Origin: Patescibacteria group bacterium | GTDB taxonomy: Bacteria > Patescibacteriota > Minisyncoccia > Phycocordibacterales > PALSA-1337 | Length of the DNA stretch: 64,000 nt | NCBI GenBank assembly: GCA_018970245.1 | Contig: JAGWWT010000001.1 | Location: forward strand, 17,548 to 81,547 | Direction of reading: 5' to 3' | Shown here: positions 1 through 64,000 of the stretch, one piece after another | How positions within the stretch are numbered: position 1 is the first letter of the stretch | Layout: each line of letters starts with the position of its first letter | The notes under the pieces: model-generated | Told to the model about the DNA's origin: nothing | Database searches by the model: none | The model's input: the letters and a program-made list of their open reading frames with translations, nothing else | Translations under genes and position numbers: made by a program

Positions 1-939
1 GCGATGACGGTGATCTTTATCTCGTTCTTCTTGAGCTTGTCGTCGCGGACCGTGCCGAAGATGATCTTGGCTTCCGGATCGATCGACTCGGTGATGACCT
101 TGGCGGCATCCTGGATCTCGAACATGGTCAGGTCTTCGCCGCCGGCGATCGAGAAGAGGACGCCCTTGGCTCCGGCGATCGAGACGTCGAGGAGCGGCGA
201 GTTGATGGCGGCTTTGGCGGCTTCGATGGCGCGATTCTCGCCAGAGGCCATGCCGATGCCCATCAGCGCCGAGCCCGCGTTCTCCATGACCGTCCTTATG
301 TCGGCGAAGTCTATGTTGATGAGCCCGGGGGTCGTGATGAGGTCAGAGATGCCCTCGACGGCCTGGCGGAGTATCTCATCGCACATGGCGAAGGCGTTCT
401 TGACGGTCGTGTCTTTATTTATGGCGGAGAGAAGGCGGTCGTTCGGTACGACTATGATGGCGTCGACTTCTTTGCGAAGGTCCTCGAGAGCGGCATCAGC
501 GATCCTCGAGCGCTGGCGCCCTTCGAAATAGAAGGGCTTGGTGCAGACCGCGACCGTGAGGCAGCCGAGCTCCTTGGCGGTGCGGGCCACCGTGGCGCTC
601 GCGCCGCTGAAAGTCCCGCCTCCCAAACCGCCGGCGACAAAAACCATGTCGGCGCCTTTCACGGATTCCTGGATCTCTTCCTTTGTCTCCTCGGCAGCGC
701 GGCGTCCGAGGTCCGGATTCATGCCGGTCCCGAGCCCGCGGGTCAGATTCTTGCCGATATTGATCTTTTTCTTTGCCTGAGAGCGATGCAGGTCCTGCGC
801 ATCGGTATTGACGACGATGAAGTCGACTCCGCGCACCTTGCAGCTGATCATGTGGTTGACGGCATTGCCGCCGGAACCGCCTACTCCCAGGACTTTTATG
901 CGCGCGAATGCTTCTATATCTGGTGTGATGTTGGGCATG
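1..939 (-). CDS. ftsZ: Cell division GTPase FtsZ (C-terminal part lost at the window edge)
   Basis: Reverse-strand translation from the ATG at 939 gives MPNITPDIEAFARIKVLGVGGSGGNAVNHM...GADMVFVAGGLGGGT, which carries the tubulin/FtsZ GGGTG signature. It lies directly downstream of ftsA. The reading frame runs off coordinate 1. Confidence 0.85.
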
Positions 940-1093
940 AATGGGTACGTACGCCGATCGAAAGGCTTCGTAATGCGTATATTACCACAGGCCTTTTAGG
1001 ATACAAGCAGAATCGCCTTAGCCGAAAAATACAAATCAAAAAGATGGAATAGGCAAGTCAGTTCACGGAGACGCCCGTCGGTTGAGCGGTCTT

Positions 1094-1642
1094 TCACCGG
1101 CTGACCAAGAGCCAAATGGCCGCCAGCGTCACCAGGATCTCGGCGTATGAAGTGAGATTCTTGAAATAGGCCTTGGAGATGAATTCCCAATAATAGGCGA
1201 TGGAGCCGCGTCGGTGCGCGCTCTCGCTCTCTGGCGGATACCGGAGCGCGTAGCTCCTATCCGAGAATGGCCAGAGCCAGCGCACGCCGTACTCGATCGA
1301 GTCGAAAAGCAGATGCGACCATGAGCCGGCCAAGATGACAGCGCTCAGAGTCAGGATGAACGCTGAAGAAGCCGCCAAGCCGATGAGCGCGGCTGCCGCC
1401 GATACGGCCAGCCAGAATATAGGCGTGTGAGTGACATATGATCGGTGCTGCTTCTTGGCGGTCTTCGATCCTATGAGATGCGTGAAGGAGAATATGGCTA
1501 CGTCGATATCGGGCAGGTCGCCGGATATGGTCCCTAAGATGAGCATCCACGTCGATTGCGAAGCTGTGAGGGCTGGATGGAAGATGGCGAGCACGGCCCT
1601 CGTCGCCAAGTATCCTCCAGCTAGATGTCCGGGCAGAACCAT
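1094..1642 (-). CDS. Membrane-bound metal-dependent hydrolase (YdjM/DUF457-like)
   Basis: 182-aa ORF with multiple TM helices and His/Asp-rich motifs (HLxGG...HLLFD) typical of the YdjM family. It sits between ftsA and ftsZ. Confidence 0.5.
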   Translation of the reverse strand: MVLPGHLAGGYLATRAVLAIFHPALTASQSTWMLILGTISGDLPDIDVAIFSFTHLIGSKTAKKQHRSYVTHTPIFWLAVSAAAALIGLAASSAFILTLSAVILAGSWSHLLFDSIEYGVRWLWPFSDRSYALRYPPESESAHRRGSIAYYWEFISKAYFKNLTSYAEILVTLAAIWLLVSR

Positions 1643-1651
1643 AGCTCTATA

Positions 1652-2833
1652 TTATGGAAGGAATTGCTTGAACCAGCGGCCGGCTTTCTTCGTGAGCTGG
1701 CGCAAGACCTGGCTGGAAGTGTCGATCTCCGGGCCCTCTTCTGCATGGGCGCCCCAGATGCACAGGCCGTATCCTACGGCCCAGGTGCTGTCCTTGAATG
1801 TCGAGCTGCCGTTCGGGATCGCCAGAGAACCGATGCGCGAAGGCAGCTTGAGGGAGGCTTTGGCCATATCCTCTATAGAATTCAATCCAGCCCCGCCTCC
1901 GGTTATGACTATGCCCGCCGGCAGCAATCCGTTCCGGCCGATCTTCTTGAGGTGGGCTTCGATGAGCTCGAATATGTCTGAAAGCCTGGCCGAGACGATC
2001 TCCTCGAGCTTCTTGCGCGGATAGGAGCTCCCGGTGATCGCGCCGATCTTGATCTGCTCGGCCTCTTCCAGCGGGACCTTCAAACCCAGCGCGATGTCGT
2101 TGGTGATGTCGGTCGAGCCTATCGGGAACACCTCGAGCGAGCTCGGGATGCCGTTCTCGAAGACCGCGATAGACACGGTCTCGGCGCCGATATTGGCCAG
2201 CACGCAGCCGGCGACCTTCTGCGATTTGCTGAGGGTCACGAATCCGGCGGCTATCGGAGCGGCCATGACGTCTTCGACTTCGATGCCGGCCTCGTTCACC
2301 GCGGCTATGAGGTCGGCCACATGGTGTTCCAGGCAGGTTATGAAGAGCATCTTCTGCTCTATCTTGTTGCCTTTCATGCCCTCTGGCGAGCCCAGGGACG
2401 GCATCCCGTCTATCTTGTACTGGAGAGGTATCTCGTATATGACGCGGCGATTGGCGGAAAGGGAATGGGGGATGTCTGCCTCGCACTGCTCTTCGAGCTT
2501 CTTAAGGTCGAGCGCCGTGATCTCCGCGTCCGCCCTGGAAGTCATGACGAAAGAATTTACAGTGGTGGCCGAAAGCCCGATGCCAGAGATGCCCACGAAA
2601 GCCTTCTTTATCTTCATGCCAGCCTTCTCCTCGGCGATCGAGACCGCCTGCCTGATGCTGTCGGCGACATCGCGTATGTTCGTGACGTACCCGTGCCGGA
2701 GGCCTCGCGATTCGGCCATGCCTGCCGCTATGACCCGCGGAAGGCCATGCTCAGAGCGTTCGCGCATGCTGGCGACGACCACCTTCACATGATAGGTGCC
2801 GACGTCGATGCCTGTGATGATGTTTCGAGACAT
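1652..2833 (-). CDS. ftsA: Cell division protein FtsA (actin-like ATPase)
   Basis: 393 aa. N-terminal ITGIDVGTYHVKVVV phosphate-1 motif, actin-fold signatures throughout, and position immediately upstream of ftsZ. Confidence 0.85.
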   Translation of the reverse strand: MSRNIITGIDVGTYHVKVVVASMRERSEHGLPRVIAAGMAESRGLRHGYVTNIRDVADSIRQAVSIAEEKAGMKIKKAFVGISGIGLSATTVNSFVMTSRADAEITALDLKKLEEQCEADIPHSLSANRRVIYEIPLQYKIDGMPSLGSPEGMKGNKIEQKMLFITCLEHHVADLIAAVNEAGIEVEDVMAAPIAAGFVTLSKSQKVAGCVLANIGAETVSIAVFENGIPSSLEVFPIGSTDITNDIALGLKVPLEEAEQIKIGAITGSSYPRKKLEEIVSARLSDIFELIEAHLKKIGRNGLLPAGIVITGGGAGLNSIEDMAKASLKLPSRIGSLAIPNGSSTFKDSTWAVGYGLCIWGAHAEEGPEIDTSSQVLRQLTKKAGRWFKQFLP

Positions 2834-2835
2834 TG

Positions 2836-3222
2836 CTAGATCTTGAATCTCCTCCTATACCGCTCCTCAAGCTTTTCCATTCTACTGCCATGGTCGTATC
2901 CTTTCAAATGCACGCATCCGTGGATAAAGAGAAAGGCGATGAAATTCCCGTAAGGTCGGCCGAACTTCTTGGCTTCTTTGCGGGCTTCGGTCGGGCAGAG
3001 ATAGATCTCGCCCTCTCCATCGGACAAGGGGAAGCTCAATATGTCCGTCGGCTTGGTCTTGTCGCGGTATATGGTGTTCAAGGCCTTCATCCTGGCGGGT
3101 GCGGCGACAATGGTGTTCAGGCGGTAGGCCTTGCCGAGGATGGCCTCCTTGATGGCGCGAAAAGCCACGCGTGGGAGCGTGGCCTTGGTCTCGTTGATGA
3201 GCGCGAATCTGCTTGCAGCCAT
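2836..3222 (-). CDS. ybeY: rRNA maturation endoribonuclease YbeY
   Basis: 128 aa with the HGCVHLKGYDH (HxxxHxxxxxH) zinc motif and a DILSFP motif. Confidence 0.8.
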   Translation of the reverse strand: MAASRFALINETKATLPRVAFRAIKEAILGKAYRLNTIVAAPARMKALNTIYRDKTKPTDILSFPLSDGEGEIYLCPTEARKEAKKFGRPYGNFIAFLFIHGCVHLKGYDHGSRMEKLEERYRRRFKI

Positions 3223-3229
3223 CTGTTAT

Positions 3230-3481
3230 TTATCTCCTAGGCCCGCGTTCCGGCTTGACCGGGGCTTTGCCGAGCTTGATGAGCTCAGCCATGTGCTCGC
3301 GGCGGCGGATGAGGGTCAGAGCGCGCTGCTTGACCTTGTAATGAGATTGGACGCGAGTCGAGGAGCGCAGGCTGCGGACGCGCGGGATGATGCCCGAGCC
3401 CTGGACCTTCCTGCTGAACCGGCGGACGATGCTCATAGCGTTCTCCCCGGGATTCCTGGTTATTTCTACGTTTATTGCCAT
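3230..3481 (-). CDS. rpsU: 30S ribosomal protein S21
   Basis: 83-aa basic protein; VRRFSRKVQGSGII..RVRS resembles the S21 ALRRFKR...GI..E.RR core. Confidence 0.65.
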   Translation of the reverse strand: MAINVEITRNPGENAMSIVRRFSRKVQGSGIIPRVRSLRSSTRVQSHYKVKQRALTLIRRREHMAELIKLGKAPVKPERGPRR

Positions 3482-3543
3482 AGAGCGCTCACTTTAACAT
3501 ATGAGGAGATAATGAGCAAATGCGGACCGCCGCATCCAGATGA

Positions 3544-4761
3544 TCATTTCTTGAAATACTGGTCCTCGATCTTCTTCATGTACTTGGGCAGATCGGAGAG
3601 AGGGACGATGTCCTGAGAATGCGTGTCTGTTCGGCGGACGATGACGGTGCGGTCGACGGCCTCTTTCTTGCCCATGACTATGATATACGGGGTGTGGTAT
3701 TTCTCTATGCTCGATACCTGTGCTCCGAGGCGATCCTTGGCCAGCGAGACATAGAGGGGTATCTTGACCTGCCGCAAAGCCTCTATGACCTGGAGGGAGA
3801 GCAGCTTCGACTCGAGGCCGAGCTGTATGAAGGAGGCGATCGGACGCTTGAGCTTGGTGAGCGGCTTGCGCAAGCCGGACTTGTTCTCCTTGATGAGGAG
3901 CGAGAGGCCGACGCCCTGGATGTCGCGCTTCATGTTCAGGCGCTTGGAAAGCCCGTTGTACCTGGCTCCTACGGCGAGGATGTGTTGGGAGCCCTTCTGG
4001 CTGTCATCGGCGTTGACTATGGAGAAGACTGTCTCGGTGCAGTACTTGCGGTTGCCGATCAGGCCGTTGTTGATCCGGTAGGGGATCTCGAGTGTCTCCA
4101 GGTACTCCAAGATCTCCTCGAGATGGCGGCGGCTGGTCTCGGACAGGAAGTCCATGGCCCGCGGCGCGCCGGCGTTGAGCTCACGGCATGAATCGTCGTG
4201 GCTTGACAGGAGCTCGAATGGATCCGTCTTGAAGAGCTGGCGGCATTCCGGCGTCATGTCGTTTATGTTCTTGCGGTAGTAGGCTGTCAGCTCCTTGACG
4301 AAGCGGACGATCGAATCGTGGTCGCCGATCGAGTTGATCTCGACCATAGTGTTCTCATAGCCCTCGGCGGCGAGCATGGCCCGGCCGGTCTGGATGAGCG
4401 CCGCTTCGGCGATCGGTCCCGAGGCGCCCAGGATCTCGAGGTCGGCATAGCGATGATAGTGGCTGCGCTTGGAGTTGCGGCAGGGATCTTTGTAGTAGAG
4501 CATCACCGGCTGCGGCAGAGCGTGCATGTTCTCGCTATGATAGGCGCGGATGATGGATATCTTCTCCTCGGCATGGAGCGGCAAGCGGCCGTGGCTCTCC
4601 GTCTCGTCATCTATGTAGTCTCCGTCGAGGAGGCCCTTGGCGGCATCGAGGTCTGCTTTGGAGATGGCCGGGCTCTTCATGGGCGCGAATCCGTAATACA
4701 CGGCGATCTCGCCTATCTTGTCCAGGTGCTCGAAGGGGATGAACTTCGGTTGATTGGCCAT
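3544..4761 (-). CDS. hisS: Histidyl-tRNA synthetase
   Basis: 405 aa. Class II aaRS core with HisRS-type motifs and a C-terminal anticodon-binding domain. Confidence 0.8.
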   Translation of the reverse strand: MANQPKFIPFEHLDKIGEIAVYYGFAPMKSPAISKADLDAAKGLLDGDYIDDETESHGRLPLHAEEKISIIRAYHSENMHALPQPVMLYYKDPCRNSKRSHYHRYADLEILGASGPIAEAALIQTGRAMLAAEGYENTMVEINSIGDHDSIVRFVKELTAYYRKNINDMTPECRQLFKTDPFELLSSHDDSCRELNAGAPRAMDFLSETSRRHLEEILEYLETLEIPYRINNGLIGNRKYCTETVFSIVNADDSQKGSQHILAVGARYNGLSKRLNMKRDIQGVGLSLLIKENKSGLRKPLTKLKRPIASFIQLGLESKLLSLQVIEALRQVKIPLYVSLAKDRLGAQVSSIEKYHTPYIIVMGKKEAVDRTVIVRRTDTHSQDIVPLSDLPKYMKKIEDQYFKK

Positions 4762-4764
4762 GGT

Positions 4765-5382
4765 TTATTTATTTGGTTGTGTATAAGCGCCCGGCAGGAT
4801 CGATATCTTGTCGAGAGGGAAGAGACGGACCACAGGCCTGCCGACGATGAGGTCTGCCGGAAGCGGTCCCCAAGCCCGCGAATCGGAGCTCTGGGCTCGG
4901 TTGTCTCCCATGACGAAATATTGCGTGGGACTGAGGGTGATATGGTAGTCGTCGTGCGAAGCGTGCGTAGGCGATACGTAGGGCTCGGAAAGGATGATCT
5001 TCGTGGCTCCTTCCGGCGATGTGGAAGCGGTCGTTATCGTGACTATGCCATTGTGTATGTCGACGGTCTCGCCAGGCAGGCCGATGATCCTCTTTATGTA
5101 ATAGATGCTGGGATTGTCGGGGAATTCGAAGACGATGACGTCATCGCGCTTGGGCGGCTCGAAACGATATGTCAGCCGGTCGACTATCAGGAATTGCCCG
5201 GTAGAGAATGTCGGATCCATGGATGCGCCGTTCACGATGAACGGCTCGGCCACGAAGAATCGTATCGGCAGCGAGATGATGAGGGCGATGATGATGACCT
5301 GGACCCATTCTCGGACTGTTCGCCAGAAACCGGGCTTGTTATCCTTTTCGGATCCTTCTTGGATGGGTGCGCCGGCCTCCAT
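4765..5382 (-). CDS. lepB: Signal peptidase I
   Basis: 205 aa. N-terminal TM, catalytic-region motifs GASMDPT and GDNRAQSSDSRAWGPLP. Confidence 0.85.
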   Translation of the reverse strand: MEAGAPIQEGSEKDNKPGFWRTVREWVQVIIIALIISLPIRFFVAEPFIVNGASMDPTFSTGQFLIVDRLTYRFEPPKRDDVIVFEFPDNPSIYYIKRIIGLPGETVDIHNGIVTITTASTSPEGATKIILSEPYVSPTHASHDDYHITLSPTQYFVMGDNRAQSSDSRAWGPLPADLIVGRPVVRLFPLDKISILPGAYTQPNK

Positions 5383-5442
5383 AATGCGGCTATTTTACTC
5401 TCTAATATCGAACAGCACAAGTTTTTGTGATAATATCGCGGC

Positions 5443-6039
5443 ATGAGATACATCATAGTAGGGCTGGGGAATCCCGGCGAAGGATACGAGAGCACGCGCC
5501 ACAATGCCGGACGCATCATCCTCGACGCGATCCGGAAGGAATTCTCGAAAGGCGAGTTCGAGTTCGACAAGAAGTTGAACGCGCTCGTCGCCGAGGCCAA
5601 GATCGGAAAGGAGAAAGTCGCTCTGATCGCACCCGAGACATTCATGAACAATTCAGGGAAAGCCGTCGCGCCTCTAGTGAAGAGCAAGAAGGCCGCAGAA
5701 GGGCTCGTCGTCATCTATGACGACTTCAATCTGCCTCTCGGCCGCATGAAGATCTCCTTCAACCGCAGCTCAGGCGGGCATAACGGCCTGGAATCCGTCA
5801 TCAAGGCAGTGAAGACCGAGGCCTTCGCGCGCATCCGCATCGGCACCGCTCCGGCGAACGCTAAGGGCGAAGCGAAGACGCCGCACGGCGACGACAAGAT
5901 AGAGAAGTTCATCCTCGGCCGATTCAAGGACGAAGAGCTGAAAGCCTTGAAAAAGGTCTCTAAGTCGGCCGCAGAAGCAGCAGAGATGCTGATCAAGGAG
6001 GGCAGAGAAAAAGCCATGAGCTTATACAACGCGGCCTGA
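5443..6039 (+). CDS. pth: Peptidyl-tRNA hydrolase
   Basis: 198 aa. MRYIIVGLGNPGEGYESTRHNAG is the canonical Pth N-terminus. Confidence 0.9.
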   Translation: MRYIIVGLGNPGEGYESTRHNAGRIILDAIRKEFSKGEFEFDKKLNALVAEAKIGKEKVALIAPETFMNNSGKAVAPLVKSKKAAEGLVVIYDDFNLPLGRMKISFNRSSGGHNGLESVIKAVKTEAFARIRIGTAPANAKGEAKTPHGDDKIEKFILGRFKDEELKALKKVSKSAAEAAEMLIKEGREKAMSLYNAA

Positions 6040-6073
6040 CTTATCCACAAGAACGGCCCGGAGCAGTCTGCGG

Positions 6074-6082
6074 GCTGATATA
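6074..6082 (+). promoter_or_regulatory. Extended -10 promoter element TGATATAAT
   Basis: Exact TGnTATAAT roughly 29 nt upstream of the ATG at 6111. Confidence 0.4.
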
Positions 6083-6110
6083 ATTACAGGAAAGAGCGCA
6101 AGCTCTCACG

Positions 6111-6446
6111 ATGGCGCCAGCAGAAAACAATTTCTTGGCACTGCCGAAGCCGCACGAGCATGTTTCGCGGCTTTTGGTCCTGACCATCATCATGGGCACG
6201 ATCGTGCTCCTTTTGTGGCTGGGGGCGGTGATATGGAGCACCTCGAACGCGCCGCAAGCGTCAGCGCCGGCACCGGTCAAGAGCATGGCAGAACAGATCA
6301 CGGAACAGCTATCCAATGCGCCCGTAGCCGCTGTCCAGCCTCAGACTGTGAAAAACATCACGGCCCAGCTCGACAAGGCTAAAGCAAATCCTCTGACTTC
6401 CAGCCAAAAAGCAGCGATAACCAAACAATTATCAGCTCCTTATTAG
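6111..6446 (+). CDS. Hypothetical small membrane-anchored protein
   Basis: 111 aa with one TM helix (LLVLTIIMGTIVLLLWLGAVIW) and an Ala/Gln-rich tail. Confidence 0.4.
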   Translation: MAPAENNFLALPKPHEHVSRLLVLTIIMGTIVLLLWLGAVIWSTSNAPQASAPAPVKSMAEQITEQLSNAPVAAVQPQTVKNITAQLDKAKANPLTSSQKAAITKQLSAPY

Positions 6447-6465
6447 ATAATCATATAAGCAAATC

Positions 6466-7125
6466 ATGAAGAACAGATCTCTAGTCAACAGGGTAGCGGC
6501 TCTCACCGGCATCCTCCTCGGAGCGTTCGCCCTCTCGGCTCTGGCAAATTGGACGGCGCCTTTGAATCCTCCCCCGACCTGCATCTCGGGCGATCCGGGC
6601 TGCGACGCGCCGATAAATGTCGGTCCTGTAGCGCAATACAAAGTCGGTCCTGGAGGCATAGGCATCGGCGCTTCCAGTGGAATGGACGCCGGCACCCTCC
6701 TCGACGTATTCGGTACGGCTGTCGCCCAGGACTTCTGGACGAATACATTGCATGTCAAAGGCTCGGCCCAGACGCTCGGCAAAGGCTACGTCCTCACGGA
6801 TGTTAATGGAGATGGCAACGCGACCTGGCAGCCTTCGACCGGCGGCTCTGGCAGCAGCACGAGCGGTGTCACGAGCATAAAGTCTGGAAGCACCGACAAC
6901 ATCACGGTCTCGCCGACGACAGGGAACGTCGTCATCTCAGCGCACGGAACGGTGGGAGGAGGATGCTATCAGGATGGCGGAACTAAGACGTGGGGAAATG
7001 CATCAACTAATTCGCTCGGGTCATGCATTTGCCCAAGCCAATATACGGCTCAAAAAATCAGCGGAGGACAAGTCATAGGAACGTCCGGAACTATAGCAGC
7101 TAGCTATCTTTGCCTCCGTAATTAA
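6466..7125 (+). CDS. Hypothetical secreted Gly/Ser/Thr-rich protein
   Basis: 219 aa with an N-terminal signal peptide (LTGILLGAFALSALA), then a low-complexity G/S/T region and Cys residues. Confidence 0.45.
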   Translation: MKNRSLVNRVAALTGILLGAFALSALANWTAPLNPPPTCISGDPGCDAPINVGPVAQYKVGPGGIGIGASSGMDAGTLLDVFGTAVAQDFWTNTLHVKGSAQTLGKGYVLTDVNGDGNATWQPSTGGSGSSTSGVTSIKSGSTDNITVSPTTGNVVISAHGTVGGGCYQDGGTKTWGNASTNSLGSCICPSQYTAQKISGGQVIGTSGTIAASYLCLRN

Positions 7126-7177
7126 AACAGCCCTGCCTTGATGGTGGGCCTGTTTTAATTATATCGGATCGGCGATT

Positions 7178-8422
7178 TTATGCCTTCATCTCGCCGCCGA
7201 ATGAGAGCGCCATCTTCTGATCTTTTGGATCGAAGAGGGTGATTTTGAACGGATAGGTCTTGCCGAGCTCGAGGGCCTTGCGGAGCTTCTCTTCCGAGCC
7301 GAATTCTGAGACGTGGACCAAGCCAGCCACGCCTTCCTCGATGGAAGCGAGCGCGCCATGCTTGTTGAACTTGATGATGACGCCGGTGACGGACATGTCC
7401 TTCTTGTACTTCTTGGCCGCTTCGATCCACGGATTCGGACGCAGCTGCTTGAGCGATAGGGAGATCTTGCCATCCTTGATCTCTATGATCTTGGCTTTGA
7501 TGCGCTGGCCGGTCTTCACGAAGTTGCGTGGATTGTCGACGAGGCCCCAGTCGATCTCTGATATGTGGACGAGGCCTTCTAGGCCTTCCTCGAGCTTGAT
7601 GAAGACGCCGAAGTCGACTACGCCGGTGACGGTGCCTTCGACTTCGTCTCCGATCTCGTACTTGCTGACGATCTTCTCTTTCTCAGTCGATTCAGATCCC
7701 TTCTCGGAGAAGATGAGCTTGCCTTCCTTCGGGTCGGCGGTGATTATCGAGACTTGCAGGCGAGTGCCGACGAGCTTCTTGAGCTCATCAAGGATCTTGT
7801 CCTTGTCGCCGTCGGTGATGCGGGGGTAGTGCTCGGCCTTGAGCTGGGAAGCAGGCAAGAATCCGGTGATGCCTTGCCATTCGATGAGGAGGCCGCCCTT
7901 GTTGGCTTCCTTGACCGGAAGGTCGAGGACCTTCTTCTCTCTGATGGCAGATTCAGCCTCGTTCCAGATGAGGGCCTGGCGGGCTTCCTTGAGGGAGAGC
8001 TCGTAATAGCCTTCCTTGTGGGCGTTGTCGACGATCTTGGCGGCGATGACGTCGCCGACGTTGATCTTCTTTATGACGTCGCGGGCCACGATGAATTCGC
8101 GGCCGTATATGATGCCTGTCCCGAATGGAGCCAAGTCGACGAAGACTGCCGATTTCTCGACGGCGATGACCGGTCCTTCGACCAGATCGCCGATGATCGG
8201 CGGATTCTTCATGCCGGAGACGAGCTTGCCCATCTCCGTCTGCATCTGAGCATCGGTTATGTCGCTATTGTCGTTCTTGGCGGTCTTCTTGGCTTCGGTC
8301 TTCGCCTCTGCCTTCGTCTCTGTTTTGGCATCGGTCTCGACCGTTTCGGGCGCTGTCGCCGTTCCTGTCTCGGTATCGGCGTCCTTGTGCCCAGTTATCG
8401 TGTCTTTAAGCTTCTTGAACAT
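7178..8422 (-). CDS. rpsA: 30S ribosomal protein S1 (multi-S1-domain)
   Basis: 414 aa with four repeated S1 OB-fold units (G.VV.G.V..I..FG.FV.L patterns). Confidence 0.8.
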   Translation of the reverse strand: MFKKLKDTITGHKDADTETGTATAPETVETDAKTETKAEAKTEAKKTAKNDNSDITDAQMQTEMGKLVSGMKNPPIIGDLVEGPVIAVEKSAVFVDLAPFGTGIIYGREFIVARDVIKKINVGDVIAAKIVDNAHKEGYYELSLKEARQALIWNEAESAIREKKVLDLPVKEANKGGLLIEWQGITGFLPASQLKAEHYPRITDGDKDKILDELKKLVGTRLQVSIITADPKEGKLIFSEKGSESTEKEKIVSKYEIGDEVEGTVTGVVDFGVFIKLEEGLEGLVHISEIDWGLVDNPRNFVKTGQRIKAKIIEIKDGKISLSLKQLRPNPWIEAAKKYKKDMSVTGVIIKFNKHGALASIEEGVAGLVHVSEFGSEEKLRKALELGKTYPFKITLFDPKDQKMALSFGGEMKA

Positions 8423-8575
8423 TTGTTAAGGCGCGATCCGCTTTTTATATTGATAATACAGAGGCCTCGCCTCTGCTGACGATTGCGGGATTACGCGCGG
8501 TTTCTAAGAGCGAACCACGGCATATTACTGCATTATTGCCATTTTGTCCATGAAAGGCTGATCTGCGGAGTGGGC

Positions 8576-8616
8576 ATAAAAACAACCCACCGGCGCGGCG
8601 AACCGCGAAGGTGGGT
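8576..8616 (-). terminator. Rho-independent terminator for the response-regulator gene
   Basis: On the minus strand: CCCACCttcgcggttcgccgcgccGGTGGG followed by TTGTTTTTAT. Confidence 0.5.
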
Positions 8617-8641
8617 GTGTGATCCTGTGGGCTTGTCTGGA

Positions 8642-9028
8642 TCATTCGTGCCGGACCTTTCCCAGCAGGCGCTCTGCCGCTCCAAGCAGATCCTTGAGCT
8701 TGAAGGGCTTGACCAGGAAGACGTCTGCTGGCGTCTCTGCCTGATCTTGATCTGTCATGTCTCCAGACATACAGATGACCGGAATCCCAGGATCTCGCCT
8801 TTTGGCCGTCTCAGCTACGAGCTTGCCTTCGCGGCCTCGCGGGATCCGGAAATCGGTCACGACGAGGTCGAAGCGCTCGCCAGACTCGATCCGGTCGATC
8901 GCGTCAAATGCATCCGCGCACTCGACTATCTCGGGATCTTCGGCGTGGTCCAGACCGGCTAACGTGATGACGACTAGTTGCCTCACGGCTCCAATGTCGT
9001 CGACCACCAGTATTTTCGATCTTCTCAT
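8642..9028 (-). CDS. Single-domain response regulator (CheY-like receiver)
   Basis: From the internal start MRRSKILVVDD: phospho-acceptor Asp (VVTDF) and conserved Lys (LVKPF). No kinase is adjacent. Confidence 0.7.
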   Translation of the reverse strand: MRRSKILVVDDIGAVRQLVVITLAGLDHAEDPEIVECADAFDAIDRIESGERFDLVVTDFRIPRGREGKLVAETAKRRDPGIPVICMSGDMTDQDQAETPADVFLVKPFKLKDLLGAAERLLGKVRHE

Positions 9029-9125
9029 AGTGCCTTTCTTTGCACCGCGTGTTTCTAATATCATAGCACGACAGCATAACAAAGTCAAGCTGAAGAATGT
9101 CGCCATATCTGATAGAATCACGGCC

Positions 9126-9758
9126 ATGATCATCAATTATCTCGGCGGCGAATTCGTGAAAGTCCAATTCGGCGACACCATCCTGGCGTTCAATCCGATC
9201 TCCAAGGACTCCAAGCTCAAGACCACGAAGTTCGGCGCCGACATCGTCCTCTCTTCGATCAATCATCCGGACATGAATGGCATCGACCAGATGTCATTCG
9301 GCGAAAAGAAGCCTTTCGTCATCAGCGGACCAGGAGAGTACGAGGTCAAGGGAGTCTTCATCAAAGGCCTGGCTTCCGGATCCGGCTATGACGGCGAGAA
9401 GCGGATCAATACTATATATACGGTCGGGCTCGAAGGGATGAATATCTGCTTCCTTGGCGCGATAGATACGCCCGAGCTGTCGAAGGAAGCCGATGAGGGC
9501 ATCGACGGCGTGGACATATTGTTCGTGCCCATAGGCGGCGAAGGCGTGCTTTCACCGGCCCAAGCCTACAAGCTGGCGGTCTCGATAGGCCCGAAGATCA
9601 TCATACCGGTCCATTACGGCGACATGGGCGGCAAGGACGCGCTCAAGCAGTTCCTGAAAGAGGCGGGGGATAATCCGAAGCCCGAAGCCAAGCTGACCCT
9701 CAAGAAGAAGGACCTGGAAGGCAAGGAAGCGGACGTTGTAGTCCTAGAAAAGGAGTAG
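9126..9758 (+). CDS. Metallo-beta-lactamase-fold metal-dependent hydrolase (UPF0173-like)
   Basis: About 210 aa from MIINYLGGEF. MBL-like His/Asp pattern (SSINHPDMNG ... IIPVHYGDMGG). Confidence 0.5.
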   Translation: MIINYLGGEFVKVQFGDTILAFNPISKDSKLKTTKFGADIVLSSINHPDMNGIDQMSFGEKKPFVISGPGEYEVKGVFIKGLASGSGYDGEKRINTIYTVGLEGMNICFLGAIDTPELSKEADEGIDGVDILFVPIGGEGVLSPAQAYKLAVSIGPKIIIPVHYGDMGGKDALKQFLKEAGDNPKPEAKLTLKKKDLEGKEADVVVLEKE

Positions 9759-9788
9759 TACAATTCAGGCATGGATGGAAATTGATCA

Positions 9789-10097
9789 ATGAGCTTCCAA
9801 ACCTATCTTGAAAACCTCCGTGCGAAACCGGAACATATCCGCAAGCGCTATGCTTTCTGGACGTCTTTCGGCGTGACCGCGGTCATCTTCGCTTTTTGGC
9901 TGGGCTCGTTCACGCCCTTAGGAGCCGGAGCTGGCGCACAGAAGAACGCGATCCTGGCGGCGGTCGATCGCGCCGGCACCCCGAGCCAGTCGATGGTCGC
10001 CGCAGTCGGCTCATTCTTCGGCGACATACGCGACATCTTCTTCGGTCCGCGCAAGGTCACCTTCTCGACGATCGAGATCGCGCCGGGGAAGAAATGA
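9789..10097 (+). CDS. Hypothetical membrane protein
   Basis: 102-aa ORF with one TM helix. Confidence 0.35.
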   Translation: MSFQTYLENLRAKPEHIRKRYAFWTSFGVTAVIFAFWLGSFTPLGAGAGAQKNAILAAVDRAGTPSQSMVAAVGSFFGDIRDIFFGPRKVTFSTIEIAPGKK

Positions 10098-10113
10098 TAT
10101 TCGTATTACATTC

Positions 10114-10353
10114 ATGAGAAAGACGCTTTTAAAAGACAAATCATTTCCCGTTCTCCTTGAAAAAGATGAGGATGGCGTATATATCGCAGAGTGCCCAGTT
10201 TTCAGCGGTTGCTATTCTCAAGGAAGATCGATCGATCAGGCATTGAAGAAGATCAGGGATGTCATTAGTCTTTGCCTTGAGGAGAAAGATAATCTTGAAC
10301 GTGCGAAAAACTATTCGCCGGCAGATATCAGGCTTTATACCGTTAGGATCTGA
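10114..10353 (+). CDS. hicB: HicB-family antitoxin (UPF0150)
   Basis: 79 aa. VLLEKDEDGVYIAECPVFSGCYSQGRSIDQALKKI matches the HicB RNase-H-like fold signature. Confidence 0.7.
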   Translation: MRKTLLKDKSFPVLLEKDEDGVYIAECPVFSGCYSQGRSIDQALKKIRDVISLCLEEKDNLERAKNYSPADIRLYTVRI

Positions 10354-10355
10354 AT

Positions 10356-10604
10356 ATGCCGAAGCTTCCAGTCTGACCGCATGGCAAAGTCATTCGTGCG
10401 CTCGAGAAGCTCGGCTATGAAGTCGTCCGCCAAAAGGGAAGCCATATCAGGATGCGGCATCCATATAAGACGCCTGTCACGATTCCGACGCATAATCCGG
10501 TGGCGAAGGGCACATTGAGGAAGATCTTGCGCGATGCTGAGATCTCCGTTCAAGCATTGATAGACTTGGCCAGGAGCGCCGCCGGCGTTCCCGAATCTCA
10601 TTGA
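10356..10604 (+). pseudogene. hicA: HicA mRNA-interferase toxin with an in-frame TGA at codon 7
   Basis: Frame 1 reads MPKLPV*PHGKVIRALEKLGYEVVRQKGSHIRMRHPYKTPVTIPTHNPVAKGTLRKILRDAEISVQAL... This is a textbook HicA (MPKLPVLSGREVI...GSH.R..H...) interrupted by TGA at 10374-10376. There is no frameshift and no alternative in-frame start downstream. Confidence 0.7.
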
Positions 10605-10678
10605 TCGAAACGTCGATCTGGTCCCTCGTGTGGTGTAATTTTTCCAGACAGCCGCTCAACTAAGCCGTTGATCATGTC
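10604..10678 (-). repeat. Copy C of a conserved ~85-nt intergenic element
   Basis: The reverse complement aligns almost base-for-base with 16205-16289 and 38673-38757 (CATTYGCATGAC..AACGGCYTRGTTGAGC..AAAAATTACAMCACACGAGSGACCAGATCGACGTTTCRAT). Confidence 0.8.
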
Positions 10679-10696
10679 ATGCGAATGCGTTTTCGT

Positions 10697-10728
10697 AAAT
10701 AAAAAATCCCGCAACAAAGGGCTGCGGG
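10697..10728 (-). terminator. Rho-independent terminator
   Basis: Minus strand: CCCGCAgccctttgtTGCGGG followed by ATTTTTTATTT. It lies after the 10761..11090 gene and immediately before element copy C. Confidence 0.6.
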
Positions 10729-10760
10729 CTCGGCCAGGTCGAGGAAGGGTTGGGGCAGGT

Positions 10761-11090
10761 TCACAACCAATCATCCAACTTCTCATTGATCCTGTCGTAC
10801 CAGTACCAGCTAGCATGTCTTACGATGTGCACAGACCAGGTGATCACAATTGGTGCAAATAAGACCGTGATGCTGCAGGCGATCCACGCCAATAGGCTCG
10901 ATGCCTGAAGTATATTCAAGAAGACCAGGGCATTCGCCACGGACGCTATGATAACAATGCATGCTGTTAGCATTATCACAGAGAGAGCCGTTATATTGTT
11001 CGCAAACTTTGCGACTGATTCATCGGCACGCTGGCTGATAGACTGGTTGATCTCTTGCAGATAGGCGATCAGGTTCATTGCAATCCTCAT
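10761..11090 (-). CDS. Hypothetical multi-TM membrane protein (low-GC segment)
   Basis: 109-aa ORF with three hydrophobic helices. The local GC is clearly lower than the surroundings. Confidence 0.45.
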   Translation of the reverse strand: MRIAMNLIAYLQEINQSISQRADESVAKFANNITALSVIMLTACIVIIASVANALVFLNILQASSLLAWIACSITVLFAPIVITWSVHIVRHASWYWYDRINEKLDDWL

Positions 11091-11191
11091 TTTTTATGGT
11101 TTTGTTGGTCGTCCGAAGATAATTGTTCTACTTTTACTGACATATGTCAAGTACAATCGAGCGCTGTTTTCTGCTATAATCAGACTAACAA

Positions 11192-13684
11192 ATGGCCAAG
11201 AAGAATGACAAAAACGCGGCCGAGAATGGCCGCGAAACCGATTCAGGATCCAAGCCGGCCGTGTCCGGCGTTATCGCGCGCTCCATCACGACCGAGATGC
11301 GCGAGTCATACCTCGACTACGCCATGTCGGTCATCACCGCCCGCGCGCTTCCGGATGTCCGCGACGGCTTGAAGCCTGTGCATCGCCGCATCCTTTACGC
11401 CATGCATGAGAAAGGCCTGACCGCCTCCTCCAAGTTCCGCAAGTCGGCAGTCGTCGTCGGCGACGTCCTCGGCAATTACCACCCTCACGGCGATGTCGCC
11501 GTCTATGACACGCTGGTCGGCATGGCCCAGCCTTTCAGGATGCGCTACCAGCTCGTCCAGGGCCAGGGCAACTTCGGGAATATCGATGGCGATCCGGCTG
11601 CCGCTATGCGTTACACAGAGGCTCGCATGTCGCGACTGGCGGCAGAGCTCCTGCGCGATATAGACAAGGACACGGTGGATTTTCGGCCCAACTACGACGG
11701 CACGCGCAAGGAGCCGGTCGTCCTTCCGACGGCAGTCCCGAACATGCTCCTCAACGGCACGCTCGGCATCGCCGTAGGCATGGCCACCAACATCGCGCCG
11801 CACAATCTCAACGAGGTAGTCGATGCGGCCGTGCATCTCATCGACGATCGCGAAGCCACTACCGAGGACCTCCTTCAGCACATAAAAGGCCCTGATTTCC
11901 CGACGGGCGCGGTCATATATGGAGAGAAGGATATCCGTCATGCCTATACGACAGGCCGCGGCCCCATCGTAGTCCGTGGCGAAGCGGAGATCATTGAAGA
12001 CAAGAAAGGCGCATACCAGATCGTCATCACTTCGATCCCGTATCGCGTGAACAAGTCCGAGCTGATCATGAAGATCGCCGACCTCGTGCGCGAGAAGACG
12101 GTCGAGGGCATCAAAGCCCTCCGCGACGAGTCCAAGGACGACATCCGCATCGTCATCGACCTCAAGCAGGGCTCATACCCGGAGAAGATCCTCAATCAGC
12201 TCTACAAGCATACCCAGCTCGAGGACGCTTTCCATGTGAACATGGTGGCGCTCGTGGACGGCGTCCCGCATACGCTGTCTTTGAAGTCCATCCTTGAAGA
12301 GTTCGTGAAGCACCGCATCATCGTCATCCGCCGCCGCACGCAGTTCGACCTGAATGCGGCCGAAGCCCGCGAGCATATCCTTCTCGGCCTCAAAAAGGCC
12401 CTCGACCATATAGATGAGATCATCACGCTCATCCGCGCCTCGAAGGACGTCGCCGAGGCCAAGGCCGGGCTCATGAAGAAGTTCAAATTCACTGACATCC
12501 AGGCCCAGGCCATCCTGGACATGAGGCTGCAGAAGCTGGCCGGCCTCGAGCGCAAGAAAGTCCTGGACGAGCTCAAGGAAGTCCAAGCGCTCATCGAAGA
12601 GCTCAAAGGGATCCTCGGATCGGAGAAGAAAGTCCGCGATATCATAAAGAAAGAGCTCGCAGACATAAAGGCCAAGTACGGCGACGACAGGCGCACCAAG
12701 ATCATCAAGCACGGTGTCAAGGATTTCAACCCGGAAGACCTCATCGCCGACGAGGAGTCCGTCCTGGTCCTCACCAAGGGCGGCTATATCAAGCGCACCG
12801 ACCCGTCCGAATACCGCAAGCAGAAGCGCGGCGGCGTAGGGGTCGTCGATCTCGACACCAAGGAAGAGGATTTCATAACGCATCTCGTATTCGCCACGAC
12901 CCACAACGACCTCTTGTTCTTCACGGACAAGGGCAAAGCCTATCAGATCAAGATGTACGACATACCCGAAGGCAAGCGGGCCACTCGCGGCAAGTCCATC
13001 ATGAACTTCCTCTCGCTGTCAGACGGCGAGCGCGTGACGTCCATCTTGCCCATGCCGAAGACCAAGAAGGAGGCCGAGGGATTGTCGCTCATGATGGTGA
13101 CCAAGGATGGCACCGGCAAGAAGACCTCGGCTGCGCATTTCAAGGACGTCCGCCGCTCAGGCCTCATAGCCATCAGCCTAGGAGAAGGCGACGAGCTCAT
13201 ATCGGCTTCGTTCGTGAGCAAGTTCGATGAGATCCTCATCGCCACGCGCGAGGGCCAGTCGATCCGCTTCAAAGGGTCAGACATCCGCGAGATGGGCCGC
13301 AACGCTGCCGGAGTGAGAGCCATCAAGCTCGGCAAAGGCGATGCCGTCATCTCAGCAGACATAGTCACCAAGGAAGCCAAGAATCCTCGCCTCTTCGTGA
13401 TGGGCGCCAACGGCTTCGGCAAGCAGACCGACCTTTCAGAATACAAGACGCAGAACCGCGGCGGCTCAGGGATCCTCACGATGAATGTGACCTCGAAGAC
13501 AGGCCCTGTCATGGCAGCCCGCGTCGTCACCGATGAAGTAGAGGAGATCGTGGCCATGTCCAAGAAGTCCCAGGTCATCCGCGTCGATCTCAAAGAGATA
13601 CCGACTCTCGGCCGCTCGACCCAGGGCGTCCGGGTCATGAAGCTCCGAGAAGGGGATTCTCTCGCTTCGCTCATCTGCATATAA
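11192..13684 (+). CDS. gyrA: DNA gyrase subunit A
   Basis: 830 aa. Carries the [11 protein letters not shown] active-site Tyr motif, the GyrA N-terminal domain and C-terminal beta-pinwheel repeats. Confidence 0.95.
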
Positions 13685-13710
13685 TCTCTCGTAGCGTTCA
13701 GAGACGGATC

Positions 13711-13742
13711 AAAAAAGCCGCGCATCCGTGAGGGGCGCGGCT
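13711..13742 (-). terminator. Rho-independent terminator (minus strand; possibly bidirectional)
   Basis: AGCCGCGCatccgtgaggGGCGCGGCT is preceded by AAAAAA on the + strand, giving a T-tract on the minus strand. It lies between the convergent gyrA and GH genes. Confidence 0.55.
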
Positions 13743-13789
13743 ATGAAGTGCCGTGGCGCGATGCTACCGGCGCCTTGGCAGGCTCGGGA

Positions 13790-14905
13790 TCAGATCGGAG
13801 GCTTGGCAGACTCTCTCTCGAAATCCCTCGGAGGAAGGCGGCGAAGGCTAGCTTCCCGCAACAATGCCGGCACGTCCAGGTTCTTCTTGGCATATTCAGC
13901 GACGGCTTCCTGGCCGCCCTCGATCAGCAATCGGCCGAGGAGCTTCGGCGAACCGTCTTCATGGCTGTCGCCGAAATGGAACTGCAGGGGATCCTGCCAG
14001 CCTGTATGGATAGAGCGCAATGTAGGGCCGCGCCGGTCTCTGAGAGCGAACCAGTATATGCGCTCTGGAAAGCCGTTCAAGACATGCGCGAGAGCGTCTG
14101 CGTAGATGGCGACCTGGATCTCTTCCAATCTATGTTCAGCGATCGAGCCAGGCGCATGCAAGCCTGTGGTCGGGAAGCTCAGCTCGGTCAGCCAGACTCG
14201 GGTGTTCCTGACTGTGTGCGCGACGGATCTCGCCTGGTCGAATAGGCTGCCTGGAAAATCCTGGTCGCTCCATGTCCCGCGCAGGGAATGGAAGCCGATG
14301 GAATCGAAGTAGCCTGCCGCTCCCTTGCTGACTAGGTTGCTCATGAGGGCCAGGTTCGTCTTGTCTACGCCTGCCATGCCCCCGAGCAGGTTCTTGAGGC
14401 CGAGCCGCCTGGCCATGACGCACCCTCCGGTGAGCATCCTGGCCAATATCGAATGCTCGGGATCGCATGACTGGTCATAATCAGTTCCCATGGCCCATTC
14501 ATTCCAGTGCTCGATGAATTCGATCCTGATGCCAGACATCTTGCAGTACTGAGCGACGTCGTATACGAACATCGCGTACATCACCGTGTCTTTCGGCGGG
14601 CCTGTGCACTTTCCATTCATGGACAAGTCAGCGGGCGTGAAGCACAGGCACGGCAATATATCGAAGCCGTCTTGGGCATATCTCTTCAGATACCATTGGA
14701 TGCAGGCCTTTCCTCCGGGCGAAGACCATTCTGCCCACGACACTCCTAGCCTGATGCGTCTCACGCGCCTGGCTTTGAGGTCGTCTATAGTCTGCATCGT
14801 CGACTCTCGATATCCGGCCAGGTCGGCCGATCCGAGCTCGTTCATACAGCTTTCCGGGATCTTTTCCCAGATCACATAGCCGAGGTTCTCCATATTTTCG
14901 CTCAT
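13790..14905 (-). CDS. Glycoside hydrolase, clan GH-A TIM-barrel (paralog 1)
   Basis: From the internal start MSENMENLGYVIWEKIP (AAGAGAAAG precedes the ATG). HWNEW motif at the expected NEP catalytic-acid position. Clearly paralogous to the upstream gene (GVSWAEWSSPGG...PPKD). Confidence 0.55.
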   Translation of the reverse strand: MSENMENLGYVIWEKIPESCMNELGSADLAGYRESTMQTIDDLKARRVRRIRLGVSWAEWSSPGGKACIQWYLKRYAQDGFDILPCLCFTPADLSMNGKCTGPPKDTVMYAMFVYDVAQYCKMSGIRIEFIEHWNEWAMGTDYDQSCDPEHSILARMLTGGCVMARRLGLKNLLGGMAGVDKTNLALMSNLVSKGAAGYFDSIGFHSLRGTWSDQDFPGSLFDQARSVAHTVRNTRVWLTELSFPTTGLHAPGSIAEHRLEEIQVAIYADALAHVLNGFPERIYWFALRDRRGPTLRSIHTGWQDPLQFHFGDSHEDGSPKLLGRLLIEGGQEAVAEYAKKNLDVPALLREASLRRLPPRDFERESAKPPI

Positions 14906-14951
14906 CTTTCTCTTTTTGATCGTTTTGGTAAGGTGCGGCTTGTCTCGTGCG

Positions 14952-16031
14952 CTACAAGCGGTCCGAACTTGAAGACGGTTCCGCGGCCAGATCCTTCCAA
15001 TGATAGAAAAGTGGCTTGCGCCGGCCATCGAGCGTTTCCAGGCCGAAATGATAGGCCGCTTCCTGTCGGCCGCCATTCATGTTCAGCTCGTCGTCTGTCA
15101 TGTTCTCCGGGGGTTGGTCGATCGCCGAGTACCAGATGATCTTATCCGCGCCGGCCTGTCGGCGCGTGTAGTCGAAGAACTTGGTCTGCTCGCGCTCGCC
15201 TCTGCGGCGAGCATCGTCTAGGATCGCTCCGTCATCGACCGTGGCATATCCGGCCTCGGCTATCCAGATCTCGATCCCGCTCTTGGCCAAGCCGGCTTTT
15301 TCCAAGCCGTCGAGATGCGCTCTGGCGGTCATGATCTCGGAAGCCCAGCCGTACCATTTGCGCCGCTGGTTCGTCCAGCTCGGGGAATGGTGGAGGCCGA
15401 CGGCATCCGGCTTGTGCAGCAATCCGTTCGACAGCGATCCGTTCGGCAGCGATCCGTTCGGCAGCGATCCGTTCGGCAGCGATCCGTGCCCTTTCTCCTC
15501 AGATTTTCCGCGGACTGTCGAGCATCGCGCTGCCATCGTCAGCCAAGCAGGATCATATGGAGTGAGCCCACCGAGGACGGCTTTTTTGCCGGCGGCATGC
15601 ACGATGTCGATGGCCGGAATGGCCATCTGGCAGAAGATCGAACCGTCAGGATCGATATCCCAATCCCAGTAAGGCTGCCAATTCGGCTCGTTCCATATCT
15701 GGACCCAGTCGAAGCGGCTTCCGTATCTTTCGATCATCTGGCCAGCGAAGCGGGCATAGGAGAGGATGTCTTTTGGCGGATGAGAAGTCTTGCCGCCTAT
15801 GGCCTGCTCCGGAGGCGTATAGAATAGCGCAGGGATCAGTTTCGGACCGGCTTCTCCGATCCGGTCTACGAAGAAATCGAACCATTCCTGGCCCCCTGGC
15901 CGATCCCAGTCGGCCCAGGAAAATAGGATCCGGAATTCTTTGATCTGGAGCTCTTCGATTGTGGCTGCTGTGCGTTCTACAGCCTGGCGGTCTTCGAATA
16001 TGAACCATTGGCATAGGGCAGGTAGGCGCAT
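14952..16031 (-). CDS. Glycoside hydrolase, clan GH-A TIM-barrel (paralog 2) with a (GSLPN)4 insert
   Basis: Start at MRLPALCQWF (16031). QIWNEPNWQ carries the clan GH-A NEP acid/base motif; FSWADWDRPGGQ and PPKD are shared with paralog 1. Confidence 0.6.
   Translation of the reverse strand: MRLPALCQWFIFEDRQAVERTAATIEELQIKEFRILFSWADWDRPGGQEWFDFFVDRIGEAGPKLIPALFYTPPEQAIGGKTSHPPKDILSYARFAGQMIERYGSRFDWVQIWNEPNWQPYWDWDIDPDGSIFCQMAIPAIDIVHAAGKKAVLGGLTPYDPAWLTMAARCSTVRGKSEEKGHGSLPNGSLPNGSLPNGSLSNGLLHKPDAVGLHHSPSWTNQRRKWYGWASEIMTARAHLDGLEKAGLAKSGIEIWIAEAGYATVDDGAILDDARRRGEREQTKFFDYTRRQAGADKIIWYSAIDQPPENMTDDELNMNGGRQEAAYHFGLETLDGRRKPLFYHWKDLAAEPSSSSDRL
15417..15491 (-). repeat. In-frame 15-nt tandem repeat (about 4.5 units) inside GH paralog 2
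   Basis: cagcgatccgttcgg x3 exact plus degenerate flanking units, encoding GSLPNGSLPNGSLPNGSLSNG. Confidence 0.85.
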
Positions 16032-16204
16032 ATGATTCCTGACGAGGCACCTGAATTGGGAGTTACTAGAGTTATTAACAGAAATAATTTCCACTATTCT
16101 TCTTCCCCCTATTCTTGTCCCAGGTTCATTTCCCATACTTTTCCAACATTCTGGGGAAAACCGCTATATGTGTGTACATATTACCCTTTTTCATTCACGG
16201 AAAT

Positions 16205-16289
16205 CCATTTGCATGACAAAATCAACGGCTTGGTTGAGCCGTCCCGCAGAAAAATTACAACACACGAGGGACCAGATCGACGTTTCGAT
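16205..16289 (+). repeat. Copy A of the conserved ~85-nt intergenic element
   Basis: ccatttgcatgacaaaatcaacggcttggttgagccgtcccgcagaaaaattacaacacacgagggaccagatcgacgtttcgat, with a T-rich tract just upstream. Confidence 0.8.
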
Positions 16290-16328
16290 GAATCGACGAA
16301 TAGAGACCAGTCATCGCGGGCCGCACGG

Positions 16329-16441
16329 CTTGAAAACTCGGCGTTATAAAACTCGGCGTTATATTCCGCTCCGCTCCATGTAACGCCTTCGCTCGGACTG
16401 TGTGTAAGCTAGCTTCCACAAGTCCTCGCTCGGCGTTATAA
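16329..16441 (+). promoter_or_regulatory. Three direct repeats of CTCGGCGTTATA with a -10 TATAAT (16436-16441) immediately before a leaderless ATG (16449)
   Basis: ctcggcgttataaa / ctcggcgttatatt / ctcggcgttataat. TTCCAC-N17-TATAAT lies 7 nt before the start codon. Confidence 0.4.
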
Positions 16442-16448
16442 TACCTGC

Positions 16449-16964
16449 ATGTTTTCCGATCCAGCGTCGAACCTAGCCAAGCTGGTCCTATCTGAAGGCA
16501 TGAAAGTTGGGGACCTCGGCGCCGGTTCAGGCTTCTATTCGATCGAAGCGGCCAAGCGCGTCGGTTCCAGCGGCCGCGTCTATGCCATCGATGTCCAGAA
16601 AGACCTGCTGGAACGCGTCCGCAAAGCCGGCTTGGAGCAAGGCCTGCACAACATCGAAGTCATCTGGGGCAATGCCGAAAAGATCGGCGGCACGAAGCTC
16701 AAAGAGGCGCTATTGGACCGCGTCGTCCTTTCGAACGTCCTTTTTCAGGTAGCCAAACCCGACGATCTCGCCCTCGAGATAAAGCGCATCCTCAAGCCGG
16801 GCGGCAAGGTTCTCGTGGTAGATTGGAGCGGAGTGACGCCGCTCTCGCCGAAGAAGATATTCCCGGAGGCGCAAACCAGGACGCTTTTCGAGAAGAACGG
16901 CTTCAAACTCGATCAGTCGTTCGGCGCCGGCGAGCACCATTACGGGCTCGTGTTCATCCGATGA
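16449..16964 (+). CDS. Class I SAM-dependent methyltransferase
   Basis: 171 aa with the VGDLGAGSGFYS motif I and the downstream acidic motif II. Confidence 0.7.
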   Translation: MFSDPASNLAKLVLSEGMKVGDLGAGSGFYSIEAAKRVGSSGRVYAIDVQKDLLERVRKAGLEQGLHNIEVIWGNAEKIGGTKLKEALLDRVVLSNVLFQVAKPDDLALEIKRILKPGGKVLVVDWSGVTPLSPKKIFPEAQTRTLFEKNGFKLDQSFGAGEHHYGLVFIR

Positions 16965-17007
16965 TGCGCTCCATTATCCCAAATACCCGAATATCCCGAA
17001 AGATCCC

Positions 17008-18318
17008 ATGACCAAATTCCAGATAATAACCTTAGCCATCTTCGTCGTCTGCATCATCGTAGGCGTGGCGGCATTCGCTCTGTACAAAGGCAGCGGGCCT
17101 TCCACATCTCTGCCGCCGATAACCATTTGGGGCACATTCCCGGCCAGCACCTTCGACCAATACGTGTCGGACATAAACAGCGCCAGCACAAACCAGCTCT
17201 CGATCTCCTACGTCGAGAAGGATCCATCGTCCTTCGCCAACGATTTCGTCAATGCATTGGCCACGGGACAGGGTCCGGACGCGATCCTCATACCAGCCGA
17301 CATGATCCTTCCGGAAGAGAACAAGATCACGCCGGTCCCGTACAGCGCCCTGCCTCAGCGGACATTCATGGACACCTATGTACAGGAAGCCCAGACATAT
17401 CTTACGGCCGATGGCATCCTGGCGGTCCCGTTCACGCTCGATCCTCTGGTCATGTATTGGAACCGCGATATGTTCAATGCCGCTGGTCTGGCCACATATC
17501 CGCGCTATTGGGATGAATTCACAGGCACCGATCTCAATCCCGGCCTTGTCCAGAAGCTCACGGTCAAGGACCAGAATGCGAACATCAGGCAGTCTGCTAT
17601 CGCCATGGGCTCATTCTCGAACATGACCAACGCCAGGGAGGTCCTAGGGTCCCTTCTCATGCAGCTCGGCAACCCGATAACCGCGCCGGGGCAGGGCGGC
17701 GCTCCTGTGAGCGCATTGGGTTCCGATCCCCAGCATCTTTCCATACCCGGATTGCAGTACTTCGCGCAATTCGCCGATCCGGCGAGCACGGCCTATTCCT
17801 GGAATGCCAGCCTGCCGAACGACAAGTCCCAATTCCTGGCCGGCGCTTTGGCCACATATTTCGGCTTCGCTTCGGAGATAGCCGACCTACGCGCCAAGAA
17901 TCCGAACCTGAACTTCGACGTAGCGGCTCTTCCACAGCTCCGTTCGGGCGGCCAGAAGGCCGCTTACGGCAGGATGTATGGGTTCTCGCTGGTGCACACC
18001 TCGGCTAAGCAGAACGAGGCTTTCCAGATCATCTCCATCCTGACTTCTCCGCAGCACATAGCCCAGCTTTCGAAGACCATGTACATCCCGCCGGTCCAGA
18101 CCAGCCTCATCGCCCAGGGCTCATCGGATCCTTACATGACGATATTCGATCAGGAGGCGCTCATAAGCCGGACATGGCTCGATGCCGGACCAGCCGCGTC
18201 TTCGCAGGTATTCAGCTCGATGATAGGCTCTATCGTGAGCGGCCAGAAGCAGCCGGATCAGGCTGTGAGGGACGCCAGCGACCAGTACAATGTCATCTTG
18301 CAACAAGCGCAGCAATGA
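17008..18318 (+). CDS. Membrane-anchored extracellular solute-binding protein (ABC-type, family 1-like)
   Basis: 436 aa with an N-terminal TM anchor, length and composition typical of a sugar-type SBP. No permease or ATPase is nearby. Confidence 0.45.
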   Translation: MTKFQIITLAIFVVCIIVGVAAFALYKGSGPSTSLPPITIWGTFPASTFDQYVSDINSASTNQLSISYVEKDPSSFANDFVNALATGQGPDAILIPADMILPEENKITPVPYSALPQRTFMDTYVQEAQTYLTADGILAVPFTLDPLVMYWNRDMFNAAGLATYPRYWDEFTGTDLNPGLVQKLTVKDQNANIRQSAIAMGSFSNMTNAREVLGSLLMQLGNPITAPGQGGAPVSALGSDPQHLSIPGLQYFAQFADPASTAYSWNASLPNDKSQFLAGALATYFGFASEIADLRAKNPNLNFDVAALPQLRSGGQKAAYGRMYGFSLVHTSAKQNEAFQIISILTSPQHIAQLSKTMYIPPVQTSLIAQGSSDPYMTIFDQEALISRTWLDAGPAASSQVFSSMIGSIVSGQKQPDQAVRDASDQYNVILQQAQQ

Positions 18319-18761
18319 ATAACACCCAGACATTATCAAGCCAGCTTCCTCCTGTCGATGTGAGCAGCTCCGGTTTCAGGCTGACCGTATGCGACGGGCC
18401 GACCCTGCCTCCGGGTCAGAGCTGGGTCACCGCTTACAAGGACAGCTTCCAGGCCACTTACCACCGGCAGTATGTGGCATGCGATTTCAATGGCGCGATG
18501 ATGCAGGTTCAGCACCTCATCGACGTCGCTCTGGTCGCAGGCGTGCTCCTGGCGATCGCCGGCTTCTGCTACGCCGGCTTCCTTTACATCACGCATGGGG
18601 ACAACCCTGGAAAGCGCGACGAGGCCAAGGACATATTCAAAAAGATCTTCGTGGGCTTTATAATAATGCTTGCCGCCTGGTTCGTCGTCTACCAGGTCCT
18701 GGCCTGGCTCACCGGCGCGAATTCCGGGTTCACGTCCCTCTTGGGCAAACCGACACCATGA
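18315..18761 (+). CDS. Small two-TM membrane protein, paralog 1 of 6 (VirB2/TrbC-like topology)
   Basis: 148 aa. Start overlaps the SBP stop (ATGA). C-terminal TM pair with AAWFVVYQVLAWL. Confidence 0.5.
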   Translation: MNNTQTLSSQLPPVDVSSSGFRLTVCDGPTLPPGQSWVTAYKDSFQATYHRQYVACDFNGAMMQVQHLIDVALVAGVLLAIAGFCYAGFLYITHGDNPGKRDEAKDIFKKIFVGFIIMLAAWFVVYQVLAWLTGANSGFTSLLGKPTP

Positions 18762-19339
18762 ATAAATCCATGACATCGTCAAAATCAAATCTGCCGAAGC
18801 TATTGGCTATAGCTGTGGCTCTGCTCCTTATTTCTGCGCCTCTGAATTTCGTCCTGGCTCAGCAAGGTGCTGGCGGAACAGTCTCAGGAACTCCTGGTTC
18901 AGGGGCCGGAGGAACGGTCTCTGGAACTCCTGGTTCAGGTGTAGGCGGCACAGTGTCCGGAAATCCAGGATCTGCTGCCGGTGGCACTGTCAATCCCAAG
19001 GCAACCAGTCAACCCACCTTCACGCTCGTCAATCCGCTGCAAGTCAATTCCATCGGCGGTCTGATCGAGACTTTCGTCGAGATATTCAGCTACATAGCTA
19101 TCCTGATCGCCGTCCTCATGCTCATATGGGTCGGCTTCCAGTACATCACCGCTGCGGCGCAGGGCAATTCCGAGAAGATAAAAAGCCTGCACTCATACCT
19201 TCTGTGGATAGTGGTGGGCGTTGCCATCGTCATCGGCGCGCGCGTCATCGTCCAGATAACCATAAACACCCTATCGGCGACGCATACGGTGAACCAGAAC
19301 GTCATCCAGAGCGCCAATAACGCCCTGCAGGGCAATTGA
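18758..19339 (+). CDS. Small two-TM membrane protein, paralog 2 of 6
   Basis: 193 aa with a signal peptide and three GGTVSGTPGSG repeats, then a TM pair (VLMLIWVGFQYI ... LLWIVVGVAIV). ATGA overlap with paralog 1. Confidence 0.55.
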   Translation: MNKSMTSSKSNLPKLLAIAVALLLISAPLNFVLAQQGAGGTVSGTPGSGAGGTVSGTPGSGVGGTVSGNPGSAAGGTVNPKATSQPTFTLVNPLQVNSIGGLIETFVEIFSYIAILIAVLMLIWVGFQYITAAAQGNSEKIKSLHSYLLWIVVGVAIVIGARVIVQITINTLSATHTVNQNVIQSANNALQGN

Positions 19340-19346
19340 TCGTCAT

Positions 19347-19355
19347 GATATAATA
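19347..19355 (+). promoter_or_regulatory. Extended -10 TGATATAAT, 5 nt before a leaderless ATG at 19361
   Basis: Exact TGnTATAAT consensus. Confidence 0.4.
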
Positions 19356-19360
19356 GATCC

Positions 19361-19657
19361 ATGGGACAGCAGACCTTGCAAGACGTGATCGGGCTAGTAG
19401 CCGGGTATCTCAATATGATCCTCGAGCTGTTGATGGGCCTGGCCGTAGTCGTCTTCGTCTGGTACGTCATAAAATATTTCATCCTCAAGCCGGACACAAA
19501 GCGGTCCGAAGCCGCCCAATATGTCATGTGGAGCGTCATCGGCTTCTTCGTCATACTGTCCGTATGGGGGATAGTGAACATCATGACAGCGACATTCAAT
19601 CTTGGCAGCAACAGCCCTGCATCCTGGTCAGGCGTCCAGGGGCTTTTCCCAAGATGA
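19361..19657 (+). CDS. Small two-TM membrane protein, paralog 3 of 6
   Basis: 98 aa: VVFVWYVIKYFIL ... VILSVWGIVNIM. Confidence 0.6.
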   Translation: MGQQTLQDVIGLVAGYLNMILELLMGLAVVVFVWYVIKYFILKPDTKRSEAAQYVMWSVIGFFVILSVWGIVNIMTATFNLGSNSPASWSGVQGLFPR

Positions 19658-19668
19658 TATAAACGGAC

Positions 19669-20088
19669 ATGTCTTTCCCATTTTTTCCAAATTTCGGAGG
19701 AGGTTCGTCATTCGGTTCGTCATTCGGCGGCGGTGCTGGCTACGGGCCAGGCGGCTATGGCGGCAGCCAGCTCGCTCCCGTTTATGACGCCAATTCGCTG
19801 GCGGTGAGGCTGGCGAGCATCGGAGACGTGGTCATCTATCTCTTGGTCGCTCTCGCCGTCGTCTATATCGTCTGGACCGTCTTCCAGTATTTCGTCAAAG
19901 GCAAAGAAGGCGATGAGAACAGGAAGGAGGCGGGTATGAGGATATTCTGGGCCATTCTAGGCCTGTTCATAATCGTCTCGCTCTGGGGATTGGTCAATAT
20001 CCTCGTAAATACGTTCTGGACTGGGTATAACCAAGCGCCTGCCCAGCAATTCCCGAACGCCAATTTCGTCAGCGGCCCGCAATACTAA
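19669..20088 (+). CDS. Small two-TM membrane protein, paralog 4 of 6
   Basis: 139 aa with a Gly/Ser-rich N-terminus, then VVYIVWTVFQYFVK ... IIVSLWGLVNIL. Confidence 0.6.
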   Translation: MSFPFFPNFGGGSSFGSSFGGGAGYGPGGYGGSQLAPVYDANSLAVRLASIGDVVIYLLVALAVVYIVWTVFQYFVKGKEGDENRKEAGMRIFWAILGLFIIVSLWGLVNILVNTFWTGYNQAPAQQFPNANFVSGPQY

Positions 20089-20173
20089 GCCGAGCAATCC
20101 ACAGCCCGGCTGTATAGACTGGCGTTTTCAGGCTATAATTGGCGCAAGCTTTATAAGATCGATCATAAATCAC

Positions 20174-20563
20174 ATGAAAAAAATCATCTCGCTTTTAGCG
20201 GTGCTCGCCCCGTCCGTAGCCTTGGCTCAGACTGCACCAGTGACTGACGTCAACTCTCTGAGCTCGAAGATCATCGGCATAGGCAACGTAGTCACCTACA
20301 TCCTGGTCGCTTTCGCGGTCATCTACATCGTCTGGATGGTCATCCAGGCCATCTTGAAGTCTGGCTCGGAAGACGCAAGCAAATACCGCATGAATGTCAT
20401 CTGGGGCATCGTCGGCCTATTCATCATCGTCTCCATCTGGGGCTTGGTGAACATCGTGGCCAATACCTTCAGGACGACGCCGACCACTCAGTCCATCCCT
20501 AACTTCGGACAGAATACTCAGAACGGAGGCATCCCGGCCAACCAGATCCCGCAGGTTCAGTAG
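20174..20563 (+). CDS. Small two-TM membrane protein, paralog 5 of 6
   Basis: 129 aa with a signal peptide, then VIYIVWMVIQAILK ... IIVSIWGLVNIV. Confidence 0.6.
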   Translation: MKKIISLLAVLAPSVALAQTAPVTDVNSLSSKIIGIGNVVTYILVAFAVIYIVWMVIQAILKSGSEDASKYRMNVIWGIVGLFIIVSIWGLVNIVANTFRTTPTTQSIPNFGQNTQNGGIPANQIPQVQ

Positions 20564-20586
20564 GCCTGTCCGCGCGATCATCGCCG

Positions 20587-20880
20587 ATGAACTTCTCAGC
20601 TCTCATACCTGAGGCATACGCCAGCGTCGACATGACAGCTTTCGGCAACGTCGTCGATCCGATCATCACCAACGTCGTCTATCCGGTCCTCGAGCTACTG
20701 TTCGGACTGGCGATCTTGATCTTCGTCTGGGGAGTCCTCCAGCTGGTCTTAGGTGGGGATGACGAGGAAAAGAGGGAACGTGGCAAGAGCACCATCAAGT
20801 GGGGAACTGTCGGGCTCTTCATAATGGTCTCGGCCTGGGGCATCATCTATCTCGTATCGAATACGGTCAAAACGCTGTAA
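20587..20880 (+). CDS. Small two-TM membrane protein, paralog 6 of 6
   Basis: 97 aa: ILIFVWGVLQLVLG ... IMVSAWGIIYLV. Confidence 0.55.
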   Translation: MNFSALIPEAYASVDMTAFGNVVDPIITNVVYPVLELLFGLAILIFVWGVLQLVLGGDDEEKRERGKSTIKWGTVGLFIMVSAWGIIYLVSNTVKTL

Positions 20881-20936
20881 GAACGCCAGTAAATCCGCCG
20901 CGATGCGCCGACGCGCGCGGCCCATATAAAAGAAAG

Positions 20937-20980
20937 CAAGCCGCATAGGATTTCTCCCTTGCGGCTTGTCTGATTTTCTC
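20937..20980 (+). terminator. Rho-independent terminator (bidirectional)
   Basis: CAAGCCGCAtaggatttctcccTTGCGGCTTG followed by TCTGATTTTCTC, with an A-rich stretch on the other side. Confidence 0.55.
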
Positions 20981-20982
20981 TG

Positions 20983-21447
20983 TCAAGAACTAGGTTGTTC
21001 GAAGTGGAACACGAATGGGCAGCTTTGGACTGCCTGTCCGGGGGTGACTCTGTAGTCGATCCCCGTGAGCTCCGTGTTCCCTGATCTGCTCTGGAAGTGG
21101 ATGAATACAGGCCTGAGCGCGTCTACAGGCTGCATATCCCTCACTTCGCAGATGCCGTTGCTGTAGCGTGCCCGGACTTGCCACCGGACACCTCTGCCTG
21201 CGTTGACGTTCGGGTTGCCCCATATATTCAGACGCAAGTTTAGCTCGTTCGGATCATACCAGACAGTCCCGACGGTTACCGTTTTGATCGAGGGAACCAT
21301 GGTCGACGCGACCGACGCCGCTGCAGCGGGGCTAGATGCTTTCGCATTAGCTATCGCCGCCGATGCGTGGAGGATCACCCCCACGATGACGATTATTCCA
21401 AAACCGACTCCCGCGACCCACAACAATCTTTTCTGCGTTGCTGTCAT
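20983..21447 (-). CDS. Hypothetical membrane-anchored exported protein
   Basis: Start at MTATQKRLLWVAGVGFGIIVIV; AAGAAGGGATAGAG precedes the ATG. Confidence 0.45.
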   Translation of the reverse strand: MTATQKRLLWVAGVGFGIIVIVGVILHASAAIANAKASSPAAAASVASTMVPSIKTVTVGTVWYDPNELNLRLNIWGNPNVNAGRGVRWQVRARYSNGICEVRDMQPVDALRPVFIHFQSRSGNTELTGIDYRVTPGQAVQSCPFVFHFEQPSS

Positions 21448-21463
21448 AATCTCTATCCCTTCT

Positions 21464-22438
21464 TTAAGATTTTTTTTGTTGATTTCCGCCTCCGCCGACA
21501 TTCACGTTGGCATTGGGGAATACTACTGTTCCGACTCGTGACTGGCCTCCGGTCAGGATCTCAAAACGGTTGTCTTTGCCGTCGCGGATCCGTCGAAGGG
21601 TATTGACCCTGTCCAAGGATTCATCCATTGAGAGGATCTCGCCCCTAGCTTCAGCCGCTGCTTTCAGCTCTTTCGCAGCTTCCAGGTCGGATCGATACTC
21701 GATGATCCTAGCCTCTTTCTGCGTATAGCTGTCGAGGACATCGTCTGGCAAGGAGAACGTGAGCTGGACTCGGTCGATCTCTATACCGAATGTCCTCTCT
21801 TTGAAAAGGTCAGCCCGCAACTTGCGGGTGCCATCGTTCTTCTCGGAGATCGCGTCTTCGACGCAATCTGACAGCTCCTGGCTTCGCTGCATTATGGAGT
21901 TGGCCATCCGAGTCCGAGTGAAGCGGCGAGCGACATTGTCGACTACGCCCTCCATCTCTTCCTGGATGTATTTCCAGCGAGTCGTGTGATCTTTTCCGTT
22001 GCTGACATATATGTCAGTTTCGTTCCTGTCCACACGAGCTCTGATACGCACCCTCCCTTCTAGAGGGATCTTGTCTTTCGACAGGATGGTCACCGGGAAT
22101 TCCATCTCTACCCAGGTGTATTCGATGCTGATGCTCGAGATCCATATGAGAGGCCAATTGCACAGGAAGACGGTGCCGTTCACCGTCGGCGTTTTCCCGC
22201 GTGATTTGTAGATCCTGTCTCTCACCGTGATCGCGCCTATGGTAGGTGGATCAGCGGGGAAGGTTTTGTACCCTGTGACCAGAATCGTCAAGCCGAGCGC
22301 TATCATAGCCAGGCCGACGATGAGATGTATCCAGCTCGGGCCCAAGAATACGAACACCAGGCCCAAGGAGATCAGGAATAGGATGGCCAGCATTATCATA
22401 CCGGTCACCAAATTGCTGAATATTCCAGAATCTTTCAT
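21464..22438 (-). CDS. SPFH/Band-7 (stomatin/prohibitin-like) domain membrane protein
   Basis: 324 aa with two N-terminal TM helices, then a Band-7-like domain with a coiled-coil tail. Confidence 0.6.
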   Translation of the reverse strand: MKDSGIFSNLVTGMIMLAILFLISLGLVFVFLGPSWIHLIVGLAMIALGLTILVTGYKTFPADPPTIGAITVRDRIYKSRGKTPTVNGTVFLCNWPLIWISSISIEYTWVEMEFPVTILSKDKIPLEGRVRIRARVDRNETDIYVSNGKDHTTRWKYIQEEMEGVVDNVARRFTRTRMANSIMQRSQELSDCVEDAISEKNDGTRKLRADLFKERTFGIEIDRVQLTFSLPDDVLDSYTQKEARIIEYRSDLEAAKELKAAAEARGEILSMDESLDRVNTLRRIRDGKDNRFEILTGGQSRVGTVVFPNANVNVGGGGNQQKKS

Positions 22439-22527
22439 TTTATCCTTTTGTTGGGATGCCCCGTTCAGGGCGTCGGTTTATTGTTGAAATTGACAACGTG
22501 CAATCATTCGAATCCACGTCTACATTA

Positions 22528-22556
22528 ATTATAGCACAATACACAGTAACGGTCAA
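22528..22556 (-). promoter_or_regulatory. Sigma70-type promoter TTGACC-N16-TATAAT (minus strand) for the SPFH gene
   Basis: Reverse complement is ctaTTGACCgttactgtgtattgtgcTATAATtaa. It is nearly identical to the promoter at 23790-23817. Confidence 0.45.
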
Positions 22557-22579
22557 TAGTCATAATATGGCTATAAGCA

Positions 22580-22625
22580 TGGAAAAGAAAGGGTCCCGAC
22601 CGACTCATTCGAGCCGATCGGGACC
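22580..22625 (-). terminator. Terminator after the Pro/Ala-rich protein gene
   Basis: GGTCCCGAccgactcattcgagccgaTCGGGACC, an 8-bp stem followed on the minus strand by a CTTTCTTTTCC tract. Confidence 0.45.
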
Positions 22626-22639
22626 TTGAAGTTACAGAG

Positions 22640-23671
22640 CTAACGACGGTGGTAACGACCGCAGCCGTACCCGTACCTGTGTCCGATACAGGAACCATAC
22701 GGGTTAGCGCGACAGTAGCCACGGTTGCCATATCCGTAGCCATAGCCGTAACATGGACCACCTACACAGACGCTCACGCCAGCGTACCCTGGATAGAAGC
22801 TGCCACTATATCCAGGATAATACGTCGGTGCCTGGACGTAAGTCGGCGGCGGAACGAGGGGCGGCGTGACTACTTGTGGCGGTGCTGCTGGTGGCGGTGC
22901 GACCGTTACGGGCGGGGCAGTTGGAACTGTCGCCTGCGGCGGCGCGACCGTATTCGTCAGCACCGATTGAGACGGCGCATAGATCGGCGGCGGCGGGATC
23001 ATGACTGCCGGCGGCGCGACCGTCTTGTTCGTTGACCCGAAGTTGTTGATGATCAACGGACTGTTGATCACGTTCGAGCCTACGATCGTCACCGACTGGT
23101 TGACGCTCAGGCCACCGACGTTGACGCCGGAATCCTGAACCAACCCGCTCGGCACCTCGACCTCTTCGGTCGGAGTGGGCATCGTGGTCTTCACATGCTC
23201 CGGTCCGGAAGTCACCTTCACAGAGCGATTCAGCGAAGCCGTGCCGCTCGCTTTCCGCGCCGCTAGCGTGACAGAAGCATAAATGCCCCAACCGATCAAC
23301 CCGACGACGACTAGCGCCAGAAGAACCATCGCTGCCTTCTCGTAGTCCTTCAAACCAGTCTTCGTGGGCACGGAAGTGGCCGACGTCGTCGCTGCCGTAG
23401 ACGACCGACCGCCGGCTCGCGTCGTTACGCGAGTAGTACGGGTAGTCGTTTTCGTCACAGCGGGAGCCGGTTTCGCGGCCTTAGCCGCTGGAGCCGGTTT
23501 TGTGGCCTTAGCGGCGGCCGGAGCCGCCTTAGGCTTTGCCGCTTTCGGAGCGGCTGCCGGTGCCGGCTTCGAAGCCGGAGCTGTACCGCCAGCGGCTGGC
23601 GCCGGAGGCGGGGGGAGTGCTGCTGTCGGGGGAGGCGTGAAACCGCCTGCCGCTGCATTTTTCTTTGCCAT
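22640..23671 (-). CDS. Pro/Ala-rich membrane protein with a Gly-Tyr-Cys-rich C-terminus
   Basis: Start MAKKNAAAGG, preceded by AAGAAAGAGGAAAACT. One TM helix, long PPxAP repeats, C-terminal GYGYGYGNRGYC...GCGRYHRR. Confidence 0.55.
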   Translation of the reverse strand: MAKKNAAAGGFTPPPTAALPPPPAPAAGGTAPASKPAPAAAPKAAKPKAAPAAAKATKPAPAAKAAKPAPAVTKTTTRTTRVTTRAGGRSSTAATTSATSVPTKTGLKDYEKAAMVLLALVVVGLIGWGIYASVTLAARKASGTASLNRSVKVTSGPEHVKTTMPTPTEEVEVPSGLVQDSGVNVGGLSVNQSVTIVGSNVINSPLIINNFGSTNKTVAPPAVMIPPPPIYAPSQSVLTNTVAPPQATVPTAPPVTVAPPPAAPPQVVTPPLVPPPTYVQAPTYYPGYSGSFYPGYAGVSVCVGGPCYGYGYGYGNRGYCRANPYGSCIGHRYGYGCGRYHRR

Positions 23672-23789
23672 AGTTTTCCTCTTTCTTGTTGCGGTTTGTC
23701 TATTTGTTGCGGTTTCAGGCACAAGCCCTAACCATGTTTATTTTCAAATTCCTGACTGGCATATTACAACAGATTGTCAGTCCAGGGCC

Positions 23790-23817
23790 ATTATAGCACA
23801 ATTACGTTAATTGTCAA
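23790..23817 (-). promoter_or_regulatory. Consensus promoter TTGACA-N16-TATAAT (minus strand)
   Basis: Reverse complement: ctaTTGACAattaacgtaattgtgcTATAATggcc. Confidence 0.5.
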
Positions 23818-23825
23818 TAGATAAC

Positions 23826-23853
23826 TTGACATGGAGCTTGAAAATGCTATAAT
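23826..23853 (+). promoter_or_regulatory. Consensus promoter TTGACA-N16-TATAAT (plus strand), divergent from the previous one
   Basis: cTTGACAtggagcttgaaaatgcTATAATtgg, about 95 nt upstream of the ATG at 23952. Confidence 0.5.
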
Positions 23854-23951
23854 TGGCGCCGGCTAGATGTTCTTCAAAATGTGAATAAGAACGGAAGGCT
23901 ATCGGCACTCTAACTAGGGTTTACAGACCCACAAAAACAGAAAGGCTATCA

Positions 23952-25544
23952 ATGAAAGCAAAGGAAAGCAGGTCCGCGGAAGGAACGGCAGCGGCGATCG
24001 GCACGGTGGTCATCAGCAAAGTCTTAAGGTTCCTGATCCATATGCGCCCGCATCTGGACGAGATCCTAGGTCGCCTGTTGGTCGTCCTTTACGGGAAGCG
24101 ACAGTTCGTGGACGCTGAGCACGCTCAGGTGCTGTTCGTGGAAGGCGATCCTGCCGGAAATGACGCGACATTTGATCGCGACGGCGACATCCCGATCGGC
24201 ATCTCCAACTCTCGTTTCAACGAGCATGTAGGTCCTGAAGGTCGTATGGAAGAAGAATGTGCCTCGACGCTAGTCGCCAAATTTCTTCATGTCGAAGAGA
24301 ATGAGGAGCTCACGGATCTTCTGGCGAGCACCCTTTTCTACGACACGCATGGCGAATGCCCGAACACTCACATCGCCGAGATGATCAAGGCTGCGACCCG
24401 AGTCGATCCTGACTCCAGCCTCAAGATCATGAATCGCGCTACCACGATGCTGGAAGCGATGATCGTCCGCAAGAAATACGGCATCGCAGCCATATCCGGC
24501 GAAATGACATTGGCCGAGATATTCAAGGCCTGGAAGGACAAGCAGTCCGACGAGATCGCGGCTAATCCGGATGCCTTTGCGCACCTGGAGCGGTCGATCG
24601 AAAAGAGCATGGCGCGGTCCGAAGAGGTCTGCGAGCTCTCCTACATCGTGACGAGCTTGTTCAGGCGCCAGTTCTACACAGACGACCAGATCCTCGATAT
24701 GATCTTCGAGACCCTGGATGATATGTGGTATGACCAGCGGCGATTCTGGGCGAAGCTAGAGGAGATCAGGGAGGAGGACCGGTTCATACCGATCCAAGCC
24801 CTTCTGAAGTCCGGATTCGGCGGCGATGAAAAGGAAGCGACGCTGAAGCTGTACGCATGCTATGACGATGACATGCTGACCCAAAAGGCAGCCCGCTTCG
24901 CTGGCGCTGATATCGTCGTGCAGGTATCATCGTCATATAACGTGCAGATCTTCACCAAGAGCAGGCCTGGCTTGAGCCTGGCCAATCCGGTGAAAATGAT
25001 CCGTTGGATGGAGCTGCCATTCGAGCTGAGGGATAAGGTGAGCTGGCAAGAGCTCTCTATGCCCGGGACTATCAGAGGCGTCGAGCACTGGTATTACTTC
25101 CGCAAGGGGCAGATGTTCTTCAATGGCAGCCTGACCAAGAGGGCTCGGCCAGCTCTGGGTCCGGGACGCATGTCGCTTCAGGCGATCGTCGAGGTCTGTC
25201 AGCATGCATTCCACCCAGACGGAGTCAGGCTCTGGTGCCGGAAGCGGGGTATCGCCATGAACGGCAAGCCTCGCTGGAACAGGCTGATCGCCAAGCCGCG
25301 CAACGGCCGCGATCAGAGGCCTGTAAAGCACGCAGAACAACCGGCTGCCGCATCGAAAGGCGCGGTCCAAGCAGGCGATGACATGCAGAGCGCGTTCGCC
25401 AAGGCCGAAAAAGCCATAGAAGAAGCCAAAAAGCCCATTGTCAGCTCAAAAAGCGTGACGAAGCGGGCCGCTTCTTCCAAAAAGCCGAAAAGCAAAACCG
25501 GGCGTAAGCCGAGCAAAAAAGCGGCAGAAGCCCAAAAAAGCTGA
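23952..25544 (+). CDS. Hypothetical large protein with a Lys-rich, histone-H1-like C-terminal tail
   Basis: 530 aa with no recognisable catalytic motifs. The last ~60 aa are KKPIVSSKSVTKRAASSKKPKSKTGRKPSKK. The true start may be internal. Confidence 0.45.
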   Translation: MKAKESRSAEGTAAAIGTVVISKVLRFLIHMRPHLDEILGRLLVVLYGKRQFVDAEHAQVLFVEGDPAGNDATFDRDGDIPIGISNSRFNEHVGPEGRMEEECASTLVAKFLHVEENEELTDLLASTLFYDTHGECPNTHIAEMIKAATRVDPDSSLKIMNRATTMLEAMIVRKKYGIAAISGEMTLAEIFKAWKDKQSDEIAANPDAFAHLERSIEKSMARSEEVCELSYIVTSLFRRQFYTDDQILDMIFETLDDMWYDQRRFWAKLEEIREEDRFIPIQALLKSGFGGDEKEATLKLYACYDDDMLTQKAARFAGADIVVQVSSSYNVQIFTKSRPGLSLANPVKMIRWMELPFELRDKVSWQELSMPGTIRGVEHWYYFRKGQMFFNGSLTKRARPALGPGRMSLQAIVEVCQHAFHPDGVRLWCRKRGIAMNGKPRWNRLIAKPRNGRDQRPVKHAEQPAAASKGAVQAGDDMQSAFAKAEKAIEEAKKPIVSSKSVTKRAASSKKPKSKTGRKPSKKAAEAQKS

Positions 25545-25564
25545 ATAAGCTCTTATTCACAAAA

Positions 25565-25596
25565 GGGTCTCCTGAAAAGGAGGCCTTTTTCTTTTG
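25565..25596 (+). terminator. Rho-independent terminator
   Basis: GGGTCTCCtgaaaAGGAGGCC followed by TTTTTCTTTT. Confidence 0.5.
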
Positions 25597-25633
25597 AAGG
25601 AAGATGACTATCTTATTCTCAGTTGTGGAGGAT

Positions 25634-25666
25634 CAAATAAAATAGCCGTCCAATAGAGTGGACGGC
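25634..25666 (-). terminator. Rho-independent terminator (minus strand)
   Basis: GCCGTCCAatagagTGGACGGC followed on the minus strand by TATTTTATTTGAT. Confidence 0.5.
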
Positions 25667-25684
25667 GTCGCTGATTTCTCGGAT

Positions 25685-26668
25685 TCATTTTAGGGATTTG
25701 GTCCCGTTCCGGACCTTTCTTTTGGAGACGGGCAGAATTTTCCTTTTCGTCGTTATCGCGTCGGATTGACCGCTTCTATTCCGGACAGCGCCTCGACGAA
25801 AGGTTTTACGGCCATTGCTCCTTGCCGACGCTACGAGATGCTGGGCTTTGAGGAAGTCGAGATCTTTAAGCGGCCCAGACATGGCTTCGCGTAGCTCGAT
25901 CAGGCATGCCCTCGTGCTGTCATGGAATGACTGGCGGAGCTCGTCGAGCTCTCGCGATGCGCGCTCTTGGATTTCCGCGATCGTACGCTCGGCGTCATGC
26001 TCCTTGTCGGAAAGGCGGTCGGATGCCTCTCCAAGCTTCGCTCGATAGGCGGCGATCATAGCCTCGATGCTCTCGGAATGAGACCGTATCGAGGACATCA
26101 GGCTGCCGGCCTTCGAGACGGATTCTTGCAAGAATGCGAGCTGGCGGGCGATCCTGGCCTCGCAGTCTTCCGCCGAGCGCGCGGCGAGAGCGATCTTGTC
26201 CAATCTCTCCGACTGAGCCGTGATCGCCTTGTCGGTGTCCCGGACTCTGTCGCCGAGCTTCTCCACCAGCTCGAGCGCGGACTCGAATCTGCGGAGATTG
26301 GCGTTCCTAGCCTGCTCCTCAGAGAGGCAGAACGTCGCGGAGCGCCTCTTCGTGTCGTCCACGAACTCGCCGTGGACAGGGGAGCATGACAGCCGGTAAT
26401 TTCCAGCCGCGAAGATCGCGCCGGGCCGGTATCTGAGGATGAAAAGGGAGATCTCGATGAAATCCCCGACAGGCGCGCGTCTGACTTTCTGGAGCGGCGC
26501 GACCGTCTCAGATGTGTCCACCCTGACGATGGAGATGTTATGCCATTCGCTGCCGTTCTTTCCCATCTTCAAGGAAAGATGATCGGCGTCGACCTCCATA
26601 GGGATCAGCCGGCCGTTGTTGTGAGGCTTATCATAAGAGATCATAGGTCCTCCGTTTTGCGGTTCCAT
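25685..26668 (-). CDS. Hypothetical protein with an N-terminal globular domain and long coiled coil
   Basis: 327-aa ORF with a coherent codon pattern. The C-terminal two-thirds are heptad-rich. Confidence 0.4.
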   Translation of the reverse strand: MEPQNGGPMISYDKPHNNGRLIPMEVDADHLSLKMGKNGSEWHNISIVRVDTSETVAPLQKVRRAPVGDFIEISLFILRYRPGAIFAAGNYRLSCSPVHGEFVDDTKRRSATFCLSEEQARNANLRRFESALELVEKLGDRVRDTDKAITAQSERLDKIALAARSAEDCEARIARQLAFLQESVSKAGSLMSSIRSHSESIEAMIAAYRAKLGEASDRLSDKEHDAERTIAEIQERASRELDELRQSFHDSTRACLIELREAMSGPLKDLDFLKAQHLVASARSNGRKTFRRGAVRNRSGQSDAITTKRKILPVSKRKVRNGTKSLK

Positions 26669-26803
26669 TCGACTCTATTCGATTTTCATTGTGAGCGGAC
26701 CGAGAACGGTCCTATTCCAGGCCGATTCTGCCATAAAAAGCGCTATAAAGTCAACTGACGCCGGTGATGCTAGTCTGATGCTGGCTTGAGCCGATCTTTC
26801 TGT

Positions 26804-26885
26804 GCCGGGGAGAGGAATCGAACCTCCATGGATTGCTCCACATGCTCCTAAGGCATGCGCGTCTAGCCAATTTCGCCACCCCGGC
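26804..26885 (-). tRNA. tRNA-Leu (anticodon TAG)
   Basis: Reverse complement GCCGGGGTGGCGAAATTGGCTAGACGCGCATGCCTTAGGAGCATGTGGAGCAATCCATGGAGGTTCGATTCCTCTCCCCGGCA. Cloverleaf with a long variable arm, TAG in the anticodon loop, GTTCGATTC T-loop. Confidence 0.8.
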
Positions 26886-26971
26886 GAATCAATCAAAAGT
26901 CCGTAAAGCCTTAAAGTCCGTAATGAAGACATTATGGGCTTTATGGGCTTTTTGACTTTTGACTATCATTG

Positions 26972-27044
26972 TCCGCCCAGTTGGATTCGAACCAACGACC
27001 AATCGCTTAAGAGGCGAGTGCTCTACCAGCTGAGCTATGGGCGG
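26972..27044 (-). tRNA. tRNA-Lys (anticodon CTT)
   Basis: Reverse complement CCGCCCATAGCTCAGCTGGTAGAGCACTCGCCTCTTAAGCGATTGGTCGTTGGTTCGAATCCAACTGGGCGGA. D-arm GCTCAGCTGGTAGAGC, anticodon loop CTCTTAA, T-loop GGTTCGAATCC. Confidence 0.8.
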
Positions 27045-27096
27045 AAGCGACGAGCGCACAAAAATATAACAGAAAAAAGTTATCTAGACAAATAGG

Positions 27097-27122
27097 TTGC
27101 ACGATATAGAAAAATATGTAAT
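27097..27122 (+). promoter_or_regulatory. Candidate promoter TTGCAC-N16-TAATAT for rpmF
   Basis: -10 ends about 9 nt before the ATG at 27132. Confidence 0.3.
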
Positions 27123-27131
27123 ATTATCGCC

Positions 27132-27356
27132 ATGGTAAACCGAATGCGTTCGACAAGGTCCCACACCGGCAACCGCCGGTCGCACCACGCCCTCGATGCG
27201 GCGCGCTTTTCGAAGTGCAGCAATTGCGGCGCGATGCACCAGGCCCACAGGGTCTGCATGAATTGCGGCTCATATAACGGCAAGAAGGTCATCGACCTTG
27301 CCACCAAGGCCGCGCGCAAGGCCGCGAAAGCCAAGAAGGCCGAGAACGTCAGATAG
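27132..27356 (+). CDS. rpmF: 50S ribosomal protein L32
   Basis: 74 aa. MVNRMRSTRSHTGNRRSHHAL is the L32 N-terminus, followed by a CxxC...CxxC zinc ribbon. Confidence 0.85.
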   Translation: MVNRMRSTRSHTGNRRSHHALDAARFSKCSNCGAMHQAHRVCMNCGSYNGKKVIDLATKAARKAAKAKKAENVR

Positions 27357-27370
27357 TTTGCCAGCAGAGG

Positions 27371-27400
27371 AGATTTAAGATTTAAGAATTAAGATTTAAG
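27371..27400. repeat. Heptamer tandem array (AGATTTAAG/ATTTAAG/AATTAAG)
   Basis: agatttaagatttaagaattaagatttaag, between rpmF and nusB. Confidence 0.8.
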
Positions 27401-27491
27401 GAGCCGGGCAGCAGGCTTAAATCGTAGATCCTAAGTCGTAGATCTTCGCATTAGCACTAGAAAGCCAGCACTAGAAAGCTCTTTCATCGAA

Positions 27492-28394
27492 ATGGCCAAT
27501 AGGCACCTATCAAGATCCGTCGTATTGCAATCCCTCTTCGAGTGGGATTTCCGAGGCCGCAACGACAAGGAATCTCCCGAGATAATCTCCCGCAACGTCA
27601 AGGAGTTCGCGCCAGGCATGGCCGATACGTCTTTTATCGACCTTCTCATGAAGGGCATCATGGCCAAGAAGGCCGACCTCGACCAGATCATAGAGAAGGC
27701 CGCCCCGGATTGGCCTATAGACAAGATCTCTCCCGTCGACCGCAACATCCTCCGCCTAGGCCTCTACGAGCTCATATTCGCCGACCGCTCGGAAGTGCCG
27801 GCCAAGGTAGCGATCAACGAGGCCATCGAGCTCGCCAAGACCTTCGGCGGCGAGACATCCGGCCGATTCGTGAACGGCGTCCTCGGCGCCGTATACAAGG
27901 AGCTCGGCGAGCCAGGCAAGGAAGCGGCTCCGGCCAAGAAGAAGAAACCCGCCGAGGTGCCTTACGAGCAGATGCCCATACAGCATCTCGGAGGCGCTGT
28001 TGTGTACGCCAAGAACGAAAAGGACATCTATCTGGCCTTCGTCCATGACATCTTCGGGCACTGGACCCTTTCCAAGGGCAAGATCCCAGAGGGCATCGCG
28101 CCTGACCAGGGCACTATCAACAAAGTAAAAGAAGAGATAGGCCTGGATGTCTCGATCAAGTCCGATCTCGGCACGAATGAATACATCGCCAACGATCCGG
28201 AGATAGGGAAGATCAGGAAGCAAGTCCATTACTATTTGGCGGAGTCCTCATTCACGGACCTCCACCTGGCCAAGAAGCCCGGGCTCGACGACGCCAAGTG
28301 GTTCAAGCTGGCCGATATCTTAGAGCTCAATTTCTATAATGACATCCTGCCCATAGTCACGAAAGCCGTCACGATGCTCGCGCAAGAGAAATGA
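27492..28394 (+). CDS. nusB: NusB fused to a C-terminal Nudix-like domain
   Basis: Residues 1-145 are a typical NusB. After a KKKK linker comes GAVVYAKNE...GHWTLSKGKIPEG...NKVKEEIGL, a Nudix-like box whose R and E positions are substituted. Confidence 0.75.
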   Translation: MANRHLSRSVVLQSLFEWDFRGRNDKESPEIISRNVKEFAPGMADTSFIDLLMKGIMAKKADLDQIIEKAAPDWPIDKISPVDRNILRLGLYELIFADRSEVPAKVAINEAIELAKTFGGETSGRFVNGVLGAVYKELGEPGKEAAPAKKKKPAEVPYEQMPIQHLGGAVVYAKNEKDIYLAFVHDIFGHWTLSKGKIPEGIAPDQGTINKVKEEIGLDVSIKSDLGTNEYIANDPEIGKIRKQVHYYLAESSFTDLHLAKKPGLDDAKWFKLADILELNFYNDILPIVTKAVTMLAQEK

Positions 28395-29089
28395 AGCCTG
28401 ACCTCGAAAGCCTAGCCAAAAGCTTGGGCGTCCGGTTCAAGGACATCTCCATCCTACGGACAGCCTGCACCCACCGATCCTACCTGAACGAGAACAAGGG
28501 GGCCGGTTTCGAGCACAACGAGCGGCTGGAATTCCTAGGCGATGCCGTCCTAGAGCTGGTCGTCACCAGCTTCCTCTTCAAGAAGTATCCAAAGAAGGCC
28601 GAAGGCGAGCTGACCTCGCTGAGGTCGGCCATTGTGAACACGGTCAGCCTGACCAGAGTGGCCGAGCATATCGGCCTCAATGATTTCCTGCTCCTATCGA
28701 AGGGTGAGCTCCGGGACACCGGCCGCGCTCGCTCGATCATTCTGGCCAACGCCGTCGAAGCCGTGATAGGCGCCATCTACCTCGACCAGGGATATGAGAC
28801 CGCCGGCGGCTTCATATCAGACAAGATCCTCGGGTCTATAGACATCGACGAGATCGCCGCCAAGAAGCTGTGGCTCGACGCCAAGAGCCGATTCCAAGAG
28901 CAGGCGCAGGACAAAGCTGGCAAGACCCCGAGCTACCGCACTCTCCGTGAAGAGGGCCCAGACCATAACAAGCAGTTCACTCTAGGCGTGTTCCTCGGGG
29001 ACGTCCAGGTAGCCTCGGGCACCGGGGCATCGAAACAGGAGGCAGAGCAAAAGGCCGCAGAGAAGGCGCTGGAAGCCAAGGGGTGGTAG
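28391..29089 (+). CDS. rnc: Ribonuclease III
   Basis: 232 aa with the ERLEFLGDAVLELVV signature and a C-terminal dsRBD. Overlaps the nusB stop. Confidence 0.9.
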   Translation: MKPDLESLAKSLGVRFKDISILRTACTHRSYLNENKGAGFEHNERLEFLGDAVLELVVTSFLFKKYPKKAEGELTSLRSAIVNTVSLTRVAEHIGLNDFLLLSKGELRDTGRARSIILANAVEAVIGAIYLDQGYETAGGFISDKILGSIDIDEIAAKKLWLDAKSRFQEQAQDKAGKTPSYRTLREEGPDHNKQFTLGVFLGDVQVASGTGASKQEAEQKAAEKALEAKGW

Positions 29090-29183
29090 GCAGGGAGCCG
29101 GCAGCTGTGGATAAGTCTCTTCCGAGCGCGTGATGGGCGGGGATCGTGGTGGTATAATCTGACCGAATCGTCCTTTCACTATT

Positions 29184-29444
29184 ATGGGTATCAGCCTTTC
29201 GCACGACCTCGCCGTCCTTCTGGCTGCGAGCAGTCATGGGAACAAAGATGCGGCTGCATCTTCTGGGAGCTCGCCAAAGATAGCCCGCGAGCTGGAACAG
29301 GAATACCATCCGCCCTGCCAATTCCGGAGCGGAAAGAAGTGCATGGCATTCGTGCCCCGCTGCGACCAGTGCTCGCACATGGATGAGTCTGCCAAGAAGC
29401 CTTCCCTCTGGGAGGTGCTCCTGGGACTCGATCCGATCAACTGA
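29184..29444 (+). CDS. Hypothetical small Cys-rich protein
   Basis: 86-aa ORF (C..C....C..C pattern) followed directly by a strong terminator. The start is uncertain. Confidence 0.3.
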   Translation: MGISLSHDLAVLLAASSHGNKDAAASSGSSPKIARELEQEYHPPCQFRSGKKCMAFVPRCDQCSHMDESAKKPSLWEVLLGLDPIN

Positions 29445-29449
29445 TAGCT

Positions 29450-29472
29450 CGCCGCCTATTGGCGGTTTTTTC
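29450..29472 (+). terminator. Rho-independent terminator
   Basis: GCCGCCtattGGCGG followed by TTTTTTC. Confidence 0.7.
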
Positions 29473-29475
29473 ATA

Positions 29476-29527
29476 TCTCCAATCTCTAATATCTAATCTC
29501 TAATATCTAATCTCTAATCTCCAATCC
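29476..29527. repeat. Heptamer tandem array (reverse complement of ATTAGAG/ATTAGAT units)
   Basis: tctccaatctctaatatctaatctctaatatctaatctctaatctccaatcc, immediately upstream of smc. Confidence 0.85.
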
Positions 29528-29549
29528 CCCCTCATGCTAGAATTACTCC

Positions 29550-31811
29550 ATGCATCTCAAGAGCCTGGAGGTATCTGGCTTCAAATCTTTCGCCAAGAAG
29601 GCTTCGCTCGCCTTCACCACGCCCATAACCGGCATCGTCGGCCCGAATGGCTCCGGCAAGTCGAACATCGCCGAGTCGTTCCGATTCGTGCTCGGCGAAC
29701 AATCTATCAAGTCCCTGCGAGGCCGCCGCGGCGAGGACATGATCTGGAACGGCGGCGGCGACGGCGCTTCGGCTGCAGGCCGCGCCAACAGGGCTTCGGT
29801 CAAGCTCGTATTCGACAACTCGAAGCGCCTATTCCCATCGATCGATTTCGACGAGGTTTCCATCGAGCGCGTAGTCCATCGCGACAATTCCAACGAGTAT
29901 CTCTTGAACGGGTCCCAGGTCAGGCTCAAGGACATCGTGGAGATCCTTGGATCCGCGCATATCGGAGCGACGGGCTATCATATCATCTCTCAAGGCGAGG
30001 CTGACCGCATCCTTTCGGCCTCGATAAGGGAGCGGCGCGAGATGATCGAAGATGCCCTGGGGCTCAAAGTCTACCAATGGAAGAAGCTCGAGAGCATGCG
30101 CAAGCTCGAGAGGACGGAAGAGAACATGAAGCAGGTCGAGTCGCTCCGCCGGGAGATCGCCCCTCACATCAGATTCCTCAAGAAGCAGGTCGAGAAGATC
30201 GAGCGTGCCGAAGAGCTCCGTAGGGAGCTGATCCAGCTATACAAGGCGTATCTCGCCGATGAAGAAGCATACATCAGAGCCGAGCGGGAAAGCATAGCCG
30301 CCGCCTCGGCCGCGCCGCGCAAGGAGGCGGCCGATCTGGATAGGGAGCTCGAGAGCGCGAAGAAGATCCTGACCGGCTCGAAGGGCAGCGATGCTAAGAG
30401 CGGTGAAGTCGTCGGTCTGGAGAGCCGCATCAAGGCGGTCCGGGCCGAGAAGGATTCGATAACGCGCGAGCTGGGCCGGATAGAGGGCGAGATGAATGCC
30501 TGCCGCCGCGCTATCGACAAGGAGAAGGAGAAGCAGAAGAGGGACGAATTCAAGACGATCTATCTCAAGGACTTGGAGGAAGCCGTCGCTTCCGCCGAGA
30601 TATTCCAGACGGTCAAGGAGGTCATATCCTCCCTTAGAGCTTTCATCTCCAGGCACAGGCAGTCAGTCGATTCCTCGGTCATCGCCGATTCGGAGAAGGA
30701 GATAGAGGCGCTTTCCAGGGAGAAGGCCGGCCTAGAGTCGCGCCTGAAGGACCTGATAGAAGAGGAGAGCCGCCTTTCTAAAGAATATGAGAGCCTCAAG
30801 GCTTCCATCGAGAAGGATAAGGACACCAACCGCGACGCGGAGAAGGAAGTCTTCAGAGTGATCGCCAGACAGAACGAGGTCCGGAGCGCGCTCGCCGCCC
30901 TTTCCGGCCGTTCCGCTGCCCTCGATCGGATCGAGGCAGACTTCAAGAGAGAGCTAGGCGAAGCGGCTTCCATTGCCGGCCGCGAAGCCGTTGAATATGA
31001 CCGGGCGCCGGAGGCTGGCCGCGCATCGAGCGCCGAGACCAGGCAAGAGCAGGAAGAGCGCCGGCGCAAGATCGAGAAGCACAAGGTCCGCTTGGAGGAT
31101 GCCGGCGGGGCAGGGGGCGCTGAGGTCATGAAGGAGTACAAGGAGACGGAGGAGCGCGATGCATTCTTGGCCAAGGAGATCGTCGATCTGGAGAAGGCCA
31201 GAGAAGAGCTCGTCAGGCTCATAGCCGAGCTCGACGCGCGCCTCGACATGGAATTCAAGAGCGGCATCCTGAAGATAAACGCCGAATTCCAGAAGCTCTT
31301 CACGCTCATGTTCGGAGGCGGCCGGGCCGAGCTATCAGTCGTCAAGGAAGCGAGGCGCCGCAAGAAGAGCGAGATGGAGGAGCTGGACGAGGCCCTCTCC
31401 GGAGACATGCCAGGCGCGCCGTCGGATGCCGAGATGGATGCACAAGAAGACGGGCCGGAAGGCCTGGAAGTGAGCGTCAGCTTGCCGCGGAAGAAGGTCA
31501 AAGGATTGATGATGCTCTCAGGCGGGGAACGCGCTTTGACGTCGATCGCGCTCCTCTTCGCCATCTCGCAGGTCAATCCGCCGCCATTCATCATCCTCGA
31601 TGAGACGGATGCCGCCCTCGATGAGGCCAATTCCAAGAAATACGGCGATATGATCGCCGATCTTTCGAGGCGCTCGCAGCTCATACTCATAACCCATAAT
31701 CGAGAGACCATGTCCAGGGCCGGAGTCATCTACGGCGTGACCATGGGCTCTGACGGCGCTTCTAGGCTGCTCTCGATCGCCTTCGAGGAGGCGGTCGCGG
31801 TGGCGAAATGA
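29550..31811 (+). CDS. smc: SMC-family chromosome-partition ATPase (short, no obvious hinge)
   Basis: 753 aa. N-terminal Walker A (GPNGSGKSN), long coiled coil, C-terminal LSGGERALTSIALLFAI...ILDETDAALD signature and Walker B. Confidence 0.65.
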   Translation: MHLKSLEVSGFKSFAKKASLAFTTPITGIVGPNGSGKSNIAESFRFVLGEQSIKSLRGRRGEDMIWNGGGDGASAAGRANRASVKLVFDNSKRLFPSIDFDEVSIERVVHRDNSNEYLLNGSQVRLKDIVEILGSAHIGATGYHIISQGEADRILSASIRERREMIEDALGLKVYQWKKLESMRKLERTEENMKQVESLRREIAPHIRFLKKQVEKIERAEELRRELIQLYKAYLADEEAYIRAERESIAAASAAPRKEAADLDRELESAKKILTGSKGSDAKSGEVVGLESRIKAVRAEKDSITRELGRIEGEMNACRRAIDKEKEKQKRDEFKTIYLKDLEEAVASAEIFQTVKEVISSLRAFISRHRQSVDSSVIADSEKEIEALSREKAGLESRLKDLIEEESRLSKEYESLKASIEKDKDTNRDAEKEVFRVIARQNEVRSALAALSGRSAALDRIEADFKRELGEAASIAGREAVEYDRAPEAGRASSAETRQEQEERRRKIEKHKVRLEDAGGAGGAEVMKEYKETEERDAFLAKEIVDLEKAREELVRLIAELDARLDMEFKSGILKINAEFQKLFTLMFGGGRAELSVVKEARRRKKSEMEELDEALSGDMPGAPSDAEMDAQEDGPEGLEVSVSLPRKKVKGLMMLSGGERALTSIALLFAISQVNPPPFIILDETDAALDEANSKKYGDMIADLSRRSQLILITHNRETMSRAGVIYGVTMGSDGASRLLSIAFEEAVAVAK

Positions 31812-31898
31812 TCGCCCTAGAGCAGATCGCCCGGCATGCTTTCCAGGGCTTCTCCCGCAGCATTGCCGCCGGGCCTCTCTATGCTGTAGACTTCTTGC

Positions 31899-32627
31899 AT
31901 GGAAGACCTGACAAAGCAGCAGCTCATACTCCTCGGGCTCCTAGTATCATTCGTGACGTCGCTCGCCACAGGCATAGTCACTGTCTCTCTCATGAACCAG
32001 TATCCGGAGAGCACCAGGACCGTATCCCAAGTCATAGAAAAGACGATCCAGCAGATAGCCGCGCCGCAAGATGCGGCTGTCGTCGAATCGCAGGACACGC
32101 CATCATCGGCGCTCGCGGCATTCTCGCCTAGCTTGGTCAGATTCGTGCAGGCCGACGCCACTACCACCGTGAACGGCATCGGCGTCGTGCTCACAGACAC
32201 GGGAGTGGTCCTCACCGACAAAGCCTCTATCGGCGGCGCGCCAGGCATCTTAGCGAAGATGGAAGACGGCGAGCTCATCCCATATAGCGTCATCCGATCG
32301 CAGGACAATGGAGACATAGTCTTTCTGGCGCCATCTGCAACGGCCCAGCATGCCTATTCTCCGGCGTCTTTGGCGCCTGGTCCGTCCCTAGGAGAGCCGG
32401 TCCTGTCGCTTTCGGGCACATCGACGATGAGCCTAAGCGAAGGATATATCGCCAGCTCGGACCTTTCTATGGTGAGGACTTCCATAGCCGTAGATGAGGT
32501 CATCCCCGGAAGCCCGCTCTTCGACATGAAGGGCCGGCTCATCGGAGTGCGGCTTTCTTCCGTCGAGAACGCGCACGGAGCCGCTTTCTATCCGATCTCG
32601 AACTTGCAGTCAGTCATACCTAAATGA
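31899..32627 (+). CDS. Membrane-anchored trypsin-like (HtrA-type) serine protease domain protein
   Basis: 242 aa with an N-terminal TM and a C-terminal region IPGSPLFDMKGRLIGV resembling the GNSGGPL catalytic-Ser motif. Confidence 0.4.
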   Translation: MEDLTKQQLILLGLLVSFVTSLATGIVTVSLMNQYPESTRTVSQVIEKTIQQIAAPQDAAVVESQDTPSSALAAFSPSLVRFVQADATTTVNGIGVVLTDTGVVLTDKASIGGAPGILAKMEDGELIPYSVIRSQDNGDIVFLAPSATAQHAYSPASLAPGPSLGEPVLSLSGTSTMSLSEGYIASSDLSMVRTSIAVDEVIPGSPLFDMKGRLIGVRLSSVENAHGAAFYPISNLQSVIPK

Positions 32628-32639
32628 TATGGTACGCCC

Positions 32640-33704
32640 ATGTGGAAGGACCAAAAGGAAAGGATCTTCAATCGATTCTCGAATGATATCGGCATCGACC
32701 TTGGGACGGCCAATACTCTCGTATATGTGCGCGGCAAGGGCATAGTGGTCACAGAGCCGTCCGTCGTGGCGGTGAATGAAAAGACAGGCCAGGTGGTCGC
32801 CGTAGGAGCAGCAGCCAAGGAGATGCTCGGTCGCACCCCGACTCACATAACAGCTGTCAGGCCTCTGGTCGACGGAGTCATCTCCGATTTCGAGGTCACG
32901 GAGGAGATGCTCTCATATCTCATGAAGCGCGCCGGAGAATTCATGCCCAAGCGCCTCATGGGCCCACGAGTGGTGGTCGGCGTTCCATCCGGCGTGACTA
33001 ACGTCGAGGTGAGGGCCGTCAGAGACGCGACCAGGAATGCCGGCGCTCGCGAAGTCTACATAGTCGAGCAGCCCATGGCCGGAGCAATCGGCATCAGGCT
33101 TCCGATCCATGATCCCGTAGGCAGTATGATCATAGACATCGGAGGGGGCACTTCGGACATCGCCATCATCTCTCTCGGCGGCATCGTCAGGTCCAAGAGC
33201 CTTAAGATCGCAGGCGACAGATTCAACCAAGACATCATCTCCTACATAAGGAACGAGTTCAAGATACTCATAGGCGAGACGACGGCGGAGCAGGTCAAGA
33301 TCGCCGTCGGCTCGGTCATACCCGACCAGCCTATGGAGACGACGATCCGAGGCCGAGACCTCATCACCGGCCTGCCTCGCGAGGTGGTCATTACCGATTC
33401 CGACATACGCGAAGCCATGGGCCAATCTGTCGAGGCGCTTGTCGCGTCGGCCAGGGAGGTCCTGGAAACGACGCCGCCCGAGATCCTGGCTGATGTGATG
33501 CGCCGTGGCGTGCACCTCGTCGGAGGAGGGGCTCTAATTAAGGGCCTGAATGACCTCCTGGCGGAGAGCTTGCAGCTCCCGGTCACGGTAGCCGAGGAGC
33601 CGCTGACTGCCATAGCCAGGGGAGCGGGGATAATCCTGGAAGACTTGGACAGGTTCAAGAACGTCCTTTTGCAAAGCGAAGATGACCTACCTAGAAGCTC
33701 GTAA
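32640..33704 (+). CDS. mreB: Rod shape-determining protein MreB
   Basis: 354 aa. FSNDIGIDLGTANTLVYV matches the MreB N-terminus, with actin-fold motifs. Confidence 0.9.
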   Translation: MWKDQKERIFNRFSNDIGIDLGTANTLVYVRGKGIVVTEPSVVAVNEKTGQVVAVGAAAKEMLGRTPTHITAVRPLVDGVISDFEVTEEMLSYLMKRAGEFMPKRLMGPRVVVGVPSGVTNVEVRAVRDATRNAGAREVYIVEQPMAGAIGIRLPIHDPVGSMIIDIGGGTSDIAIISLGGIVRSKSLKIAGDRFNQDIISYIRNEFKILIGETTAEQVKIAVGSVIPDQPMETTIRGRDLITGLPREVVITDSDIREAMGQSVEALVASAREVLETTPPEILADVMRRGVHLVGGGALIKGLNDLLAESLQLPVTVAEEPLTAIARGAGIILEDLDRFKNVLLQSEDDLPRSS

Positions 33705-34467
33705 ACGCCGTTCGTCAGGCAAGCGCATCGCTTTCTATGCGTGCGCGGCCATCGTCGCGATCGTCGCTGCCGTGCAGCTCTTGCGCCCGATGCTCTTTCC
33801 GTCTCTCTTCACCACGATCGCCAGGCCGTTCTGGCGCGTCCAGCTGGCGATCCAGCTCGGGTCCATGCGATCCCCAGAAGCTCTCATGCAGGAGAACGCC
33901 TACCTGACTCAGCAGCTGGACGCCGCCAATGTCCGTCTCCAATCCGTGCAGTCGCTGGAGAGCCAGAATGAGGAGCTGAAGGCCCTCTTAGGACGCGCTT
34001 CGAGCACGCCGTACACGCTGGCCGCCGTCCTCGAACATCCAGCGGTCTCGGCCTATGACGAGCTCATCATAGACATCGGTTCCGACTATGGGCTGCAGGA
34101 CGGCGATCCAGTCTACGCGAGCGGCGACGCTCTTATCGGCAAGGTCTCCGAGGTGCTCGGCGACACCGCAAAGGTCCTCTTGTATTCATCTCCCGGGCAG
34201 TCATACGAAGTGATGATCGGCAAAGCCCATTCTTCGGCTGAGGCCATAGGGCGGGGAGGCGGCCAATATGAGGCCCAGCTGCCGCGCGACGTATCAGTTT
34301 CTGCGGGCGACCCAGTGAACGCGCCTGGCTTGAGCGCGGCGCCATTCGGCATCGTCTCGGCGGTCGTGTCCGATCCGGCCCAGCCGTTCGAGAAGGTCCT
34401 CTTCGCGCCGCCCGTGAACATCTATCAGCTCAGATGGGTCCTGGTGGACACGCACCAGCAGATCTGA
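33682..34467 (+). CDS. mreC: Rod shape-determining protein MreC
   Basis: 261 aa with an N-terminal TM, a coiled coil and a C-terminal beta domain. Positioned after mreB. Confidence 0.75.
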   Translation: MTYLEARKRRSSGKRIAFYACAAIVAIVAAVQLLRPMLFPSLFTTIARPFWRVQLAIQLGSMRSPEALMQENAYLTQQLDAANVRLQSVQSLESQNEELKALLGRASSTPYTLAAVLEHPAVSAYDELIIDIGSDYGLQDGDPVYASGDALIGKVSEVLGDTAKVLLYSSPGQSYEVMIGKAHSSAEAIGRGGGQYEAQLPRDVSVSAGDPVNAPGLSAAPFGIVSAVVSDPAQPFEKVLFAPPVNIYQLRWVLVDTHQQI

Positions 34468-34487
34468 TCCATCCCGGATCCTCATCC

Positions 34488-34769
34488 ATGACCAAAGGCA
34501 AAGCACTACTGCGCATCGCTGTCGATATCGCCCTATTCGGGAGCATCATCGAAGGATGGTGGTTCTCCGCTCTCGCTATCGGATTGATAGGCGCCTGGCT
34601 GCTCCCGTATTTTGCCGAGGCTTTGATAGCGGGATTCTTCTATGACGGTCTTTTCGGGATGGCTGCAGGCATGGGTCTCAAGGGCTATGGCGGGACCATC
34701 GCGGCGACCGCCATTCTGGCCATCGCAAGCGGCATCAAGCGGGTGGTCGTGCATAGGCCTCGCCTCTGA
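34488..34769 (+). CDS. mreD: Rod shape-determining protein MreD-like small membrane protein
   Basis: 93 aa with 2-3 TM helices, located between mreC and the PBP2 gene. Confidence 0.4.
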   Translation: MTKGKALLRIAVDIALFGSIIEGWWFSALAIGLIGAWLLPYFAEALIAGFFYDGLFGMAAGMGLKGYGGTIAATAILAIASGIKRVVVHRPRL

Positions 34770-34773
34770 TACA

Positions 34774-36546
34774 ATGCGTCCAATGCAGACCCTGTGGAAG
34801 AGCTTCATTAAAAGGACCAGGCTCGGCGGCCGGCGCAACCGCCGCAGCCGGGAGATAGATCCTGACGAGGTCCTTATAGACTCCAGCAACCTCCCGAGAT
34901 ATGACACCTCGCGATTCGAGGGCCGGCTCGAGAAATCCATCAAGCGCCGTTCGCTCTATTCCGTGGGCGCCGCCTTCGCTGTGATAGCCGTGGCCGTCTT
35001 CGTCCAGGCAGCCAGCATGGAGCTAGTCCATGGGAGCGACTACAGGACGATGAGCGAAGACAACCTCCTGCGCCCGGAGCCGATATTCGCCGGAAGAGGC
35101 GTGATATTCGACCGGAACGGCGTCCTTCTAGCCTGGAATGCGCCTCCTCCGGCTTCCTGCGCGAGCGACGCCACCTCCTCTCAATGCTCGGACGAATTCG
35201 TGCCCCAGCGCGAGTATGCGACGACCACCGGGTTGGCCCACATCCTCGGATACGTCCAATATCCTTCCAAGGACAGCAACGGCTTCTACTACCAGGAAGA
35301 CTTCCAGGGCATGGCCGGAGCCGAAAAATATTTCGATAGCGAGCTGAAGGGGCAAGCTGGATCGCGCCTCATCGAAGTCGATGCCCACGGCAAGATCGTC
35401 TCCGAGAACACGATCCAGCCTCCTGTCCAGGGAAAGAATATCACCCTGTCCATCGACAGCCGGGTCGAGTCCGATCTATACAATAGCCTGGAAGACGTCG
35501 CCAAAAAGGTCGGATACACTGGAGGCGCCGGCGTCATTATGGACGTCCATACGGGGGAGCTCATAGCGCTCACCAGCTATCCTGAGTACAGCTCGCAGAT
35601 CATGTCCGACAAGACGGACGTAGCGGCCGTCCAGGCCATGCTCAATGATCCAGGCCTGCCATTCCTGAACAGGGCGATCGACGGCCTTTATACCCCCGGC
35701 TCCATCGTCAAGCCGTACGAAGCAATAGGCGCCCTGGACGCGCACATCATCGACCCGGATAAGATAATCCACACCAAGGGCTATATCTCAATCCCGAGCC
35801 CTTATGACCCGACGAAGGTGTACCTTTTCAAGGACTGGAAGAACCTGGGCGACCTAGATATGCGGCATGCCATCGCCATGTCGTCTGACGCATATTTCTA
35901 CACAGTGGGAGGCGGCTATGGCGATCAAAAAGGCTTAGGCATCGATAACATCGACAAGTACGAGGGCATGTTCGGCCTTGGCACGACGACTATGGACGGC
36001 GTGCCGTCATTCTTGTATCCGAAGGCAGGCATCATCCCAACGCCCGCATGGAAGAAGGCCACTTTCAATCAGGATTGGTATCTGGGAGACACATACCACT
36101 CGGCCATCGGCCAATACGGCTGGCTGGTCACGCCGATGCAGATCGTGCGCGCCGTTGGAGCGATGGCGAACTATGGCACTGTCCTCACGCCGACCATCCT
36201 CAAGGGCCAGCAGCCGCATGTCGAATCAGTGGTTAACATACCGAGAGCGGATTTCGACGTCGTCCATCAGGGCATGCGCCTCGGCGTGCAGATAGGGACG
36301 AGCATCGCCTTGAATGTCCCGTTCGCTGAATTCGCCGGCAAGTCGGGCACCGCCGAGCTAGGCGTGACGAAGGACAATGTCAATTCGTGGATCACCGGTT
36401 TTTGGCCATACCAGGACCCCAAATATGCCTTTGCGGTCACGATGGAGCACGGTTCGGTCCACGAGCTCATAGGAGCGGCGGCCGCTATGCGCGAGACGAT
36501 ATACGCGATGGACGCGAATGCGCCGGAGTATTTCAGCCAGAATTGA
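34774..36546 (+). CDS. mrdA: Penicillin-binding protein 2 (elongasome transpeptidase)
   Basis: About 590 aa from MRPMQTLW. Contains TPGSIVKPY (SxxK), a dimerisation domain and a transpeptidase domain. Confidence 0.8.
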   Translation: MRPMQTLWKSFIKRTRLGGRRNRRSREIDPDEVLIDSSNLPRYDTSRFEGRLEKSIKRRSLYSVGAAFAVIAVAVFVQAASMELVHGSDYRTMSEDNLLRPEPIFAGRGVIFDRNGVLLAWNAPPPASCASDATSSQCSDEFVPQREYATTTGLAHILGYVQYPSKDSNGFYYQEDFQGMAGAEKYFDSELKGQAGSRLIEVDAHGKIVSENTIQPPVQGKNITLSIDSRVESDLYNSLEDVAKKVGYTGGAGVIMDVHTGELIALTSYPEYSSQIMSDKTDVAAVQAMLNDPGLPFLNRAIDGLYTPGSIVKPYEAIGALDAHIIDPDKIIHTKGYISIPSPYDPTKVYLFKDWKNLGDLDMRHAIAMSSDAYFYTVGGGYGDQKGLGIDNIDKYEGMFGLGTTTMDGVPSFLYPKAGIIPTPAWKKATFNQDWYLGDTYHSAIGQYGWLVTPMQIVRAVGAMANYGTVLTPTILKGQQPHVESVVNIPRADFDVVHQGMRLGVQIGTSIALNVPFAEFAGKSGTAELGVTKDNVNSWITGFWPYQDPKYAFAVTMEHGSVHELIGAAAAMRETIYAMDANAPEYFSQN

Positions 36547-36650
36547 TCGATAAAGCCGCTGCGCGGGCAGGCCGCTATGGCTAAAAATCCCGCTATCTGG
36601 TATATTATCTTCGCAAATCGCCTTAGAAGCCTAAGCGTATTTTTATTTTC

Positions 36651-37118
36651 ATGACCACAGATGCCCAATATTTGACTAACGAGAAATTCGCCGAGCTGCA
36701 GAAAGAGCTGGATCATCTGCGGATAGAGCGCCGCAAAGAAGTGGCTGAGCACCTCGAGTATGCGAAGAAGCTCGGCGATCTTTCGGAGAATGCCGAATAC
36801 CATCAGGCCAGAGAAGAGCAGGCCGAAGTCGAAGACCGCATAAGCAGGCTGGAGCAGCTCCTCAAGAACGCCATCATAACGGGCGAGGGCAGCAAGGACG
36901 TCATCACGATCGGTTCGACCTTCAGGCTCCAGAAAGATGGAGACAACAAGTCCTACCTATATACGATCGTCGGCTCTGAAGAAGCGGATATGTCGCAGGG
37001 AAAGATCTCGAACCTCTCGCCGCTCGGTTCGGCGGTCCTCGGCCACAAGGAAGGCGACAAGGTCACCATACAGACCCCGAAAGGCAAGGTCACTTACTCG
37101 GTCGTCGTGATACAATAG
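36651..37118 (+). CDS. greA: Transcription elongation factor GreA
   Basis: 155 aa with the GDLSENAEY motif and a C-terminal FKBP-like domain. Confidence 0.9.
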   Translation: MTTDAQYLTNEKFAELQKELDHLRIERRKEVAEHLEYAKKLGDLSENAEYHQAREEQAEVEDRISRLEQLLKNAIITGEGSKDVITIGSTFRLQKDGDNKSYLYTIVGSEEADMSQGKISNLSPLGSAVLGHKEGDKVTIQTPKGKVTYSVVVIQ

Positions 37119-37133
37119 AGGCTATCAACCTCA

Positions 37134-38591
37134 ATGGCCTCGCTTGAAGAATTAAGGGCAACGCGCCAAAAGAAGCTGGATATCCTTAATAAAGCCGGCA
37201 TGGAGGCTTATCCCGTGTCCGTGCCAAAGGATCTGTCCCTGAAGGACGCGCGAGATAGGTTCAAAGAGCTGGAAGCCGGCAAAAAGGAGCTGTCTCTGGC
37301 AGGGAGGATCATGGCCATCCGCGGCCAAGGCGCCATCCAATTCTTCGTTCTTGACGATGGGACCGGCGCATTCCAGGCAGTCGTAAAGAAGGACGCGCTC
37401 AAGCCCGAGCTATTCGATCTGATCTCGGCCGCTGTCGACATCGGCGATATAATCAGCGTCACCGGCTCTCTTTTCGTCACCCAGCGCGGGGAACAGAGCC
37501 TCGAGGTCCATTCCTGGAAGATGGCATCCAAGTCGCTCGCGCCTCTTCCCGAGAAGTGGCACGGCCTTGCCGATCCAGACGAGAAGTTCCGGAAGCGCTA
37601 CCTGGATTTCATAATGGACCCTGAGACGCGAGAGGTGTTCTTCAAGAAAGCGAGATTCTGGCGTGCAGCCAGGGCGTTCATGGAAAAAGCGGGCTTTCTC
37701 GAAGTGGAGACGCCGACGCTCGAGACGACCACCGGGGGAGCGGAAGCCAATCCTTTCAGGACGCATCACGACGACTTCGACCTGGATGTATTCTTGCGCA
37801 TATCGGTCGGCGAGCTTTGGCAGAAGAGGCTTCTGGCTGCAGGATTCCCGAGGACATACGAGATCGGGCGGATCTACAGGAATGAAGGCACCAGCCCGGA
37901 GCATGCCCAGGAATTCACGAACATGGAATTCTACGCTTCGTATATGTCCTTCGACGAGGGGATCGCTTTCACTGAGAAGCTCATAAGGGAGATGTCCAAG
38001 GAAGCCTTCGGCACCTCGGCGTTCGAGATCAAAGGCAACAAGATCGATTTGGCCGGCGAATGGAAGCGGATCGACTATGTCGAGACGGTCGAGAAGATGA
38101 CCGGCATCGACGTCCTCAAGGCTTCAGAGAAGGAAATGGAGGCTAAGCTCAAAGAGCTGAAGGTCGAGTTCGAAGGCCAGAATCGCGAGAGGCTGGTGGA
38201 TACGCTCTGGAAATTTTGCCGCAAGCAGATCGTCGGGCCGGCGTGGCTCGTAGGCCATCCTAAGCTCGTGTCGCCCCTTTCCAAGGCCGACCCGAAGGAC
38301 CCCGATAAGACTCTGCGCGTTCAGCTCATACTCGGCGGCTCCGAGATGACCAACGGCTTCGCAGAGCTCAATGATCCGATCGATCAGCGCTCCAGATTCG
38401 AGGAGCAGAAGAAGCTCATCGCCTCGGGTGACAAGGAAGCGATGATGCCCGATCTAGAATTCGTGGAGATGCTCGAGCATGCCATGCCGCCAGCTTTCGG
38501 GTTCGGCGTTGGCGACAGGCTTTTTTCTACGTTGGCCGGCAAGCCGCTTCGCGAGACGCAGATGTTCCCGCTGATGAGGCCTAAGATGTAG
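37134..38591 (+). CDS. lysS: Lysyl-tRNA synthetase (class II)
   Basis: 485 aa. N-terminal OB anticodon-binding domain and class II motifs 1-3. Confidence 0.9.
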   Translation: MASLEELRATRQKKLDILNKAGMEAYPVSVPKDLSLKDARDRFKELEAGKKELSLAGRIMAIRGQGAIQFFVLDDGTGAFQAVVKKDALKPELFDLISAAVDIGDIISVTGSLFVTQRGEQSLEVHSWKMASKSLAPLPEKWHGLADPDEKFRKRYLDFIMDPETREVFFKKARFWRAARAFMEKAGFLEVETPTLETTTGGAEANPFRTHHDDFDLDVFLRISVGELWQKRLLAAGFPRTYEIGRIYRNEGTSPEHAQEFTNMEFYASYMSFDEGIAFTEKLIREMSKEAFGTSAFEIKGNKIDLAGEWKRIDYVETVEKMTGIDVLKASEKEMEAKLKELKVEFEGQNRERLVDTLWKFCRKQIVGPAWLVGHPKLVSPLSKADPKDPDKTLRVQLILGGSEMTNGFAELNDPIDQRSRFEEQKKLIASGDKEAMMPDLEFVEMLEHAMPPAFGFGVGDRLFSTLAGKPLRETQMFPLMRPKM

Positions 38592-38672
38592 TCAGAGATG
38601 GCAGGTTGACAGGCGCCGCGAGGCTTAGCGGATCACACGGTCCCTCGGCTCGGATTTTTTATTCACAGAAAC

Positions 38673-38757
38673 CCATTTGCATGACATTATTAACGGCCTA
38701 GTTGAGCTGCGCTGCAGAAAAATTACAACACACGAGCGACCAGATCGACGTTTCAAT
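38673..38757 (+). repeat. Copy B of the conserved ~85-nt intergenic element
   Basis: ccatttgcatgacattattaacggcctagttgagctgcgctgcagaaaaattacaacacacgagcgaccagatcgacgtttcaat, preceded by GGATTTTTTATTCAC after lysS. Confidence 0.8.
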
Positions 38758-38768
38758 AAGATCGATTC

Positions 38769-38895
38769 AAAGGACTCTCGATGTTTGATGGGACTCTCGA
38801 TTACTTAACATATTTTTGGTGGTGTGACCCATTATGTTGCGAGTCCATATCTTATGACCCGCCTTTTAAGAGCTATCCACAGCTTATCCACCGCT
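38769..38895 (+). promoter_or_regulatory. AT-rich mraZ upstream region with direct repeats (GGACTCTCGAT x2; TATCCAC-N5-TATCCAC)
   Basis: ggactctcgatgtttgatgggactctcgat and gctATCCACagcttATCCACcgc, 140-260 nt upstream of mraZ. Confidence 0.3.
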
Positions 38896-39032
38896 AAATA
38901 GCTTGTGTATTACCGGTGGAGTGGTTTAAAATACCCATCAAGTGGGAAGAAGTGGTAAAGCGTCGGTCTCCGAAAATTTTTTACAAAATTTCGCGCGCTA
39001 CGCCTGACCATCCTTCCCGCCGGCATATTTCT

Positions 39033-39473
39033 ATGCTCATCGGAGAACACCGCCATACTATCGATGACAAGAATCGCCTGTCGCTTCCCGCCAAGTTCCG
39101 AAAGGAAATGGGACGCGCAGTTGTGATCACGCCGGGACTCGACTCCTGTCTCTTCGTCTTTTCGGCGAAGGAATGGGAGAAGATCTCCGGACGCTTGTCA
39201 GCGGGAGATTCTTCGATACTGCAGGCGGACAACCGCGGCTTCAACCGCTTCCTCCTCGGAGGGGCCGTTGAAGCTCCGGTTGATGCAGTCGGCCGCATGC
39301 TTCTACCGGAACATCTGCGCGAGCACGCCAGGCTCAAGACGAATGTCGTCTTCCTAGGCGTCGTGGACCGCGCCGAGATCTGGGACGAAGAGACTTGGAG
39401 CGCCTATCGGAAGGGTGTGACGGACAACGCCAACGCCCTCGCCGAGAAGCTAGGCCAGGCGGGCGTGAAGTGA
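39033..39473 (+). CDS. mraZ: Division/cell-wall cluster transcriptional regulator MraZ
   Basis: Start MLIGEHRHTIDDKNRLSLPAKFR, with the duplicated MraZ fold motif (second half GAVEAPVDAVGRMLLPEHLRE). Confidence 0.8.
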   Translation: MLIGEHRHTIDDKNRLSLPAKFRKEMGRAVVITPGLDSCLFVFSAKEWEKISGRLSAGDSSILQADNRGFNRFLLGGAVEAPVDAVGRMLLPEHLREHARLKTNVVFLGVVDRAEIWDEETWSAYRKGVTDNANALAEKLGQAGVK

Positions 39474-39532
39474 GGAGTATGGAGAAAGGAGAAAGGAGTA
39501 AGGAGAAAGGAGTAAGGAGCGACGAGAAAGGA
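39474..39532 (+). repeat. Heptamer array (AAGGAGA/AAGGAGT)n spanning the mraZ-rsmH junction and rsmH N-terminus
   Basis: ggagaaaggagaaaggagtaaggagaaaggagtaaggagcgacgagaaaggag, with SD-like units. Confidence 0.8.
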
Positions 39533-40462
39533 GATTCAGTCCACAAACCAGTACTTTTAAATGAAATCATCGGATATTTGACGGATCTGCCTGAACATCC
39601 GTCCGATATCTCGTATCTCGATGGGACTCTAGGCGGAGCAGGGCATGCTCTCGCCGTCGCTGAGGCCTTGAAGGAGAAAGGCGTGCGCCATCTGACGCTG
39701 GCCGGCTTGGACAGAGATCCGGCTGCCATCGCACGCGCCGCCGTCGCCCTGCAGGGGAAGGCTTCCAAGCTGATCCTTGAGAACGAAGATTTTCGGAACC
39801 TGGATAGGGTCCTCGATAAGCACGGCATGAAGGCCGTCGACCTTATCCTCCTAGATCTAGGCATCTCTTCGGATGAGCTAGAGTCTTCCGGCCGCGGCTT
39901 CACCTTCCAGAAGGACGAACCGCTCCTCATGACTCTTGGCGATCCGGCCCGGTACCAATTCACGGCCAAAGACATCGTGAACGGCTGGGAAGAGGAGGTG
40001 CTCGCGAACATCATTTTCGGATATGCAGAAGAAAAGTTCGCCAGGCGCATAGCCAGAGCCATCGTCATCTACCGGTCCAAGAAGAAGATAGAGACGTCGA
40101 TGGAGCTGGCCGAGATCGTCAAGAATGCCGTTCCTCCGTTCTACCGTCGCGGGAAGATCCACCCGGCCACCAAGACCTTCCAGGCCTTGCGCATCGCCGT
40201 CAACGACGAGCTTGAAGCGCTCCGTGAAGGCCTCGCCAAGGGATTCGACAGGCTGGCGCCTGGCGGCCGGATGGCAGTGATCTCCTTCCACAGCCTCGAA
40301 GACAGGATAGTGAAAGGATTCTTCAAAGACAAAGGGAAGCTGGGAGCGGACGTCCTCACCAAGAAGCCGGTCACCGCCGCTCAAGAAGAGATCTCGTCCA
40401 ACCCACGATCCCGCAGCGCGAAATTGCGAGTTATTTCTAAGAACAAAAACCAAAATAAATGA
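39479..40462 (+). CDS. rsmH: 16S rRNA (cytosine1402-N4)-methyltransferase RsmH (MraW)
   Basis: HKPVLLNEIIGYL and DGTLGGAGHA motifs. The only available in-frame start is the ATG at 39479, inside the heptamer array, so the N-terminus MEKGERSKEKGVRSDEKGD is repeat-encoded. Confidence 0.75.
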   Translation: MEKGERSKEKGVRSDEKGDSVHKPVLLNEIIGYLTDLPEHPSDISYLDGTLGGAGHALAVAEALKEKGVRHLTLAGLDRDPAAIARAAVALQGKASKLILENEDFRNLDRVLDKHGMKAVDLILLDLGISSDELESSGRGFTFQKDEPLLMTLGDPARYQFTAKDIVNGWEEEVLANIIFGYAEEKFARRIARAIVIYRSKKKIETSMELAEIVKNAVPPFYRRGKIHPATKTFQALRIAVNDELEALREGLAKGFDRLAPGGRMAVISFHSLEDRIVKGFFKDKGKLGADVLTKKPVTAAQEEISSNPRSRSAKLRVISKNKNQNK

Positions 40463-40803
40463 CAAGAACGATGACAGCAGCATACGATCTCGCCAACGAA
40501 CATCGCAGGCAGATAGTCTGCAGCCTTTTGATCGCGAGCTCATGCCTAGCGGCCATTTATGTGCTGAACATCTATTCGGTCGTCTCTAAGACCGTCGCCC
40601 TCCAGAGGACGGAGAAGCAGATCGCATCGCTCTCGCAGGGCGTCGAGGACCTAGATTCGCAGTATCTGGCCCTTTCGAGCAAGATCACGCCGGATTCCCT
40701 GAAGGAATACGGCTTGTCGCAGGTGCAGGTCTCGGAATACATCTCCCGCTCCTCCACGCTCGGCGTAAGCCAGCTGGCCGTCTCTGGCGGACATGAACTC
40801 TGA
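40459..40803 (+). CDS. ftsL: Cell division protein FtsL-like
   Basis: 114 aa: short cytoplasmic N-terminus, one TM, periplasmic coiled coil. Positioned between rsmH and ftsI with overlapping stop/start. Confidence 0.45.
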   Translation: MTRTMTAAYDLANEHRRQIVCSLLIASSCLAAIYVLNIYSVVSKTVALQRTEKQIASLSQGVEDLDSQYLALSSKITPDSLKEYGLSQVQVSEYISRSSTLGVSQLAVSGGHEL

Positions 40804-42535
40804 TCAACGCCTGCGTTCGCGGCTGATCTTCGGCCTATTCATCATGGGCGCAGCCGTTTTGGCCGTCTCCCTGTATTGGACGCAGATCGTCCAAGGCTCG
40901 CAATATCAGGCCAAGGCCGACCAGCAATACGACAAGCCCAATGCCGCGCAATTCGACCGCGGCACCATATATTTCGAGTCGCGGGACGGCACGAGAGTAG
41001 CGGCGGCGACCGTAGGCAGCGGGTATCTCGTTTTCATCAATCCATCGCAGCTCGCCGACCCGGCCGAAGCGTATTCGGCCCTCTCGCAATTCATATCCGT
41101 CGACCGCGCCTCATTCATGGCCAAAGCCACGAAGCCGAACGATCATTATGAGGTAGTCGCCGACCGGATCGCTACCGACGCCGCCCAATCCATACGCGGG
41201 CTCCAGATCGCCGGCCTGAACGTCGCTCCAGAGACATGGCGCTCATACCCGGGCGGCACGCTGGCAGCTCATGTCCTCGGCCTCACAGGCGAGGATGGCA
41301 GCTCCACGAACGTCATCGGCCGCTACGGCCTCGAGCGGTCTTACGAGGATGTCCTGGGGCGAGCTTCCGCTGGTTCGAGCGCTAACGTCTTCGCCCAGCT
41401 CTTCGGCGGCATCGGCACGGCGCTAGGGGGAGCATCATCGCAGAGCGGCGATATCGTCACGACCATAGACCCTACCGCTCAAAAATACTTGGAGCAGACC
41501 CTCAGCCAGACCGAGTCAGTATGGCATTCTGACGAGATCGGCGGTATAGTGATGGACCCGACCACTGGCGAGATCGTAGCCATGTCGTCGCTGCCGAGCT
41601 TCGACCCGAACGACACCTCATCGATAAAGGACGTATCGGTCTTCTCCGATCCGCTCGTCGAGCACGTATATGAGATGGGATCGATCATGAAGCCGCTCAC
41701 CATGGCTATGGCGCTCGATTCCGGGGCAGAGAAGCCCGACTCCTTATATGACGATACGGGCACGATGGTATTGAACGGCATGAAGATAGCCAACTACGAC
41801 GGCCGCGCGCGCGGGATCATCCCGATGCAGCAGATCCTATCGCAGTCGCTGAACATAGGCGCCGCCACTATAGCCTTGAAGACCGAGAAGGATATCGGCA
41901 CCGGGACCATGTTCAAGTATTTCAGCGATTACGGCCTCGGCGAGAAGTCCGGCATCGATGAGCCGAGCGAGGCCTCCGGCCTCATCTCCAACATCAAGCC
42001 TGGGCCTAACCTGCGCGATATTAACATCGCCACCGCGTCCTTCGGGCAAGGCATCGCCGTCTCGCCCATAGAGATGGTCAGGGCTCTTTCGGTCATAGCT
42101 AATGGCGGTTATCTCGTGACGCCGCATGTCGTGGATGAGATCGACCATACCGACGGTACGGTGCAGAGGATCTTGCCCCAAAAAGAAGGCCCAGTCATCT
42201 CCAAGACCGCCGCTGAAGACGTCACCTTGATGCTCATAAAGGTGGTCGATGACACGATGGCCAAGGTCCATAAGGACATGCATTGGCAGCATTATTCGAT
42301 CGCCGCCAAGACCGGCACGGCCCAGATCCCGGACCATGTCCATGGAGGCTATTATCCGAACCGCTATCTGCACTCCTTCTTCGGTTTTTTCCCGGCATAT
42401 GATCCGCGGTTCATAGTTTTCTTGTACCAGGTCTATCCCAAAGGCGCCGAATACGCCTCGGAGACTCTGACGGATCCCTTTAGCCAGATGGCGAAGTTTC
42501 TGATAAATTACTACAACATAGCTCCGGACAGGTAA
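40793..42535 (+). CDS. ftsI: Penicillin-binding protein (FtsI-type transpeptidase)
   Basis: 580 aa with an N-terminal TM and SIMK (SxxK), SQSLN (SxN) and KTGTA (KTG) motifs. Confidence 0.8.
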   Translation: MNSDQRLRSRLIFGLFIMGAAVLAVSLYWTQIVQGSQYQAKADQQYDKPNAAQFDRGTIYFESRDGTRVAAATVGSGYLVFINPSQLADPAEAYSALSQFISVDRASFMAKATKPNDHYEVVADRIATDAAQSIRGLQIAGLNVAPETWRSYPGGTLAAHVLGLTGEDGSSTNVIGRYGLERSYEDVLGRASAGSSANVFAQLFGGIGTALGGASSQSGDIVTTIDPTAQKYLEQTLSQTESVWHSDEIGGIVMDPTTGEIVAMSSLPSFDPNDTSSIKDVSVFSDPLVEHVYEMGSIMKPLTMAMALDSGAEKPDSLYDDTGTMVLNGMKIANYDGRARGIIPMQQILSQSLNIGAATIALKTEKDIGTGTMFKYFSDYGLGEKSGIDEPSEASGLISNIKPGPNLRDINIATASFGQGIAVSPIEMVRALSVIANGGYLVTPHVVDEIDHTDGTVQRILPQKEGPVISKTAAEDVTLMLIKVVDDTMAKVHKDMHWQHYSIAAKTGTAQIPDHVHGGYYPNRYLHSFFGFFPAYDPRFIVFLYQVYPKGAEYASETLTDPFSQMAKFLINYYNIAPDR

Positions 42536-42545
42536 TAAAATTGCA

Positions 42546-42573
42546 GAATTAGGAATTAAGAATTAAGATTTAT
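42546..42573. repeat. Heptamer tandem array (AATTAGG/AATTAAG)
   Basis: gaattaggaattaagaattaagatttat, ending 2 nt before the 4HB start codon. Confidence 0.8.
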
Positions 42574-42575
42574 GG

Positions 42576-42977
42576 ATGGGTCTACTAGACGCTCCAAGAA
42601 GCAAGATCAGATCATTCACAGACCTCAAATCCTGGAAGGAAGGCCATGGATTAGTAGTCTTGACCTATAGGATAACGGCAAAATTCCCGCGTTCTGAGCT
42701 TTATTCTCTCACTGATCAGATGCGTAGAGCTGCTTCTTCAGTAACCGCAAATATAGCGGAAGGGTTCGGGAGGCGAAGCTATAAAGAAAAGATCCAATTC
42801 TACTATCATTCACAGGGTTCTTTGACTGAATTGAAGGATCATATTTTGACAGCTAAGGATATCGGATATTTGAATGAGGATGATTTAAGATCCTTGGCAG
42901 AATCGGCCAATATGACTCACAGATTGCTTCAAGGACTCATAACGAAATCCAAGTCCTTCTTAAATCTTAAATCCTGA
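42576..42977 (+). CDS. Four-helix-bundle protein (23S rRNA-IVS protein family, TIGR02436; DGR Avd-like fold)
   Basis: 133 aa with the hallmark SVTANIAEGFGRRSYKEKIQFYYHSQGSLTELKDHILTAKDIGYL. Paralogous to 58549..58935. Inserted between ftsI and murF. Confidence 0.75.
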   Translation: MGLLDAPRSKIRSFTDLKSWKEGHGLVVLTYRITAKFPRSELYSLTDQMRRAASSVTANIAEGFGRRSYKEKIQFYYHSQGSLTELKDHILTAKDIGYLNEDDLRSLAESANMTHRLLQGLITKSKSFLNLKS

Positions 42978-42990
42978 TTCTTAATTCCTG
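42957..42990. repeat. Heptamer tandem array overlapping the 3' end of the 4HB gene
   Basis: ttcttaaatcttaaatcctgattcttaattcctg encodes the C-terminal FLNLKS* and continues past the stop. Confidence 0.8.
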
Positions 42991-42998
42991 CTCAGCCC

Positions 42999-44303
42999 AT
43001 GCAACCCATCAAGAAAGCCATAATAAGCATCCTCACACTGGAGTCCAGGCTCATACTGCGCAAATACAGGCCATTCATCGTGGCCGTGACCGGCAGCGTA
43101 GGCAAGACTTCGACCAAGGACGCGATCTTCAGCGTCTTCAAGGGCCAAGGCGGCTATGTGCGGAAGAGCGAGAAGAACATGAACAGCGACATCGGCTTGC
43201 CGCTCACGATCATAGGCGTGCCGAATGCTTGGCGCAGCCCTTCGGCTTGGCTGAAGAACATAAGGGCCGGCCTGAGGCTCATCCTGTCCAAGAATGAATA
43301 CCCGGATTGCCTGATCTTGGAGGTGGGTGCGGATCACCCGGGAGACATCAGCAGGACGGTGAGATGGCTCAAGCCGGACATCGCCGTGATCACCAAAGTC
43401 TCGCAGACGCCGGTCCACGTAGAGTTCTTCAAGTCGCCTGAGGACGTCTTCAAGGAGAAAGCATCGCTCGCCGAAGGCGTCAAAGCCGGAGGGACAGTGA
43501 TCCTCTTTGCCGACGACGCGAAGGTCATGTCGATCGCCGATATGGTCAAAGCCAAGCAGTCGAGGATAGCGACCTTCGGGACAGCCGAAGGGTCGACGGT
43601 CAAGGGTTCTGGCTTCGAGACGGCATACGACGAGCAAGGCAGGCCGAAGGGGATCGCCTTCGGCATGCAGATGGGGTCGACGAGCCTGCGCGCATCGGTG
43701 GACGGCATACTGGGGCGCACATTCATGTACCCTCTCCTCACAGCGGCCGCAGCGGCTCAAGCGAGGGGTATCGATGCGGAAAAGATCGCCGAAGGCATCA
43801 ATTCCTATGAGGCGCCCAGGGGCAGGATGAACATCATAGAGGGCGCGAATGGCTCGATGATTATAGACGACACCTACAATTCCTCGCCCGATGCAGCCGA
43901 AGCGGCCCTAGAGACGATCAAATCGCTACGATGCGCCGGCTCGAAGATCGCGGTTCTCGGAGACATGATGGAGCTTGGCAAATTCTCGGCAGAGGAGCAC
44001 AGGAAGATCGGCGCGGTCGCAGCCTCATCGGTCGATCGGCTAGTGACAGTGGGGCCTAGGTCGCGTGCGACGGCGGAAGAAGCGGGGAAGAAAGGCCTCT
44101 CTCAGGCGATGATCGCGTCGTTCGATTCCGCAGACGAGGCCGCAAGCTTTCTCAAGCCGCTCGTAGGCCCTGGCGATACGATCCTGGTCAAAGGATCGCA
44201 ATCAGTGCGCATGGAGCGGGTCGTGAAAGCCCTGATGCGCTCGCCTGAAGACGCTGAGAAGCTGCTTGTCCGGCAGGAGCCGGAATGGCTGAGCAGGGCC
44301 TGA
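42999..44303 (+). CDS. murF: UDP-N-acetylmuramoyl-tripeptide--D-alanyl-D-alanine ligase (MurF)
   Basis: 434 aa. LRKYRPFIVAVTGSVGKTSTKD is a Mur-ligase P-loop with the MurF-type N-terminus. Confidence 0.7.
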   Translation: MQPIKKAIISILTLESRLILRKYRPFIVAVTGSVGKTSTKDAIFSVFKGQGGYVRKSEKNMNSDIGLPLTIIGVPNAWRSPSAWLKNIRAGLRLILSKNEYPDCLILEVGADHPGDISRTVRWLKPDIAVITKVSQTPVHVEFFKSPEDVFKEKASLAEGVKAGGTVILFADDAKVMSIADMVKAKQSRIATFGTAEGSTVKGSGFETAYDEQGRPKGIAFGMQMGSTSLRASVDGILGRTFMYPLLTAAAAAQARGIDAEKIAEGINSYEAPRGRMNIIEGANGSMIIDDTYNSSPDAAEAALETIKSLRCAGSKIAVLGDMMELGKFSAEEHRKIGAVAASSVDRLVTVGPRSRATAEEAGKKGLSQAMIASFDSADEAASFLKPLVGPGDTILVKGSQSVRMERVVKALMRSPEDAEKLLVRQEPEWLSRA

Positions 44304-44362
44304 GGCGCTTCCTGGAATGATCTCTTCGAATAAAAAAGCGGAGACGGGCTCCGCGGGCCGCC

Positions 44363-44770
44363 TCATCGCCAGAGGTCGGATTCGAACCAGCATGCCAGAG
44401 GATAGTCCTCGATGACCTTTTTCTTGTCGAACCGCCTGGCATATAGGATGCAGCATATGGCGCCGCCGGGCGGGACGAGCGGGGTCGTGATGCAGACCTC
44501 CATCCGTTCGGCCTCGGCTGACCGCATCTCGAATATGGTCTGCAATTTGTCTATGACCGGCCTTACGCTCATAGGGACCTTGAGGCCCCGGAAGTCTTTG
44601 AGATAAAGGCGCCAGTGCACGGTCCCGAATGAACGCCTTATCGAGGCTACCAAGTTCATAGACAAGATGGCGATCTTGTTATTGTGGATGATCCAGAAGA
44701 GCGTGCTTTCGTCGGTGCAATCTGCTTCGATATGCTTGCCGACACGATTTCTGTCTCGGATAACATTCAT
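44363..44770 (-). CDS. Hypothetical protein
   Basis: 135-aa ORF with a plausible coding pattern and no recognisable motif. Confidence 0.35.
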   Translation of the reverse strand: MNVIRDRNRVGKHIEADCTDESTLFWIIHNNKIAILSMNLVASIRRSFGTVHWRLYLKDFRGLKVPMSVRPVIDKLQTIFEMRSAEAERMEVCITTPLVPPGGAICCILYARRFDKKKVIEDYPLACWFESDLWR

Positions 44771-44873
44771 AAAAAGCGTTTCTCCGCATGGAAAAGTACC
44801 ACTATCTTAGCGTCAGGTCAACTATTTTTTGAGTTTTTTTGCGGAAAATGCTATGGTTCTTCCACCAGATCGC

Positions 44874-44948
44874 GGCCCTATCGTCTAGCCTGGTCTAGGA
44901 CACAGGATTCTCAATCCTGGAACCCGGGTTCAAATCCCGGTGGGGTCA
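44874..44948 (+). tRNA. tRNA-Glu (anticodon CTC)
   Basis: GGCCCTATCGTCTAGCCTGGTCTAGGACACAGGATTCTCAATCCTGGAACCCGGGTTCAAATCCCGGTGGGGTCA. D-loop TCGTCTAG is typical of tRNA-Glu; T-loop GGTTCAAATCC. Confidence 0.8.
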
Positions 44949-45083
44949 CCCGACCGAAAAAGCATCGAGCTTGTCTCGGTGCGTTTTCGTGTCGTGGGGC
45001 TAGCGGGATTTGAAAGACGGAGCGAGCGGAGGCGAGCGAGTCGGGGTCGCGGGCGAGCCGAGCACGGCGAGACCCGTGACCAA

Positions 45084-45112
45084 AATGTTGACAATATAGA
45101 AATTTAGTGTAA
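45084..45112 (+). promoter_or_regulatory. Candidate promoter TTGACA-N17-TAATTT
   Basis: tgTTGACAatatagaaatttagtgTAATTTaaaat, upstream of the 45155 gene. Confidence 0.3.
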
Positions 45113-45154
45113 TTTAAAATTAGACACCAGAACCAATAAATAGAAAGGGTAATT

Positions 45155-45772
45155 ATGAACGAACCAACACCGCTGTCGGAAGACAGGGTTAAAACGCTCT
45201 GCAAGATGGGTCGGGGCCCTGATACCTGCAGTTTCCTCATTGCGGGCACAGGCATGTGTTGTGCTAAGGGCTCAGTGTTCGAGCAGGCCATCTTGGAACG
45301 GCGGCCGACAATGAAAGCACAGGGTGACAACTGCTCTGGTCCTCCAGAGTTTAAACCCAATGCGAACCCCATGGACAAGACCGAGAACAATATGTCCAAC
45401 ATGGAGCTCTGGCAGTACATCGCCACACGAGCGGATCTCATCGGAGGCGATATGGAAGCGGTCGAGAGCGGGGACATATATCGTGGGCCTCTGAAGCGCA
45501 TCGTCATTGAAGGCGAAGAAGTCAGCCTGGAAACGGAGTGGTCGGCCAAAAGAGCGGAAGGGAGTGACGAGTGGACGAAATGGAACAACAACCGCATCTT
45601 CACGAATATCCCAATTACCCGCCCGGCAGGCGCTCTGGATGGTCGTGTGAGGTTCGACCTACTCCTTATCGGTTCGGTTACGATCTATCCGAATGGCGAC
45701 GACAATCTTGACCCGAACAAAGTCAAAGGACTCCGGCTCAAGCCGAGGAGGATTAAGACTTCTAAGGTATAA
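45155..45772 (+). CDS. Hypothetical protein (Cys-rich N-terminus)
   Basis: 205-aa ORF in the lower-GC segment after tRNA-Glu. Confidence 0.4.
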   Translation: MNEPTPLSEDRVKTLCKMGRGPDTCSFLIAGTGMCCAKGSVFEQAILERRPTMKAQGDNCSGPPEFKPNANPMDKTENNMSNMELWQYIATRADLIGGDMEAVESGDIYRGPLKRIVIEGEEVSLETEWSAKRAEGSDEWTKWNNNRIFTNIPITRPAGALDGRVRFDLLLIGSVTIYPNGDDNLDPNKVKGLRLKPRRIKTSKV

Positions 45773-45966
45773 CCGAGGACTCAACTTCCAACGCTATCAT
45801 AACGTCCAGCGATCACATCAAAGGATGTTTTTTATTTTACCAAAAGTTGCATTTCAGAAAGGCTGGATTTAATACAATTATGATACTTTACAAGTTCCGA
45901 AAGTCACCAGAATCGATTACAGGTGAACATCGTGAACGTTTTGAATATCTTATCTAAAGCAAATCG

Positions 45967-45985
45967 GGTATGAATGAAACGTTCA
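45967..45985. promoter_or_regulatory. 19-bp palindrome TGAATGAAACGTTCATTCA
   Basis: Perfect 8-3-8 inverted repeat in the AT-rich spacer, about 95 nt upstream of the 46081 start. Confidence 0.4.
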
Positions 45986-46080
45986 TTCAATGATGGGGCT
46001 GTTTTGTTGACAAATTCGGAAAACTCAGATAGCTTCACATACAGTCCAGTACCAATAAAAAATAGAAAACGGAGGCATGA

Positions 46081-47013
46081 ATGAATGATGTCGATATCAA
46101 GCTTCGTAGGCGGCAGGAGCAGGCTTCTGCTACTGCGGCACGCAAAGCTCTTGATGCAAATAATGCTGCCGAGGCCTTGCATCTTATAGATGGAGCCGTG
46201 GAGTTCTGGCCGCAAAATCTGATTATCATCATGAGCGTAATCGGATTTCACAGTCAAAAAAGACCCTTGGTCGAAAAGGCATACCGTCTTTTTGGTATCC
46301 AGCTCGATCTCTGCTCGAATGTATGTTCGCTCGTGCATCTCGCATTATGGGTCAGGAATCCATCGAGGGCGAAATCTATTCCATACCAGCTCAAGGAGGC
46401 GATCGATCGGCGACGCTTTAAGCTGGAACCGGATTGGGACGGCAAATGGGTCAATGCTGGGCTCGGTCCCAATAATCTCAGCTTGGCTTTGATAACGAAT
46501 CGTCCGGATGATGTGCATAATCCGGCAGATTGTCTCACTGCCGCCAGTCAGACAGGCAATTGGTTCCCATGGATAAACCGCTACCGCTTTCTCGGGGGCG
46601 ATTCAGATGACCCGGCCTATTTGAAGCTGATGGTCGCAAAGGCAGTGGCCAGCGGAAGGACACCCAAACGATATTTCAAGAGCATGCTCAAAAAGTTTGC
46701 GCATCTCGGGCGGATCCAAGAGGTCAGGAAATTCCTGATAAGGATAACACCCACCCGGTCGAGCTTAAAAGGCTTCGATCTGAATCCCGATATGGCTATA
46801 TGTGCTCTACGTATCTACAGCGAATGCGAGCGGCTTCAGCATACAGTCGACGACTGGGTGCACATAGCCAACAGCGCGCTGTACCTTGGTGAGCTATCGG
46901 TGGCCAAGACTGCCGCGCGTGTGCTTATCGAACATTCGGGAAACCCTGAAGTTGACAAGGCCTTGGCACGATTAAACCTAGTAATAGGCAGAGGAGAAAA
47001 CATGCTCCGATAG
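46081..47013 (+). CDS. Hypothetical protein
   Basis: 310-aa ORF with clearly lower GC than the backbone. Confidence 0.4.
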   Translation: MNDVDIKLRRRQEQASATAARKALDANNAAEALHLIDGAVEFWPQNLIIIMSVIGFHSQKRPLVEKAYRLFGIQLDLCSNVCSLVHLALWVRNPSRAKSIPYQLKEAIDRRRFKLEPDWDGKWVNAGLGPNNLSLALITNRPDDVHNPADCLTAASQTGNWFPWINRYRFLGGDSDDPAYLKLMVAKAVASGRTPKRYFKSMLKKFAHLGRIQEVRKFLIRITPTRSSLKGFDLNPDMAICALRIYSECERLQHTVDDWVHIANSALYLGELSVAKTAARVLIEHSGNPEVDKALARLNLVIGRGENMLR

Positions 47014-47108
47014 AGTCTGTCAAGTTGTAATCTGCGGGAGCCCGCCTTTATGGTCGGACTCCTGATTTTTAATACGGAACCTTTAAATTTTTTAGCCAAG
47101 ATAGTTCA

Positions 47109-47444
47109 GTGCAATTGTGCTATCATTCGAGCGTGAGGCGCTCAATGGTTCGGATCATAATGTATAATGTGCTCGTGAGTTTTCTCGCTAAAAAAGTATC
47201 AGAACGGCTGTTGAATTTTGTGAAAGGATTATCTATTGCGGTATTCGCTTTTCCGTCGGCCTTTTTCGTTTTCATTGTTGTGCTCTTTATATCTGGAGGC
47301 ACGATATTTCCGCCTGATGTTCCGAGCTCAGTTCCGATCTCAAATACTCCATATACAGTGGCTGGTGCAATTGCCTTTTTTACGTTCAGTCTACAATTTG
47401 TACACGGTATCTTCGTGATGTTCAGGAAAAGTGTGAAGGACTAG
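47109..47444 (+). CDS. Hypothetical small membrane protein (AT-rich)
   Basis: 111 aa with 2-3 TM helices. This is the lowest-GC gene in the window. Confidence 0.35.
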   Translation: MQLCYHSSVRRSMVRIIMYNVLVSFLAKKVSERLLNFVKGLSIAVFAFPSAFFVFIVVLFISGGTIFPPDVPSSVPISNTPYTVAGAIAFFTFSLQFVHGIFVMFRKSVKD

Positions 47445-47461
47445 TATAACTACCCACGTCT

Positions 47462-48079
47462 ATGCCAAAGAAACAGCACAAAGCAGTAGCATTCGATTTC
47501 GGGGGAGTCATCCGCCTGAATGATCAAGGCGATGTATTAGCCAAGGTCGCTCATCTTCTAGGTGTGAGCGACGATGCCTTTAGAGAAGCCTATTATCAGC
47601 ACAATCATCTTTCCAATGTCCAAAACGCTCCATGGGAGGATATCGTCGCCGGAGTGGCACGGCTTTTCGACAGTCGGCCGCAAACCGAAAAAGAGGTCAG
47701 GAAGATCATCGAAGAGTTCAGAAATGGAGATTATTTGAACCGAGAGTTGCTCGATCTGCTTCCGCGGCTGCGTGCGAAAGGGCTTAAGACTGCGATTTTC
47801 AGCAATGCGCAATCTGAGCTGAGGAAGTATCTGGTGTCTGAAGGGATAGACAAGATGGTCGATGAGGTCGTCATCTCAGGAGAGATAGGGCATCAAAAGC
47901 CGCATAAGGAAGCATTCCAAGTGCTTTTCGAAAGGCTGAAGGTCTTGCCCGAAGAAGTGGCATTCATAGATGATTCCAAGAAGAGCCTGGAAAAAGCGTC
48001 TGAAATAGGTTACACGCCTATCCTATTCAAGGATAACCAGCAGCTTAAAAGCGAGCTCGCCAGTCTCGGATTGATGTGA
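47462..48079 (+). CDS. HAD-superfamily hydrolase
   Basis: 205 aa. AVAFDFGGVI is HAD motif I (DxD-like), with downstream motifs II and III (K...DD). Confidence 0.55.
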   Translation: MPKKQHKAVAFDFGGVIRLNDQGDVLAKVAHLLGVSDDAFREAYYQHNHLSNVQNAPWEDIVAGVARLFDSRPQTEKEVRKIIEEFRNGDYLNRELLDLLPRLRAKGLKTAIFSNAQSELRKYLVSEGIDKMVDEVVISGEIGHQKPHKEAFQVLFERLKVLPEEVAFIDDSKKSLEKASEIGYTPILFKDNQQLKSELASLGLM

Positions 48080-48128
48080 GCTAGCATCTGTCTATTGCCT
48101 TTTCCGTGATGGCTCCTATAATGCCGAT

Positions 48129-49127
48129 ATGAACAGAAATGAGGCAAAAAACCGCTGTAATGGCCCGCAAACAAAGACGTCTTACGGATTTATGAGAGCC
48201 CGCACCGCATCAGTCCTAGGGAGCGTGATCCTGGGGGCGGCTTTATTCGCTTTTCTGCCGGCTGGCAGAGCCGATGCCCAGATCTTCCCGTTCCCATTCG
48301 GAGGAGGTTCGCACTCCAGCCCTCTCGGCTTCTTGCCAAATCCAGGCCGCCTGCCGAATCCTCTCAGCATATTGCCGAATCCATTCGGATCGCCGATAGG
48401 CCACGATTACGGCTACGGCAACAACCACGGCTATAACAACAATTACAACTACAATTATAACTACAACTATAATTCCAACCGCGGACCTTATCCGCCTCCG
48501 GCATATCACCCGCCAGAGCCGCGCCCAAATCCGCAACCATATCCGTATCCGATCCCACACCCCCAGCCGAATCCTCGCCCATATCCATATCCGTCGCCGT
48601 ATCCTTCGCCGGTGCCATATCCGGTGCCATATCCTGTCCCGCAGCCGGTCTACTACCCACAACCTCAACCTGTGGTCCAGCCGATCTATTATCCTCAGCC
48701 TCAGCCTGTGGTCCAGCCCATAGTCTATCAACAGCCGGTCTATGTGCCCCCGCCGCAGCCAGTCTACGTACAACAGCCGCAGCCGATCGTCATAAGCCAG
48801 CCGCAACCCGTCTACGTCCAGCAGCAGCCGGTCATCGTGAGCCAGCCGTATCAGTCATACCCCCAGTCGCTCTCCATATCCTGCTATCCGGATTCGACGA
48901 CCGTTTACAACAACCGATTCGTGACATGGACAGCCGATGTCACCGGCGGCGTCACGCCCTACGCTTATTCTTGGAGCGGGACAGAGTACACCGGCAATAT
49001 GAGCTCGAGCCAGATATACCAGTACTACCAGTATCTCGGATACAAGACTATGAATGTGACCGTCCGCTCTGCCGACGGCCAGACGGCATTCGCCAGCTGC
49101 GGCTCGGTGAACGTGATAGATCCATAG
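48129..49127 (+). CDS. Secreted low-complexity protein (NY and PQPV repeats) with a conserved C-terminal module
   Basis: Signal peptide; (NY)n; P/Q/V/Y-rich repeats. The C-terminal TVRSADGQTAFASCGSVNV is shared with the 51472 gene. Confidence 0.55.
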   Translation: MNRNEAKNRCNGPQTKTSYGFMRARTASVLGSVILGAALFAFLPAGRADAQIFPFPFGGGSHSSPLGFLPNPGRLPNPLSILPNPFGSPIGHDYGYGNNHGYNNNYNYNYNYNYNSNRGPYPPPAYHPPEPRPNPQPYPYPIPHPQPNPRPYPYPSPYPSPVPYPVPYPVPQPVYYPQPQPVVQPIYYPQPQPVVQPIVYQQPVYVPPPQPVYVQQPQPIVISQPQPVYVQQQPVIVSQPYQSYPQSLSISCYPDSTTVYNNRFVTWTADVTGGVTPYAYSWSGTEYTGNMSSSQIYQYYQYLGYKTMNVTVRSADGQTAFASCGSVNVIDP

Positions 49128-49148
49128 TCCCGTGCTATCATCTTCCGC

Positions 49149-51374
49149 ATGGCTGTACCCGATAGCTTTTTGAAGCCCTACGATCCTGGGGCTACCGAAG
49201 ACCGCATATACTCGCTCTGGGAGAAGAGCGGCTTTTTCGATCCTGACGATCTGCCTGAAAGGAACAAGAATGGCGAGCCTTTTTCCATAGTCCTGCCCCC
49301 GCCTAACGTGACAGGCACCCTCCATATGGGCCATGCCGCCATGCTCGCTATCGAGGACATAATGATCAGATACAAGCGGATGCGCGGATACAGGACATTG
49401 TGGCTTCCTGGCACGGATCACGCAGCCATCGCCACGCAATCCAAGGTCGAGAAAGAGATAGTCAAGAAGGAGGGCAAGAATCGCCACGACCTAGGACGAG
49501 AGGAGTTCCTGAAGCGCGTTGGCGAGTTCGCCAAGAATAGCCACGACACGATAGTCAATCAGGTCCGCAAGATGGGCGCTTCAGTCGACTGGTCGCGGGA
49601 AGCATTCACTTTGGATGAGAAGCGCTCCTTCGCTGTCCGGACCGCCTTCAAGCGCATGTACGATATGGGCCTCATTTACCGCGGCAACCGCATCGTCAAT
49701 TGGGATCCGAAGGGGCAGACCACTATCTCCGACGATGAGATCGTCTATAAGGAAGAGAAGACGAAGTTCTATTATTTCAAATACGGCCCGTTCGTCATCG
49801 GCACAGCCAGGCCTGAGACGAAGTTCGGCGACAAGTACGTCGTCATGCATCCGGACGATGCGCGCTACGCCGCTTACAAGCATGGCCAGAAGATCGACCT
49901 TGAATGGATAAACGGCCCTATCACGGCGACGGTCATCAAGGATGCTTCTATCGACATGGAGTTCGGGACCGGCGTCATGACGATCACGCCTTGGCACAGC
50001 GCTGTGGATTTCGACATAGCCGAACGGCATAAGCTCGACAAAGAGCAGATCATCGATACATTCGGCAAGCTCCTGCCCGTAGCGGGCGAGTTCGCCGGCA
50101 TGAAGATCGCCGAAGCCAGGCCCAAGATCGTGGAGAAGCTCCGCGCTAAAGGCCTCGTAGAAAAGGAAGAAGACTACGTCCACAACATCGCTACCGCTGA
50201 GCGCACTGGCGGCCTAGTGGAGCCTCAGATCATGAAGCAATGGTTCGTCGGGGTGAATACGAGGTTCGAGATCCCGGGCGCCAAAAAAGGCTCGAGCAGC
50301 AAGACTCTCAAAGAGATTATGAAGGAAGCTGTCGAGTCCGGAAAGATAAAGATCATTCCTGACAGATTCGAGAAGATCTATTATCACTGGATAGACAATC
50401 TCCGCGATTGGTGCATCTCGCGCCAGATCTGGTATGGGCACAGAGTGCCGGTGTGGTACAGGAGGGCAGAGATTGGAGATGAGAGATTAGATATTAGAGA
50501 TGAGAGATCAGAGACTAGAGAGGAGGTGTATGTGGGCGTGGAGGCGCCGGAAGGGGAAGGTTGGAGACAAGATGAAGACACTCTCGATACCTGGTTCTCG
50601 TCGGGCCTCTGGACATTCTCGACCCTAGGCTGGCCGGAAGAGACCGAAGACCTCAAGCTCTACCACCCGACCGACGTCCTCGAGACGGGCTATGACATCC
50701 TCTTTTTCTGGGTGGCCAGGATGATCCTCATGACCGGATGCCTTCTCGGTGATGTACCGTTCAAGACAGTCTATCTCCATGGCCTCGTCCGCGATGGGAA
50801 GGGCCGCAAGATGTCCAAATCGCTGGACAACATCATCGATCCTCTGGACATGATCAAGAAGTACGGCGGCGACGCCACGCGCCTGTCGCTCATCATCGGC
50901 ACCGGACCAGGGAACGATCTCAAGCTCTCCGAGGACAAAGTCCGCGGCTACAAGAATTTCGCTAATAAGCTCTGGAACATCACTCGTTTCGTCCTGGAAT
51001 CAGCCGGCGGCGAGGCCATCGACAAAGCCTTCGAAGGCTACACGGACGCAGACGCCAAGCTCCGCAAGGCCAGGCGTGCGTTCCTGGAAGAGATCACCCG
51101 CGAAATGGAGGAGTTCAAATTCTACCTGGTAGGCGAAAAGCTATATCACTATGCCTGGCATGAATTCGCGGACAAGATCCTAGAGGATAGCAAGAAGATA
51201 TTCAGGGAGGGGGATGAAAAGGCCCAGAGGTCACGCCGCCAGCTTTTGCTCCATACGCTGGACGATATCTTGCGGGCTCTGCATCCATTCATGCCATTCG
51301 TGACTGAAGAGATCTGGAGGGCTATGGATCGGGATCAGGGCATGCTCATGGTCCAGGAATGGCCGATCGCCTAA
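49149..51374 (+). CDS. valS: Valyl-tRNA synthetase (short form) with a repeat-encoded insertion
   Basis: 741 aa with PPPNVTGTLHMGHA (HIGH), KMSKS and an editing domain. Lacks the long C-terminal coiled coil. Confidence 0.9.
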   Translation: MAVPDSFLKPYDPGATEDRIYSLWEKSGFFDPDDLPERNKNGEPFSIVLPPPNVTGTLHMGHAAMLAIEDIMIRYKRMRGYRTLWLPGTDHAAIATQSKVEKEIVKKEGKNRHDLGREEFLKRVGEFAKNSHDTIVNQVRKMGASVDWSREAFTLDEKRSFAVRTAFKRMYDMGLIYRGNRIVNWDPKGQTTISDDEIVYKEEKTKFYYFKYGPFVIGTARPETKFGDKYVVMHPDDARYAAYKHGQKIDLEWINGPITATVIKDASIDMEFGTGVMTITPWHSAVDFDIAERHKLDKEQIIDTFGKLLPVAGEFAGMKIAEARPKIVEKLRAKGLVEKEEDYVHNIATAERTGGLVEPQIMKQWFVGVNTRFEIPGAKKGSSSKTLKEIMKEAVESGKIKIIPDRFEKIYYHWIDNLRDWCISRQIWYGHRVPVWYRRAEIGDERLDIRDERSETREEVYVGVEAPEGEGWRQDEDTLDTWFSSGLWTFSTLGWPEETEDLKLYHPTDVLETGYDILFFWVARMILMTGCLLGDVPFKTVYLHGLVRDGKGRKMSKSLDNIIDPLDMIKKYGGDATRLSLIIGTGPGNDLKLSEDKVRGYKNFANKLWNITRFVLESAGGEAIDKAFEGYTDADAKLRKARRAFLEEITREMEEFKFYLVGEKLYHYAWHEFADKILEDSKKIFREGDEKAQRSRRQLLLHTLDDILRALHPFMPFVTEEIWRAMDRDQGMLMVQEWPIA
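50476..50517 (+). repeat. Six degenerate heptamers (42 nt) in-frame inside valS
   Basis: gatgaga gattaga tattaga gatgaga gatcaga gactaga encodes DERLDIRDERSETR, located between the WYGHR(V)P(V)WY motif and RQDEDTLDTWFSS. Confidence 0.75.
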
Positions 51375-51471
51375 ACAGACCCCGTCTGCCTGGGTTCTTA
51401 TCCACATGCGCCATCGAATAGAACGGCGCTTTGCGGTACAATTCAGGAAACAGGCTTTTTAGCCATAAACT

Positions 51472-52755
51472 ATGAAAAAATATATCATCCCGTCGATAGT
51501 CGTCGTCGCGCTCCTAGTGTTCTACGGCAGCATATATGGTCCCAGGAATGCCAGCGCCATCACTAACCCTTCTCCGACAGCTGCCGATTTCTCCGGCTGG
51601 GCCTGGTCTTCCAATACTGGCTGGGTGAGCGTTAACGGGTCTGATGCAGGAACGGGCACGAATGGTTCCGGCAGCAGCCCATACCCATACAAAGTCACCG
51701 CCGATCTCGGTACCGGACAGCTTTCAGGATACGCCTGGTCACAGTATCTAGGATGGATCAGCTTCAATTCGTCTGACGTGAGCAGCTGCGGCTCGGCCCC
51801 GACGATCCTGTCGAACGGCCAAGTGACCGGCTGGGCCAAGGTCCTATCGCTCGCGAGCGGCGATGGCTGCATTGAGCTTTCCGGCTCCAATCACGCCGCG
51901 CCTAACTTCAGCGGCTATCAGGGCACTTCGACTCAGGGCTTGACCCTTAGCTCGACCACCGATGCTATAAGCGGGTTCGCTTGGGAACCGACGGATGCCG
52001 GCTGGATGCAATTCAACATCAAATGTCCGGGATGTTCGTCGCTTTTCCCGCCCACGGACTACGCTATCAACGCGACGTGCAGCCAGAAGATCACTACTGA
52101 CCCGACGACCGGATATGTGACGGCTTCATTCAGCTCGACCGCTTCGAGCAATGCACCGACTCCCACGTATACATACATCTGGAATCCTGGAACAGGAGGT
52201 ACGGTGACTCATGGCCCGACTAGCCTATCTACTGATACCTATGGGATAACCTACACCCCCGGCACATACCCTGTCACATATTCGCCTTCCGTAACGGTCA
52301 AGGACAATCAAGGCGATACGGCTTATGCCTCTTGCGGATCAGTGACGGTTTCGCCAGTGAATACCAATGGGACGTCGAACGCGATCAGCTTGGGCATAGG
52401 CAGCACCGTTAGCCAAGCTACTCAGAATGAGCAGACGCCTAACTCGACGATCACGATAAGGCAGCAGAGGCCGTTCGCTCTGGCATGGACGAACACGCTG
52501 GATAATACGAAGTACAGCTGTACGGCTACTATGACGGCGGATGGAAATAACTGGTCCAATTACTGGAATAACGGGGCTCTCACAGACAGTAACGGCAATT
52601 TCACCTCGAGCAATACTGGGCAATACATGAGCTCAGGCCTGGCGCCGTATGGCACCTACACCTTTACGATGACGTGTTCGCCAAACAATACGGGTACGAC
52701 GCAGACGGCCACAGCCAACCTGAAGATCATCAGCGCCAGCGAGGGTGAGAAATAG
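51472..52755 (+). CDS. Secreted Ser/Thr/Gly-rich protein with a conserved C-terminal module
   Basis: 427 aa with a signal peptide. TVKDNQGDTAYASCGSVTV matches the C-terminal module of 48129..49127. Confidence 0.55.
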   Translation: MKKYIIPSIVVVALLVFYGSIYGPRNASAITNPSPTAADFSGWAWSSNTGWVSVNGSDAGTGTNGSGSSPYPYKVTADLGTGQLSGYAWSQYLGWISFNSSDVSSCGSAPTILSNGQVTGWAKVLSLASGDGCIELSGSNHAAPNFSGYQGTSTQGLTLSSTTDAISGFAWEPTDAGWMQFNIKCPGCSSLFPPTDYAINATCSQKITTDPTTGYVTASFSSTASSNAPTPTYTYIWNPGTGGTVTHGPTSLSTDTYGITYTPGTYPVTYSPSVTVKDNQGDTAYASCGSVTVSPVNTNGTSNAISLGIGSTVSQATQNEQTPNSTITIRQQRPFALAWTNTLDNTKYSCTATMTADGNNWSNYWNNGALTDSNGNFTSSNTGQYMSSGLAPYGTYTFTMTCSPNNTGTTQTATANLKIISASEGEK

Positions 52756-52803
52756 GAAACAGAATAGAGGGAGGGGAATCGGAAAAGATCAGGCAAATTT
52801 AAT

Positions 52804-52837
52804 GAGCGCACCGGTCTTGGACCAGTGCGCTCTTTCG
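52804..52837 (+). terminator. Rho-independent terminator
   Basis: GAGCGCACcggtcttggaccaGTGCGCTC followed by TTTCGC. Confidence 0.5.
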
Positions 52838-53163
52838 CTAGCGGGCTGAAACTTAATCGCGATCTCAGTCGGCTTTCTGCCCCCGAACGATCCAGGGGAC
52901 GAACTGAAAGGACTTGAAACTGACGGGCAACCGCACGATCTCCCTGACCTTTCTCTCTGCGGTTTCCGGGGCTATCGTACCATCCGCGGCCTGTCGCATG
53001 ATATCGAAGGCCAATCTTGCTCTGCGGCGTCTCATCATAAGGTGCTCCTTTCTTGCCTAAAGGTTTTTACAATTATAACACCTTTCCCTGTGGGCGTCAA
53101 GCTAAACTGCAAGAAGCTAATCCCGCGCATCACTCTACCACGAAACCGCTTATTTTCAACCCG

Positions 53164-53634
53164 CTATTTCAACAGCTCCTCGATGACAGCTTTGACATCT
53201 GCGCCATCGGCCTTTCCGCCGAGCTCTTTCATGACCATGCCTGTGAGCTTGCCGACAGCAGCGGGCATAGGGCTCGCGCCTATGGCGCCGGACTTCTTGA
53301 GTTCGTCTACTTTCGGCTTGGCGATCTTGGCTATCTCCTCGCGGCTCATGGATTTCGGCAAGAAAGCCTCGAGGATCGCGAGCTCCTTCTTCTCCTTGTC
53401 GGCCAGATCCGCGCGGCCGCCTTTTTCGAACTGTTCGATCGAATCCTTGCGCTGCTTGACGGCACGCTTCACGAGGGGCATGGACTTGTCGTCAGGAAGG
53501 AAATCGGTGACCAGTTTCGAAGCAATCATCTCATTTTGGAACATGGCATTGAGCCCGCGGAGGGTGTCCAGCTTGAGCTGATCCTTGGCGCGCATGGCTT
53601 CCTTGATCTGTTCCTTGATGTCTTTGTGTAGCAT
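53164..53634 (-). CDS. GatB/YqeY-domain protein
   Basis: Start MLHKDIKEQIKEAMRAKD. Typical YqeY helical protein of about 156 aa. Confidence 0.6.
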   Translation of the reverse strand: MLHKDIKEQIKEAMRAKDQLKLDTLRGLNAMFQNEMIASKLVTDFLPDDKSMPLVKRAVKQRKDSIEQFEKGGRADLADKEKKELAILEAFLPKSMSREEIAKIAKPKVDELKKSGAIGASPMPAAVGKLTGMVMKELGGKADGADVKAVIEELLK

Positions 53635-53744
53635 GGGAGTATCGTTGGGGGTAATTATCGGATATGAATCTGGAATATGCAACAGGTGACAAGGCGATCA
53701 CGGCAGGATTTTGTACAGCGTCCCTACCGTGTTCTCGAAAGTCA

Positions 53745-53826
53745 ATTTTTTGCAATTGAGAAAATTCACAGGTTTTTCGACGGATCATAGCCCTCGTTTT
53801 GGAAAATATTCTCAATTGCAAAAAAT
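53745..53826. promoter_or_regulatory. Pair of 18-bp perfect inverted repeats (ATTTTTTGCAATTGAGAA / TTCTCAATTGCAAAAAAT) 46 bp apart
   Basis: Located in the divergent yqeY/rmuC intergenic region. Each arm contains the CAATTG palindrome. Confidence 0.45.
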
Positions 53827-53934
53827 CAAGTTTTGGATGTGCCTTGGATATGCCTAAAATATGCCTGAATGGCTGCGCCCTGTCAGATTCTGGCCGTGCT
53901 TGCTGCCTTAAGACCAGTCAAATATACTTACTTC

Positions 53935-54999
53935 ATGGAAAAGATGCTTATCATCCTCGTCGCTCTGGCCATAGCCGCCAACATCGTCATGCTTTTCGCA
54001 TTCTTGCGCCGCCGGGAAGCGCCAAAGGCTGACGCGAGCGCTTCTGATGGCTACAAGCTGATAATGGAACAGGTGAATGACCTGCGCCGGACCATGGACG
54101 ACCGGATGATCAGGAATACCCGCGATATGCACGATGCTCTCCACAGGCAGTTCAGCGAGTCACAGAAGCTCATCAAAGATATAACGAGCGAGCTTGTCCA
54201 GGTCAAAGAAACAGGCAAACAGGTGGTCTCGTTCGCCGATCAGCTACAGAATCTACAGGATATCCTCAAGAATCCGAAGCATAGGGGGATCCTCGGTGAA
54301 TATTATCTGGAGACTCTGTTGAAGAACGTCCTGCCGCCGGGACAGTACCAGATGCAGTATCCATTCGCTAATGGCGAGATAGTGGACGCGGCGATATTCG
54401 TGAAGGATAAGATAATACCCGTGGATTCCAAGTTCTCTCTTGAGAACTACAACAAACTGGCCGAGGCTCGTGATCCGGGCGAGAAGGAGCGCCTCGAAAA
54501 AGCCTTCGTCAACGACTTGAAGATCCGTATCCAGGAGACCTCGAAGTATATCCGGCCTATGGAAGGGACGATGGAGTTCGCATTCATGTTCATCCCGCAC
54601 GAGGCGATATATTACGACCTTCTCGTGAATAAGATCGGAGCGGTCACAGATGACACGGATAATCTCATCCAGCGCGCTGCGAGCAAATACAAGGTGATCA
54701 TCGTCTCGCCGACCTCATTCCTGGCTTATCTACAGACTGTCCTCCAGGGATTGAAGGCTCTGCAGATCGAGGAGACGGCCAAGGACATAATCAAGCGCGT
54801 CTCTGAGCTGGGCACGCACCTGAAGAAGTACGAGGATTACCACTCGAAGCTCGGGTCATCATTGTCCACTGTCGTGAATCACTACAATAATGCTGGCAAG
54901 GAGCTCAAAAAAGTGGATAAGGATATCCTGAGGATAACCGAATCTTCGCCTGGCCTAGAATCGCCGATGATCGATAGGCCAGAATTGGTGGGGGAATAA
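53935..54999 (+). CDS. rmuC: DNA recombination protein RmuC
   Basis: Start MEKMLIILVALAI: N-terminal TM, coiled coil, C-terminal RmuC nuclease-like domain. Confidence 0.7.
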   Translation: MEKMLIILVALAIAANIVMLFAFLRRREAPKADASASDGYKLIMEQVNDLRRTMDDRMIRNTRDMHDALHRQFSESQKLIKDITSELVQVKETGKQVVSFADQLQNLQDILKNPKHRGILGEYYLETLLKNVLPPGQYQMQYPFANGEIVDAAIFVKDKIIPVDSKFSLENYNKLAEARDPGEKERLEKAFVNDLKIRIQETSKYIRPMEGTMEFAFMFIPHEAIYYDLLVNKIGAVTDDTDNLIQRAASKYKVIIVSPTSFLAYLQTVLQGLKALQIEETAKDIIKRVSELGTHLKKYEDYHSKLGSSLSTVVNHYNNAGKELKKVDKDILRITESSPGLESPMIDRPELVGE

Positions 55000-55019
55000 A
55001 GTTATCCACACCCTCTCGA

Positions 55020-55049
55020 TTGACAGGTGAACGCTCGTTCACCTATACT
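55020..55049 (+). promoter_or_regulatory. Promoter TTGACA-N18-TATACT with an embedded Cheo-type LexA box AGGTGAACGCTCGTTCACCT
   Basis: Perfect 9-2-9 palindrome containing GAAC-N4-GTTC, located between -35 and -10. The ATG at 55056 is 6 nt after the -10, which implies a leaderless transcript. Confidence 0.6.
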
Positions 55050-55055
55050 GTGTGC

Positions 55056-55259
55056 ATGAGCAAGCATCAAGCCATCAGGGCCATTCGTGTCGAGATCGAG
55101 AGGCTCAATCAGGAGATCGACCTCAAGATCATAAGAGGCGCTTCGTACAGGCGCGAAGCTCTCCGGCACAAGACCCTGATGGCGCAGCTCGCTCGTTTGT
55201 CGCCGCGCAGGAAGTATTTCGCCGGGTTCGGCAATTTCGTAAGGATGTTCCTATTTTGA
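55056..55259 (+). CDS. Small basic protein (67 aa) cotranscribed with lexA
   Basis: MSKHQAIRAIRVEIERLNQEIDLKIIRGASYRREALRHKTLMAQLARL, possibly DUF465/YdcH-like. Its stop lies 2 nt before the lexA start. Confidence 0.4.
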   Translation: MSKHQAIRAIRVEIERLNQEIDLKIIRGASYRREALRHKTLMAQLARLSPRRKYFAGFGNFVRMFLF

Positions 55260-55261
55260 AT

Positions 55262-55825
55262 ATGGATTCATACAAGAACAAGATCATATATTTCTACAGG
55301 CGCACGAAGCGCATGCCCAGCTATGCGGAGATAATGTCTCTGCTCGGCTTCAAGTCCAAGAATGCCGTCTACAAATTGGTGAACAAGCTCGTGAGCGAGG
55401 GTGCTTTGGATAAAGATTCGCAGGGACGGCTAGTACCGAACCGCCTTTTCGGAGAGGTGCCTGTCCTCGGATTGGTCGAGGCGGGATTTCCCACCGCTGC
55501 CGAGGAGGAGCTCGTAGATACTATGAGCCTCGACGAATATATGATCGAGAACAAAGAGGCCACCTATATGCTCGAGGTAAAGGGCGATTCTATGATCGAG
55601 GCCGGCATCCAGGAAGGCGACCTTGTCATCGCTGAAAGAGGCAAGGAGCCCAAGCCTGGCGATATCGTCATTGCCGAGGTCGACGGCGGATGGACGATGA
55701 AATATTTCCGTAAGACCGGCAACCAAGTGTGGCTGGAGCCTGCGAACAAGGCGTACAAGCCTATCTATCCCGAAGCCGATCTCAAGATCGCCGCCGTCGT
55801 GAAGGGGGTGATCAGGAAATATTAA
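55262..55825 (+). CDS. lexA: SOS repressor LexA
   Basis: 187 aa from MDSYKNKIIYFYRR: wHTH (YAEIMSLLGFKSKNAVYKLV), S24 peptidase with VKGDSMIEAGI (catalytic Ser) and the Lys dyad partner. Confidence 0.85.
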   Translation: MDSYKNKIIYFYRRTKRMPSYAEIMSLLGFKSKNAVYKLVNKLVSEGALDKDSQGRLVPNRLFGEVPVLGLVEAGFPTAAEEELVDTMSLDEYMIENKEATYMLEVKGDSMIEAGIQEGDLVIAERGKEPKPGDIVIAEVDGGWTMKYFRKTGNQVWLEPANKAYKPIYPEADLKIAAVVKGVIRKY

Positions 55826-55835
55826 ATATCAAAGA

Positions 55836-55857
55836 TTAAAAATTAAAAACAACAACC
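55836..55857. repeat. Short heptamer-like array (GATTAAA/AATTAAA)
   Basis: aagattaaaaattaaaaacaac, immediately upstream of the VOC gene start. Confidence 0.5.
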
Positions 55858-56226
55858 ATGAAAATCAGAGGCGTTGACTATTTCTTCTATAACGTGAGCG
55901 ATATCAAGAAGTCTCTGGCGTTCTATCGCGACGTCATGGGATTGGAAGTGACCGATGAGCAGGAGAAGTGGGCGGAATTCGATTGTGGGAACCTGACTCT
56001 CGGCATAGGCGTATTCGGAGCCGATCCCAAGGCTGCAAAGAACGGCGCGGCTGTGGCTTTATCTGTCGATAATGTGGAAGATGCGGTGGCTGAATTGAAG
56101 GGTAAAAAAGTGAAGATCGTCACGGAACCTATGGATTTCCCGGATATGTGCGAGATGGCTATCATAGCCGATCCCGATGGCAACCAGATCATCCTCCATC
56201 ATCGGAAGGATGGAAGCGTTGGATGA
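55858..56226 (+). CDS. VOC-family (glyoxalase/bleomycin-resistance/dioxygenase) protein
   Basis: 122 aa; VDYFFYNVSDIKKSLAFYRDVMGLEV matches the VOC beta-alpha-beta-beta-beta module. Confidence 0.6.
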   Translation: MKIRGVDYFFYNVSDIKKSLAFYRDVMGLEVTDEQEKWAEFDCGNLTLGIGVFGADPKAAKNGAAVALSVDNVEDAVAELKGKKVKIVTEPMDFPDMCEMAIIADPDGNQIILHHRKDGSVG

Positions 56227-57527
56227 TCCTAACCCACAGATCGTTCCCGCGTGCGATACTCCACGTAGATGGCGACAGCTTTTTCGCCTCGTGCGAGGTC
56301 GCCAAGGATCCGAGCCTGAAGGGCAAATGCGTGGTCACTGGCAAGGAGCGTGGCATAGCGAGCTCCATGAGCTACGAAGCCAAAGCCCGTGGCGTTACGC
56401 GGGCGATGCGGCTGTCCGAGATCAAAAAGCTCATCCCAGACGTGATAATTTTGCCGTCGGACTATGAGACGTACAGCCTGTATTCGCAGCGCATGTATGA
56501 GATCGTACGGCGCTATACGGACGCTGTCGAGGAGTATTCGATCGACGAATGCTTCGCGGATCTCACGGGGATGCGCCGGCCCAACAACATGTCGTACGAG
56601 GCTATGGCCGAGAAGATAAAACGCGAATTGGACGGCGAGCTCGGCATGACGTTCTCGGTTGGTTTGGCTTTGAATAAAGTCACGGCCAAGGTGGCCAGCA
56701 AATGGCGGAAGCCGTCCGGATTGACGATCATTCCTGGCTACCATCTTCATCTTTATTTGGCAAAGACCCCGATAGAGAAGATCTGGGGCATCGGTCCGCA
56801 GACTTCTTCATATTTGATAAAGAAAGGCGTGAAGACCGCCTTGGATTTCGCCATGAAGGAAAAAGAATGGGTCAAAGCGCTTTTTTCCAAGCCGTTCCAG
56901 GAGATCCATTCGGAACTGAATGGCGATTTTGTGTATCCTTTGACCGTCGGTGAGAAGCACGACTACGCTTCCATATCTAAAACGCGGACATTCACGCCAC
57001 CCTCGAAGGACAGGGGATTCGTCTATTCGCAGCTATCCAAGAATATCGAGAATGCCTGCATAAAGCTGCGCCGGCACAACCTCTTCGCCAAGGCCTTCGC
57101 TTTCTATCTGAAGACACAGGACTTCAGGTACAGCGGATTGGACTTCAAACTGAGCCAAGCTGTCTCCGTGCCCCAGGAGATATTGAAGATAGTCAGCGAG
57201 CGATTCGACGATGTGTACAGACCAGGCTTCGAATACAGGGCTACCGGCGTGGTCCTCATGGAATTGAGCCATTCTGATGCCCGTACGCTCGACCTATTCG
57301 GCCGATCTGGCGCGATAGACAGGATAAAGCGCGTCTATGAGGGCGTAGATGCCGCCTGCGCCAAGTTCGGCAAGCATGCCGTATTCCTGGGGTCTTCATT
57401 CAGGGCCATGAATGAGCCTGCGCATAGGGGCGATAGGGCTGATTCGTCAGAAAGGCGCAAGAATCTCGTCAAAGGAGAGAACGAAAGGCAGAGAATAGGG
57501 TTGCCATTCCTGGGAGTTGTCAAATAG
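56223..57527 (+). CDS. dinB: DNA polymerase IV (Y-family, DinB)
   Basis: Start MILTHRSFPRAILHVDGDSFFAS (overlaps the VOC stop in ATGA). Y-family palm/fingers motifs and a little-finger domain. Confidence 0.85.
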   Translation: MILTHRSFPRAILHVDGDSFFASCEVAKDPSLKGKCVVTGKERGIASSMSYEAKARGVTRAMRLSEIKKLIPDVIILPSDYETYSLYSQRMYEIVRRYTDAVEEYSIDECFADLTGMRRPNNMSYEAMAEKIKRELDGELGMTFSVGLALNKVTAKVASKWRKPSGLTIIPGYHLHLYLAKTPIEKIWGIGPQTSSYLIKKGVKTALDFAMKEKEWVKALFSKPFQEIHSELNGDFVYPLTVGEKHDYASISKTRTFTPPSKDRGFVYSQLSKNIENACIKLRRHNLFAKAFAFYLKTQDFRYSGLDFKLSQAVSVPQEILKIVSERFDDVYRPGFEYRATGVVLMELSHSDARTLDLFGRSGAIDRIKRVYEGVDAACAKFGKHAVFLGSSFRAMNEPAHRGDRADSSERRKNLVKGENERQRIGLPFLGVVK

Positions 57528-57554
57528 AATCAGTTCGTGTATGATGTTTCGACT

Positions 57555-57875
57555 ATGGAATTCGCCGTAATACAAACAGGTGGGAAGCAGTATACCGTCG
57601 CCAAAGGCGATGTTATAACCATTGAGAAGCTCCCTGGCGAGCATAAGGAGGGCGATAAGGTCGTCTTCGACAAGGTCCTCCTCATGGATAACGGCAAGGA
57701 CACCACTATCGGCACTCCCTATATAAATAAAGCCTCGGTCCAGGGCACGATCACCAAGATCGGCCGCGCTGCCAAGGTCCTCGTCGTCAAATATATGCAG
57801 AAGAGCCGCTCAGGATGGAAGCGCAATGGCCACAGGCAGCCCTTCTTCCAGGTCAAGATAGATGCGTTGAAGTAA
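57555..57875 (+). CDS. rplU: 50S ribosomal protein L21
   Basis: MEFAVIQTGGKQYTVAKGDVITIEKL matches the L21 N-terminus. An alternative start at 57537 would add six residues. Confidence 0.8.
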   Translation: MEFAVIQTGGKQYTVAKGDVITIEKLPGEHKEGDKVVFDKVLLMDNGKDTTIGTPYINKASVQGTITKIGRAAKVLVVKYMQKSRSGWKRNGHRQPFFQVKIDALK

Positions 57876-57882
57876 GGGAGGG

Positions 57883-57922
57883 TAGATATTAGAGATTAGA
57901 GACTAGAGATTAGAGACTAGAG
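57883..57922. repeat. Heptamer tandem array (ATTAGAG/ACTAGAG) overlapping the recR 3' end
   Basis: gatattagagattagagactagagattagagactagag. The recR stop and last codons lie inside it. Confidence 0.85.
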
Positions 57923-58518
57923 CGCCGGTTTTGGAGGGCGCTCTTTATCGTTTCAGAGTCGGCATATTCGAGCTCTGCGCCTGTGGATAGGCCCCGTCCT
58001 AGGACAGTGATCCGAGCCGGCGAGACTTTTGCCAAACCTTCGTGCACGATCTTTTCGGTGTGCTCGCCATCAGGGGTCGTATTCAGGGACAGGATGATCT
58101 CCGTCAGCGTCGATTCGGATGCGCGTTCCAAGAGCTGCTGCAGCCTTATGCGCTTCTCGGGCTCCTTGTCTAGTATGGGCACAGTGCCGCCGAGGATGAA
58201 ATATAGGCCTTTGTATGCGCCTGATCTTTCGACAGTCTCGAAGTCCGAGTCTCTGGCGACGACCATCAGCGTGGATCGGTCTCGGCTCTGATCGGCACAT
58301 GTCGGACAGAGGTCTGTTTTTTGAGCCCTATGGAAGAAGAACCTATGGCACTTCTCGCATTCGCTGGTCGATCGGCGGACGTCGGCGACTAGGTCGGTGA
58401 ATTCCTTGATCGAAGCAGGAGACTTGTTGAGCAGATAATAGACGAACCGCTTGGCCTGGCGAGGGCCGATGCCTGGGAAGCGGGAGAATATCTCTTCTAG
58501 GCGGTGTAGGGAATCCAT
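57910..58518 (-). CDS. recR: Recombination protein RecR
   Basis: 202 aa with HhH, a C4 zinc finger (CEKCHRF...CPTC), and Toprim and Walker-B-like motifs. Confidence 0.9.
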   Translation of the reverse strand: MDSLHRLEEIFSRFPGIGPRQAKRFVYYLLNKSPASIKEFTDLVADVRRSTSECEKCHRFFFHRAQKTDLCPTCADQSRDRSTLMVVARDSDFETVERSGAYKGLYFILGGTVPILDKEPEKRIRLQQLLERASESTLTEIILSLNTTPDGEHTEKIVHEGLAKVSPARITVLGRGLSTGAELEYADSETIKSALQNRRSSL

Positions 58519-58544
58519 GGGAGTAGAGCGGAGAGTAGAGAGCA

Positions 58545-58575
58545 GAGATTAGAGATTAGAGATTAGATTAGAGAG
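58545..58575. repeat. Heptamer tandem array (AGATTAG) overlapping the 4HB gene 3' end
   Basis: agagattagagattagagattagattagagag. Its reverse complement encodes the C-terminal ...LSNLISNL*. Confidence 0.85.
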
Positions 58576-58935
58576 GGAATTGGTTTTTGTGATCAGGCCC
58601 TGCAGCAGGCGATGGGCGCTGCTGATCCGATCACTGGCCTCATTGTAGTCTTTTTCTGAGATGTATGAAATATCCCTCGAAAGGATGAGCTGGTTCTCGA
58701 GCTCTGACATCGAGCCGCGAGCTTGGTAATAGAAATGCGCTTTGTCCTTGTATGTCCTGCGTCCGAAGCCCTCGGCGATATTGGACGTGATCGATACGGC
58801 TGACCTTCTCATCTGGCCTGCAAGGCCAAAGAGCTCTTCCTTCGGGAATTTCCTCGTCAAATCATACACGCCCATTACAAGGCGGTGTGAGACCTGCCAA
58901 GCCTGCAAATCTGTGAATTTGACGATGCCACCCAT
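58549..58935 (-). CDS. Four-helix-bundle protein (23S rRNA-IVS protein family, TIGR02436; Avd-like fold), paralog 2
   Basis: 128 aa: FTDLQAWQVSHRLVMGVYDLTRKFPKEE...RRSAVSITSNIAEGFGRRTYKDKAHFYYQARGSMSELENQLILSRDISYI. Confidence 0.8.
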   Translation of the reverse strand: MGGIVKFTDLQAWQVSHRLVMGVYDLTRKFPKEELFGLAGQMRRSAVSITSNIAEGFGRRTYKDKAHFYYQARGSMSELENQLILSRDISYISEKDYNEASDRISSAHRLLQGLITKTNSLSNLISNL

Positions 58936-58939
58936 ATAT

Positions 58940-58970
58940 GCCCTCTAATATCTAATCTCTAATCTCTGCC
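58940..58970. repeat. Heptamer tandem array upstream of the 4HB gene
   Basis: ccctctaatatctaatctctaatctctgccc. Confidence 0.8.
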
Positions 58971-58974
58971 CCCC

Positions 58975-60348
58975 CTAAAATCCGCCAAAATCCGCCTTTT
59001 CCATCGAGAGGAACGTCGTCTTCTTTGAGTCGAAGAATAGCTTGGCCACGCCGGTCGGGCCGTTGCGGTGCTTCTCGATCATGATCTCAGCCTCTTCCTT
59101 GCGGCCGCCATTGTCCTGGTCGGCTTCGCGGTGTATGAACATGACCACATCGGCATCTTGCTCGATAGAGCCGGAATCGCGCAAGTCAGAGAGGCGGGGC
59201 TTGCCGCCGCGCTGCTCGACGGCGCGGGAAAGCTGGGAGAGGGCTAGGACCGGCACTTCCAATTCGCGGGCAAGGGTCTTGAGCGACCTGGATATCTCGG
59301 TTACCTGCTGCACTAGGTTGTCATTGCCGCGCGTCTGTGTAGGGATCATGAGCTGGAGATAGTCGACGATGATGAGTCCGAGGCCCTTCTCGTTCTTGAG
59401 GCGGCGGGCGACAGCGCGCATCTTGATTATGTTGTTCCCGGGCTGGTCATCTATGAAGATGGGCGCTTCAGAGAGCTTGGATATGGCGTCGCCGATCGCC
59501 CGGAAGTCCTCCTGCACGGAAAGATTGTGGCCGGTGCGGATCTTCCAGGCGTCGACCTGGGATTCGGCTGAGAGCATGCGATCGACGAGCTGCTGGGAGC
59601 TCATCTCTAGCGAGAATATGGCGACCGGGACCTTGAAATTGACAGCGGCCTTGCGGGCTATGTCCAGGGCGAGCGAGGTCTTTCCCATGGACGGCCTGGC
59701 GGCGAGGATGATCAGGTCGGATTTCTGGAAGCCGGCCAGCTTGTTGTCCAATTCCGGGAAGCCGGTGTGGACGCCTCGGATCTCGCCGCTGGTCTTGTGG
59801 AGATGGTCCAAGCGCTCCCAGGCCTCGTTTAGCGTGTCCTTGAGGGCCACGAATTTGTGCGAGCCGGTCTTGTTCGTCACGGCATAGAGCGAGCGCTCGG
59901 CTTTTTCGAGGATCTCGTGGAGCTCCGCGTCCTCCTCATAGCCCAGGGCGGTGATATTCTCGGCAGCGCGCAGAAGCTCGCGCATCACATGCTTCTTTTC
60001 GACTATCTCGGCGTAATTGGAAGCGTTGGTCGATGAGGGGACGAGGTTTATGAACTCTGTCAGCGCCGACATGCCGCCGACCTGCTCCAGCTCGCCCTTT
60101 TCCTTGAGCCTGGCTGAGACGGTCAGGACGTCGATCGGGGAGTTCTTGGTATGGAGCTCGAAGAGCGCCTCCCAGATCATCCTGTGCGCGGTGGAGTAGA
60201 ACGACTGCGACGAGACGATGTCGACGATGTCGTGCATCACCTCGCCGCGGATCATGACCGACCCGAGAAGGGCCTTCTCAGCTTCGATCGAATTCGGAGG
60301 GATCTTCAGGTCCTTGGTCTTGAAATAGGGAGAAGGGTTGTTGTTCAC
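58975..60348 (-). CDS. dnaB: Replicative DNA helicase DnaB
   Basis: 457 aa with the N-terminal DnaB domain and a RecA-like C-terminal domain (GKTSLALDIA Walker A). No intein is present. Confidence 0.9.
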   Translation of the reverse strand: MNNNPSPYFKTKDLKIPPNSIEAEKALLGSVMIRGEVMHDIVDIVSSQSFYSTAHRMIWEALFELHTKNSPIDVLTVSARLKEKGELEQVGGMSALTEFINLVPSSTNASNYAEIVEKKHVMRELLRAAENITALGYEEDAELHEILEKAERSLYAVTNKTGSHKFVALKDTLNEAWERLDHLHKTSGEIRGVHTGFPELDNKLAGFQKSDLIILAARPSMGKTSLALDIARKAAVNFKVPVAIFSLEMSSQQLVDRMLSAESQVDAWKIRTGHNLSVQEDFRAIGDAISKLSEAPIFIDDQPGNNIIKMRAVARRLKNEKGLGLIIVDYLQLMIPTQTRGNDNLVQQVTEISRSLKTLARELEVPVLALSQLSRAVEQRGGKPRLSDLRDSGSIEQDADVVMFIHREADQDNGGRKEEAEIMIEKHRNGPTGVAKLFFDSKKTTFLSMEKADFGGF

Positions 60349-60550
60349 GTTGCTGCCATTGTATCACGCTCGCTGCGGGACAGTTACAAGCCCGATCGGG
60401 TGGAAAAGTTGTGCATAGCGCCGGGTCGGATAGTCTTGACATCGGTGGTATAATGGACCAAGTCCGCCAATAGCTCGTAGATACCCCAGTGATCGTAGAT
60501 GCCAGTTTCCGTTCGTCTATTATAAAAATGTTCCATCAGCTTCATTAAAT

Positions 60551-60880
60551 ATGTCAAATGCAGCCAAAACAGGGATAGCCATAGTCATAATCATAATAAT
60601 CATCATCATCGGTTGGATCTGGTATAACAATTCGCAGTCGATCCCGCAGCCGACAGCCACGCCGACTACCCAGCCTGCGACTGCCTCGACCTCGACGCAG
60701 AGTCAGAGCCAGAGCCCGAATCTGAGCGGCACGGGCATGACCGCGCCATCGGATACCTCGACCGCATCGCTCCAGCAGGACATGAGCGCGGTAGACTCGC
60801 AGATGAGCGGCCTCAATACCGATTCGGCCAATGTCGATTCTGGCCTGTCATCAGGCACCGCGGTGCCCGTCCAGCAGTGA
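60551..60880 (+). CDS. Hypothetical membrane-anchored Ser/Thr/Gln-rich protein
   Basis: 109 aa with a poly-Ile TM (IAIVIIIIIIIIGWIW) and a low-complexity tail. Confidence 0.4.
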   Translation: MSNAAKTGIAIVIIIIIIIIGWIWYNNSQSIPQPTATPTTQPATASTSTQSQSQSPNLSGTGMTAPSDTSTASLQQDMSAVDSQMSGLNTDSANVDSGLSSGTAVPVQQ

Positions 60881-60908
60881 TTATAAGAGCCAAATGCCAA
60901 TCAACATC

Positions 60909-61712
60909 ATGAGAACAAAGATCATATCCGCCGTCGCTATGGCCGCCATAGCATCTGCCTTTTCTATCGCGCCGGTATTCGCCCAGGCTCCAGCCGCCAG
61001 GAAGAACACCTCTGGAGTCACTGAGGCGCAGCGCATGGCTGTCCTCGGTGCCCACGGAGACAAGGAGATAGACGTCCGAGTCCAGAGCCTGAACAAGCTC
61101 ATCGCGCGCATACAGGGGCTGCGCAACATATCAGACGCCCAGAAGTCATCGATCGAGAATACGCTCCAGTCCATCGTCACCAATCTCCAGACGCTCAAGA
61201 CACAGGTCGACGCCGCCACGTCCACAGCCGATCTCAGGTCCGACGACAAGGCTGTCATTGATAACTATCGCGTCTACGCCTTGGTCATGCCGCAGCTCAA
61301 CATCATCGCCGCATCTGACAGGATAGTCACGATATCGCAGATGCTAGGATCGGTATCCCAGAAGCTCCAATCCAGGCTCTCAAGCGCCTCGGCGATCTCT
61401 AACCTTTCAGCTCTGCAGTCCGATTTGTCTGACATAGCCGCCAAAGCAGCAGATGCGGCTTCCCAGGCCCAGGCTGCCGTCTCTGAAGTCTCTGCTCTGG
61501 TGCCGGATCAGGGCGACAAGACCAAGATGGCCTCCAATACCGCTGCTCTCAAAGACGCCCGCTCCAAGATCAGGGCCGCCCAGCAGGACCTCGTCGCCGC
61601 CAGGAAGGATGCTGAAGCCATCATCCAGGCGCTGGTCAAATGGGACAAATCCGTCATGAGCTCGTCTGCGGCAGCAAGCTCGACCGAAGCCGCTAGCTCT
61701 TCGCAGCAATAG
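60909..61712 (+). CDS. Hypothetical secreted coiled-coil protein
   Basis: Start MRTKIISAVAMAAIASAFSIAPVFAQA (signal peptide), followed by an alanine-rich heptad sequence. Confidence 0.45.
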   Translation: MRTKIISAVAMAAIASAFSIAPVFAQAPAARKNTSGVTEAQRMAVLGAHGDKEIDVRVQSLNKLIARIQGLRNISDAQKSSIENTLQSIVTNLQTLKTQVDAATSTADLRSDDKAVIDNYRVYALVMPQLNIIAASDRIVTISQMLGSVSQKLQSRLSSASAISNLSALQSDLSDIAAKAADAASQAQAAVSEVSALVPDQGDKTKMASNTAALKDARSKIRAAQQDLVAARKDAEAIIQALVKWDKSVMSSSAAASSTEAASSSQQ

Positions 61713-61758
61713 GCCGCTAAGGGATGAGGACGCAGACGATCGTCCAAACGCCTCAGTG

Positions 61759-61790
61759 AAAAAGACCGCCCTAGAGGGCGGTCTTTGCGT
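61759..61790. terminator. Bidirectional rho-independent terminator
   Basis: AAAAAGACCGCCCtagaGGGCGGTCTTTGCGTCTTT: a perfect 9-bp stem with A-tract and T-tract flanks, between convergent genes. Confidence 0.7.
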
Positions 61791-62538
61791 CTTTGGGGTC
61801 GACTGCTTTGCTCGCGGTCTCGACGGATGAGCCGTCGTATTCAGGACGGTTCGAAGCGTTAAAGACCGCTCCCCAAAAGCCTAGGAAATAAGGCTTGATG
61901 GTAGCCATGATGCCTTGGCGCATGAAGCGCCTCGCCGAAGTCGGCAGGATGAGCTTCCTATCGAAAACCAGGTGGCCGAGCCTCGACATCTTCTTGGCGA
62001 TATCCGTGTCGTCGCCGTAGAAGACGATGCTCGTATCGAATCCGCCGATCTTTTCCATAGCCGAAGCGCGCATGAAGCTGTTGCCGCCGATCATCACGCC
62101 GTTGCCGCCCAGCCACTGGAGGACATTGCTTGAGAGCCAATATACGTCCTGCTGGATCACATCTGTTATGAATTGGAAAAGAGGAGAGTAATCGAAATAT
62201 TCATAGGGCCCAGAGACGGCCGTCACGCGCGGGTCGGCGAAATGGCTGGCGCCTCGGGACAGCCAATCGGTCCGCGGGATGCAGTCGGCATCCATGCGGA
62301 CGATGATGTCTCCTTTGGCTTCGCGCCGGCCGCGTTCACAGGCCCACATAGTGCCCATATGGTCTTCGCGGAGGACCTTCACGCCTGGAAAGCTGGAAGC
62401 GATCTTCGATGTCTGGTCGGTGCTGCCGTTGTCGACGACGATAACCTCGTAATCAGGGTGATCCTGCTTGAGGATGGCCTCAAGCGCCGCAGCGATGCGC
62501 TTCTCCTCATTCCTGGCCGGTATTATCACTGATATCAT
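61771..62538 (-). CDS. Family 2 glycosyltransferase
   Basis: 255 aa. MISVIIPARNEE...VIVVDNGSTD...RMDADC carries the GT-A DxD motifs. Confidence 0.8.
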   Translation of the reverse strand: MISVIIPARNEEKRIAAALEAILKQDHPDYEVIVVDNGSTDQTSKIASSFPGVKVLREDHMGTMWACERGRREAKGDIIVRMDADCIPRTDWLSRGASHFADPRVTAVSGPYEYFDYSPLFQFITDVIQQDVYWLSSNVLQWLGGNGVMIGGNSFMRASAMEKIGGFDTSIVFYGDDTDIAKKMSRLGHLVFDRKLILPTSARRFMRQGIMATIKPYFLGFWGAVFNASNRPEYDGSSVETASKAVDPKDAKTAL

Positions 62539-63169
62539 TTTGGCTGTCGCCGTTGCCGTTCCCGGCGACGTTATGCGTCATGACATAGTCTCTCACGAAC
62601 TTCCCGAAGCCGACGACCAGGAACAAGACTATGATAGACAATGATACCAGAGAAACGCGGGCCAGTATATTGTTGAAGCTGACGAACAGGTGGCCGAAAA
62701 GGTAGCCTAGAGCTAGCAGCCCGGCGGTCCAGATGAATTGGCCCATGATGTTCAGTGTCAGGTATTTCCTGAATGGGATCTTGGAGAGGCCAGCGGTGAA
62801 GAGCGTGACTATGGCGAAGCCGAATCCCGTGGTCAGCTTGGATATGACGAGTATGGAGGTCGAGTGGCGCCTGAATATGCGCGAGACGACGTTGATGTCC
62901 TTCTCGTGGATGGAAAAATACCGGCCGAACCTCTGCACGAACCTATGGCCGAAGCGGTGGCCCATATAATACCAGAAGCAGTCGCCGAGGAGGTCGCCTG
63001 CCATGAGGGACAGATAAAGCGGCACTATGTGGAAGAAGCCGAGGCGATAGAGTATGCCGCATGCCATGGCGAGGATCGGGCCTTCGACATAGCCGATGAT
63101 CACAATGGCTCCGTAGACGAGGATGGGGTAATTGGTGACAAGGTATGTGAGGGTGTGCTGGAGGTCCAT
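62507..63169 (-). CDS. DedA/SNARE-associated (VTT-domain) membrane protein
   Basis: 220 aa with multi-TM topology and a DedA-type G..Y..G motif region. Confidence 0.55.
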   Translation of the reverse strand: MDLQHTLTYLVTNYPILVYGAIVIIGYVEGPILAMACGILYRLGFFHIVPLYLSLMAGDLLGDCFWYYMGHRFGHRFVQRFGRYFSIHEKDINVVSRIFRRHSTSILVISKLTTGFGFAIVTLFTAGLSKIPFRKYLTLNIMGQFIWTAGLLALGYLFGHLFVSFNNILARVSLVSLSIIVLFLVVGFGKFVRDYVMTHNVAGNGNGDSQNDISDNTGQE

Positions 63170-63204
63170 GTGATTGGGATATTATAACGTGCTATATTGT
63201 CTTC

Positions 63205-64000
63205 GTGCTATACAAGAATATCCTCAAGCCGCTCATGTTCAGGCTCGATCCGGAATACGTCCACGACAGGATGACCAGGAATGGCGTCATGCTAGGCGAT
63301 CATTCGGTCACCAGAGCGGCCATCGAAGCGCTATACGGATATCATGGGCCGGACATATCTAGGACTGTCGACGGGATCAAGTACAGGACGCCATTCCTGC
63401 TCTCAGCCGGATTCGACTATAACGGCCAGCTTTCCCGCATCTTGCCCCATATCGGCCTCGGCGGCGAGGAGATCGGCTCGGTCACGGCCAGGCCGTGCCC
63501 CGGCAATCCTAAGCCTCGATTGACGCGATTGCCCAAGAATAGGAGCATCATAGTCAACAAGGGCTTGCGCAACGAAGGCGTGGACAAGATCATTGCGCGG
63601 CTGAAGTCTACGCCCAGGGAATCAGTGGCCGGGACCGGCTTCGTGACTGGCATCTCCATCGCGCGCACGAATGATGCGCTCTCGGTACCGATCGATAAAG
63701 GCATCGATGATTACTGCTATTCATTCGAGCGCCTCAACAGAGCGGATGTCGGCGACTACTATACGATCAATATCTCATGCCCTAACGCCTTCGGCGCAGA
63801 GGCTTTCAATGACCCGAAGCTTCTCCCGCAGCTCCTCGGCGCGCTGAAGGCGATCCCGACCAAGAAGCCTGTTTACGTGAAGATGCCGATCAATATCCCT
63901 TGGGTGCAGTTCGAATCTCTGCTCAAGACGATCGATCGATTCGGCCTGGATGGAGTCGTCATAGGCAATTTGAACAAGGACTACGATTCTCTGGAGATCA
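63205..64000 (+). CDS. pyrD: Dihydroorotate dehydrogenase (quinone-type, class 2), 3'-truncated by the window end
   Basis: Frame from GTG 63205 gives ...YRTPFLLSAGFDYNGQ...IVNKGLRNEGVDKII...GISIARTND..., i.e. the PyrD FMN-barrel motifs (NRxGFNN-like). No stop occurs before the window end. Confidence 0.65.
   Translation, partial: MLYKNILKPLMFRLDPEYVHDRMTRNGVMLGDHSVTRAAIEALYGYHGPDISRTVDGIKYRTPFLLSAGFDYNGQLSRILPHIGLGGEEIGSVTARPCPGNPKPRLTRLPKNRSIIVNKGLRNEGVDKIIARLKSTPRESVAGTGFVTGISIARTNDALSVPIDKGIDDYCYSFERLNRADVGDYYTINISCPNAFGAEAFNDPKLLPQLLGALKAIPTKKPVYVKMPINIPWVQFESLLKTIDRFGLDGVVIGNLNKDYDSLEI

Follow-up and report, generated by a model that had tools for sequence, protein, structure and literature searches.

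Inverted heptamer arrays enclose a four-helix-bundle gene between ftsI and murF of a Patescibacteria bacterium in an arrangement resembling 23S rRNA intervening sequences

The four-helix-bundle (4HB) proteins of family PF05635 have, to our knowledge, no known function and carry no annotation beyond 'four helix bundle protein' or intervening sequence (IVS) protein; we take the family to be the parent of Avd, the accessory protein of diversity-generating retroelements (DGRs). Heptamers have for nearly two decades been reported to be the most over-represented class of long simple sequence repeat (SSR) in bacteria, with no mechanism that we are aware of, and we know of no cause or function for the genome-wide heptamer repeats. 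In the Coxiella IVS, GACAGAT heptamers are located just upstream of the ATG, 4HB-bearing IVSs are excised by RNase III in Coxiella and other bacteria, and a transposon origin of the IVS was proposed by earlier authors (PMC4990558). The XCC0516 family was solved as a pentamer, and PF05635 is the Pfam family that most often adjoins DGR reverse transcriptases (RTs) (PMC10053308). Genome-wide intergenic heptamers were reported as GGGAATC in Xanthomonas, with 70 convergent pairs, and as GGGGAYT in Nostoc (Rehm 2015, PMC4692102), and TAACTGA heptamers were reported in Beggiatoaceae, Cyanobacteria and Bacteroidetes (MacGregor 2015, PMC4679880). The over-representation of heptamer SSRs in many bacteria was ascribed in these papers to polymerase slippage, and their texts contain no mention of a 4HB, S23 or IVS protein (PMC4692102, PMC4679880).

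We analyzed a 64,000-nucleotide stretch of a Patescibacteria genome, hereafter the window, for which an earlier note made from the sequence alone had reported a TIGR02436-type 4HB gene between ftsI and murF. The gene, hb1 (42576–42977, plus strand), was found there and encodes a protein of 133 aa with a pI of 9.7. Its 5' neighbor encodes a PBP/FtsI-type transpeptidase (ftsI, 40793–42535) and its 3' neighbor a MurF-type ligase (murF, 42999–44303); the best profile match of the latter is TIGR01143, at 263.5 bits, which is under the model's cut-off of 288.6 bits and is still the top match. In profile searches hb1 scored well above the cut-offs of PF05635 (117.1 bits, cut-off 33.8) and TIGR02436 (109 bits, cut-off 24), which places it, together with the paralog hb2 described below, in the family named '23S rRNA IVS protein' (S23p). 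A protein 100% identical to that of hb1 bears the annotation 'four helix bundle protein [Patescibacteria group bacterium]', whereas a contig index queried for exact matches to hb1 had no entry. The phmmer program matched both hb1 (E = 1.9e-17) and hb2 (E = 6.6e-19) to 2gsc_A (XCC0516); we take 2GSC to be Xanthomonas XCC0516, a ring of five four-helix bundles. An alignment of 22 4HB homologs has 38 invariant columns, and the hb1 ORF is intact. Rfam identified three tRNAs and no rRNA in the window, and hb1 therefore does not reside in an rRNA gene.

On the 5' side of hb1, an arm at 42529–42572 (plus strand) is composed of the G/A-rich heptamers AGAATTA, AGGAATT and AAGATTT and was detected both by TRF, as a period-7 array of 4.0 copies at 42545–42572, and as inverted repeats I1–I3. 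Its pairing extends back to the ftsI stop codon, and it stops 3 nt short of the hb1 ATG. The 3' arm (42957–42990, plus strand) consists of C/T-rich heptamers complementary to the 5' arm, with a period-7 array of 4.4 copies at 42957–42987. The final six residues of hb1, FLNLKS, are encoded within it together with the stop codon, and 8 nt separate its end from the murF ATG; the C-terminal tail FLNxKS is conserved among homologs that have a GATTTAN-type unit. The earlier note had rightly described heptamer arrays on either side of the gene, the 3' one encoding FLNLKS and continuing beyond the stop. It had treated them as independent microsatellite termini, however, and overlooked that the two are reverse complements of each other, so that they are better described as the two arms of one hairpin. 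Positions 42551–42572 and 42968–42989 are 91% complementary in inverted orientation, the 5' arm was paired in both the MFE and the centroid folds, and the cassette folded with one long terminal stem (z = −2.6). According to these folds, the arms are predicted to form a stem of about 30–40 bp around the ORF, with the start codon and the C-terminal codons inside.

The same note had pointed to a paralog with a matching bracketed layout, which we confirmed. This gene, hb2 (58549–58935, minus strand; 128 aa, pI 9.5), is 49% identical to hb1, scores 127.3 bits against PF05635 and 118 bits against TIGR02436 (cut-off 24), and lies between dnaB (58975–60348) and recR (57910–58518), both also on the minus strand. 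The 5' arm of this second cassette (58943–58974, minus strand), supported by TRF, inverted repeats I1–I4 and folding, reads GGGGGGGCAGAGATTAGAGATTAGATATTAGAGGG and then CATATATG on the minus strand and includes a period-7 array of 3.6 copies at 58943–58967. The 3' arm (58530–58580, minus strand), supported by the same three kinds of evidence, is (AGAGATT)n on the plus strand, or (AATCTCT)n in gene sense; it contains 5.3 copies of a period-7 unit at 58531–58567 and overlaps the last ~10 codons of hb2 (NSLSNLISNL) and its stop. Positions 58542–58567 and 58944–58969 are 96% complementary in inverted orientation, and the whole cassette folded with z = −4.8. Complementary borders and a stable enclosing stem, present in MFE and centroid folds, were thus found for both cassettes, and the heptamer units of the two differ.

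The heptamer bracket is a family-wide signature that occurs in four bacterial phyla, true 23S rRNA IVSs included. Inverted arms scoring at least 26 were found at 57 of 65 4HB loci, the metagenome sample of which was collected by means of two peptide patterns and is skewed to hb1 relatives, compared with 6 of 250 control ORFs. In a wider scan none of 377 control ORFs had a heptamer bracket, and the inverted-repeat outliers among these controls were other kinds of palindrome only. The best period was 7 in about 95% of the arms (54 of 57 on the 5' side and 53 of 57 on the 3' side), with medians of 4.3 and 4.1 units per arm, respectively. The unit varies by locus, examples being GATTTAN, GTAGCAN, GTAATGG, GAAAATG and GGGGTTT, and within one locus the arms match. 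C makes up only 5% of the 5' arms, and G-C pairs number 406 against 61 C-G pairs. Neighbors mostly share the strand of the 4HB gene, both upstream (42 of 44 loci) and downstream (33 of 38). The bracket was also found in Cyanobacteria and Bacteroidota, in Nostoc, Calothrix, Trichormus, Geminocystis and Riemerella; the Azospirillum 23S helix-45 IVS carries (GACAGAG/GACGGAT)n, and the Xanthomonas XCC0516-family gene, between accB and accC, has a bracket of (GGGAATC)n and the complementary array. Exceptions are Pseudanabaena, with long arrays in direct orientation, Picosynechococcus, with a period near 8, and a Nostocales subfamily (at least 75% identical), the sole yield of a protein search with the PCC 7120 plasmid homolog, which is found immediately downstream of an ISL3 transposase, without inverted arms. 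Since the two paralogs in the window differ in their unit and the hb1 unit is common to its closest homologs in other metagenomes, the unit follows the gene and not the host.

The substitutions within the arms bear on whether pairing is maintained in RNA. Among the mismatches in 63 arm pairs, 48 were G.U-compatible and 47 were of the A.C type. Without an excess of G.U-compatible mismatches, complementarity could persist through DNA-level copying or gene conversion and not through selection on an RNA stem. The mismatches are concentrated at one heptamer position (52%, versus 36% expected), so that what is constrained in an arm may be a series of 6-nt motifs and not its role as a pairing partner. 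Complementarity at the variable heptamer position was 61%, compared with 39% for shuffled arms, a figure that is inflated by the choice of the best register among 7-nt shifts.

Heptamer arrays in the window are not limited to the two cassettes. Of the twelve period-7 rows returned by TRF, ten reach 3.5 copies or more; five sites have the AGAGATT unit and four the AGATTTA/AGAATTA unit, so that arrays of at least three units, mainly intergenic and with a recurring unit, are a property of this DNA. Among periods 5–12, arrays of at least three units were found only at period 7; at period 4, three 12-nt arrays also reach at least three units. With this restriction to period 7, and with all 377 control ORFs unbracketed, the arrangement is not a product of chance. 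An ORF-less hairpin at 27371–27444 (plus strand; TRF and fold), just upstream of nusB-rnc, consists of (AGATTTA)4, an 18-nt loop region and (TAAATCG/TAGATCC)n. Its units belong to the family of the hb1 arms, its fold has −26.7 kcal/mol (z = −2.9), and its paired blocks of 2–9 bases, most commonly 6, are split by single mismatches. A solo array of (ATCTCTA)x7.4 with a C-run (29475–29526, plus strand; TRF, repeat family D3) sits between a terminator-like hairpin and the start of smc and nearly duplicates the hb2 5' arm, although in the opposite orientation, D3 pairing it with 58934–58975. Another with the hb2-arm unit, (TAGAGAT)x5.7 (57883–57922, plus strand; TRF, repeat family D1), has rplU on one side and the 3' end of recR on the other; with hb2-unit arrays on both of its sides, recR is itself bracketed. 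Inside valS, an in-frame array of (AGAGATT)x7.7 (50468–50521, plus strand; TRF) encodes ...AEIGDERLDIRDERSETRE... at the position that alignment to 1GAX assigns to a cysteine-rich loop in Thermus ValRS. The mraZ-rsmH spacer, at the head of the dcw operon to which hb1 itself belongs, contains the Shine-Dalgarno-like array (AGGAGAA/AGGAGTA)x8.9 (39473–39534, plus strand; TRF), a third unit type whose 4HB partner is absent from the window. Finally, TRF found a weak A/T-rich period-7 array, (AAATATT)x4.4 (55817–55847, plus strand), flanked by the genes of a LexA-like S24 peptidase and a glyoxalase-family protein. Solo heptamer arrays numbered 9 in 163 kb beside 4HB genes, 2 in 318 kb of relatives' dcw loci and 0 in 197 kb of other bacteria.

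One could envisage that all of these are ordinary slippage microsatellites, heptamers being the unit most liable to slip in bacteria, next to or into which 4HB genes happen to lie or insert, with no relation between protein and repeat. The attribution of the heptamer excess to slippage in many bacteria (PMC4692102, PMC4679880) agrees with this explanation, as do the solo arrays without ORFs, even within valS, the lack of an RNA-specific wobble signal and the free variation of one heptamer position. We nevertheless regard it as unlikely, because slippage does not account for a bracket at 57 of 65 4HB genes and none of 377 control ORFs, for inverted arrays of fixed polarity relative to the gene, for the narrow arm length of 4–5 units, for the different units of two paralogs in one genome when the closest homologs of hb1 in other metagenomes have the hb1 unit, or for relatives' dcw loci that are nearly free of arrays.

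In each of the 31 Patescibacteria loci from relatives in which ftsI and murF are both present, the gap between them is 7–240 nt and contains neither a 4HB gene nor murE. The statement in the earlier note that murE normally follows ftsI is therefore wrong in this lineage, in which murF follows directly, and the comparison of junctions that it called for did reveal the empty site. Given that ftsI abuts murF in these loci, the hb1 cassette is an insertion. In one relative (L006) the ftsI-murF site is occupied by an ORF-less heptamer hairpin, with which the window cassette minus its ORF aligns colinearly. Orthologs at ftsI-murF without flanking arrays, which the note would have read as an ancient resident, were looked for among the relatives and not found. 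That hb1 is an old resident dcw regulatory gene with a translational-control hairpin, lost from the relatives, would be compatible with its intact, conserved ORF, its orientation along the operon and its stable position within the species. This explanation appears very unlikely to us, however, in view of the absence of the gene from every one of the related loci, the unrelated genomic contexts of its closest homologs, the second copy between dnaB and recR, and the recurrence of the same design in rRNA genes of Proteobacteria.

The contexts in which 4HB homologs were found are numerous and unrelated to one another: accB|accC, cas6|cas4, cas10|cmr3, methyltransferase|bacA, dnaB|recR and 23S rRNA. 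Identical 4HB proteins, on the other hand, shared one context in every sample examined, which gives no indication that the element moves on population time scales. Of the mobile or recombination-prone unit suggested in the earlier note, the self-contained inserted cassette is thus upheld by the empty junctions, whereas recent movement has left no sign. The target duplication anticipated there was not visible at the junction, the intergenic DNA of the relatives (~60% protein identity) being too diverged to fix the exact junctions. A tblastn search of a phage collection gave no match, and there is accordingly no sign of a phage origin. Transposon or MITE was rejected as an identity for the cassettes on the grounds that the outer junctions lack a direct repeat, that neither copy has a transposase beside it and that the paralogs are only 49% identical; an integron cassette was rejected on account of the repeats on both sides of the ORF, the solitary occurrence in housekeeping operons and the lack of a nearby integrase.

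A related explanation is that the cassette is a MITE- or IS-like DNA element with heptamer terminal inverted repeats, moved by a trans-acting transposase or by the 4HB protein itself, the RNA hairpin being incidental. The inverted termini, the occupied or empty state of the site depending on species, the occurrence of ORF-less and ORF-bearing forms at a single site, the maintenance of complementarity without G.U bias, and the transposon origin already proposed for IVSs (PMC4990558) all argue in its favor. It is nonetheless improbable in our judgment, given the absence of a target-site duplication, of a transposase beside either window copy and of more than one context for identical proteins; furthermore, the arms overlap both the start and the codons of the C terminus, and their purine/pyrimidine polarity is fixed with respect to transcription, a polarity that is not needed for termini that act in DNA only. 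We also know of no catalytic motif in the PF05635 family, which counts against this explanation.

Avd (bAvd, PDB 4DWL) is a pentameric basic four-helix bundle that binds nucleic acid together with its RT. The proteins of hb1 and hb2 are likewise basic four-helix bundles with distant homology to it, and the earlier note had drawn a link to DGRs, raising the question of whether they are stand-alone Avd-like accessories of a DGR elsewhere in the genome. Such a role would fit the frequent proximity of PF05635 to DGR RTs (PMC10053308), the PF22296 label carried by many precomputed homologs, and the weak matches to the bAvd-like PF22296 and to NF033474. These matches, however, fell below the cut-offs (PF22296, 27.6 bits for hb2, cut-off 40, with hb1 unmatched; NF033474, 19.4 and 29.8 bits, cut-off 80). 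None of the 38 substantial window ORFs scanned had an RT domain, and a search of the window for a TR/VR pair was negative: the sole long dispersed repeat, an intergenic 103-nt pair at 16187–16289 and 38655–38757, is without adenine-specific mismatches and is not TR/VR-like. With neither an RT among the ORFs scanned nor a TR/VR pair in the window, a DGR role is unsupported, and the homologs reside in housekeeping operons and rRNA, not beside RTs. We consider the Avd explanation extremely unlikely.

The explanation we favor, and regard as probable, is that of an IVS-type cassette without its own promoter that rides on host operons, is processed by RNase III and encodes a heptamer-binding pentamer. 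Consensus scans, which are weak for a CPR organism, found no promoter or terminator of its own on the sense strand beside either cassette. The gene for a basic 4HB protein is enclosed by two inverted arrays of about 4–5 heptamers each, the upstream G/A-rich array covering the ribosome-binding region and start codon and the downstream C/T-rich complement covering the last codons and stop. In this model, transcription of the host operon would include the cassette, and the arms would pair in the RNA as a stem of ~30–40 bp. By analogy with rRNA IVSs, host RNase III would then cut the stem, separating the ftsI, 4HB and murF messages. The window does contain the gene for the enzyme, rnc (28391–29089, plus strand; PF14622 136 bits, PF00636 94 bits, PF00035 66 bits), which encodes a host RNase III with a dsRNA-binding domain and is not part of a cassette. 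Such processing would explain why the cassettes are tolerated between essential genes and inside rRNA, and with the start codon hidden in the stem, translation of the 4HB protein should require that the stem be opened or processed. More tentatively, and again by analogy, each subunit of the pentamer may recognize one copy of the protein's own heptamer unit, both in the arms and in the solo arrays, and recombination between arrays of the same unit could yield new copies or the gain and loss of the ORF.

A broader proposal, which we put forward as possible and distinctly less certain, is that PF05635 proteins are the missing partner of bacterial heptamer repeats, each pentamer reading its own 7-nt unit in a self-propagating system of gene and array. 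It is from such a system that operon spacers, 5' leaders, rRNA helices and even coding loops would have received their hairpins and solo arrays. If this partnership were true, it would account for ORF-bearing rRNA IVSs, for the heptameric SSR excess (STRR, GGGAATC, TAACTGA) and for the spurious 'association' of PF05635 with CRISPR-cas operons. A profile search with PF05635 yielded 32,219 clusters at 50% identity. What is new here is the physical and systematic link between 4HB genes and heptamer repeats across phyla, in the light of which the rRNA IVS is one special case of a general cassette that dwells in operons. Two descriptive puzzles could thereby become one testable hypothesis, for which the crystallized XCC0516 and tractable Xanthomonas are at hand. 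As the cassettes interrupt essential operons (dcw, accBC, cas), they should be recognized in annotation and in the prediction of operons, and in guilt-by-association screens, such as those for genes linked to CRISPR, PF05635 should count as an intruder and not as a component.

In comparison with other described systems, REP/RAYT (Y1) elements are similar to the cassettes in having a small gene flanked by inverted repeats and many ORF-less copies in the genome. REP flanks, however, are single GC-rich palindromes whereas the cassette arms are tandem heptamers, and the RAYT gene encodes a catalytic HUH transposase whereas 4HB proteins have no catalytic site that we know of; this identity was rejected on the tandem heptamer arms and the lack of an HUH transposase gene. 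REP/RAYT-type examples were the control outliers in CPR loci L005 and L057/L058. TRAP is a ring-shaped homo-oligomer that reads 11 (G/U)AG RNA repeats, one per subunit, overlapping the ribosome-binding region; it serves as a working analogy only, for a pentamer facing 4–5 heptamers per arm that overlap the RBS, and there is no homology.

The genome-wide heptamers, including cyanobacterial STRR, are like the window arrays in their 2–14 tandem units, their mostly intergenic location, often directly before start codons, their frequent convergent (inverted) pairs and their occasional in-frame occurrence within genes, and the Xanthomonas unit GGGAATC is the very unit of the arms of the Xanthomonas 4HB gene. 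Unlike in the genome-wide reports, the arrays described here are tied to a gene, and the window units AAGATTT/AAGAATT and AGAGATT are not G-quadruplex-forming. The ORF-bearing 23S rRNA IVSs of the Leptospira, Coxiella, Xanthomonas and Brucella type (helix 45/25) share the protein family, PF05635, with the cassettes. The cassettes differ from them in occupying spacers between protein-coding operon genes and not an rRNA helix, and RNase III excision, which was demonstrated for rRNA IVSs, is predicted for those in the window. Both are of similar size, about 430–450 bp, and have an ORF inside terminal inverted repeats with a stem of ~28–40 bp. Heptamers stand just before the ATG in both (GACAGAT in Coxiella and GACAGAG/GACGGAT in Azospirillum among the IVSs), transcription is from a host promoter, as predicted for the cassettes, and in either case a single site can carry the ORF-less or the ORF-bearing form.

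A four-helix-bundle (4HB) gene flanked by heptamer arrays had been described in the earlier note between ftsI and murF, and re-reading of the sequence, profile matches and Tandem Repeats Finder bore out this arrangement. The gene (hb1; 42576-42977, plus strand) encodes a 133-aa protein that matches PF05635 (23S_rRNA_IVP) at 117 bits against a cut-off of 33.8 and TIGR02436 at 109 bits; a protein 100% identical to it is on record as 'four helix bundle protein [Patescibacteria group bacterium]'. Upstream lies a PBP/FtsI-type transpeptidase gene (40793-42535) and downstream a MurF-type ligase gene (42999-44303), for which TIGR01143 was the best match at 263.5 bits, just below its cut-off of 288.6. 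The source organism is a member of the Patescibacteria (CPR), and its closest MurF relatives are Taylorbacteria-like metagenome-assembled genomes. The dcw cluster ends at murF, being followed (in 44303-45000) by a tRNA (44874-44948) and ORFs without a Pfam match, not by mraY-murD-ftsW-murG. Tandem Repeats Finder placed the period-7 arrays of hb1 at 42545-42572 and 42957-42987. The paralog hb2 (58549-58935, minus strand), located between dnaB and recR with all three on the minus strand, is likewise bracketed, as had been claimed, by period-7 arrays (58531-58567 and 58943-58967). Both proteins are basic (pI 9.5-9.7).

The earlier note overlooked that the two arrays, or arms, of each cassette are reverse complements: 42551-42572 and 42968-42989 are 91% complementary at hb1, and 58542-58567 and 58944-58969 are 96% complementary at hb2. 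Each cassette is predicted to fold as RNA into a single long terminal stem with the ORF in its loop (-134 kcal/mol, z = -2.6 for cassette 1 and -173 kcal/mol, z = -4.8 for cassette 2, relative to shuffles). In both, the 5' side of the predicted stem includes the ribosome-binding region and the start codon, and the 3' side the final 6-10 codons and the stop. The recR gene is itself flanked by two hb2-unit arrays in the same orientation (57883-57922 with 58530-58580; also 58943-58974), and two pairing partners are conceivable for the hb2 5' arm, its own 3' arm and the array past recR, the latter giving a larger loop that would enclose that gene.

A MurF scan of species-representative genomes yielded 34 Patescibacteria loci, 31 of which also carry ftsI and three of which do not. 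The gene order is rsmH-ftsL-ftsI-murF in all 31, the ftsI-murF gap is 7-240 nt, and none has a 4HB gene between the two; the junction comparison proposed in the earlier note therefore gave empty sites throughout. No target-site duplication was found. Judged by sequence comparison, the hb1 cassette is an insertion. The expectation that murE would normally follow ftsI did not hold, as murE is absent at that position throughout the lineage, and its absence at the hb1 site is thus uninformative. In the comparison locus L006, the 130-nt ftsI-murF spacer contains an ORF-less hairpin made up of (GATTTAG/GATTTAC)n, an 11-nt loop and (TCTTAAA/TCATAAA)n. The window cassette minus its ORF aligns colinearly with this hairpin, irregular parts of the 3' arm included, indicating that a single hairpin is found at this site with the ORF in one species and without it in another. 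Such sharing of one site is known for the intervening sequences (IVSs) of rRNA genes. The 239-nt spacer of another locus (L001 4762-5001) carries a different inverted-repeat element, with CCCCCTTTTTCAAAGGGGG-type palindromes and without heptamers; the ftsI-murF spacer seems prone to acquiring hairpin elements, of kinds that differ from genome to genome.

We examined the bracket across the family in 80 loci that a scan of metagenomes, queried with aligned hb1 relatives, had yielded; the two window copies were added to them. The sample was drawn with two peptide patterns and is therefore biased toward hb1-like sequences, and ORF starts were assigned mechanically. For copies with at least 100 nt of flank, the best inverted repeat was sought between a 135-nt segment spanning the start and a 165-nt segment spanning the stop. 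A score of at least 26 was reached by 57 of 65 4HB loci (median score 38). The controls, 250 ORFs of 150 aa or longer in these loci, had a mean score of 17 and a 95th percentile of 22, and 6 of them reached the threshold. Most of the 57 have a heptamer bracket, which was detected at none of 377 control ORFs in a wider scan. The few control outliers of the wider scan were palindromes of other kinds, three of them REP-like and surrounding 213-237-aa ORFs; the 237-aa ORF is a Y1-transposase (RAYT-like) gene, albeit with a weak PF01797 label. These REP-like palindromes, GTAGGGTCAGACCCTAC or TGTAGAGGTCAGACCTCTACA, flank ORFs in CPR loci (L005 524-1165 and L057/L058 1273-1986, the latter being the 237-aa gene, about 500 nt upstream of a 4HB cassette), and the ORFs look like a REP/RAYT-like system in Patescibacteria.

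The best period was 7 in 54 of 57 5' arms and 53 of 57 3' arms, with a median of 4.3 units (IQR 3.7-4.6) and 4.1 units (IQR 3.7-4.9), respectively. The unit varies by locus (GATTTAN, GTAGCAN, GTAATGG, GAAAATG, GGAATAT, GGGGTTT, GTAGATT and others), with the arms complementary within each locus. The GATTTAN/GAATTAN unit of hb1 is common to nearly all homologs more than about 60% identical, other units occurring in more distant ones, and many hb1 homologs share the arm-encoded C-terminal FLNxKS tail. We conclude that the 4HB family, which comprises more than 32,000 50%-identity clusters, is systematically wrapped in inverted heptamer arrays, a general rule that raises the interest of the feature.

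Arrays are also found away from 4HB genes. The window contains an ORF-less hairpin of the hb1-type unit (27371-27444), solo arrays of the hb2 unit (29475-29526 and 57883-57922), an (AGGAGAA/AGGAGTA)x8.9 array between mraZ and rsmH (39473-39534) and a weak heptamer array (55817-55847). The stretch 29475-29530 nearly duplicates the hb2 5' arm, including its C-run (dispersed-repeat family D3). An in-frame hb2-unit array, (AGAGATT)x7.7 (50468-50521), lies inside valS (49149-51374) and encodes about 18 residues (AEIGDERLDIRDERSETRE) at the position that a cysteine-rich loop takes in Thermus ValRS; the repeat has colonised a coding loop of this essential enzyme. The mraZ-rsmH array amounts to effectively nine tandem Shine-Dalgarno-like motifs and is of a third unit type, for which the window has no 4HB gene. 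Among periods 5-12, arrays of three units or more were confined to period 7 across the window; three short ones of period 4 passed as well. Longer repeats are present within genes: a 36-nt tandem repeat in three copies (18865-18972) inside a T4SS-pilin-like gene (18389-19339), and complex 12/24/36/45-nt repeats (48431-48848) encoding a Q/P/Y-rich stretch of an unannotated ORF (48129-49127). At more than 250 nt from the gene, 4HB loci had 9 solo heptamer arrays in 163 kb, four of them from one locus, and no arrays of the remaining periods between 5 and 11, compared with 2 in 318 kb of relatives' dcw loci (one in L006) and 0 in 197 kb of other bacteria. Small as these counts are, they indicate that arrays accompany the gene, both in which genomes have them and in which unit they use. 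The window has two 4HB paralogs and two dominant heptamer units.

A tblastn search against plasmids returned 50 records, mostly cyanobacterial, ten of which were inspected. Inverted arms were present in Nostoc edaphicum ((GGGAACA)n/(TGTTCCC)n), Geminocystis ((GGGAAAA)n), Trichormus ((TCAGAAT)n), Calothrix ((GGGTGTA)n), Nostoc punctiforme ((CAGGAGT)n) and the Bacteroidota member Riemerella ((GGTTTAA)n), and the Azospirillum lipoferum copy, (GACAGAG/GACGGAT)n, is a genuine 23S helix-45 IVS. Exceptions were Pseudanabaena, whose (CTAAAAG)n arms (10-12 or more copies per side) are in direct orientation, and Picosynechococcus, with a period near 8. Host gene order (cas6-4HB-cas4, cas10-4HB-cmr3, conjugation genes) shows insertion into operons. 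At the first of these, on a Pseudanabaena galeata plasmid (L140), at least seven heptamer arrays with related units (CTAAAAG, AGCTGTT, AGCCAAC and GCTAATC) lie within 3.3 kb of the CRISPR-cas operon. The Nostoc PCC 7120 plasmid copy is without inverted arms and belongs to a 116-aa subfamily immediately 3' of an ISL3-family transposase (L141 1504-1854; L162-L171; Nostoc PCC 7120 gamma plasmid, Nostoc punctiforme chromosome). Its members occur in many cyanobacterial genera, predominantly Nostocales, and share at least 75% identity, in most cases above 90%; they lack inverted heptamer arms but have differing heptamer runs on each side, and the gene is apparently a passenger of the IS element.

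We reconstructed XCC0516, a Xanthomonas protein that has been crystallised and forms a ring of five four-helix bundles (Lin et al. 2006, as cited in PMC10053308), from an alignment and retrieved Xanthomonas loci with the resulting sequence. The gene is located between accB and accC, with GGGAATC GGGAGTG GAGAATC GGGAATC on its 5' side and the complementary CCCATTC CCCATTC TCGACTC CCTATTC on its 3' side. This unit is exactly the GGGAATC described by Rehm et al. as massively enriched in Xanthomonas with no known function, X. campestris having 186 arrays, 70 as convergent pairs (PMC4692102). Neither that paper nor a study of TAACTMA-type repeats, covering TAACTGA repeats of Beggiatoaceae, Cyanobacteria and Bacteroidetes (PMC4679880), mentions a 4HB, S23 or IVS protein. 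A full-text literature search of incomplete coverage returned no paper connecting heptamer repeats with the 4HB protein, which leaves novelty unproven. In two genomes, that of the window and that of Xanthomonas, the 4HB arm units are the dominant heptamer repeats.

Avd, the accessory protein of diversity-generating retroelements (DGRs), is a distant relative of the 4HB protein and binds nucleic acid together with reverse transcriptase. The DGR link drawn in the earlier note found no support for hb1 or hb2: Avd models scored below their cut-offs, none of the 38 substantial ORFs scanned in the window has a reverse-transcriptase domain, and the window contains no template/variable repeat pair. 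A 103-nt dispersed intergenic repeat (16187-16289 and 38655-38757, 86% identical; TTTTTCATTCACGGAAATCCATTTGCATGACA...GCAGAAAAATTACAACACACGAGGGACCAGATCGACGTTTCGAT), its second copy between lysS and mraZ, was rejected as such a pair because its mismatches are not adenine-specific; candidate roles for it are promoter/leader and small RNA.

Neighbouring genes are co-oriented with the 4HB gene (upstream in 42 of 44 loci, downstream in 33 of 38), and consensus scans of the sense strand next to both cassettes detected neither promoter nor terminator; the element thus seems to be carried, in sense orientation, on transcripts of the host. The 5' arm is purine-rich and almost C-free (5%), with 406 G(5')-C(3') pairs versus 61 in reverse. 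Arm mismatches favour one heptamer phase (52% versus 36% expected; none of 2000 simulations as high), and imperfect stems consist of short paired blocks, most often of 6 bases, separated by single mismatches, as do the ORF-less hairpins. Mismatches that are G.U in the sense RNA numbered 48, versus 47 that are G.U only in the antisense, so that RNA-level selection for pairing cannot be shown; copying or conversion of arms at the DNA level would fit these counts equally well. The hb1 and hb2 proteins are homologous to the pentameric XCC0516 ring, and by analogy with TRAP and other ring proteins, each subunit could be matched by one unit in an arm of 4-5. Binding of the arms by the protein is put forward as a proposal, and we consider it possible, though rather doubtful, that the protein reads or propagates the repeats. 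Identical 4HB proteins had the same context in every sample, indicating that movement is rare.

The Coxiella IVS (428-444 nt) encodes a 4HB family protein ('S23p'); its terminal inverted repeats form a closing stem of 28 bp, three or four GACAGAT heptamers directly precede the ATG, and RNase III excises the element (PMC4990558). An RNase III gene with a dsRNA-binding domain is present in the window (28391-29089), and we propose by analogy that the cassettes may undergo RNA processing, including by RNase III. The nusB-NUDIX and rnc genes lie between the ORF-less hairpin at 27371-27444 and the hb2-unit array at 29475-29526, just 5' of smc; this is possibly a coincidence, though cleavage of hairpins of this type would be expected of RNase III. 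The hb1 and hb2 cassettes resemble ORF-bearing 23S rRNA IVSs in having a 4HB ORF inside a terminal inverted-repeat stem, and share their remaining testable properties, but differ in the defining one, location inside an rRNA gene, none of which occurs in the 64-kb window. The hb1 feature is best classed as a cassette of the IVS type residing in an operon of protein-coding genes.

Follow-up and report, generated by a model that had tools for sequence, protein, structure and literature searches.

The gene for valyl-tRNA synthetase (valS) in the window, by which we mean the whole 64,000-nt stretch of Patescibacteria DNA that was analysed, carries an in-frame array of a 7-nt unit that also forms arrays between genes. 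We consider it fairly probable that this segment is an ectopic in-frame copy of the genome's own heptamer array, received by a permissive loop of the protein and cleared of stop codons. Two assemblies carry the segment and a third, about 99% identical, lacks it, which makes this a concrete and datable case of non-coding repeat DNA joining an essential enzyme. Nor is the case a one-off, as heptamer arrays are the dominant tandem repeat in the Patescibacteria loci that were compared.

The host gene (49149-51374, plus strand) encodes a short, Patescibacteria-type valyl-tRNA synthetase (ValRS) of 741 aa, as judged from its open reading frame, Pfam and homology. The product matches the Pfam families tRNA-synt_1 (E = 2.4e-135) and Anticodon_1, aligns over residues 9-739 with the ValRS of T. 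thermophilus (1GAX; E = 1.6e-174) and shows 100% identity to a valine--tRNA ligase of Patescibacteria at NCBI (P0001). Both a HIGH-type motif (TLHMGH) and KMSKS are present in the translation, and the frame is intact through the insert.

The core of the array extends from 50467 to 50522 on the plus strand and comprises eight units in the register NAGAGAT, on the basis of Tandem Repeats Finder (TRF), a table of units and codon phases, and a shuffle test. In order, the units read CAGAGAT, TGGAGAT, GAGAGAT, TAGATAT, TAGAGAT, GAGAGAT, CAGAGAC and TAGAGAG. TRF reports a period of 7 at 50468-50521 (7.7 copies, 78% matches, score 66, consensus AGAGATT) and a period of 21 at 50467-50525 (2.8 copies, 81% matches, score 83). 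The copies stand head to tail beyond chance, as in a simple sequence repeat or VNTR: the period-7 score of the array is 23.5, whereas codon-shuffled versions of valS reach at most 13 (0/5000 attain the score of the array), and periods 7, 14 and 21 were the sole outliers in this test. An earlier note on this DNA had described six heptamers (gatgaga, gattaga, tattaga, gatgaga, gatcaga, gactaga) at 50476-50517. The 42 nt are there as quoted and encode the peptide DERLDIRDERSETR, but their true position in the sequence is 2 nt further on (50478-50519, plus strand), and the count of six gives way to the eight units above.

The extent of the insertion can be read from the sister strain L165, whose ValRS (P0122) is about 99% identical and which lacks exactly 54 nt, i.e. 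18 aa. In the strain alignment the missing segment lies at 50475-50528 (plus strand; the gap could be shifted by a few bases) and comprises 18 codons and 7.7 units, not the 42 nt and 14 codons that had been proposed. The idea that the insert is tolerated only in multiples of three heptamers likewise fails, since the inserts in the valS loop of the window and of relatives (about 27-63 nt, built from partial units and flanks) are multiples of 3 nt and not of 21. The expectation that the insert would be lineage-specific was correct and can even be sharpened to strain-specific, considering its absence from L165 and the loop of 17-18 aa in most of the 120 closest homologs. The valS insertion is a strain-level polymorphism, and the array differs between the window and L165 only in the presence or absence of the 54 nt.

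This difference lies inside a divergent patch of about 175 nt (50441-50615, plus strand) with some 33 SNPs relative to L165, while the window and L165 are the same over 600 nt of control sequence outside it. Judged from these sequences, short-patch recombination with a valS allele of divergent sequence appears to have left this patch behind. As L165 differs over the whole 175 nt, the polarity may be either gain by import or loss by replacement; the identity of the patch to the outgroup L161 (0.83 for the window, 0.78 for L165) is not decisive in this respect. Repeats are a known source of errors in MAG assembly and the locus is within a recombination-like patch, so that one might suspect an assembly artefact or chimeric contig, with a repeat collapsed or mis-joined into valS. 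We hold this to be extremely improbable. The array is identical in strain L166 (P0121; GCA_028866085.1), with no gaps over 9 kb, and is thus present in two independent assemblies. Moreover, the frame is intact, the stop-avoiding substitutions occur exactly where they are needed, and many independent metagenomes yield analogous arrays.

The unit in valS had been equated with the heptamer of intergenic arrays, and four other arrays of the same unit in the window bear this out. The pattern AGAGATNAGAGATNAGAGAT, with at most 3 mismatches, has 23 matches in the window versus 0.11 from shuffles. All but one of these (22/23) fall in the five arrays of the TAGAGAT family present in the 64 kb, four of which are intergenic; the remaining one is an isolated 3-mismatch match at 61395. 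The first intergenic array (29475-29526, minus strand; TRF, pattern scan and alignment) is located between a terminator-like hairpin and the start of smc, and the second (57883-57922, plus strand; TRF and pattern scan) between rplU and recR. The third (58531-58567, plus strand; TRF) is found at the 3' end of a PF05635 gene and also upstream of recR, and the fourth (58943-58967, minus strand; alignment) directly upstream of the PF05635 gene, inverted with respect to the third. L165 differs by exactly one 7-nt unit at two arrays (57882 and 58547), which indicates that the intergenic TAGAGAT arrays are dynamic, and it has 77 extra nt at the array 58943-58967.

In local alignment the valS array pairs best with the array upstream of smc, taken as its reverse complement: the 35-nt core GATTGGAGATgAGAGATTAGATATTAGAGATgAGA matches at 33 of 35 bases. 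The order of unit variants (TGGAGAT, TAGAGAT, TAGATAT, TAGAGAT) is common to valS and the intergenic arrays, and the left edge of the valS array is identical to the leader GGGCAGAGATT of the array 58943-58967. The common order and leader thus point to a descent that is shared with the intergenic arrays. Both mismatches in the alignment with the smc-upstream array are T-to-G changes at units in codon phase 0. The units that start in this phase (50481 and 50502) begin with G and not with T, so that no TAG is read; a G start is found in 2/2 phase-0 units versus 1/28 other units (hypergeometric P about 0.007). Selection is seen here at single-base resolution, with TAG turned into GAG at just those units that would otherwise give an in-frame stop. 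A raw copy of TAGAGAT would have introduced a lethal in-frame TAG, so that either the inserted copy already had the T-to-G variants or growth set out from a seed free of stops.

We propose that the array would have arrived by ectopic copying, through template switching or gene conversion, at a short homology such as GGG(C/A)AGAGATT, without growth from nothing. After arrival the array may have grown in steps of 21 nt, and the 21-nt sub-periodicity may reflect such later growth by three units at a time. In-frame stops would have been removed or excluded by selection, and the resulting charged, probably disordered loop of 18 aa (the RAEIGDERLDIRDERSETRE region) would be neutral or nearly so for aminoacylation. 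Short-patch homologous recombination would then shuffle the presence and absence of the insert among strains.

The earlier note had pointed to the expansion of an intergenic-type microsatellite. The intergenic type stands, whereas the evidence favours copying from an existing array, or homogenisation with one, over expansion in situ. An origin in situ, in which replication slippage would have duplicated and expanded a native heptamer of the K-G-E-E-I-Y codons, with survival of the frame-preserving lengths only, is in our view unlikely, though several observations speak for it. At this site the sister allele natively contains a perfect AGAGATT unit (GAAGAGATT); the L165 sequence there is GGGGAAGAGATT, in which a G run is joined to a single perfect unit from the K-G-E-E-I codons, and this native sequence fits seeded local slippage too. 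In addition, the unit GAAATCC of the relative L088 resembles the native E-I-Y codons GAAATCT, the single-unit changes of intergenic arrays between strains show that slippage operates, and the 21-nt sub-period would suit growth by three units. Nevertheless, a single 7-nt copy cannot slip, the total of 54 nt is no multiple of 21, and slippage at the site has to be set against the variant order and the leader that valS has in common with the intergenic arrays. Furthermore, the unit AATTACG of the relative L001 is unrelated to the native flanking codons and yet occurs at three other gene positions of its contig. Native E-E-I codons as the seed of the arrays are thereby ruled out as a general rule, although in this genome they may have acted as one.

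The arrays next to the PF05635 genes (23S rRNA-intervening-sequence-protein family) suggested a further origin. The gene at 58549-58935 (minus strand) is bracketed by two inverted TAGAGAT arrays, and the window contains two PF05635 cassettes with inverted heptamer arms (42545-42987 and 58531-58967). A third PF05635 gene was found in L019, and all three are bracketed by inverted arrays with cassette-specific units. The syntenic locus L164 lacks the cassette that stands between the PBP gene and murF, and the left edge of the valS array is that of the array upstream of the PF05635 gene. The arrays could then be the terminal inverted arms of PF05635 cassettes or of a MITE-like derivative, and the valS array a remnant, i.e. 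a footprint or solo arm of such a mobile cassette. We find this improbable: three PF05635 genes stand against some 70 arrays in 2.5 Mb, so that the majority of arrays have no link to a cassette, and the arrays vary by single units, as simple repeats do. Unlike the cassettes with their two inverted arrays, the valS segment consists of one direct array. It has no inverted partner, no inverted arms inside and no ORF of its own, does not form a stable fold (MFE -2.9 kcal/mol, z = +1.5) and shows no clear target-site duplication at its junctions. A hairpin of RNA or DNA, or a MITE-like structure of the insert, is ruled out by the missing fold and arms. The exact 27-mer had five matches in viral contigs, all unrelated.

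In ValRS the insert occupies the tip of the CP3 beta-hairpin, with WYGHRxPxWY on one side and QDEDTLDTWFSS on the other, and is aligned with residues ~417-455 of 1GAX, the segment of the Zn-knuckle. In an AlphaFold model of mediocre quality (mean pLDDT 70), residues 441-456 have a pLDDT below 50 and are located between strands 435-439 and 458-462. A surface loop after the CP/editing region, as had been anticipated, agrees well with both the alignment to the knuckle and the low pLDDT between the strands. Among IleRSs, both the topology of CP3 and its zinc content are known to differ (PMC7191050). The insert occupies the same structural position as the CP3 zinc knuckle of IleRS and ValRS, but in contrast to this class Ia knuckle the loop of the window, RRAEIGDERLDIRDERSETREEVYVGVEAPEGEGWR, holds no cysteine at all and lacks the four-cysteine CxxC...CxxC arrangement. 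Most Paceibacteria have a minimal hairpin of 17-18 aa at the site, and this hairpin has been re-expanded by repeats. Among the matches listed, 38/40 non-CPR relatives have the Cys-rich knuckle. A scan of genome contigs listed mostly distant, Firmicutes-type valS, and these served as a non-CPR control. The ValRS of E. coli, to which the length of the loop had been compared before, is a poor comparator given that non-CPR bacteria have a Zn knuckle of 25-26 aa there.

The same loop is expanded in many relatives. Inserts of at least 5 aa were found at this position in 29 of the 120 closest homologs, far above any other internal site, and an expanded loop is present in 26/73 distinct Paceibacteria-like loops. 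At least 11 relatives have heptamer arrays with differing units here: AATTACG (L001), AACAATT (L032), GAAATCC (L036 and L088), AAAGTCA (L089), AGGGACG (L101), AAAACTC (L103), AAGCAGC (L128), GAATCAA (L141), AAGATCA (L164) and AGGGAGA (L168). Thus the same ValRS loop has been struck repeatedly and independently by different heptamer arrays in many lineages. Distant homologs with the same insert in non-repetitive codons, which would have made the repeat-like appearance a coincidence, did not turn up; the inserts that distant homologs do carry are different ones, again in the form of heptamer arrays. One relative (L037) has a complete phosphatase domain (His_Phos_1, E = 6.5e-32) in the loop. In some other lineages this valS loop contains recurring elements of about 24 nt, e.g. 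GTTCGACNNNGCTCACGGCAGGC.

The hydrophilic, charged expansions of this loop in many lineages, together with the in-frame insert from which stops were removed, could be taken as signs of adaptation, with a charged DER-rich loop selected for e.g. binding of tRNA or a partner and the DNA periodicity secondary. It has indeed been argued that tandem repeats of Borgs create functional disordered regions (PMC9879509). Such a role is even less probable than a cassette remnant, since a near-identical strain has no insert, the period is 7 nt and not 3, and the DNA matches non-coding arrays. In addition, the inserts of the various lineages are unrelated, beyond being whatever the repeat of each genome encodes.

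The families of heptamer units are genome-specific. Among pairs of arrays, 45% of those within one locus have units that differ by at most 1 base, versus 5.5% of those between loci, and the units of the valS loop in relatives sometimes match arrays elsewhere in the same genome. For instance, in L001 the unit AATTACG (peptide ITNYELR) occurs in frame in valS, in tsaD and twice in a murD-like gene, all within 10 kb. Intragenic arrays are found deep in essential enzymes (valS, tsaD, the murD-like gene and leuS). The Paceibacteria-like loci (1.24 Mb) contain 56 distinct period-7 arrays and at most 8 for any other period between 4 and 15, whereas the non-CPR loci (0.72 Mb, among the matches listed) contain two period-7 arrays. 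Ectopic copying into valS would fit into a wider process in Patescibacteria, whereby each genome produces heptamer arrays of its own at a high rate, and these persist between genes and at those sites inside genes that tolerate an insert and give no stop. More tentatively, and with considerable doubt, one may envisage a dedicated, heptamer-specific process of repeat making or copying. Such a process, whether templated copying or a mobile element of very small size, and perhaps with a link to the PF05635 cassettes and their heptamer arms, would carry genome-specific arrays both to intergenic DNA and, at recurrent sites (the ValRS CP3 hairpin, TsaD loops, a conserved ValRS helix), to essential genes, and in these reduced genomes would form a main source of new protein segments. 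If general, the phenomenon bears on the gain of loops and disordered segments by proteins in streamlined genomes, on the reason for the odd insertions in CPR proteins, and on the mechanism that favours 7-nt units, a question that dates from the first-noted excess of heptamers in bacteria.

Full-text searches of the literature found nothing specific on heptamer repeats in Patescibacteria, Parcubacteria or CPR. Events of a related kind are known from the Rickettsia palindromic elements (RPEs), cyanobacterial heptamer repeats and Borg repeats. RPEs are selfish repeats that have entered conserved genes without breaking the frame (Ogata et al. 2000; reviewed in PMC10969869). Like the family described here they are dispersed and genome-specific, occur both between genes and in frame in unrelated essential genes, and add a peptide segment at fold-compatible positions, as the valS insert does with 18 aa at the tip of a hairpin. 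However, RPEs are palindromic, MITE-like elements of ~100-150 bp that encode a conserved peptide, whereas the valS insert is a 54-nt tandem array of 7-nt units without hairpin, and neither that length nor a palindrome, terminal inverted repeats or a target-site duplication, as expected of RPE/MITE-type elements, was found in it. Moreover, all three frames of the heptamer unit are read here, and the unit varies from genome to genome.

The TAGAGAT family resembles in form the bacterial heptanucleotide repeats, such as the cyanobacterial STRR, TAACTGA of Beggiatoaceae (PMC4679880) and GGGAATC/GGGGAYT of Xanthomonas and Nostoc (PMC4692102). These likewise consist of 7-nt units in short tandem arrays, typically of about 4 copies, with many dispersed copies that are mostly intergenic near gene ends and occasionally overlap an ORF; the several dispersed, mostly intergenic arrays of the TAGAGAT unit follow the same plan. 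The difference is that the arrays described here lie deep in essential enzymes and recur in the same structural loop across lineages, and that they occur in Patescibacteria with many different units. Every intragenic repeat unit of Borgs has a length that is a multiple of three, and the units are each unique to their locus (PMC9879509). Both they and the valS array are fast-evolving, recently formed tandem DNA that adds probably disordered segments and leaves the frame unbroken. With a 7-nt unit, which is not divisible by three, only the 21-nt super-period of the valS array is compatible with the frame, so that three units encode a 7-aa repeat, and the unit is also present in intergenic arrays. 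Small dispersed repeats of Nostoc, shorter than 30 nt and associated with heptamer arrays, were reportedly described inside conserved genes by Elhai and co-workers in 2008; the elements of about 24 nt in the valS loop of other lineages may be compared with them, while the insert of the window is a plain heptamer array.

The valS gene (49149-51374, + strand) encodes a valyl-tRNA synthetase of 741 aa that contains the Pfam domains tRNA-synt_1 (E = 2.4e-135) and Anticodon_1. An NCBI valine--tRNA ligase ('Patescibacteria group bacterium') shows 100% identity to it, and its alignment to the T. thermophilus ValRS structure 1GAX spans residues 9-739. Between WYGHRVPVWY and RQDEDTLDTWFSS the valS DNA has a heptamer periodicity. 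Tandem Repeats Finder reported 50468-50521 (period 7, 7.7 copies, 78% matches) and 50467-50525 (period 21, 2.8 copies, 81% matches); 7, 14 and 21 were the sole outstanding periods in a periodicity scan, and the period-7 score was 23.5 versus a maximum of 13 among 5000 codon shuffles. The six heptamers described in the earlier note are present, but lie 2 nt away from where it placed them, at 50478-50519, within an array of eight units in the NAGAGAT register (50467-50522, + strand).

The proposed identity of this heptamer with that of the intergenic arrays was borne out. The same TAGAGAT-family unit forms four such arrays in the window: 29475-29526 (- strand, upstream of smc), 57883-57922 (+ strand), 58531-58567 (+ strand, flanking a PF05635 gene) and 58943-58967 (- strand, upstream of the PF05635 gene). 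A degenerate three-unit pattern matched 23 times, against 0.11 expected, and 22 of the matches fell within the five arrays. The top local alignment partner of the valS segment was the reverse complement of the smc-upstream array, with 33/35 bases identical across GATTGGAGATgAGAGATTAGATATTAGAGATgAGA and a common order of variant units (TGGAGAT, TAGAGAT, TAGATAT, TAGAGAT). The left edge GGGCAGAGATT is identical to the array that precedes the PF05635 gene. In a pure TAGAGAT array each of the three frames contains TAG. In valS both codon-phase-0 units (50481 and 50502) start with G, while the first base of the 28 other family units is T in 22, C in 5 and G in 1 (P about 0.007), which is a clear sign of translation-level selection on intergenic-type sequence.

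The insertion is polymorphic between near-identical strains. The protein P0122 (MDE1966647.1, 723 aa) belongs to the same 90% cluster as the window ValRS, is ~99% identical to it and has the loop WYK-GEEIYVGIESPTGDGWR, exactly 18 residues fewer. The corresponding DNA, L165, is 98-99.6% identical to the window across 16 kb and differs in the loop by an indel of 54 nt, or 7.7 units, so that the 42 nt originally suggested was too small. A third cluster member, P0121, carries the insert; an assembly artefact is less well supported as its explanation. The family is actively changing, since the two strains differ by exactly one unit in the intergenic arrays at 57882 and 58547, with a further difference of 77 nt at 58938. 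At the valS site L165 reads AAA GGG GAA GAG ATT, comprising a run of G and a single perfect unit, which could have provided microhomology for ectopic copying or the seed for slippage. Pure in-situ slippage is less well supported than the reading favoured here, in which a heptamer array of the same genome was copied ectopically and in frame.

Around the indel, ~33 SNPs are packed into 50441-50615, whereas a 600 nt control outside the patch showed no difference; therefore one allele appears to have been swapped through short-patch recombination with a divergent valS. L165 is mildly favoured as the recombinant, because the window patch is slightly nearer to the outgroup L161 (identity 0.83 versus 0.78). 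Elsewhere the SNPs between these ~99% identical strains are strongly clustered as well (48500-49500, 54000-54500 and 55500-57500, the last with 98 SNPs across a dinB-like gene) and separated by long SNP-free stretches, a pattern that points to mosaic short-patch recombination in the population.

The segment aligns to the Cys-rich knuckle of 1GAX (WYCEDCQ...CEACG); this position corresponds to the CP3 subdomain, which is variable among class Ia enzymes (PMC7191050). The knuckle is present in 38/40 non-CPR relatives, and the 73 distinct Paceibacteria-like loops comprise 43 short, 26 expanded without Cys and 4 Zn-like ones. Among the 120 nearest ValRS homologs (67-79% identity), the majority share a loop of 17-18 aa of type KGEEIYVGVEAPKGEGWK; in the nearest of all (79%) it reads RDTEIFVG. 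This loop is far and away the chief indel site of ValRS, with at least 5 extra residues in 29/120 homologs, and in L037 (11297-11893) it accommodates an entire histidine-phosphatase domain (PF00300, E = 6.5e-32). In P0112 the same hairpin contains 85-103 inserted residues, for which a Pfam search gave no match. In an AlphaFold model (mean pLDDT 70), strands 435-439 and 458-462 flank the window insert, and pLDDT is <50 at residues 441-456.

Considering these data, the best-supported reading is that the genome's own array was copied ectopically and in frame into the highly permissive hairpin tip, that selection would have kept stop codons out, and that a charged, probably disordered loop of 18 aa resulted. 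This loop appears dispensable, because the sister strain lacks it; an adaptive loop is less well supported.

Independent heptamer arrays with other units occupy the same valS codon position in at least 11 relatives: AATTACG (L001), AACAATT (L032), GAAATCC (L036 and L088), AAAGTCA (L089), AGGGACG (L101), AAAACTC (L103), AAGCAGC (L128), GAATCAA (L141), AAGATCA (L164) and AGGGAGA/AGGAAGC (L168). The L001 unit (peptide ITNYELR) recurs in frame at three more positions within 10 kb, one of them in tsaD and two in a murD-like gene (in total four sites in three genes: 256-286, 1285-1327, 4274-4306 and 6127-6157). Besides valS, the essential genes with in-frame arrays thus include tsaD (also in L112, L121, L130 and L132), this murD-like gene and leuS (L167, 21516-21553), at times with several arrays per gene. 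Other valS sites have period-7 arrays too, and some of these encode part of the conserved helix just before LHPFMPFVTEE (L112 7560-7594, L157 2504-2531, L037 12571-12599 and L030 3419-3451), where helix length is unaltered; RRYTLYAILNTSLRLLHPF, for example, equals the window's QLLLHTLDDILRALHPF in length. These seem to replace structured sequence instead of adding a loop. Short non-tandem elements of ~24-27 nt also recur at the CP3 loop across lineages: GTTCGACNNNGCTCACGGCAGGC (L091, L096, L100 and L104), GGTACCCCGAGCGATAGTCGAGGGGTT (L100 and L131) and CCAAGGCCGACCAGCCTGGGGCTGGC (L112 and L133), with the peptides RSTxLTAG, PSDSRG and PKADQPGAG; they resemble small dispersed repeats.

Period 7 is the dominant tandem repeat class of Paceibacteria-like DNA. 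The Paceibacteria-like loci (1.24 Mb) contain 56 distinct period-7 arrays, while period 6 accounts for 8, period 12 for 5 and each other period from 4 to 15 for 0-1; the non-CPR loci (0.72 Mb) contain 2. The density in CPR loci (L001-L037 and L081-L168) is ~14-fold that of non-CPR loci, with copy numbers mostly about 4.3-4.6. Across all CPR loci, units at most one base apart were found in 45% of array pairs within a locus versus 5.5% between loci.

In-frame repeat insertions (PMC10969869, PMC9879509) and bacterial heptamer repeats (PMC4679880, PMC4692102) were already known. The unit length of Borg repeats is divisible by three, unlike the 7 nt of the valS unit (PMC9879509). The insert acts like an RPE-type element; by structure such an element was ruled out, because the hairpin or MITE features sought in the insert were absent. 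Full-text searches gave no account of an invasion of essential patescibacterial genes by heptamer arrays, nor of repeated targeting of the CP3 hairpin in ValRS.

That the valS array is the footprint of a cassette is also less well supported than ectopic copying. All three PF05635 (23S rRNA intervening-sequence protein) genes found (window 42545-42987 and 58531-58967, L019 14002-14337) are flanked by heptamer arrays in inverted orientation, and each cassette has its own unit (AGAATTA, TAGAGAT and GTATTCC). The array on the upstream side extends to the start codon, while the C-terminal tail is encoded by the one downstream. They look like inserted units, since the one between a PBP gene and murF is missing in the syntenic L164, and their transcripts would form long stems.

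Between mraZ and rsmH lies an AGGAGAA array of 8.9 copies (39473-39534). Near the conserved SVHKPVLL of rsmH there is no start codon, the sole in-frame ATG being at 39481; a start there would turn the array into the N-terminal extension MEKGERSKEKGVRSDEKGD. In the syntenic L164 the array is absent and rsmH starts 5 nt past mraZ. The gene upstream of valS (48129-49127) encodes a 332-aa Tyr/Pro/Gln-rich low-complexity protein and has many overlapping tandem repeats (periods 6, 12, 24, 36, 45 and 48). Finally, at 27371-27479, downstream of the L32 gene, an AGATTTA heptamer array is followed by two 14-nt direct repeats (27418-27444 and 27453-27479) just before nusB.

Follow-up and report, generated by a model that had tools for sequence, protein, structure and literature searches.

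Inverted tandem heptamer arrays around four-helix-bundle genes in operon spacers of a Patescibacteria genome: probable arms of intervening-sequence-type cassettes

The window analysed here, a stretch of 64 kb from a Patescibacteria (CPR) group bacterium, carries tandem arrays of AGAGATT-type heptamers at all three junctions of the segment rplU|recR|4HB|dnaB, where 4HB is a four-helix-bundle gene, and once more upstream of smc (Table 1). Tandem Repeats Finder and direct reading of the sequence recovered each of the four arrays listed by a first-pass annotation. Moreover, a 21-nt probe of three AGAGATT units, with as many as 3 mismatches tolerated, matched 17 times in the window and never in 100 dinucleotide-preserving shuffles, the matches falling at five places (29474-29529, 50468-50516, 57884-57918, 58537-58564 and 58947-58967). 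Six arrays come in addition to the earlier four (27370-27401, 39473-39534, 42545-42574, 42957-42987, 50468-50521, which is intragenic, and 55817-55847), so that the window holds ten in total. Units of 7 nt thus stand head to tail, in several copies, at many intergenic sites, as in the class of STRR and GGGAATC repeats. Assembly error is not the source of the arrays, since four other independent assemblies have them again. With a lag-7 detector, 919 kb of related sequence yielded 132 arrays, and locally shuffled sequence none.

Table 1. Genes and heptamer arrays of the window discussed in the text, in order of position.
Feature	Positions	Strand	Remarks
rpmF (L32)	27132-27356		neighbour of ORF-less hairpin
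ORF-less hairpin	27369-27449	+	two inverted heptamer arrays, between rpmF and nusB-NUDIX gene
nusB-NUDIX gene	27492-28394		neighbour of ORF-less hairpin
RNase III gene (rnc)	28391-29089	+	Ribonuclease_3 and dsrm domains; domain search
Orphan array	29475-29529	+	(ATCTCTA)n, about 7.5 units; ends 20 nt upstream of smc start (29550)
Period-7 array	29475-29526		7.4 copies; Tandem Repeats Finder and direct reading
Array	39473-39534	+	(GGAGAAA/GGAGTAA)n; mraZ stop to conserved rsmH start
ftsI	40793-42535		upstream neighbour of 4HB gene 2
5' arm, cassette 2	42545-42575	+	directly before start codon
4HB gene 2	42576-42977	+	133 aa; PF05635
3' arm, cassette 2	42950-42995	+	TTCTTAAATCTTAAATCCTGATTCTTAATTCC
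Mur ligase gene	42999-44303		downstream neighbour of 4HB gene 2
AGAGATT-family array	50468-50521	+	54 nt; inside valyl-tRNA synthetase, translated in frame
Weak A/T-rich period-7 array	55817-55847	+	between S24 peptidase and glyoxalase genes
rplU	57537-57875	+	Pfam
Third array	57876-57925	-	between convergent rplU and recR; overlaps recR stop and last three codons
Period-7 array	57883-57922		TAGAGAT, 5.7 copies; Tandem Repeats Finder and direct reading
recR	57910-58518	-	Pfam
3' arm, cassette 1	58519-58580	-	(AATCTCT)n on transcribed strand, up to recR start codon (58518)
Period-7 array	58531-58567		5.3 copies; Tandem Repeats Finder and direct reading
4HB gene 1	58549-58935	-	128 aa; PF05635 23S_rRNA_IVP / TIGR02436
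5' arm, cassette 1	58936-58974	-	dnaB stop (58975-58977) to 4HB start (58935)
Period-7 array	58943-58967		3.6 copies; Tandem Repeats Finder and direct reading
dnaB	58975-60348	-	Pfam

On the transcribed (-) strand the 5' arm of cassette 1 reads GGGGGGGCAGAGATTAGAGATTAGATATTAGAGGGCATAT, and it fills the whole 39-nt spacer between the dnaB stop codon and the 4HB start, where the first-pass annotation had also placed an array. The 3' arm codes for the tail of the 4HB protein, ...SLSNLISNL, together with its stop codon; the C-terminus ...KTNSLSNLISNL is thus encoded by an array, as had been proposed. The earlier observation that arrays occur in both orientations can be made more specific, as the two arrays that flank the 4HB gene are mutually inverted, with 96% complementarity over 26 nt; a complementarity comparison of the window arrays also gives a pairing of 30 nt at 87%. 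Both the MFE and the centroid folds pair these arms (z -4.3), and the predicted cassette stem comprises 26-35 bp with the whole ORF enclosed in the loop. The third array, whose overlap with the end of recR was correctly described before, has the same sense on the recR transcript as the 3' arm of cassette 1. It is unstructured when folded alone, is 85% complementary over 34 nt to the cassette 1 5' arm, flanking G-run and C-run included, and could serve as an alternative outer partner of that arm. In the related locus L003 the homologous third array adjoins the rplU stop codon.

A second cassette, between ftsI and a Mur ligase gene, repeats the layout of the first with a different heptamer unit. 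Its 5' arm consists of the units AGAATTA GGAATTA AGAATTA AGATTTA, its 3' arm supplies the second 4HB protein with its tail, ...SFLNLKS, and its stop codon, and the arms again pair in MFE and centroid folds (z -2.6). The arms of the two cassettes differ, and the cassettes are only 49% identical.

Among the remaining arrays, the pair between rpmF and the nusB-NUDIX gene encloses no ORF and forms a hairpin (MFE -34.3 kcal/mol, z -2.2). It is the only one to form a local hairpin; those starting at 29475, 39473, 55817 and 57883 fold as unstructured. The array before smc is preceded by a terminator-like hairpin and has no local partner. The array between mraZ and rsmH is possibly translated from an ATG at 39479 as an N-terminal extension, and the weak array at 55817 is found with unchanged length in the relative L002. 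The array inside the valyl-tRNA synthetase (ValRS) gene is translated as AEIGDERLDIRDERSETREE, and those units that would give an in-frame TAG have GAG instead; L002 has a single AGAGATT at this site, and the array is likewise absent from the outgroup L048. Arrays can lengthen an essential enzyme, here by 18 residues. The first-pass view that a coding function is less likely is correct only in part, since it fails for this array and for those that provide each of the two 4HB proteins with its C-terminal tail and stop codon.

Length variation is concentrated in the arrays. In comparison with a 98.4%-identical relative, four of the five indel blocks over 15.5 kb fall in heptamer arrays (+7, +7, +77 and 54 nt). 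Most indels that separate near-identical CPR strains arise in these arrays. The 5' arm of cassette 1 measures 40 nt here and in L171, against 117 nt (about 11 units) in GCA_028865675.1. In five assemblies of one population, the third array occurs in alleles of 46 and 53 nt and the cassette 1 3' arm in alleles of 56 and 63 nt, and all four combinations of these are present as haplotypes. The suggestion of a slippage hot spot is supported by these data, and the copy-number comparison across strains proposed with it yields differing unit numbers at all three arrays. Such variation at conserved positions between close relatives is also a property of the STRR and GGGAATC repeats. The contig L001 terminates within a heptamer array.

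Both 4HB proteins belong clearly to one family, with 127.3 and 117.1 bits against PF05635 (cut-off 33.8) and 117.9 and 109.2 bits against TIGR02436 (cut-off 24) for proteins 1 and 2, respectively. An alignment of 20 homologues has 33 invariant columns, and the closest solved structure is 2GSC (XCC0516), deposited with five chains. Pfam, TIGR and PADLOC profile searches gave no recognisable nuclease, transposase or polymerase domain. A role as an anti-phage defence component was rejected, as no PADLOC family matched at E-values up to 0.01. Genes annotated as ‘four helix bundle protein’ are scattered by the dozen in cyanobacterial, Bacteroidota and CPR genomes. The family has a distantly related four-helix-bundle fold in common with Avd of diversity-generating retroelements, which is a nucleic-acid-binding pentamer. 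An identification as Avd was likewise rejected: scores remain below the cut-offs (PF22296, 27.6 bits against 40; NF033474, 29.8 and 19.4 bits against 80), and the neighbours are the housekeeping genes dnaB and recR or ftsI and the Mur ligase gene, with no reverse transcriptase or template/variable repeat nearby.

The layout of the two cassettes is that of the family at large. In 74 CPR loci with a homologue, the best-fitting period was 7 in 58 of the upstream and 70 of the downstream flanks, and in only five for a control stretch within the ORF. As units in tandem can be aligned between loci in more than one way, we compared each upstream arm with its own downstream partner and with arms of other loci. 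The mean score was 30.6 for the own partner, 18.7 for the arm of another locus and 14.1 for the direct orientation, and the own arm outscored the arms of other loci in 64 of the 74. Among the syntenic cassettes L003, L112 and L088 arm sequences differ and arm-to-arm folding is kept; in L003 both arms contain the variant unit AGTAATT, which recurs as GGTAATT in the third array. The core common to upstream arms is weak, one G per unit in GA[A/T]T (4.3 bits, where shuffled units reach at most 3.2), and their purine/pyrimidine polarity is conserved (46 loci against 5).

The 4HB genes are co-directional with both neighbours in 49 of 65 cases, follow the stop codon of the upstream gene at a median distance of 32 nt, and have split such operons as cas6|cas4, cas10|cmr3, those of ribonucleotide reductase subunits and accB|accC. 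Of all arrays, 59% lie no more than 80 nt from an end of a 4HB gene, in an estimated 3% or so of the sequence. Relatives with DnaB 58-89% identical usually have an empty dnaB|recR spacer, and orthologous junctions in which the 4HB gene is missing mostly measure 2-40 nt and are array-free. The arrays belong to the 4HB gene and not to gene junctions at large, a relation that the first-pass annotation had not seen. The same spacer contains a 4HB gene with arms in L088 and L112, and inverted arrays without an ORF in L121, L125 and L126. The order dnaB-4HB-recR is retained where DnaB is only 82% identical, with 4HB proteins 55-60% identical to that of the window in L088 and L112; judged from sequence comparison, these cassettes may have diverged fast or been inserted independently.

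Outside CPR, plasmid-borne homologues have flanking repeats in 13 of 14 cases, mostly inverted heptamers; two of the 14 non-CPR cases (L154 and L157) have direct flanks instead of inverted ones, one of them with period 8. Inverted heptamer arrays also flank PF05635 genes of Nostoc and Calothrix, and the paired-heptamer layout is seen in Riemerella. The 4HB gene of Xanthomonas is placed between accB and accC, with the upstream flank GGGAATC GGGAGTG GAGAATC GGGAATC and a downstream flank that repeats this order of units, inverted. Locus L158 from Azospirillum lipoferum is a genuine intervening sequence (IVS) in helix 45 of 23S rRNA with inverted heptamer arms (Rfam LSU, 402 bits).

We propose, with a probability of roughly 60%, that the arrays around 4HB genes are slippage-prone arms of an IVS-type cassette in operon spacers, forming a stem of the kind cut by RNase III, and that the other arrays are derivatives or relatives of such arms. 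In this model a cassette is a PF05635 ORF between inverted tandem-heptamer arrays that occupies a host spacer of a few nucleotides, dnaB-recR for copy 1 and ftsI-mur for copy 2, and would be transcribed by read-through from the host operon. The upstream arm, rich in purines, contains the ribosome-binding region and the start codon, and the pyrimidine-rich downstream arm the C-terminal tail and the stop codon. In the transcript the arms would pair into a double-stranded stem of 26-35 bp with the ORF as its loop. Both prerequisites for RNase III, a stem of at least two helical turns and an rnc gene, are present in the window, and by analogy with 23S rRNA intervening sequences this enzyme most likely cuts the stem. 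Since the arms are tandem repeats, whole units are gained or lost by slippage, and slipped arms could still pair in shifted registers. The ORF-less hairpin, the orphan arrays and the in-frame ValRS array would then be derivatives or relatives of arms.

The complementary flanking arms, the predicted stem around the ORF and the architecture of an IVS support the RNA-level role considered in the first-pass annotation. Our data establish the anatomy, its recurrence in the family, the locus-specific complementarity of the arms and their length polymorphism; pairing in RNA rather than in DNA, cleavage by RNase III and any gain for the host or the element are inferred. With the start codon concealed in such a stem, the strong conservation of the protein means that translation must get past the structure. 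A need for a stem alone leaves unaccounted for the use of tandem heptamers rather than any inverted repeat, the weak common core and the orphans without partners.

Alternatively, the arrays may be recognition sites of the 4HB protein itself, in a gene-repeat pair comparable to REP and RAYT. The protein would bind the arrays and perhaps spread or maintain them, and the stem would be secondary; such a function is compatible with the IVS-type cassette and could add to it. In Xanthomonas the 4HB flanks are GGGAATC, the dispersed heptamer of that genome (PMC4692102). Similarly, the arrays starting at 29475, 50468 and 57883 use the AGAGATT unit of cassette 1, and the ORF-less hairpin the AAGATTT/AAGAATT unit of cassette 2. 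Orphans number about 9 per 100 kb in 4HB loci and the window against 1.1 in DnaB-selected loci of related bacteria, an enrichment measured on 6-8 kb fragments rather than whole genomes. An orphan unit is within one mismatch of the resident cassette unit in 12 of 40 cases, compared with 11% for other loci, but the overall sharing of units within loci is modest (mean distance 2.17 versus 2.48). Upstream arms have in common the weak core and the conserved polarity, and the latter is explained more simply by the need of this arm for a purine-rich ribosome-binding site and an ATG. The five chains of 2GSC and the pentameric, nucleic-acid-binding Avd speak for this explanation, but we know of no stand-alone PF05635 protein for which nucleic-acid binding has been shown, and the protein contains no recognisable nuclease, transposase or polymerase domain in our profile searches. 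Moreover, units vary widely from locus to locus while the conserved protein motif hardly does, which fits poorly with sequence-specific recognition. Taken together, we regard this explanation as unlikely.

As a further alternative, the arrays might be ordinary simple-sequence repeats that have no function. Heptamers would be favoured by replication slippage and tolerated in AT-rich spacers, and the association with 4HB genes would be incidental. Whole-unit changes between near-identical strains and unstructured orphan arrays in assorted spacers agree with this, and the excess of heptamer repeats in bacteria has been ascribed to polymerase slippage (discussion of PMC4692102). However, neutral slippage does not yield complementary flanks for a single gene family, as seen in 64 of the 74 loci and across at least five phyla, nor does it account for the crowding of arrays near 4HB gene ends (59% in an estimated 3% of the sequence), for dnaB|recR junctions that are mostly array-free where the 4HB gene is missing, or for syntenic cassettes whose arms change in sequence and stay complementary. 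As a full explanation of the flanking arrays, neutral repeats are already contradicted, and we consider them improbable overall.

The patchy filling of the dnaB|recR spacer among relatives (empty, with 4HB gene and arms, or with ORF-less arrays) and the operons interrupted in many hosts would suit a DNA transposon or MITE whose terminal inverted repeats are the arrays, with the 4HB gene as cargo or mobility factor and the ORF-less hairpins as miniatures; mobility of intervening sequences was proposed by Ralph and McClelland in 1993 (cited in PMC4990558). On the other hand, a by-eye, cross-species and thus weak comparison of the filled junction with empty ones (TAGacATG, TAGccATG) revealed no target-site duplication, and the protein has no transposase-like domain. 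The two cassettes, with their different arms and 49% identity, bear no sign of recent copying, the order dnaB-4HB-recR persists at 82% DnaB identity, and arm lengths vary independently between strains. A transposon is accordingly quite improbable in our judgement. Promoters, intrinsic terminators or other boundary signals for transcription, which the position at gene junctions and the site of one array between a terminator-like hairpin and smc might suggest, are hardly credible, as neither sigma-70-like nor terminator-like patterns coincided with an array in consensus scans of 57300-60500, the arrays contain no G+C-rich hairpin, and they occur in both orientations and once inside a coding sequence; the terminator role raised in the first-pass annotation thus gains no support.

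Three oddities have been described separately and assigned no function: ORF-bearing intervening sequences of 23S rRNA, scattered 4HB genes, and the excess of heptamer repeats. The window and about 100 related loci exhibit a single architecture common to all three, a PF05635 ORF between inverted heptamer arrays, which resides in spacers of essential operons as well as in rRNA. It is conceivable, though doubtful, that a single widespread system unites PF05635 proteins with tandem heptamer arrays, in which the protein binds the arrays and possibly maintains or spreads them. If so, cyanobacterial STRR repeats, the GGGAATC repeats of Xanthomonas, rRNA intervening-sequence arms and the CPR arrays would all fall under this system, and arrays could colonise essential genes such as that of ValRS. 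Testable questions follow: whether RNase III cuts mRNAs at the arms, whether the protein binds the arrays, and whether array density tracks the gene. Beyond the 5'-side heptamers of Coxiella, we found no paper linking PF05635 genes with flanking heptamers in a search that covered few subscription journals, so that earlier descriptions may exist.

Among known systems, REP/REPIN elements with RAYT genes likewise consist of a small gene flanked by inverted copies of a scattered short repeat that occurs as singletons and as hairpin doublets, and in the window as in Xanthomonas, inverted copies of a repeat dispersed in the same genome border the 4HB gene. RAYT genes encode an HUH tyrosine transposase. 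In the 4HB protein no HUH (Y1) domain was found, only PF05635 and a sub-threshold bAvd match, and REPs are single imperfect palindromes, not tandem heptamers.

Also similar are the cyanobacterial STRR sequences and the GGGAATC and GGGGA(C/T)T repeats of Xanthomonas and Nostoc (Rehm et al. 2015, PMC4692102), with tandem 7-nt units in some 4-10 copies, mostly in spacers of co-directional genes and either single or in convergent inverted pairs. They are transcribed and vary in length between close relatives, and no function has been assigned to them (PMC4692102); in X. campestris, GGGAATC is reported from 186 genomic sites, with 70 cases of inverted pairs (PMC4692102). A G-quadruplex property was proposed for the repeats of Xanthomonas and Nostoc, whereas the AT-rich units of the window, AGAGATT and AAGAATT, are free of G-tracts and cannot form such structures. 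That paper makes no link to PF05635, its text containing none of the terms ‘S23’, ‘helix bundle’ and ‘intervening sequence’.

The cassettes also resemble 23S rRNA intervening sequences with an S23p/PF05635 ORF, as in Coxiella burnetii, Leptospira and Azospirillum lipoferum; in intervening sequences of 23S rRNA a stem encloses the ORF, and RNase III excises the element (PMC4990558). The hosts in the window are mRNA operons (dnaB-recR and ftsI-mur) instead of helix 25 or 45, so that we use the term ‘IVS-like’, and cleavage of the window element is predicted. The Coxiella ORF is decaying and not expressed, whereas the window protein is strongly conserved, and the published account reports heptamers for Coxiella only and on the 5' side only, against both sides here. 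In common are the protein family, the inverted-repeat stem with the ORF in its loop (26-35 bp here, 28 bp for the helix 45 IVS of Coxiella burnetii; PMC4990558), transcription only within the host transcript, and tandem heptamers directly upstream of the start codon with a copy number that varies between strains (PMC4990558). In the rRNA intervening sequence of Azospirillum, the arms are inverted heptamer arrays as in the window.

Sequence reading and Tandem Repeats Finder bore out period-7 arrays at the four positions named by the first-pass annotation, and six more were found in the window, whose G+C content is 55.6% (see the table). A three-unit AGAGATT probe with ≤3 mismatches gave 17 matches at five places in the window and none in 100 shuffles. 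Gene calls for rplU, recR, dnaB and the four-helix-bundle (4HB) gene, a PF05635 '23S rRNA intervening-sequence protein', were confirmed with Pfam, and the 4HB product is identical to the NCBI entry 'four helix bundle protein [Patescibacteria group bacterium]', which marks the window as Patescibacteria (CPR) DNA. Along the transcribed strand, the dnaB stop is followed by (AGAGATT)n, the 4HB ORF, (AATCTCT)n, recR, (AATCTCT)n and the convergent rplU end; the array downstream of the ORF encodes the protein tail, ...SLSNLISNL*, as had been proposed.

Positions of arrays, genes and other features (window coordinates unless a contig is named), with indels against GCA_028865675.1 and alleles in five assemblies of the window population
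Feature	Position	Indel	Alleles (nt)
Array, rplU/recR	57883-57922	+7 nt at 57883	46 or 53
Array, recR/4HB	58545-58575	+7 nt at 58548	56 or 63
Array, 4HB/dnaB	58940-58970	+77 nt at 58939	40 or 117
Array upstream of smc	29476-29527		
Further array	27370-27401		
Further array, mraZ/rsmH	39473-39534		
Further arrays, either side of second PF05635 gene	42545-42574, 42957-42987		
Further array, in valyl-tRNA synthetase gene	50468-50521	54 nt at 50475	
Further array	55817-55847		
4HB gene 1 (-)	58549-58935		
4HB gene 2 (+)	42576-42977		
Valyl-tRNA synthetase gene	49149-51374		
RNase III gene	28391-29089		
NusB-NUDIX ORF	27492-28394		
332-aa ORF	48129-49127		
Tandem repeats in 332-aa ORF	48431-48848		
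15-nt repeat	15416-15487		
Contig end in array	L001 1-40 (= window 58541-58580)		
Orphan array (CATAACG) x16	L031 4054-4170		
Orphan array (CTTATAC) x7	L042 4934-5002		

We refer to a 4HB ORF with its flanking arrays (arms) as a cassette; cassette 1 lies between dnaB and recR, and cassette 2 between ftsI and a Mur ligase gene. The arms of cassette 1 are 96% complementary over 26 nt, or 81-87% over 30-32 nt, and both the MFE and the centroid RNA fold (~490 nt) pair them around the entire ORF (z = -4.3). In cassette 2, with a different unit (AAGAATT/AAGATTT), the arms likewise pair around the ORF (z = -2.6). The third array on the transcribed strand is 85% complementary to the first over 34 nt, flanking G-run and C-run included, and thus could pair with it instead, as an outer arm. 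A hairpin lacking an ORF forms from the array at 27370 and its inverted counterpart 17 nt farther on, whereas folding showed no local partner for those at 29475, 39473, 55817 and 57883.

The pattern belongs to the 4HB gene family and not to this locus. In a 4HB alignment scan with one genome per species (80 loci, mainly from many CPR lineages), a heptamer array precedes nearly every 4HB gene, often with the ATG within its last unit, and a reverse-complement array downstream of each such gene provides the tail and stop codon. Units vary by locus (GATTTAT, GAATTAT, GTATTAA, GAATCAC, GTGAACA, GTAGTAA and others) around a weak common core, GA[A/T]T, that contains a single G (4.3 bits, versus ≤3.2 for shuffled units). 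Among 74 usable loci, 7 was the best period in 58 upstream flanks, 70 downstream flanks and 5 controls within the ORF. Upstream arms aligned with the reverse complement of their own downstream arm at a score of 30.6, compared with 18.7 for another locus's arm and 14.1 in direct orientation, and the own arm scored above the other locus's arm at 64 of the 74. Moreover, 78 of 132 arrays in 919 kb of fetched sequence lie ≤80 nt from a 4HB gene end; shuffling left 0 arrays. The protein is itself conserved (33 invariant columns, 20 homologues). Of 65 genes, 49 are co-directional with both neighbours, and the median start lies 32 nt past the upstream stop; cassettes therefore occupy operon spacers with scant room for signals of their own. 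Purines dominate the upstream arm and pyrimidines the downstream arm at 46 loci, with reverse polarity at 5, perhaps because a ribosome-binding site and an ATG have to fit into the upstream arm, and recognition by a protein may be another explanation; the start codon falls within the predicted arm stem. Other CPR genomes carry very long orphan arrays (L031, L042), >600 nt from the closest 4HB gene end within the fetched stretch.

Outside the CPR, 13 of 14 inspected plasmid-borne homologues have flanking repeats, mainly inverted heptamers: (AGGAGTC)n and (TAGGGAG)n in Nostoc, (GGGTGTA)n in Calothrix, (AAGGGAA)n in Geminocystis and (AAGGTTT)n in Riemerella. There are two exceptions: a Pseudanabaena plasmid (L154) carries AAAAGCT/AAAAGCC in 13 + 10 direct copies, and Gemmatirosa has direct repeats of period 8. 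The Azospirillum match is a true 23S rRNA helix-45 intervening sequence (IVS; Rfam LSU, 402 bits), and its arms are inverted heptamers. In Xanthomonas the gene sits between accB and accC, preceded by GGGAATC GGGAGTG GAGAATC GGGAATC and followed by the identical series, inverted. Cyanobacterial cassettes on plasmids of Pseudanabaena (L154), Picosynechococcus (L160) and Anabaena sp. 90 (L161) lie within CRISPR-cas operons, at a cas6/cas4 gap, a cas10/cmr3 gap and beside cas4. The family was previously catalogued as cas-associated, for which such cassettes may account.

The dnaB-recR-rplU order is kept in 65 metagenomic loci with DnaB 58-89% identical, where the dnaB/recR spacer is mostly 2-40 nt and array-free. 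L088 and L112, like the window, L002 and L003, have a 4HB gene with arms there; in L121, L125 and L126 the spacer carries inverted heptamer hairpins lacking an ORF, and other loci have unrelated genes at this place. Arm-to-arm folds recur in three syntenic cassettes (L003, L112, L088) despite differing arm sequences; L003 has the variant unit AGTAATT in both arms and a GGTAATT form in its third array. The DnaB match at L117, L120, L133 and L135 has a gap of ~1.25 kb (between residues ~400 and ~390-457), suggestive of an insertion, such as an intein, in their helicase; the window dnaB has no interruption.

Compared with GCA_028865675.1 (L002, L170; 98.4% nucleotide identity over 15.5 kb aligned, 247 mismatches), four of five indel blocks fall within heptamer arrays. 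All four combinations of the rplU/recR and recR/4HB alleles occur in the five assemblies, which calls for repeated slippage or recombination over a stretch of 600 bp. Comparing array lengths between strains, the check suggested in the first-pass annotation, thus favours hypermutable arrays, and the interpretation given there, which named a slippage hot spot among other roles, is partly supported. An independent short-read contig, L001, stops within an array, as would be expected if arrays disrupt short-read assembly of these genomes. The 54-nt valyl-tRNA synthetase array, read in frame as AEIGDERLDIRDERSETREE, adds 18 residues to an essential enzyme, and by sequence reading GAG replaces a would-be in-frame TAG in two units. 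It is missing in the 98.4%-identical relative, which has one AGAGATT at its place, and in a Peribacteria outgroup, and was therefore gained in the window lineage.

In the window, ~nine GGAGAAA/GGAGTAA units, each with a Shine-Dalgarno-like GGAG, separate the mraZ stop from the conserved rsmH start; they would encode an N-terminal RsmH extension if the ATG at 39479 were used. A single 300-aa ORF joins NusB (residues 7-136) and NUDIX (179-283) domains, a fusion of which we know no prior description. Tandem repeats of 36, 45 and 48 nt, CAGCCG/CAACC-rich, probably specify a repetitive, Q/P-rich stretch of protein, and a 15-nt unit, GCAGCGATCCGTTCG, recurs in 4.8 copies at 94% identity.

The best-supported reading, with a probability of about 0.6, places an IVS-type cassette within an mRNA operon, the window arrays being slippage-prone arms of such PF05635 cassettes, and arm relatives. 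Cassette anatomy, its generality, locus-specific arm complementarity and length polymorphism are seen directly. Read-through transcription would yield both arms, which would pair in the RNA into a stem that RNase III, encoded in the window, could cleave; the arms slip in whole units, with pairing still possible in shifted registers. Recognition of the arrays by the 4HB protein, in a REP/RAYT-like system, is rather unlikely. In its favour, Xanthomonas arms are their own genome's dispersed repeat, cassettes and other window arrays have units in common, and orphan arrays are eight-fold denser near 4HB genes (9.0-9.4 versus 1.1 per 100 kb), but unit diversity speaks against sequence-specific recognition. 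Neutral slippage alone is improbable, being unable by itself to yield complementary arms around one gene family, and a transposon is more doubtful still, as target-site duplication, transposase and recent copies are all lacking. That the arrays are promoters or terminators, the latter role having been proposed alongside slippage, is most improbable, as consensus scans over 57300-60500 gave no support.

The 23S IVS of Coxiella burnetii bears an S23p (PF05635) ORF after tandem GACAGAT heptamers, two or three according to strain, and is cut out by RNase III, with its ends mid-stem and its 5' end at the first repeat (PMC4990558). Arrays of GGGAATC occupy 186 sites in X. campestris, inverted pairs accounting for 70 cases, and Nostoc has GGGGA(C/T)T arrays; these are transcribed, length-variable and of unknown function, and the 4HB gene goes unmentioned (Rehm et al., PMC4692102). 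Ribosomal RNA insertions of CPR bacteria also hold 23S_rRNA_IVP ORFs (10.1101/2024.02.27.582315). In a provisional, incomplete coverage of the literature we found neither a statement that PF05635 genes are generally flanked by inverted heptamer arrays nor a link between them and dispersed heptamer repeats; the family-wide tie to bacterial heptamer repeats appears previously undescribed. Whereas the Coxiella burnetii element lies in 23S rRNA, the window cassettes sit in mRNA operons.
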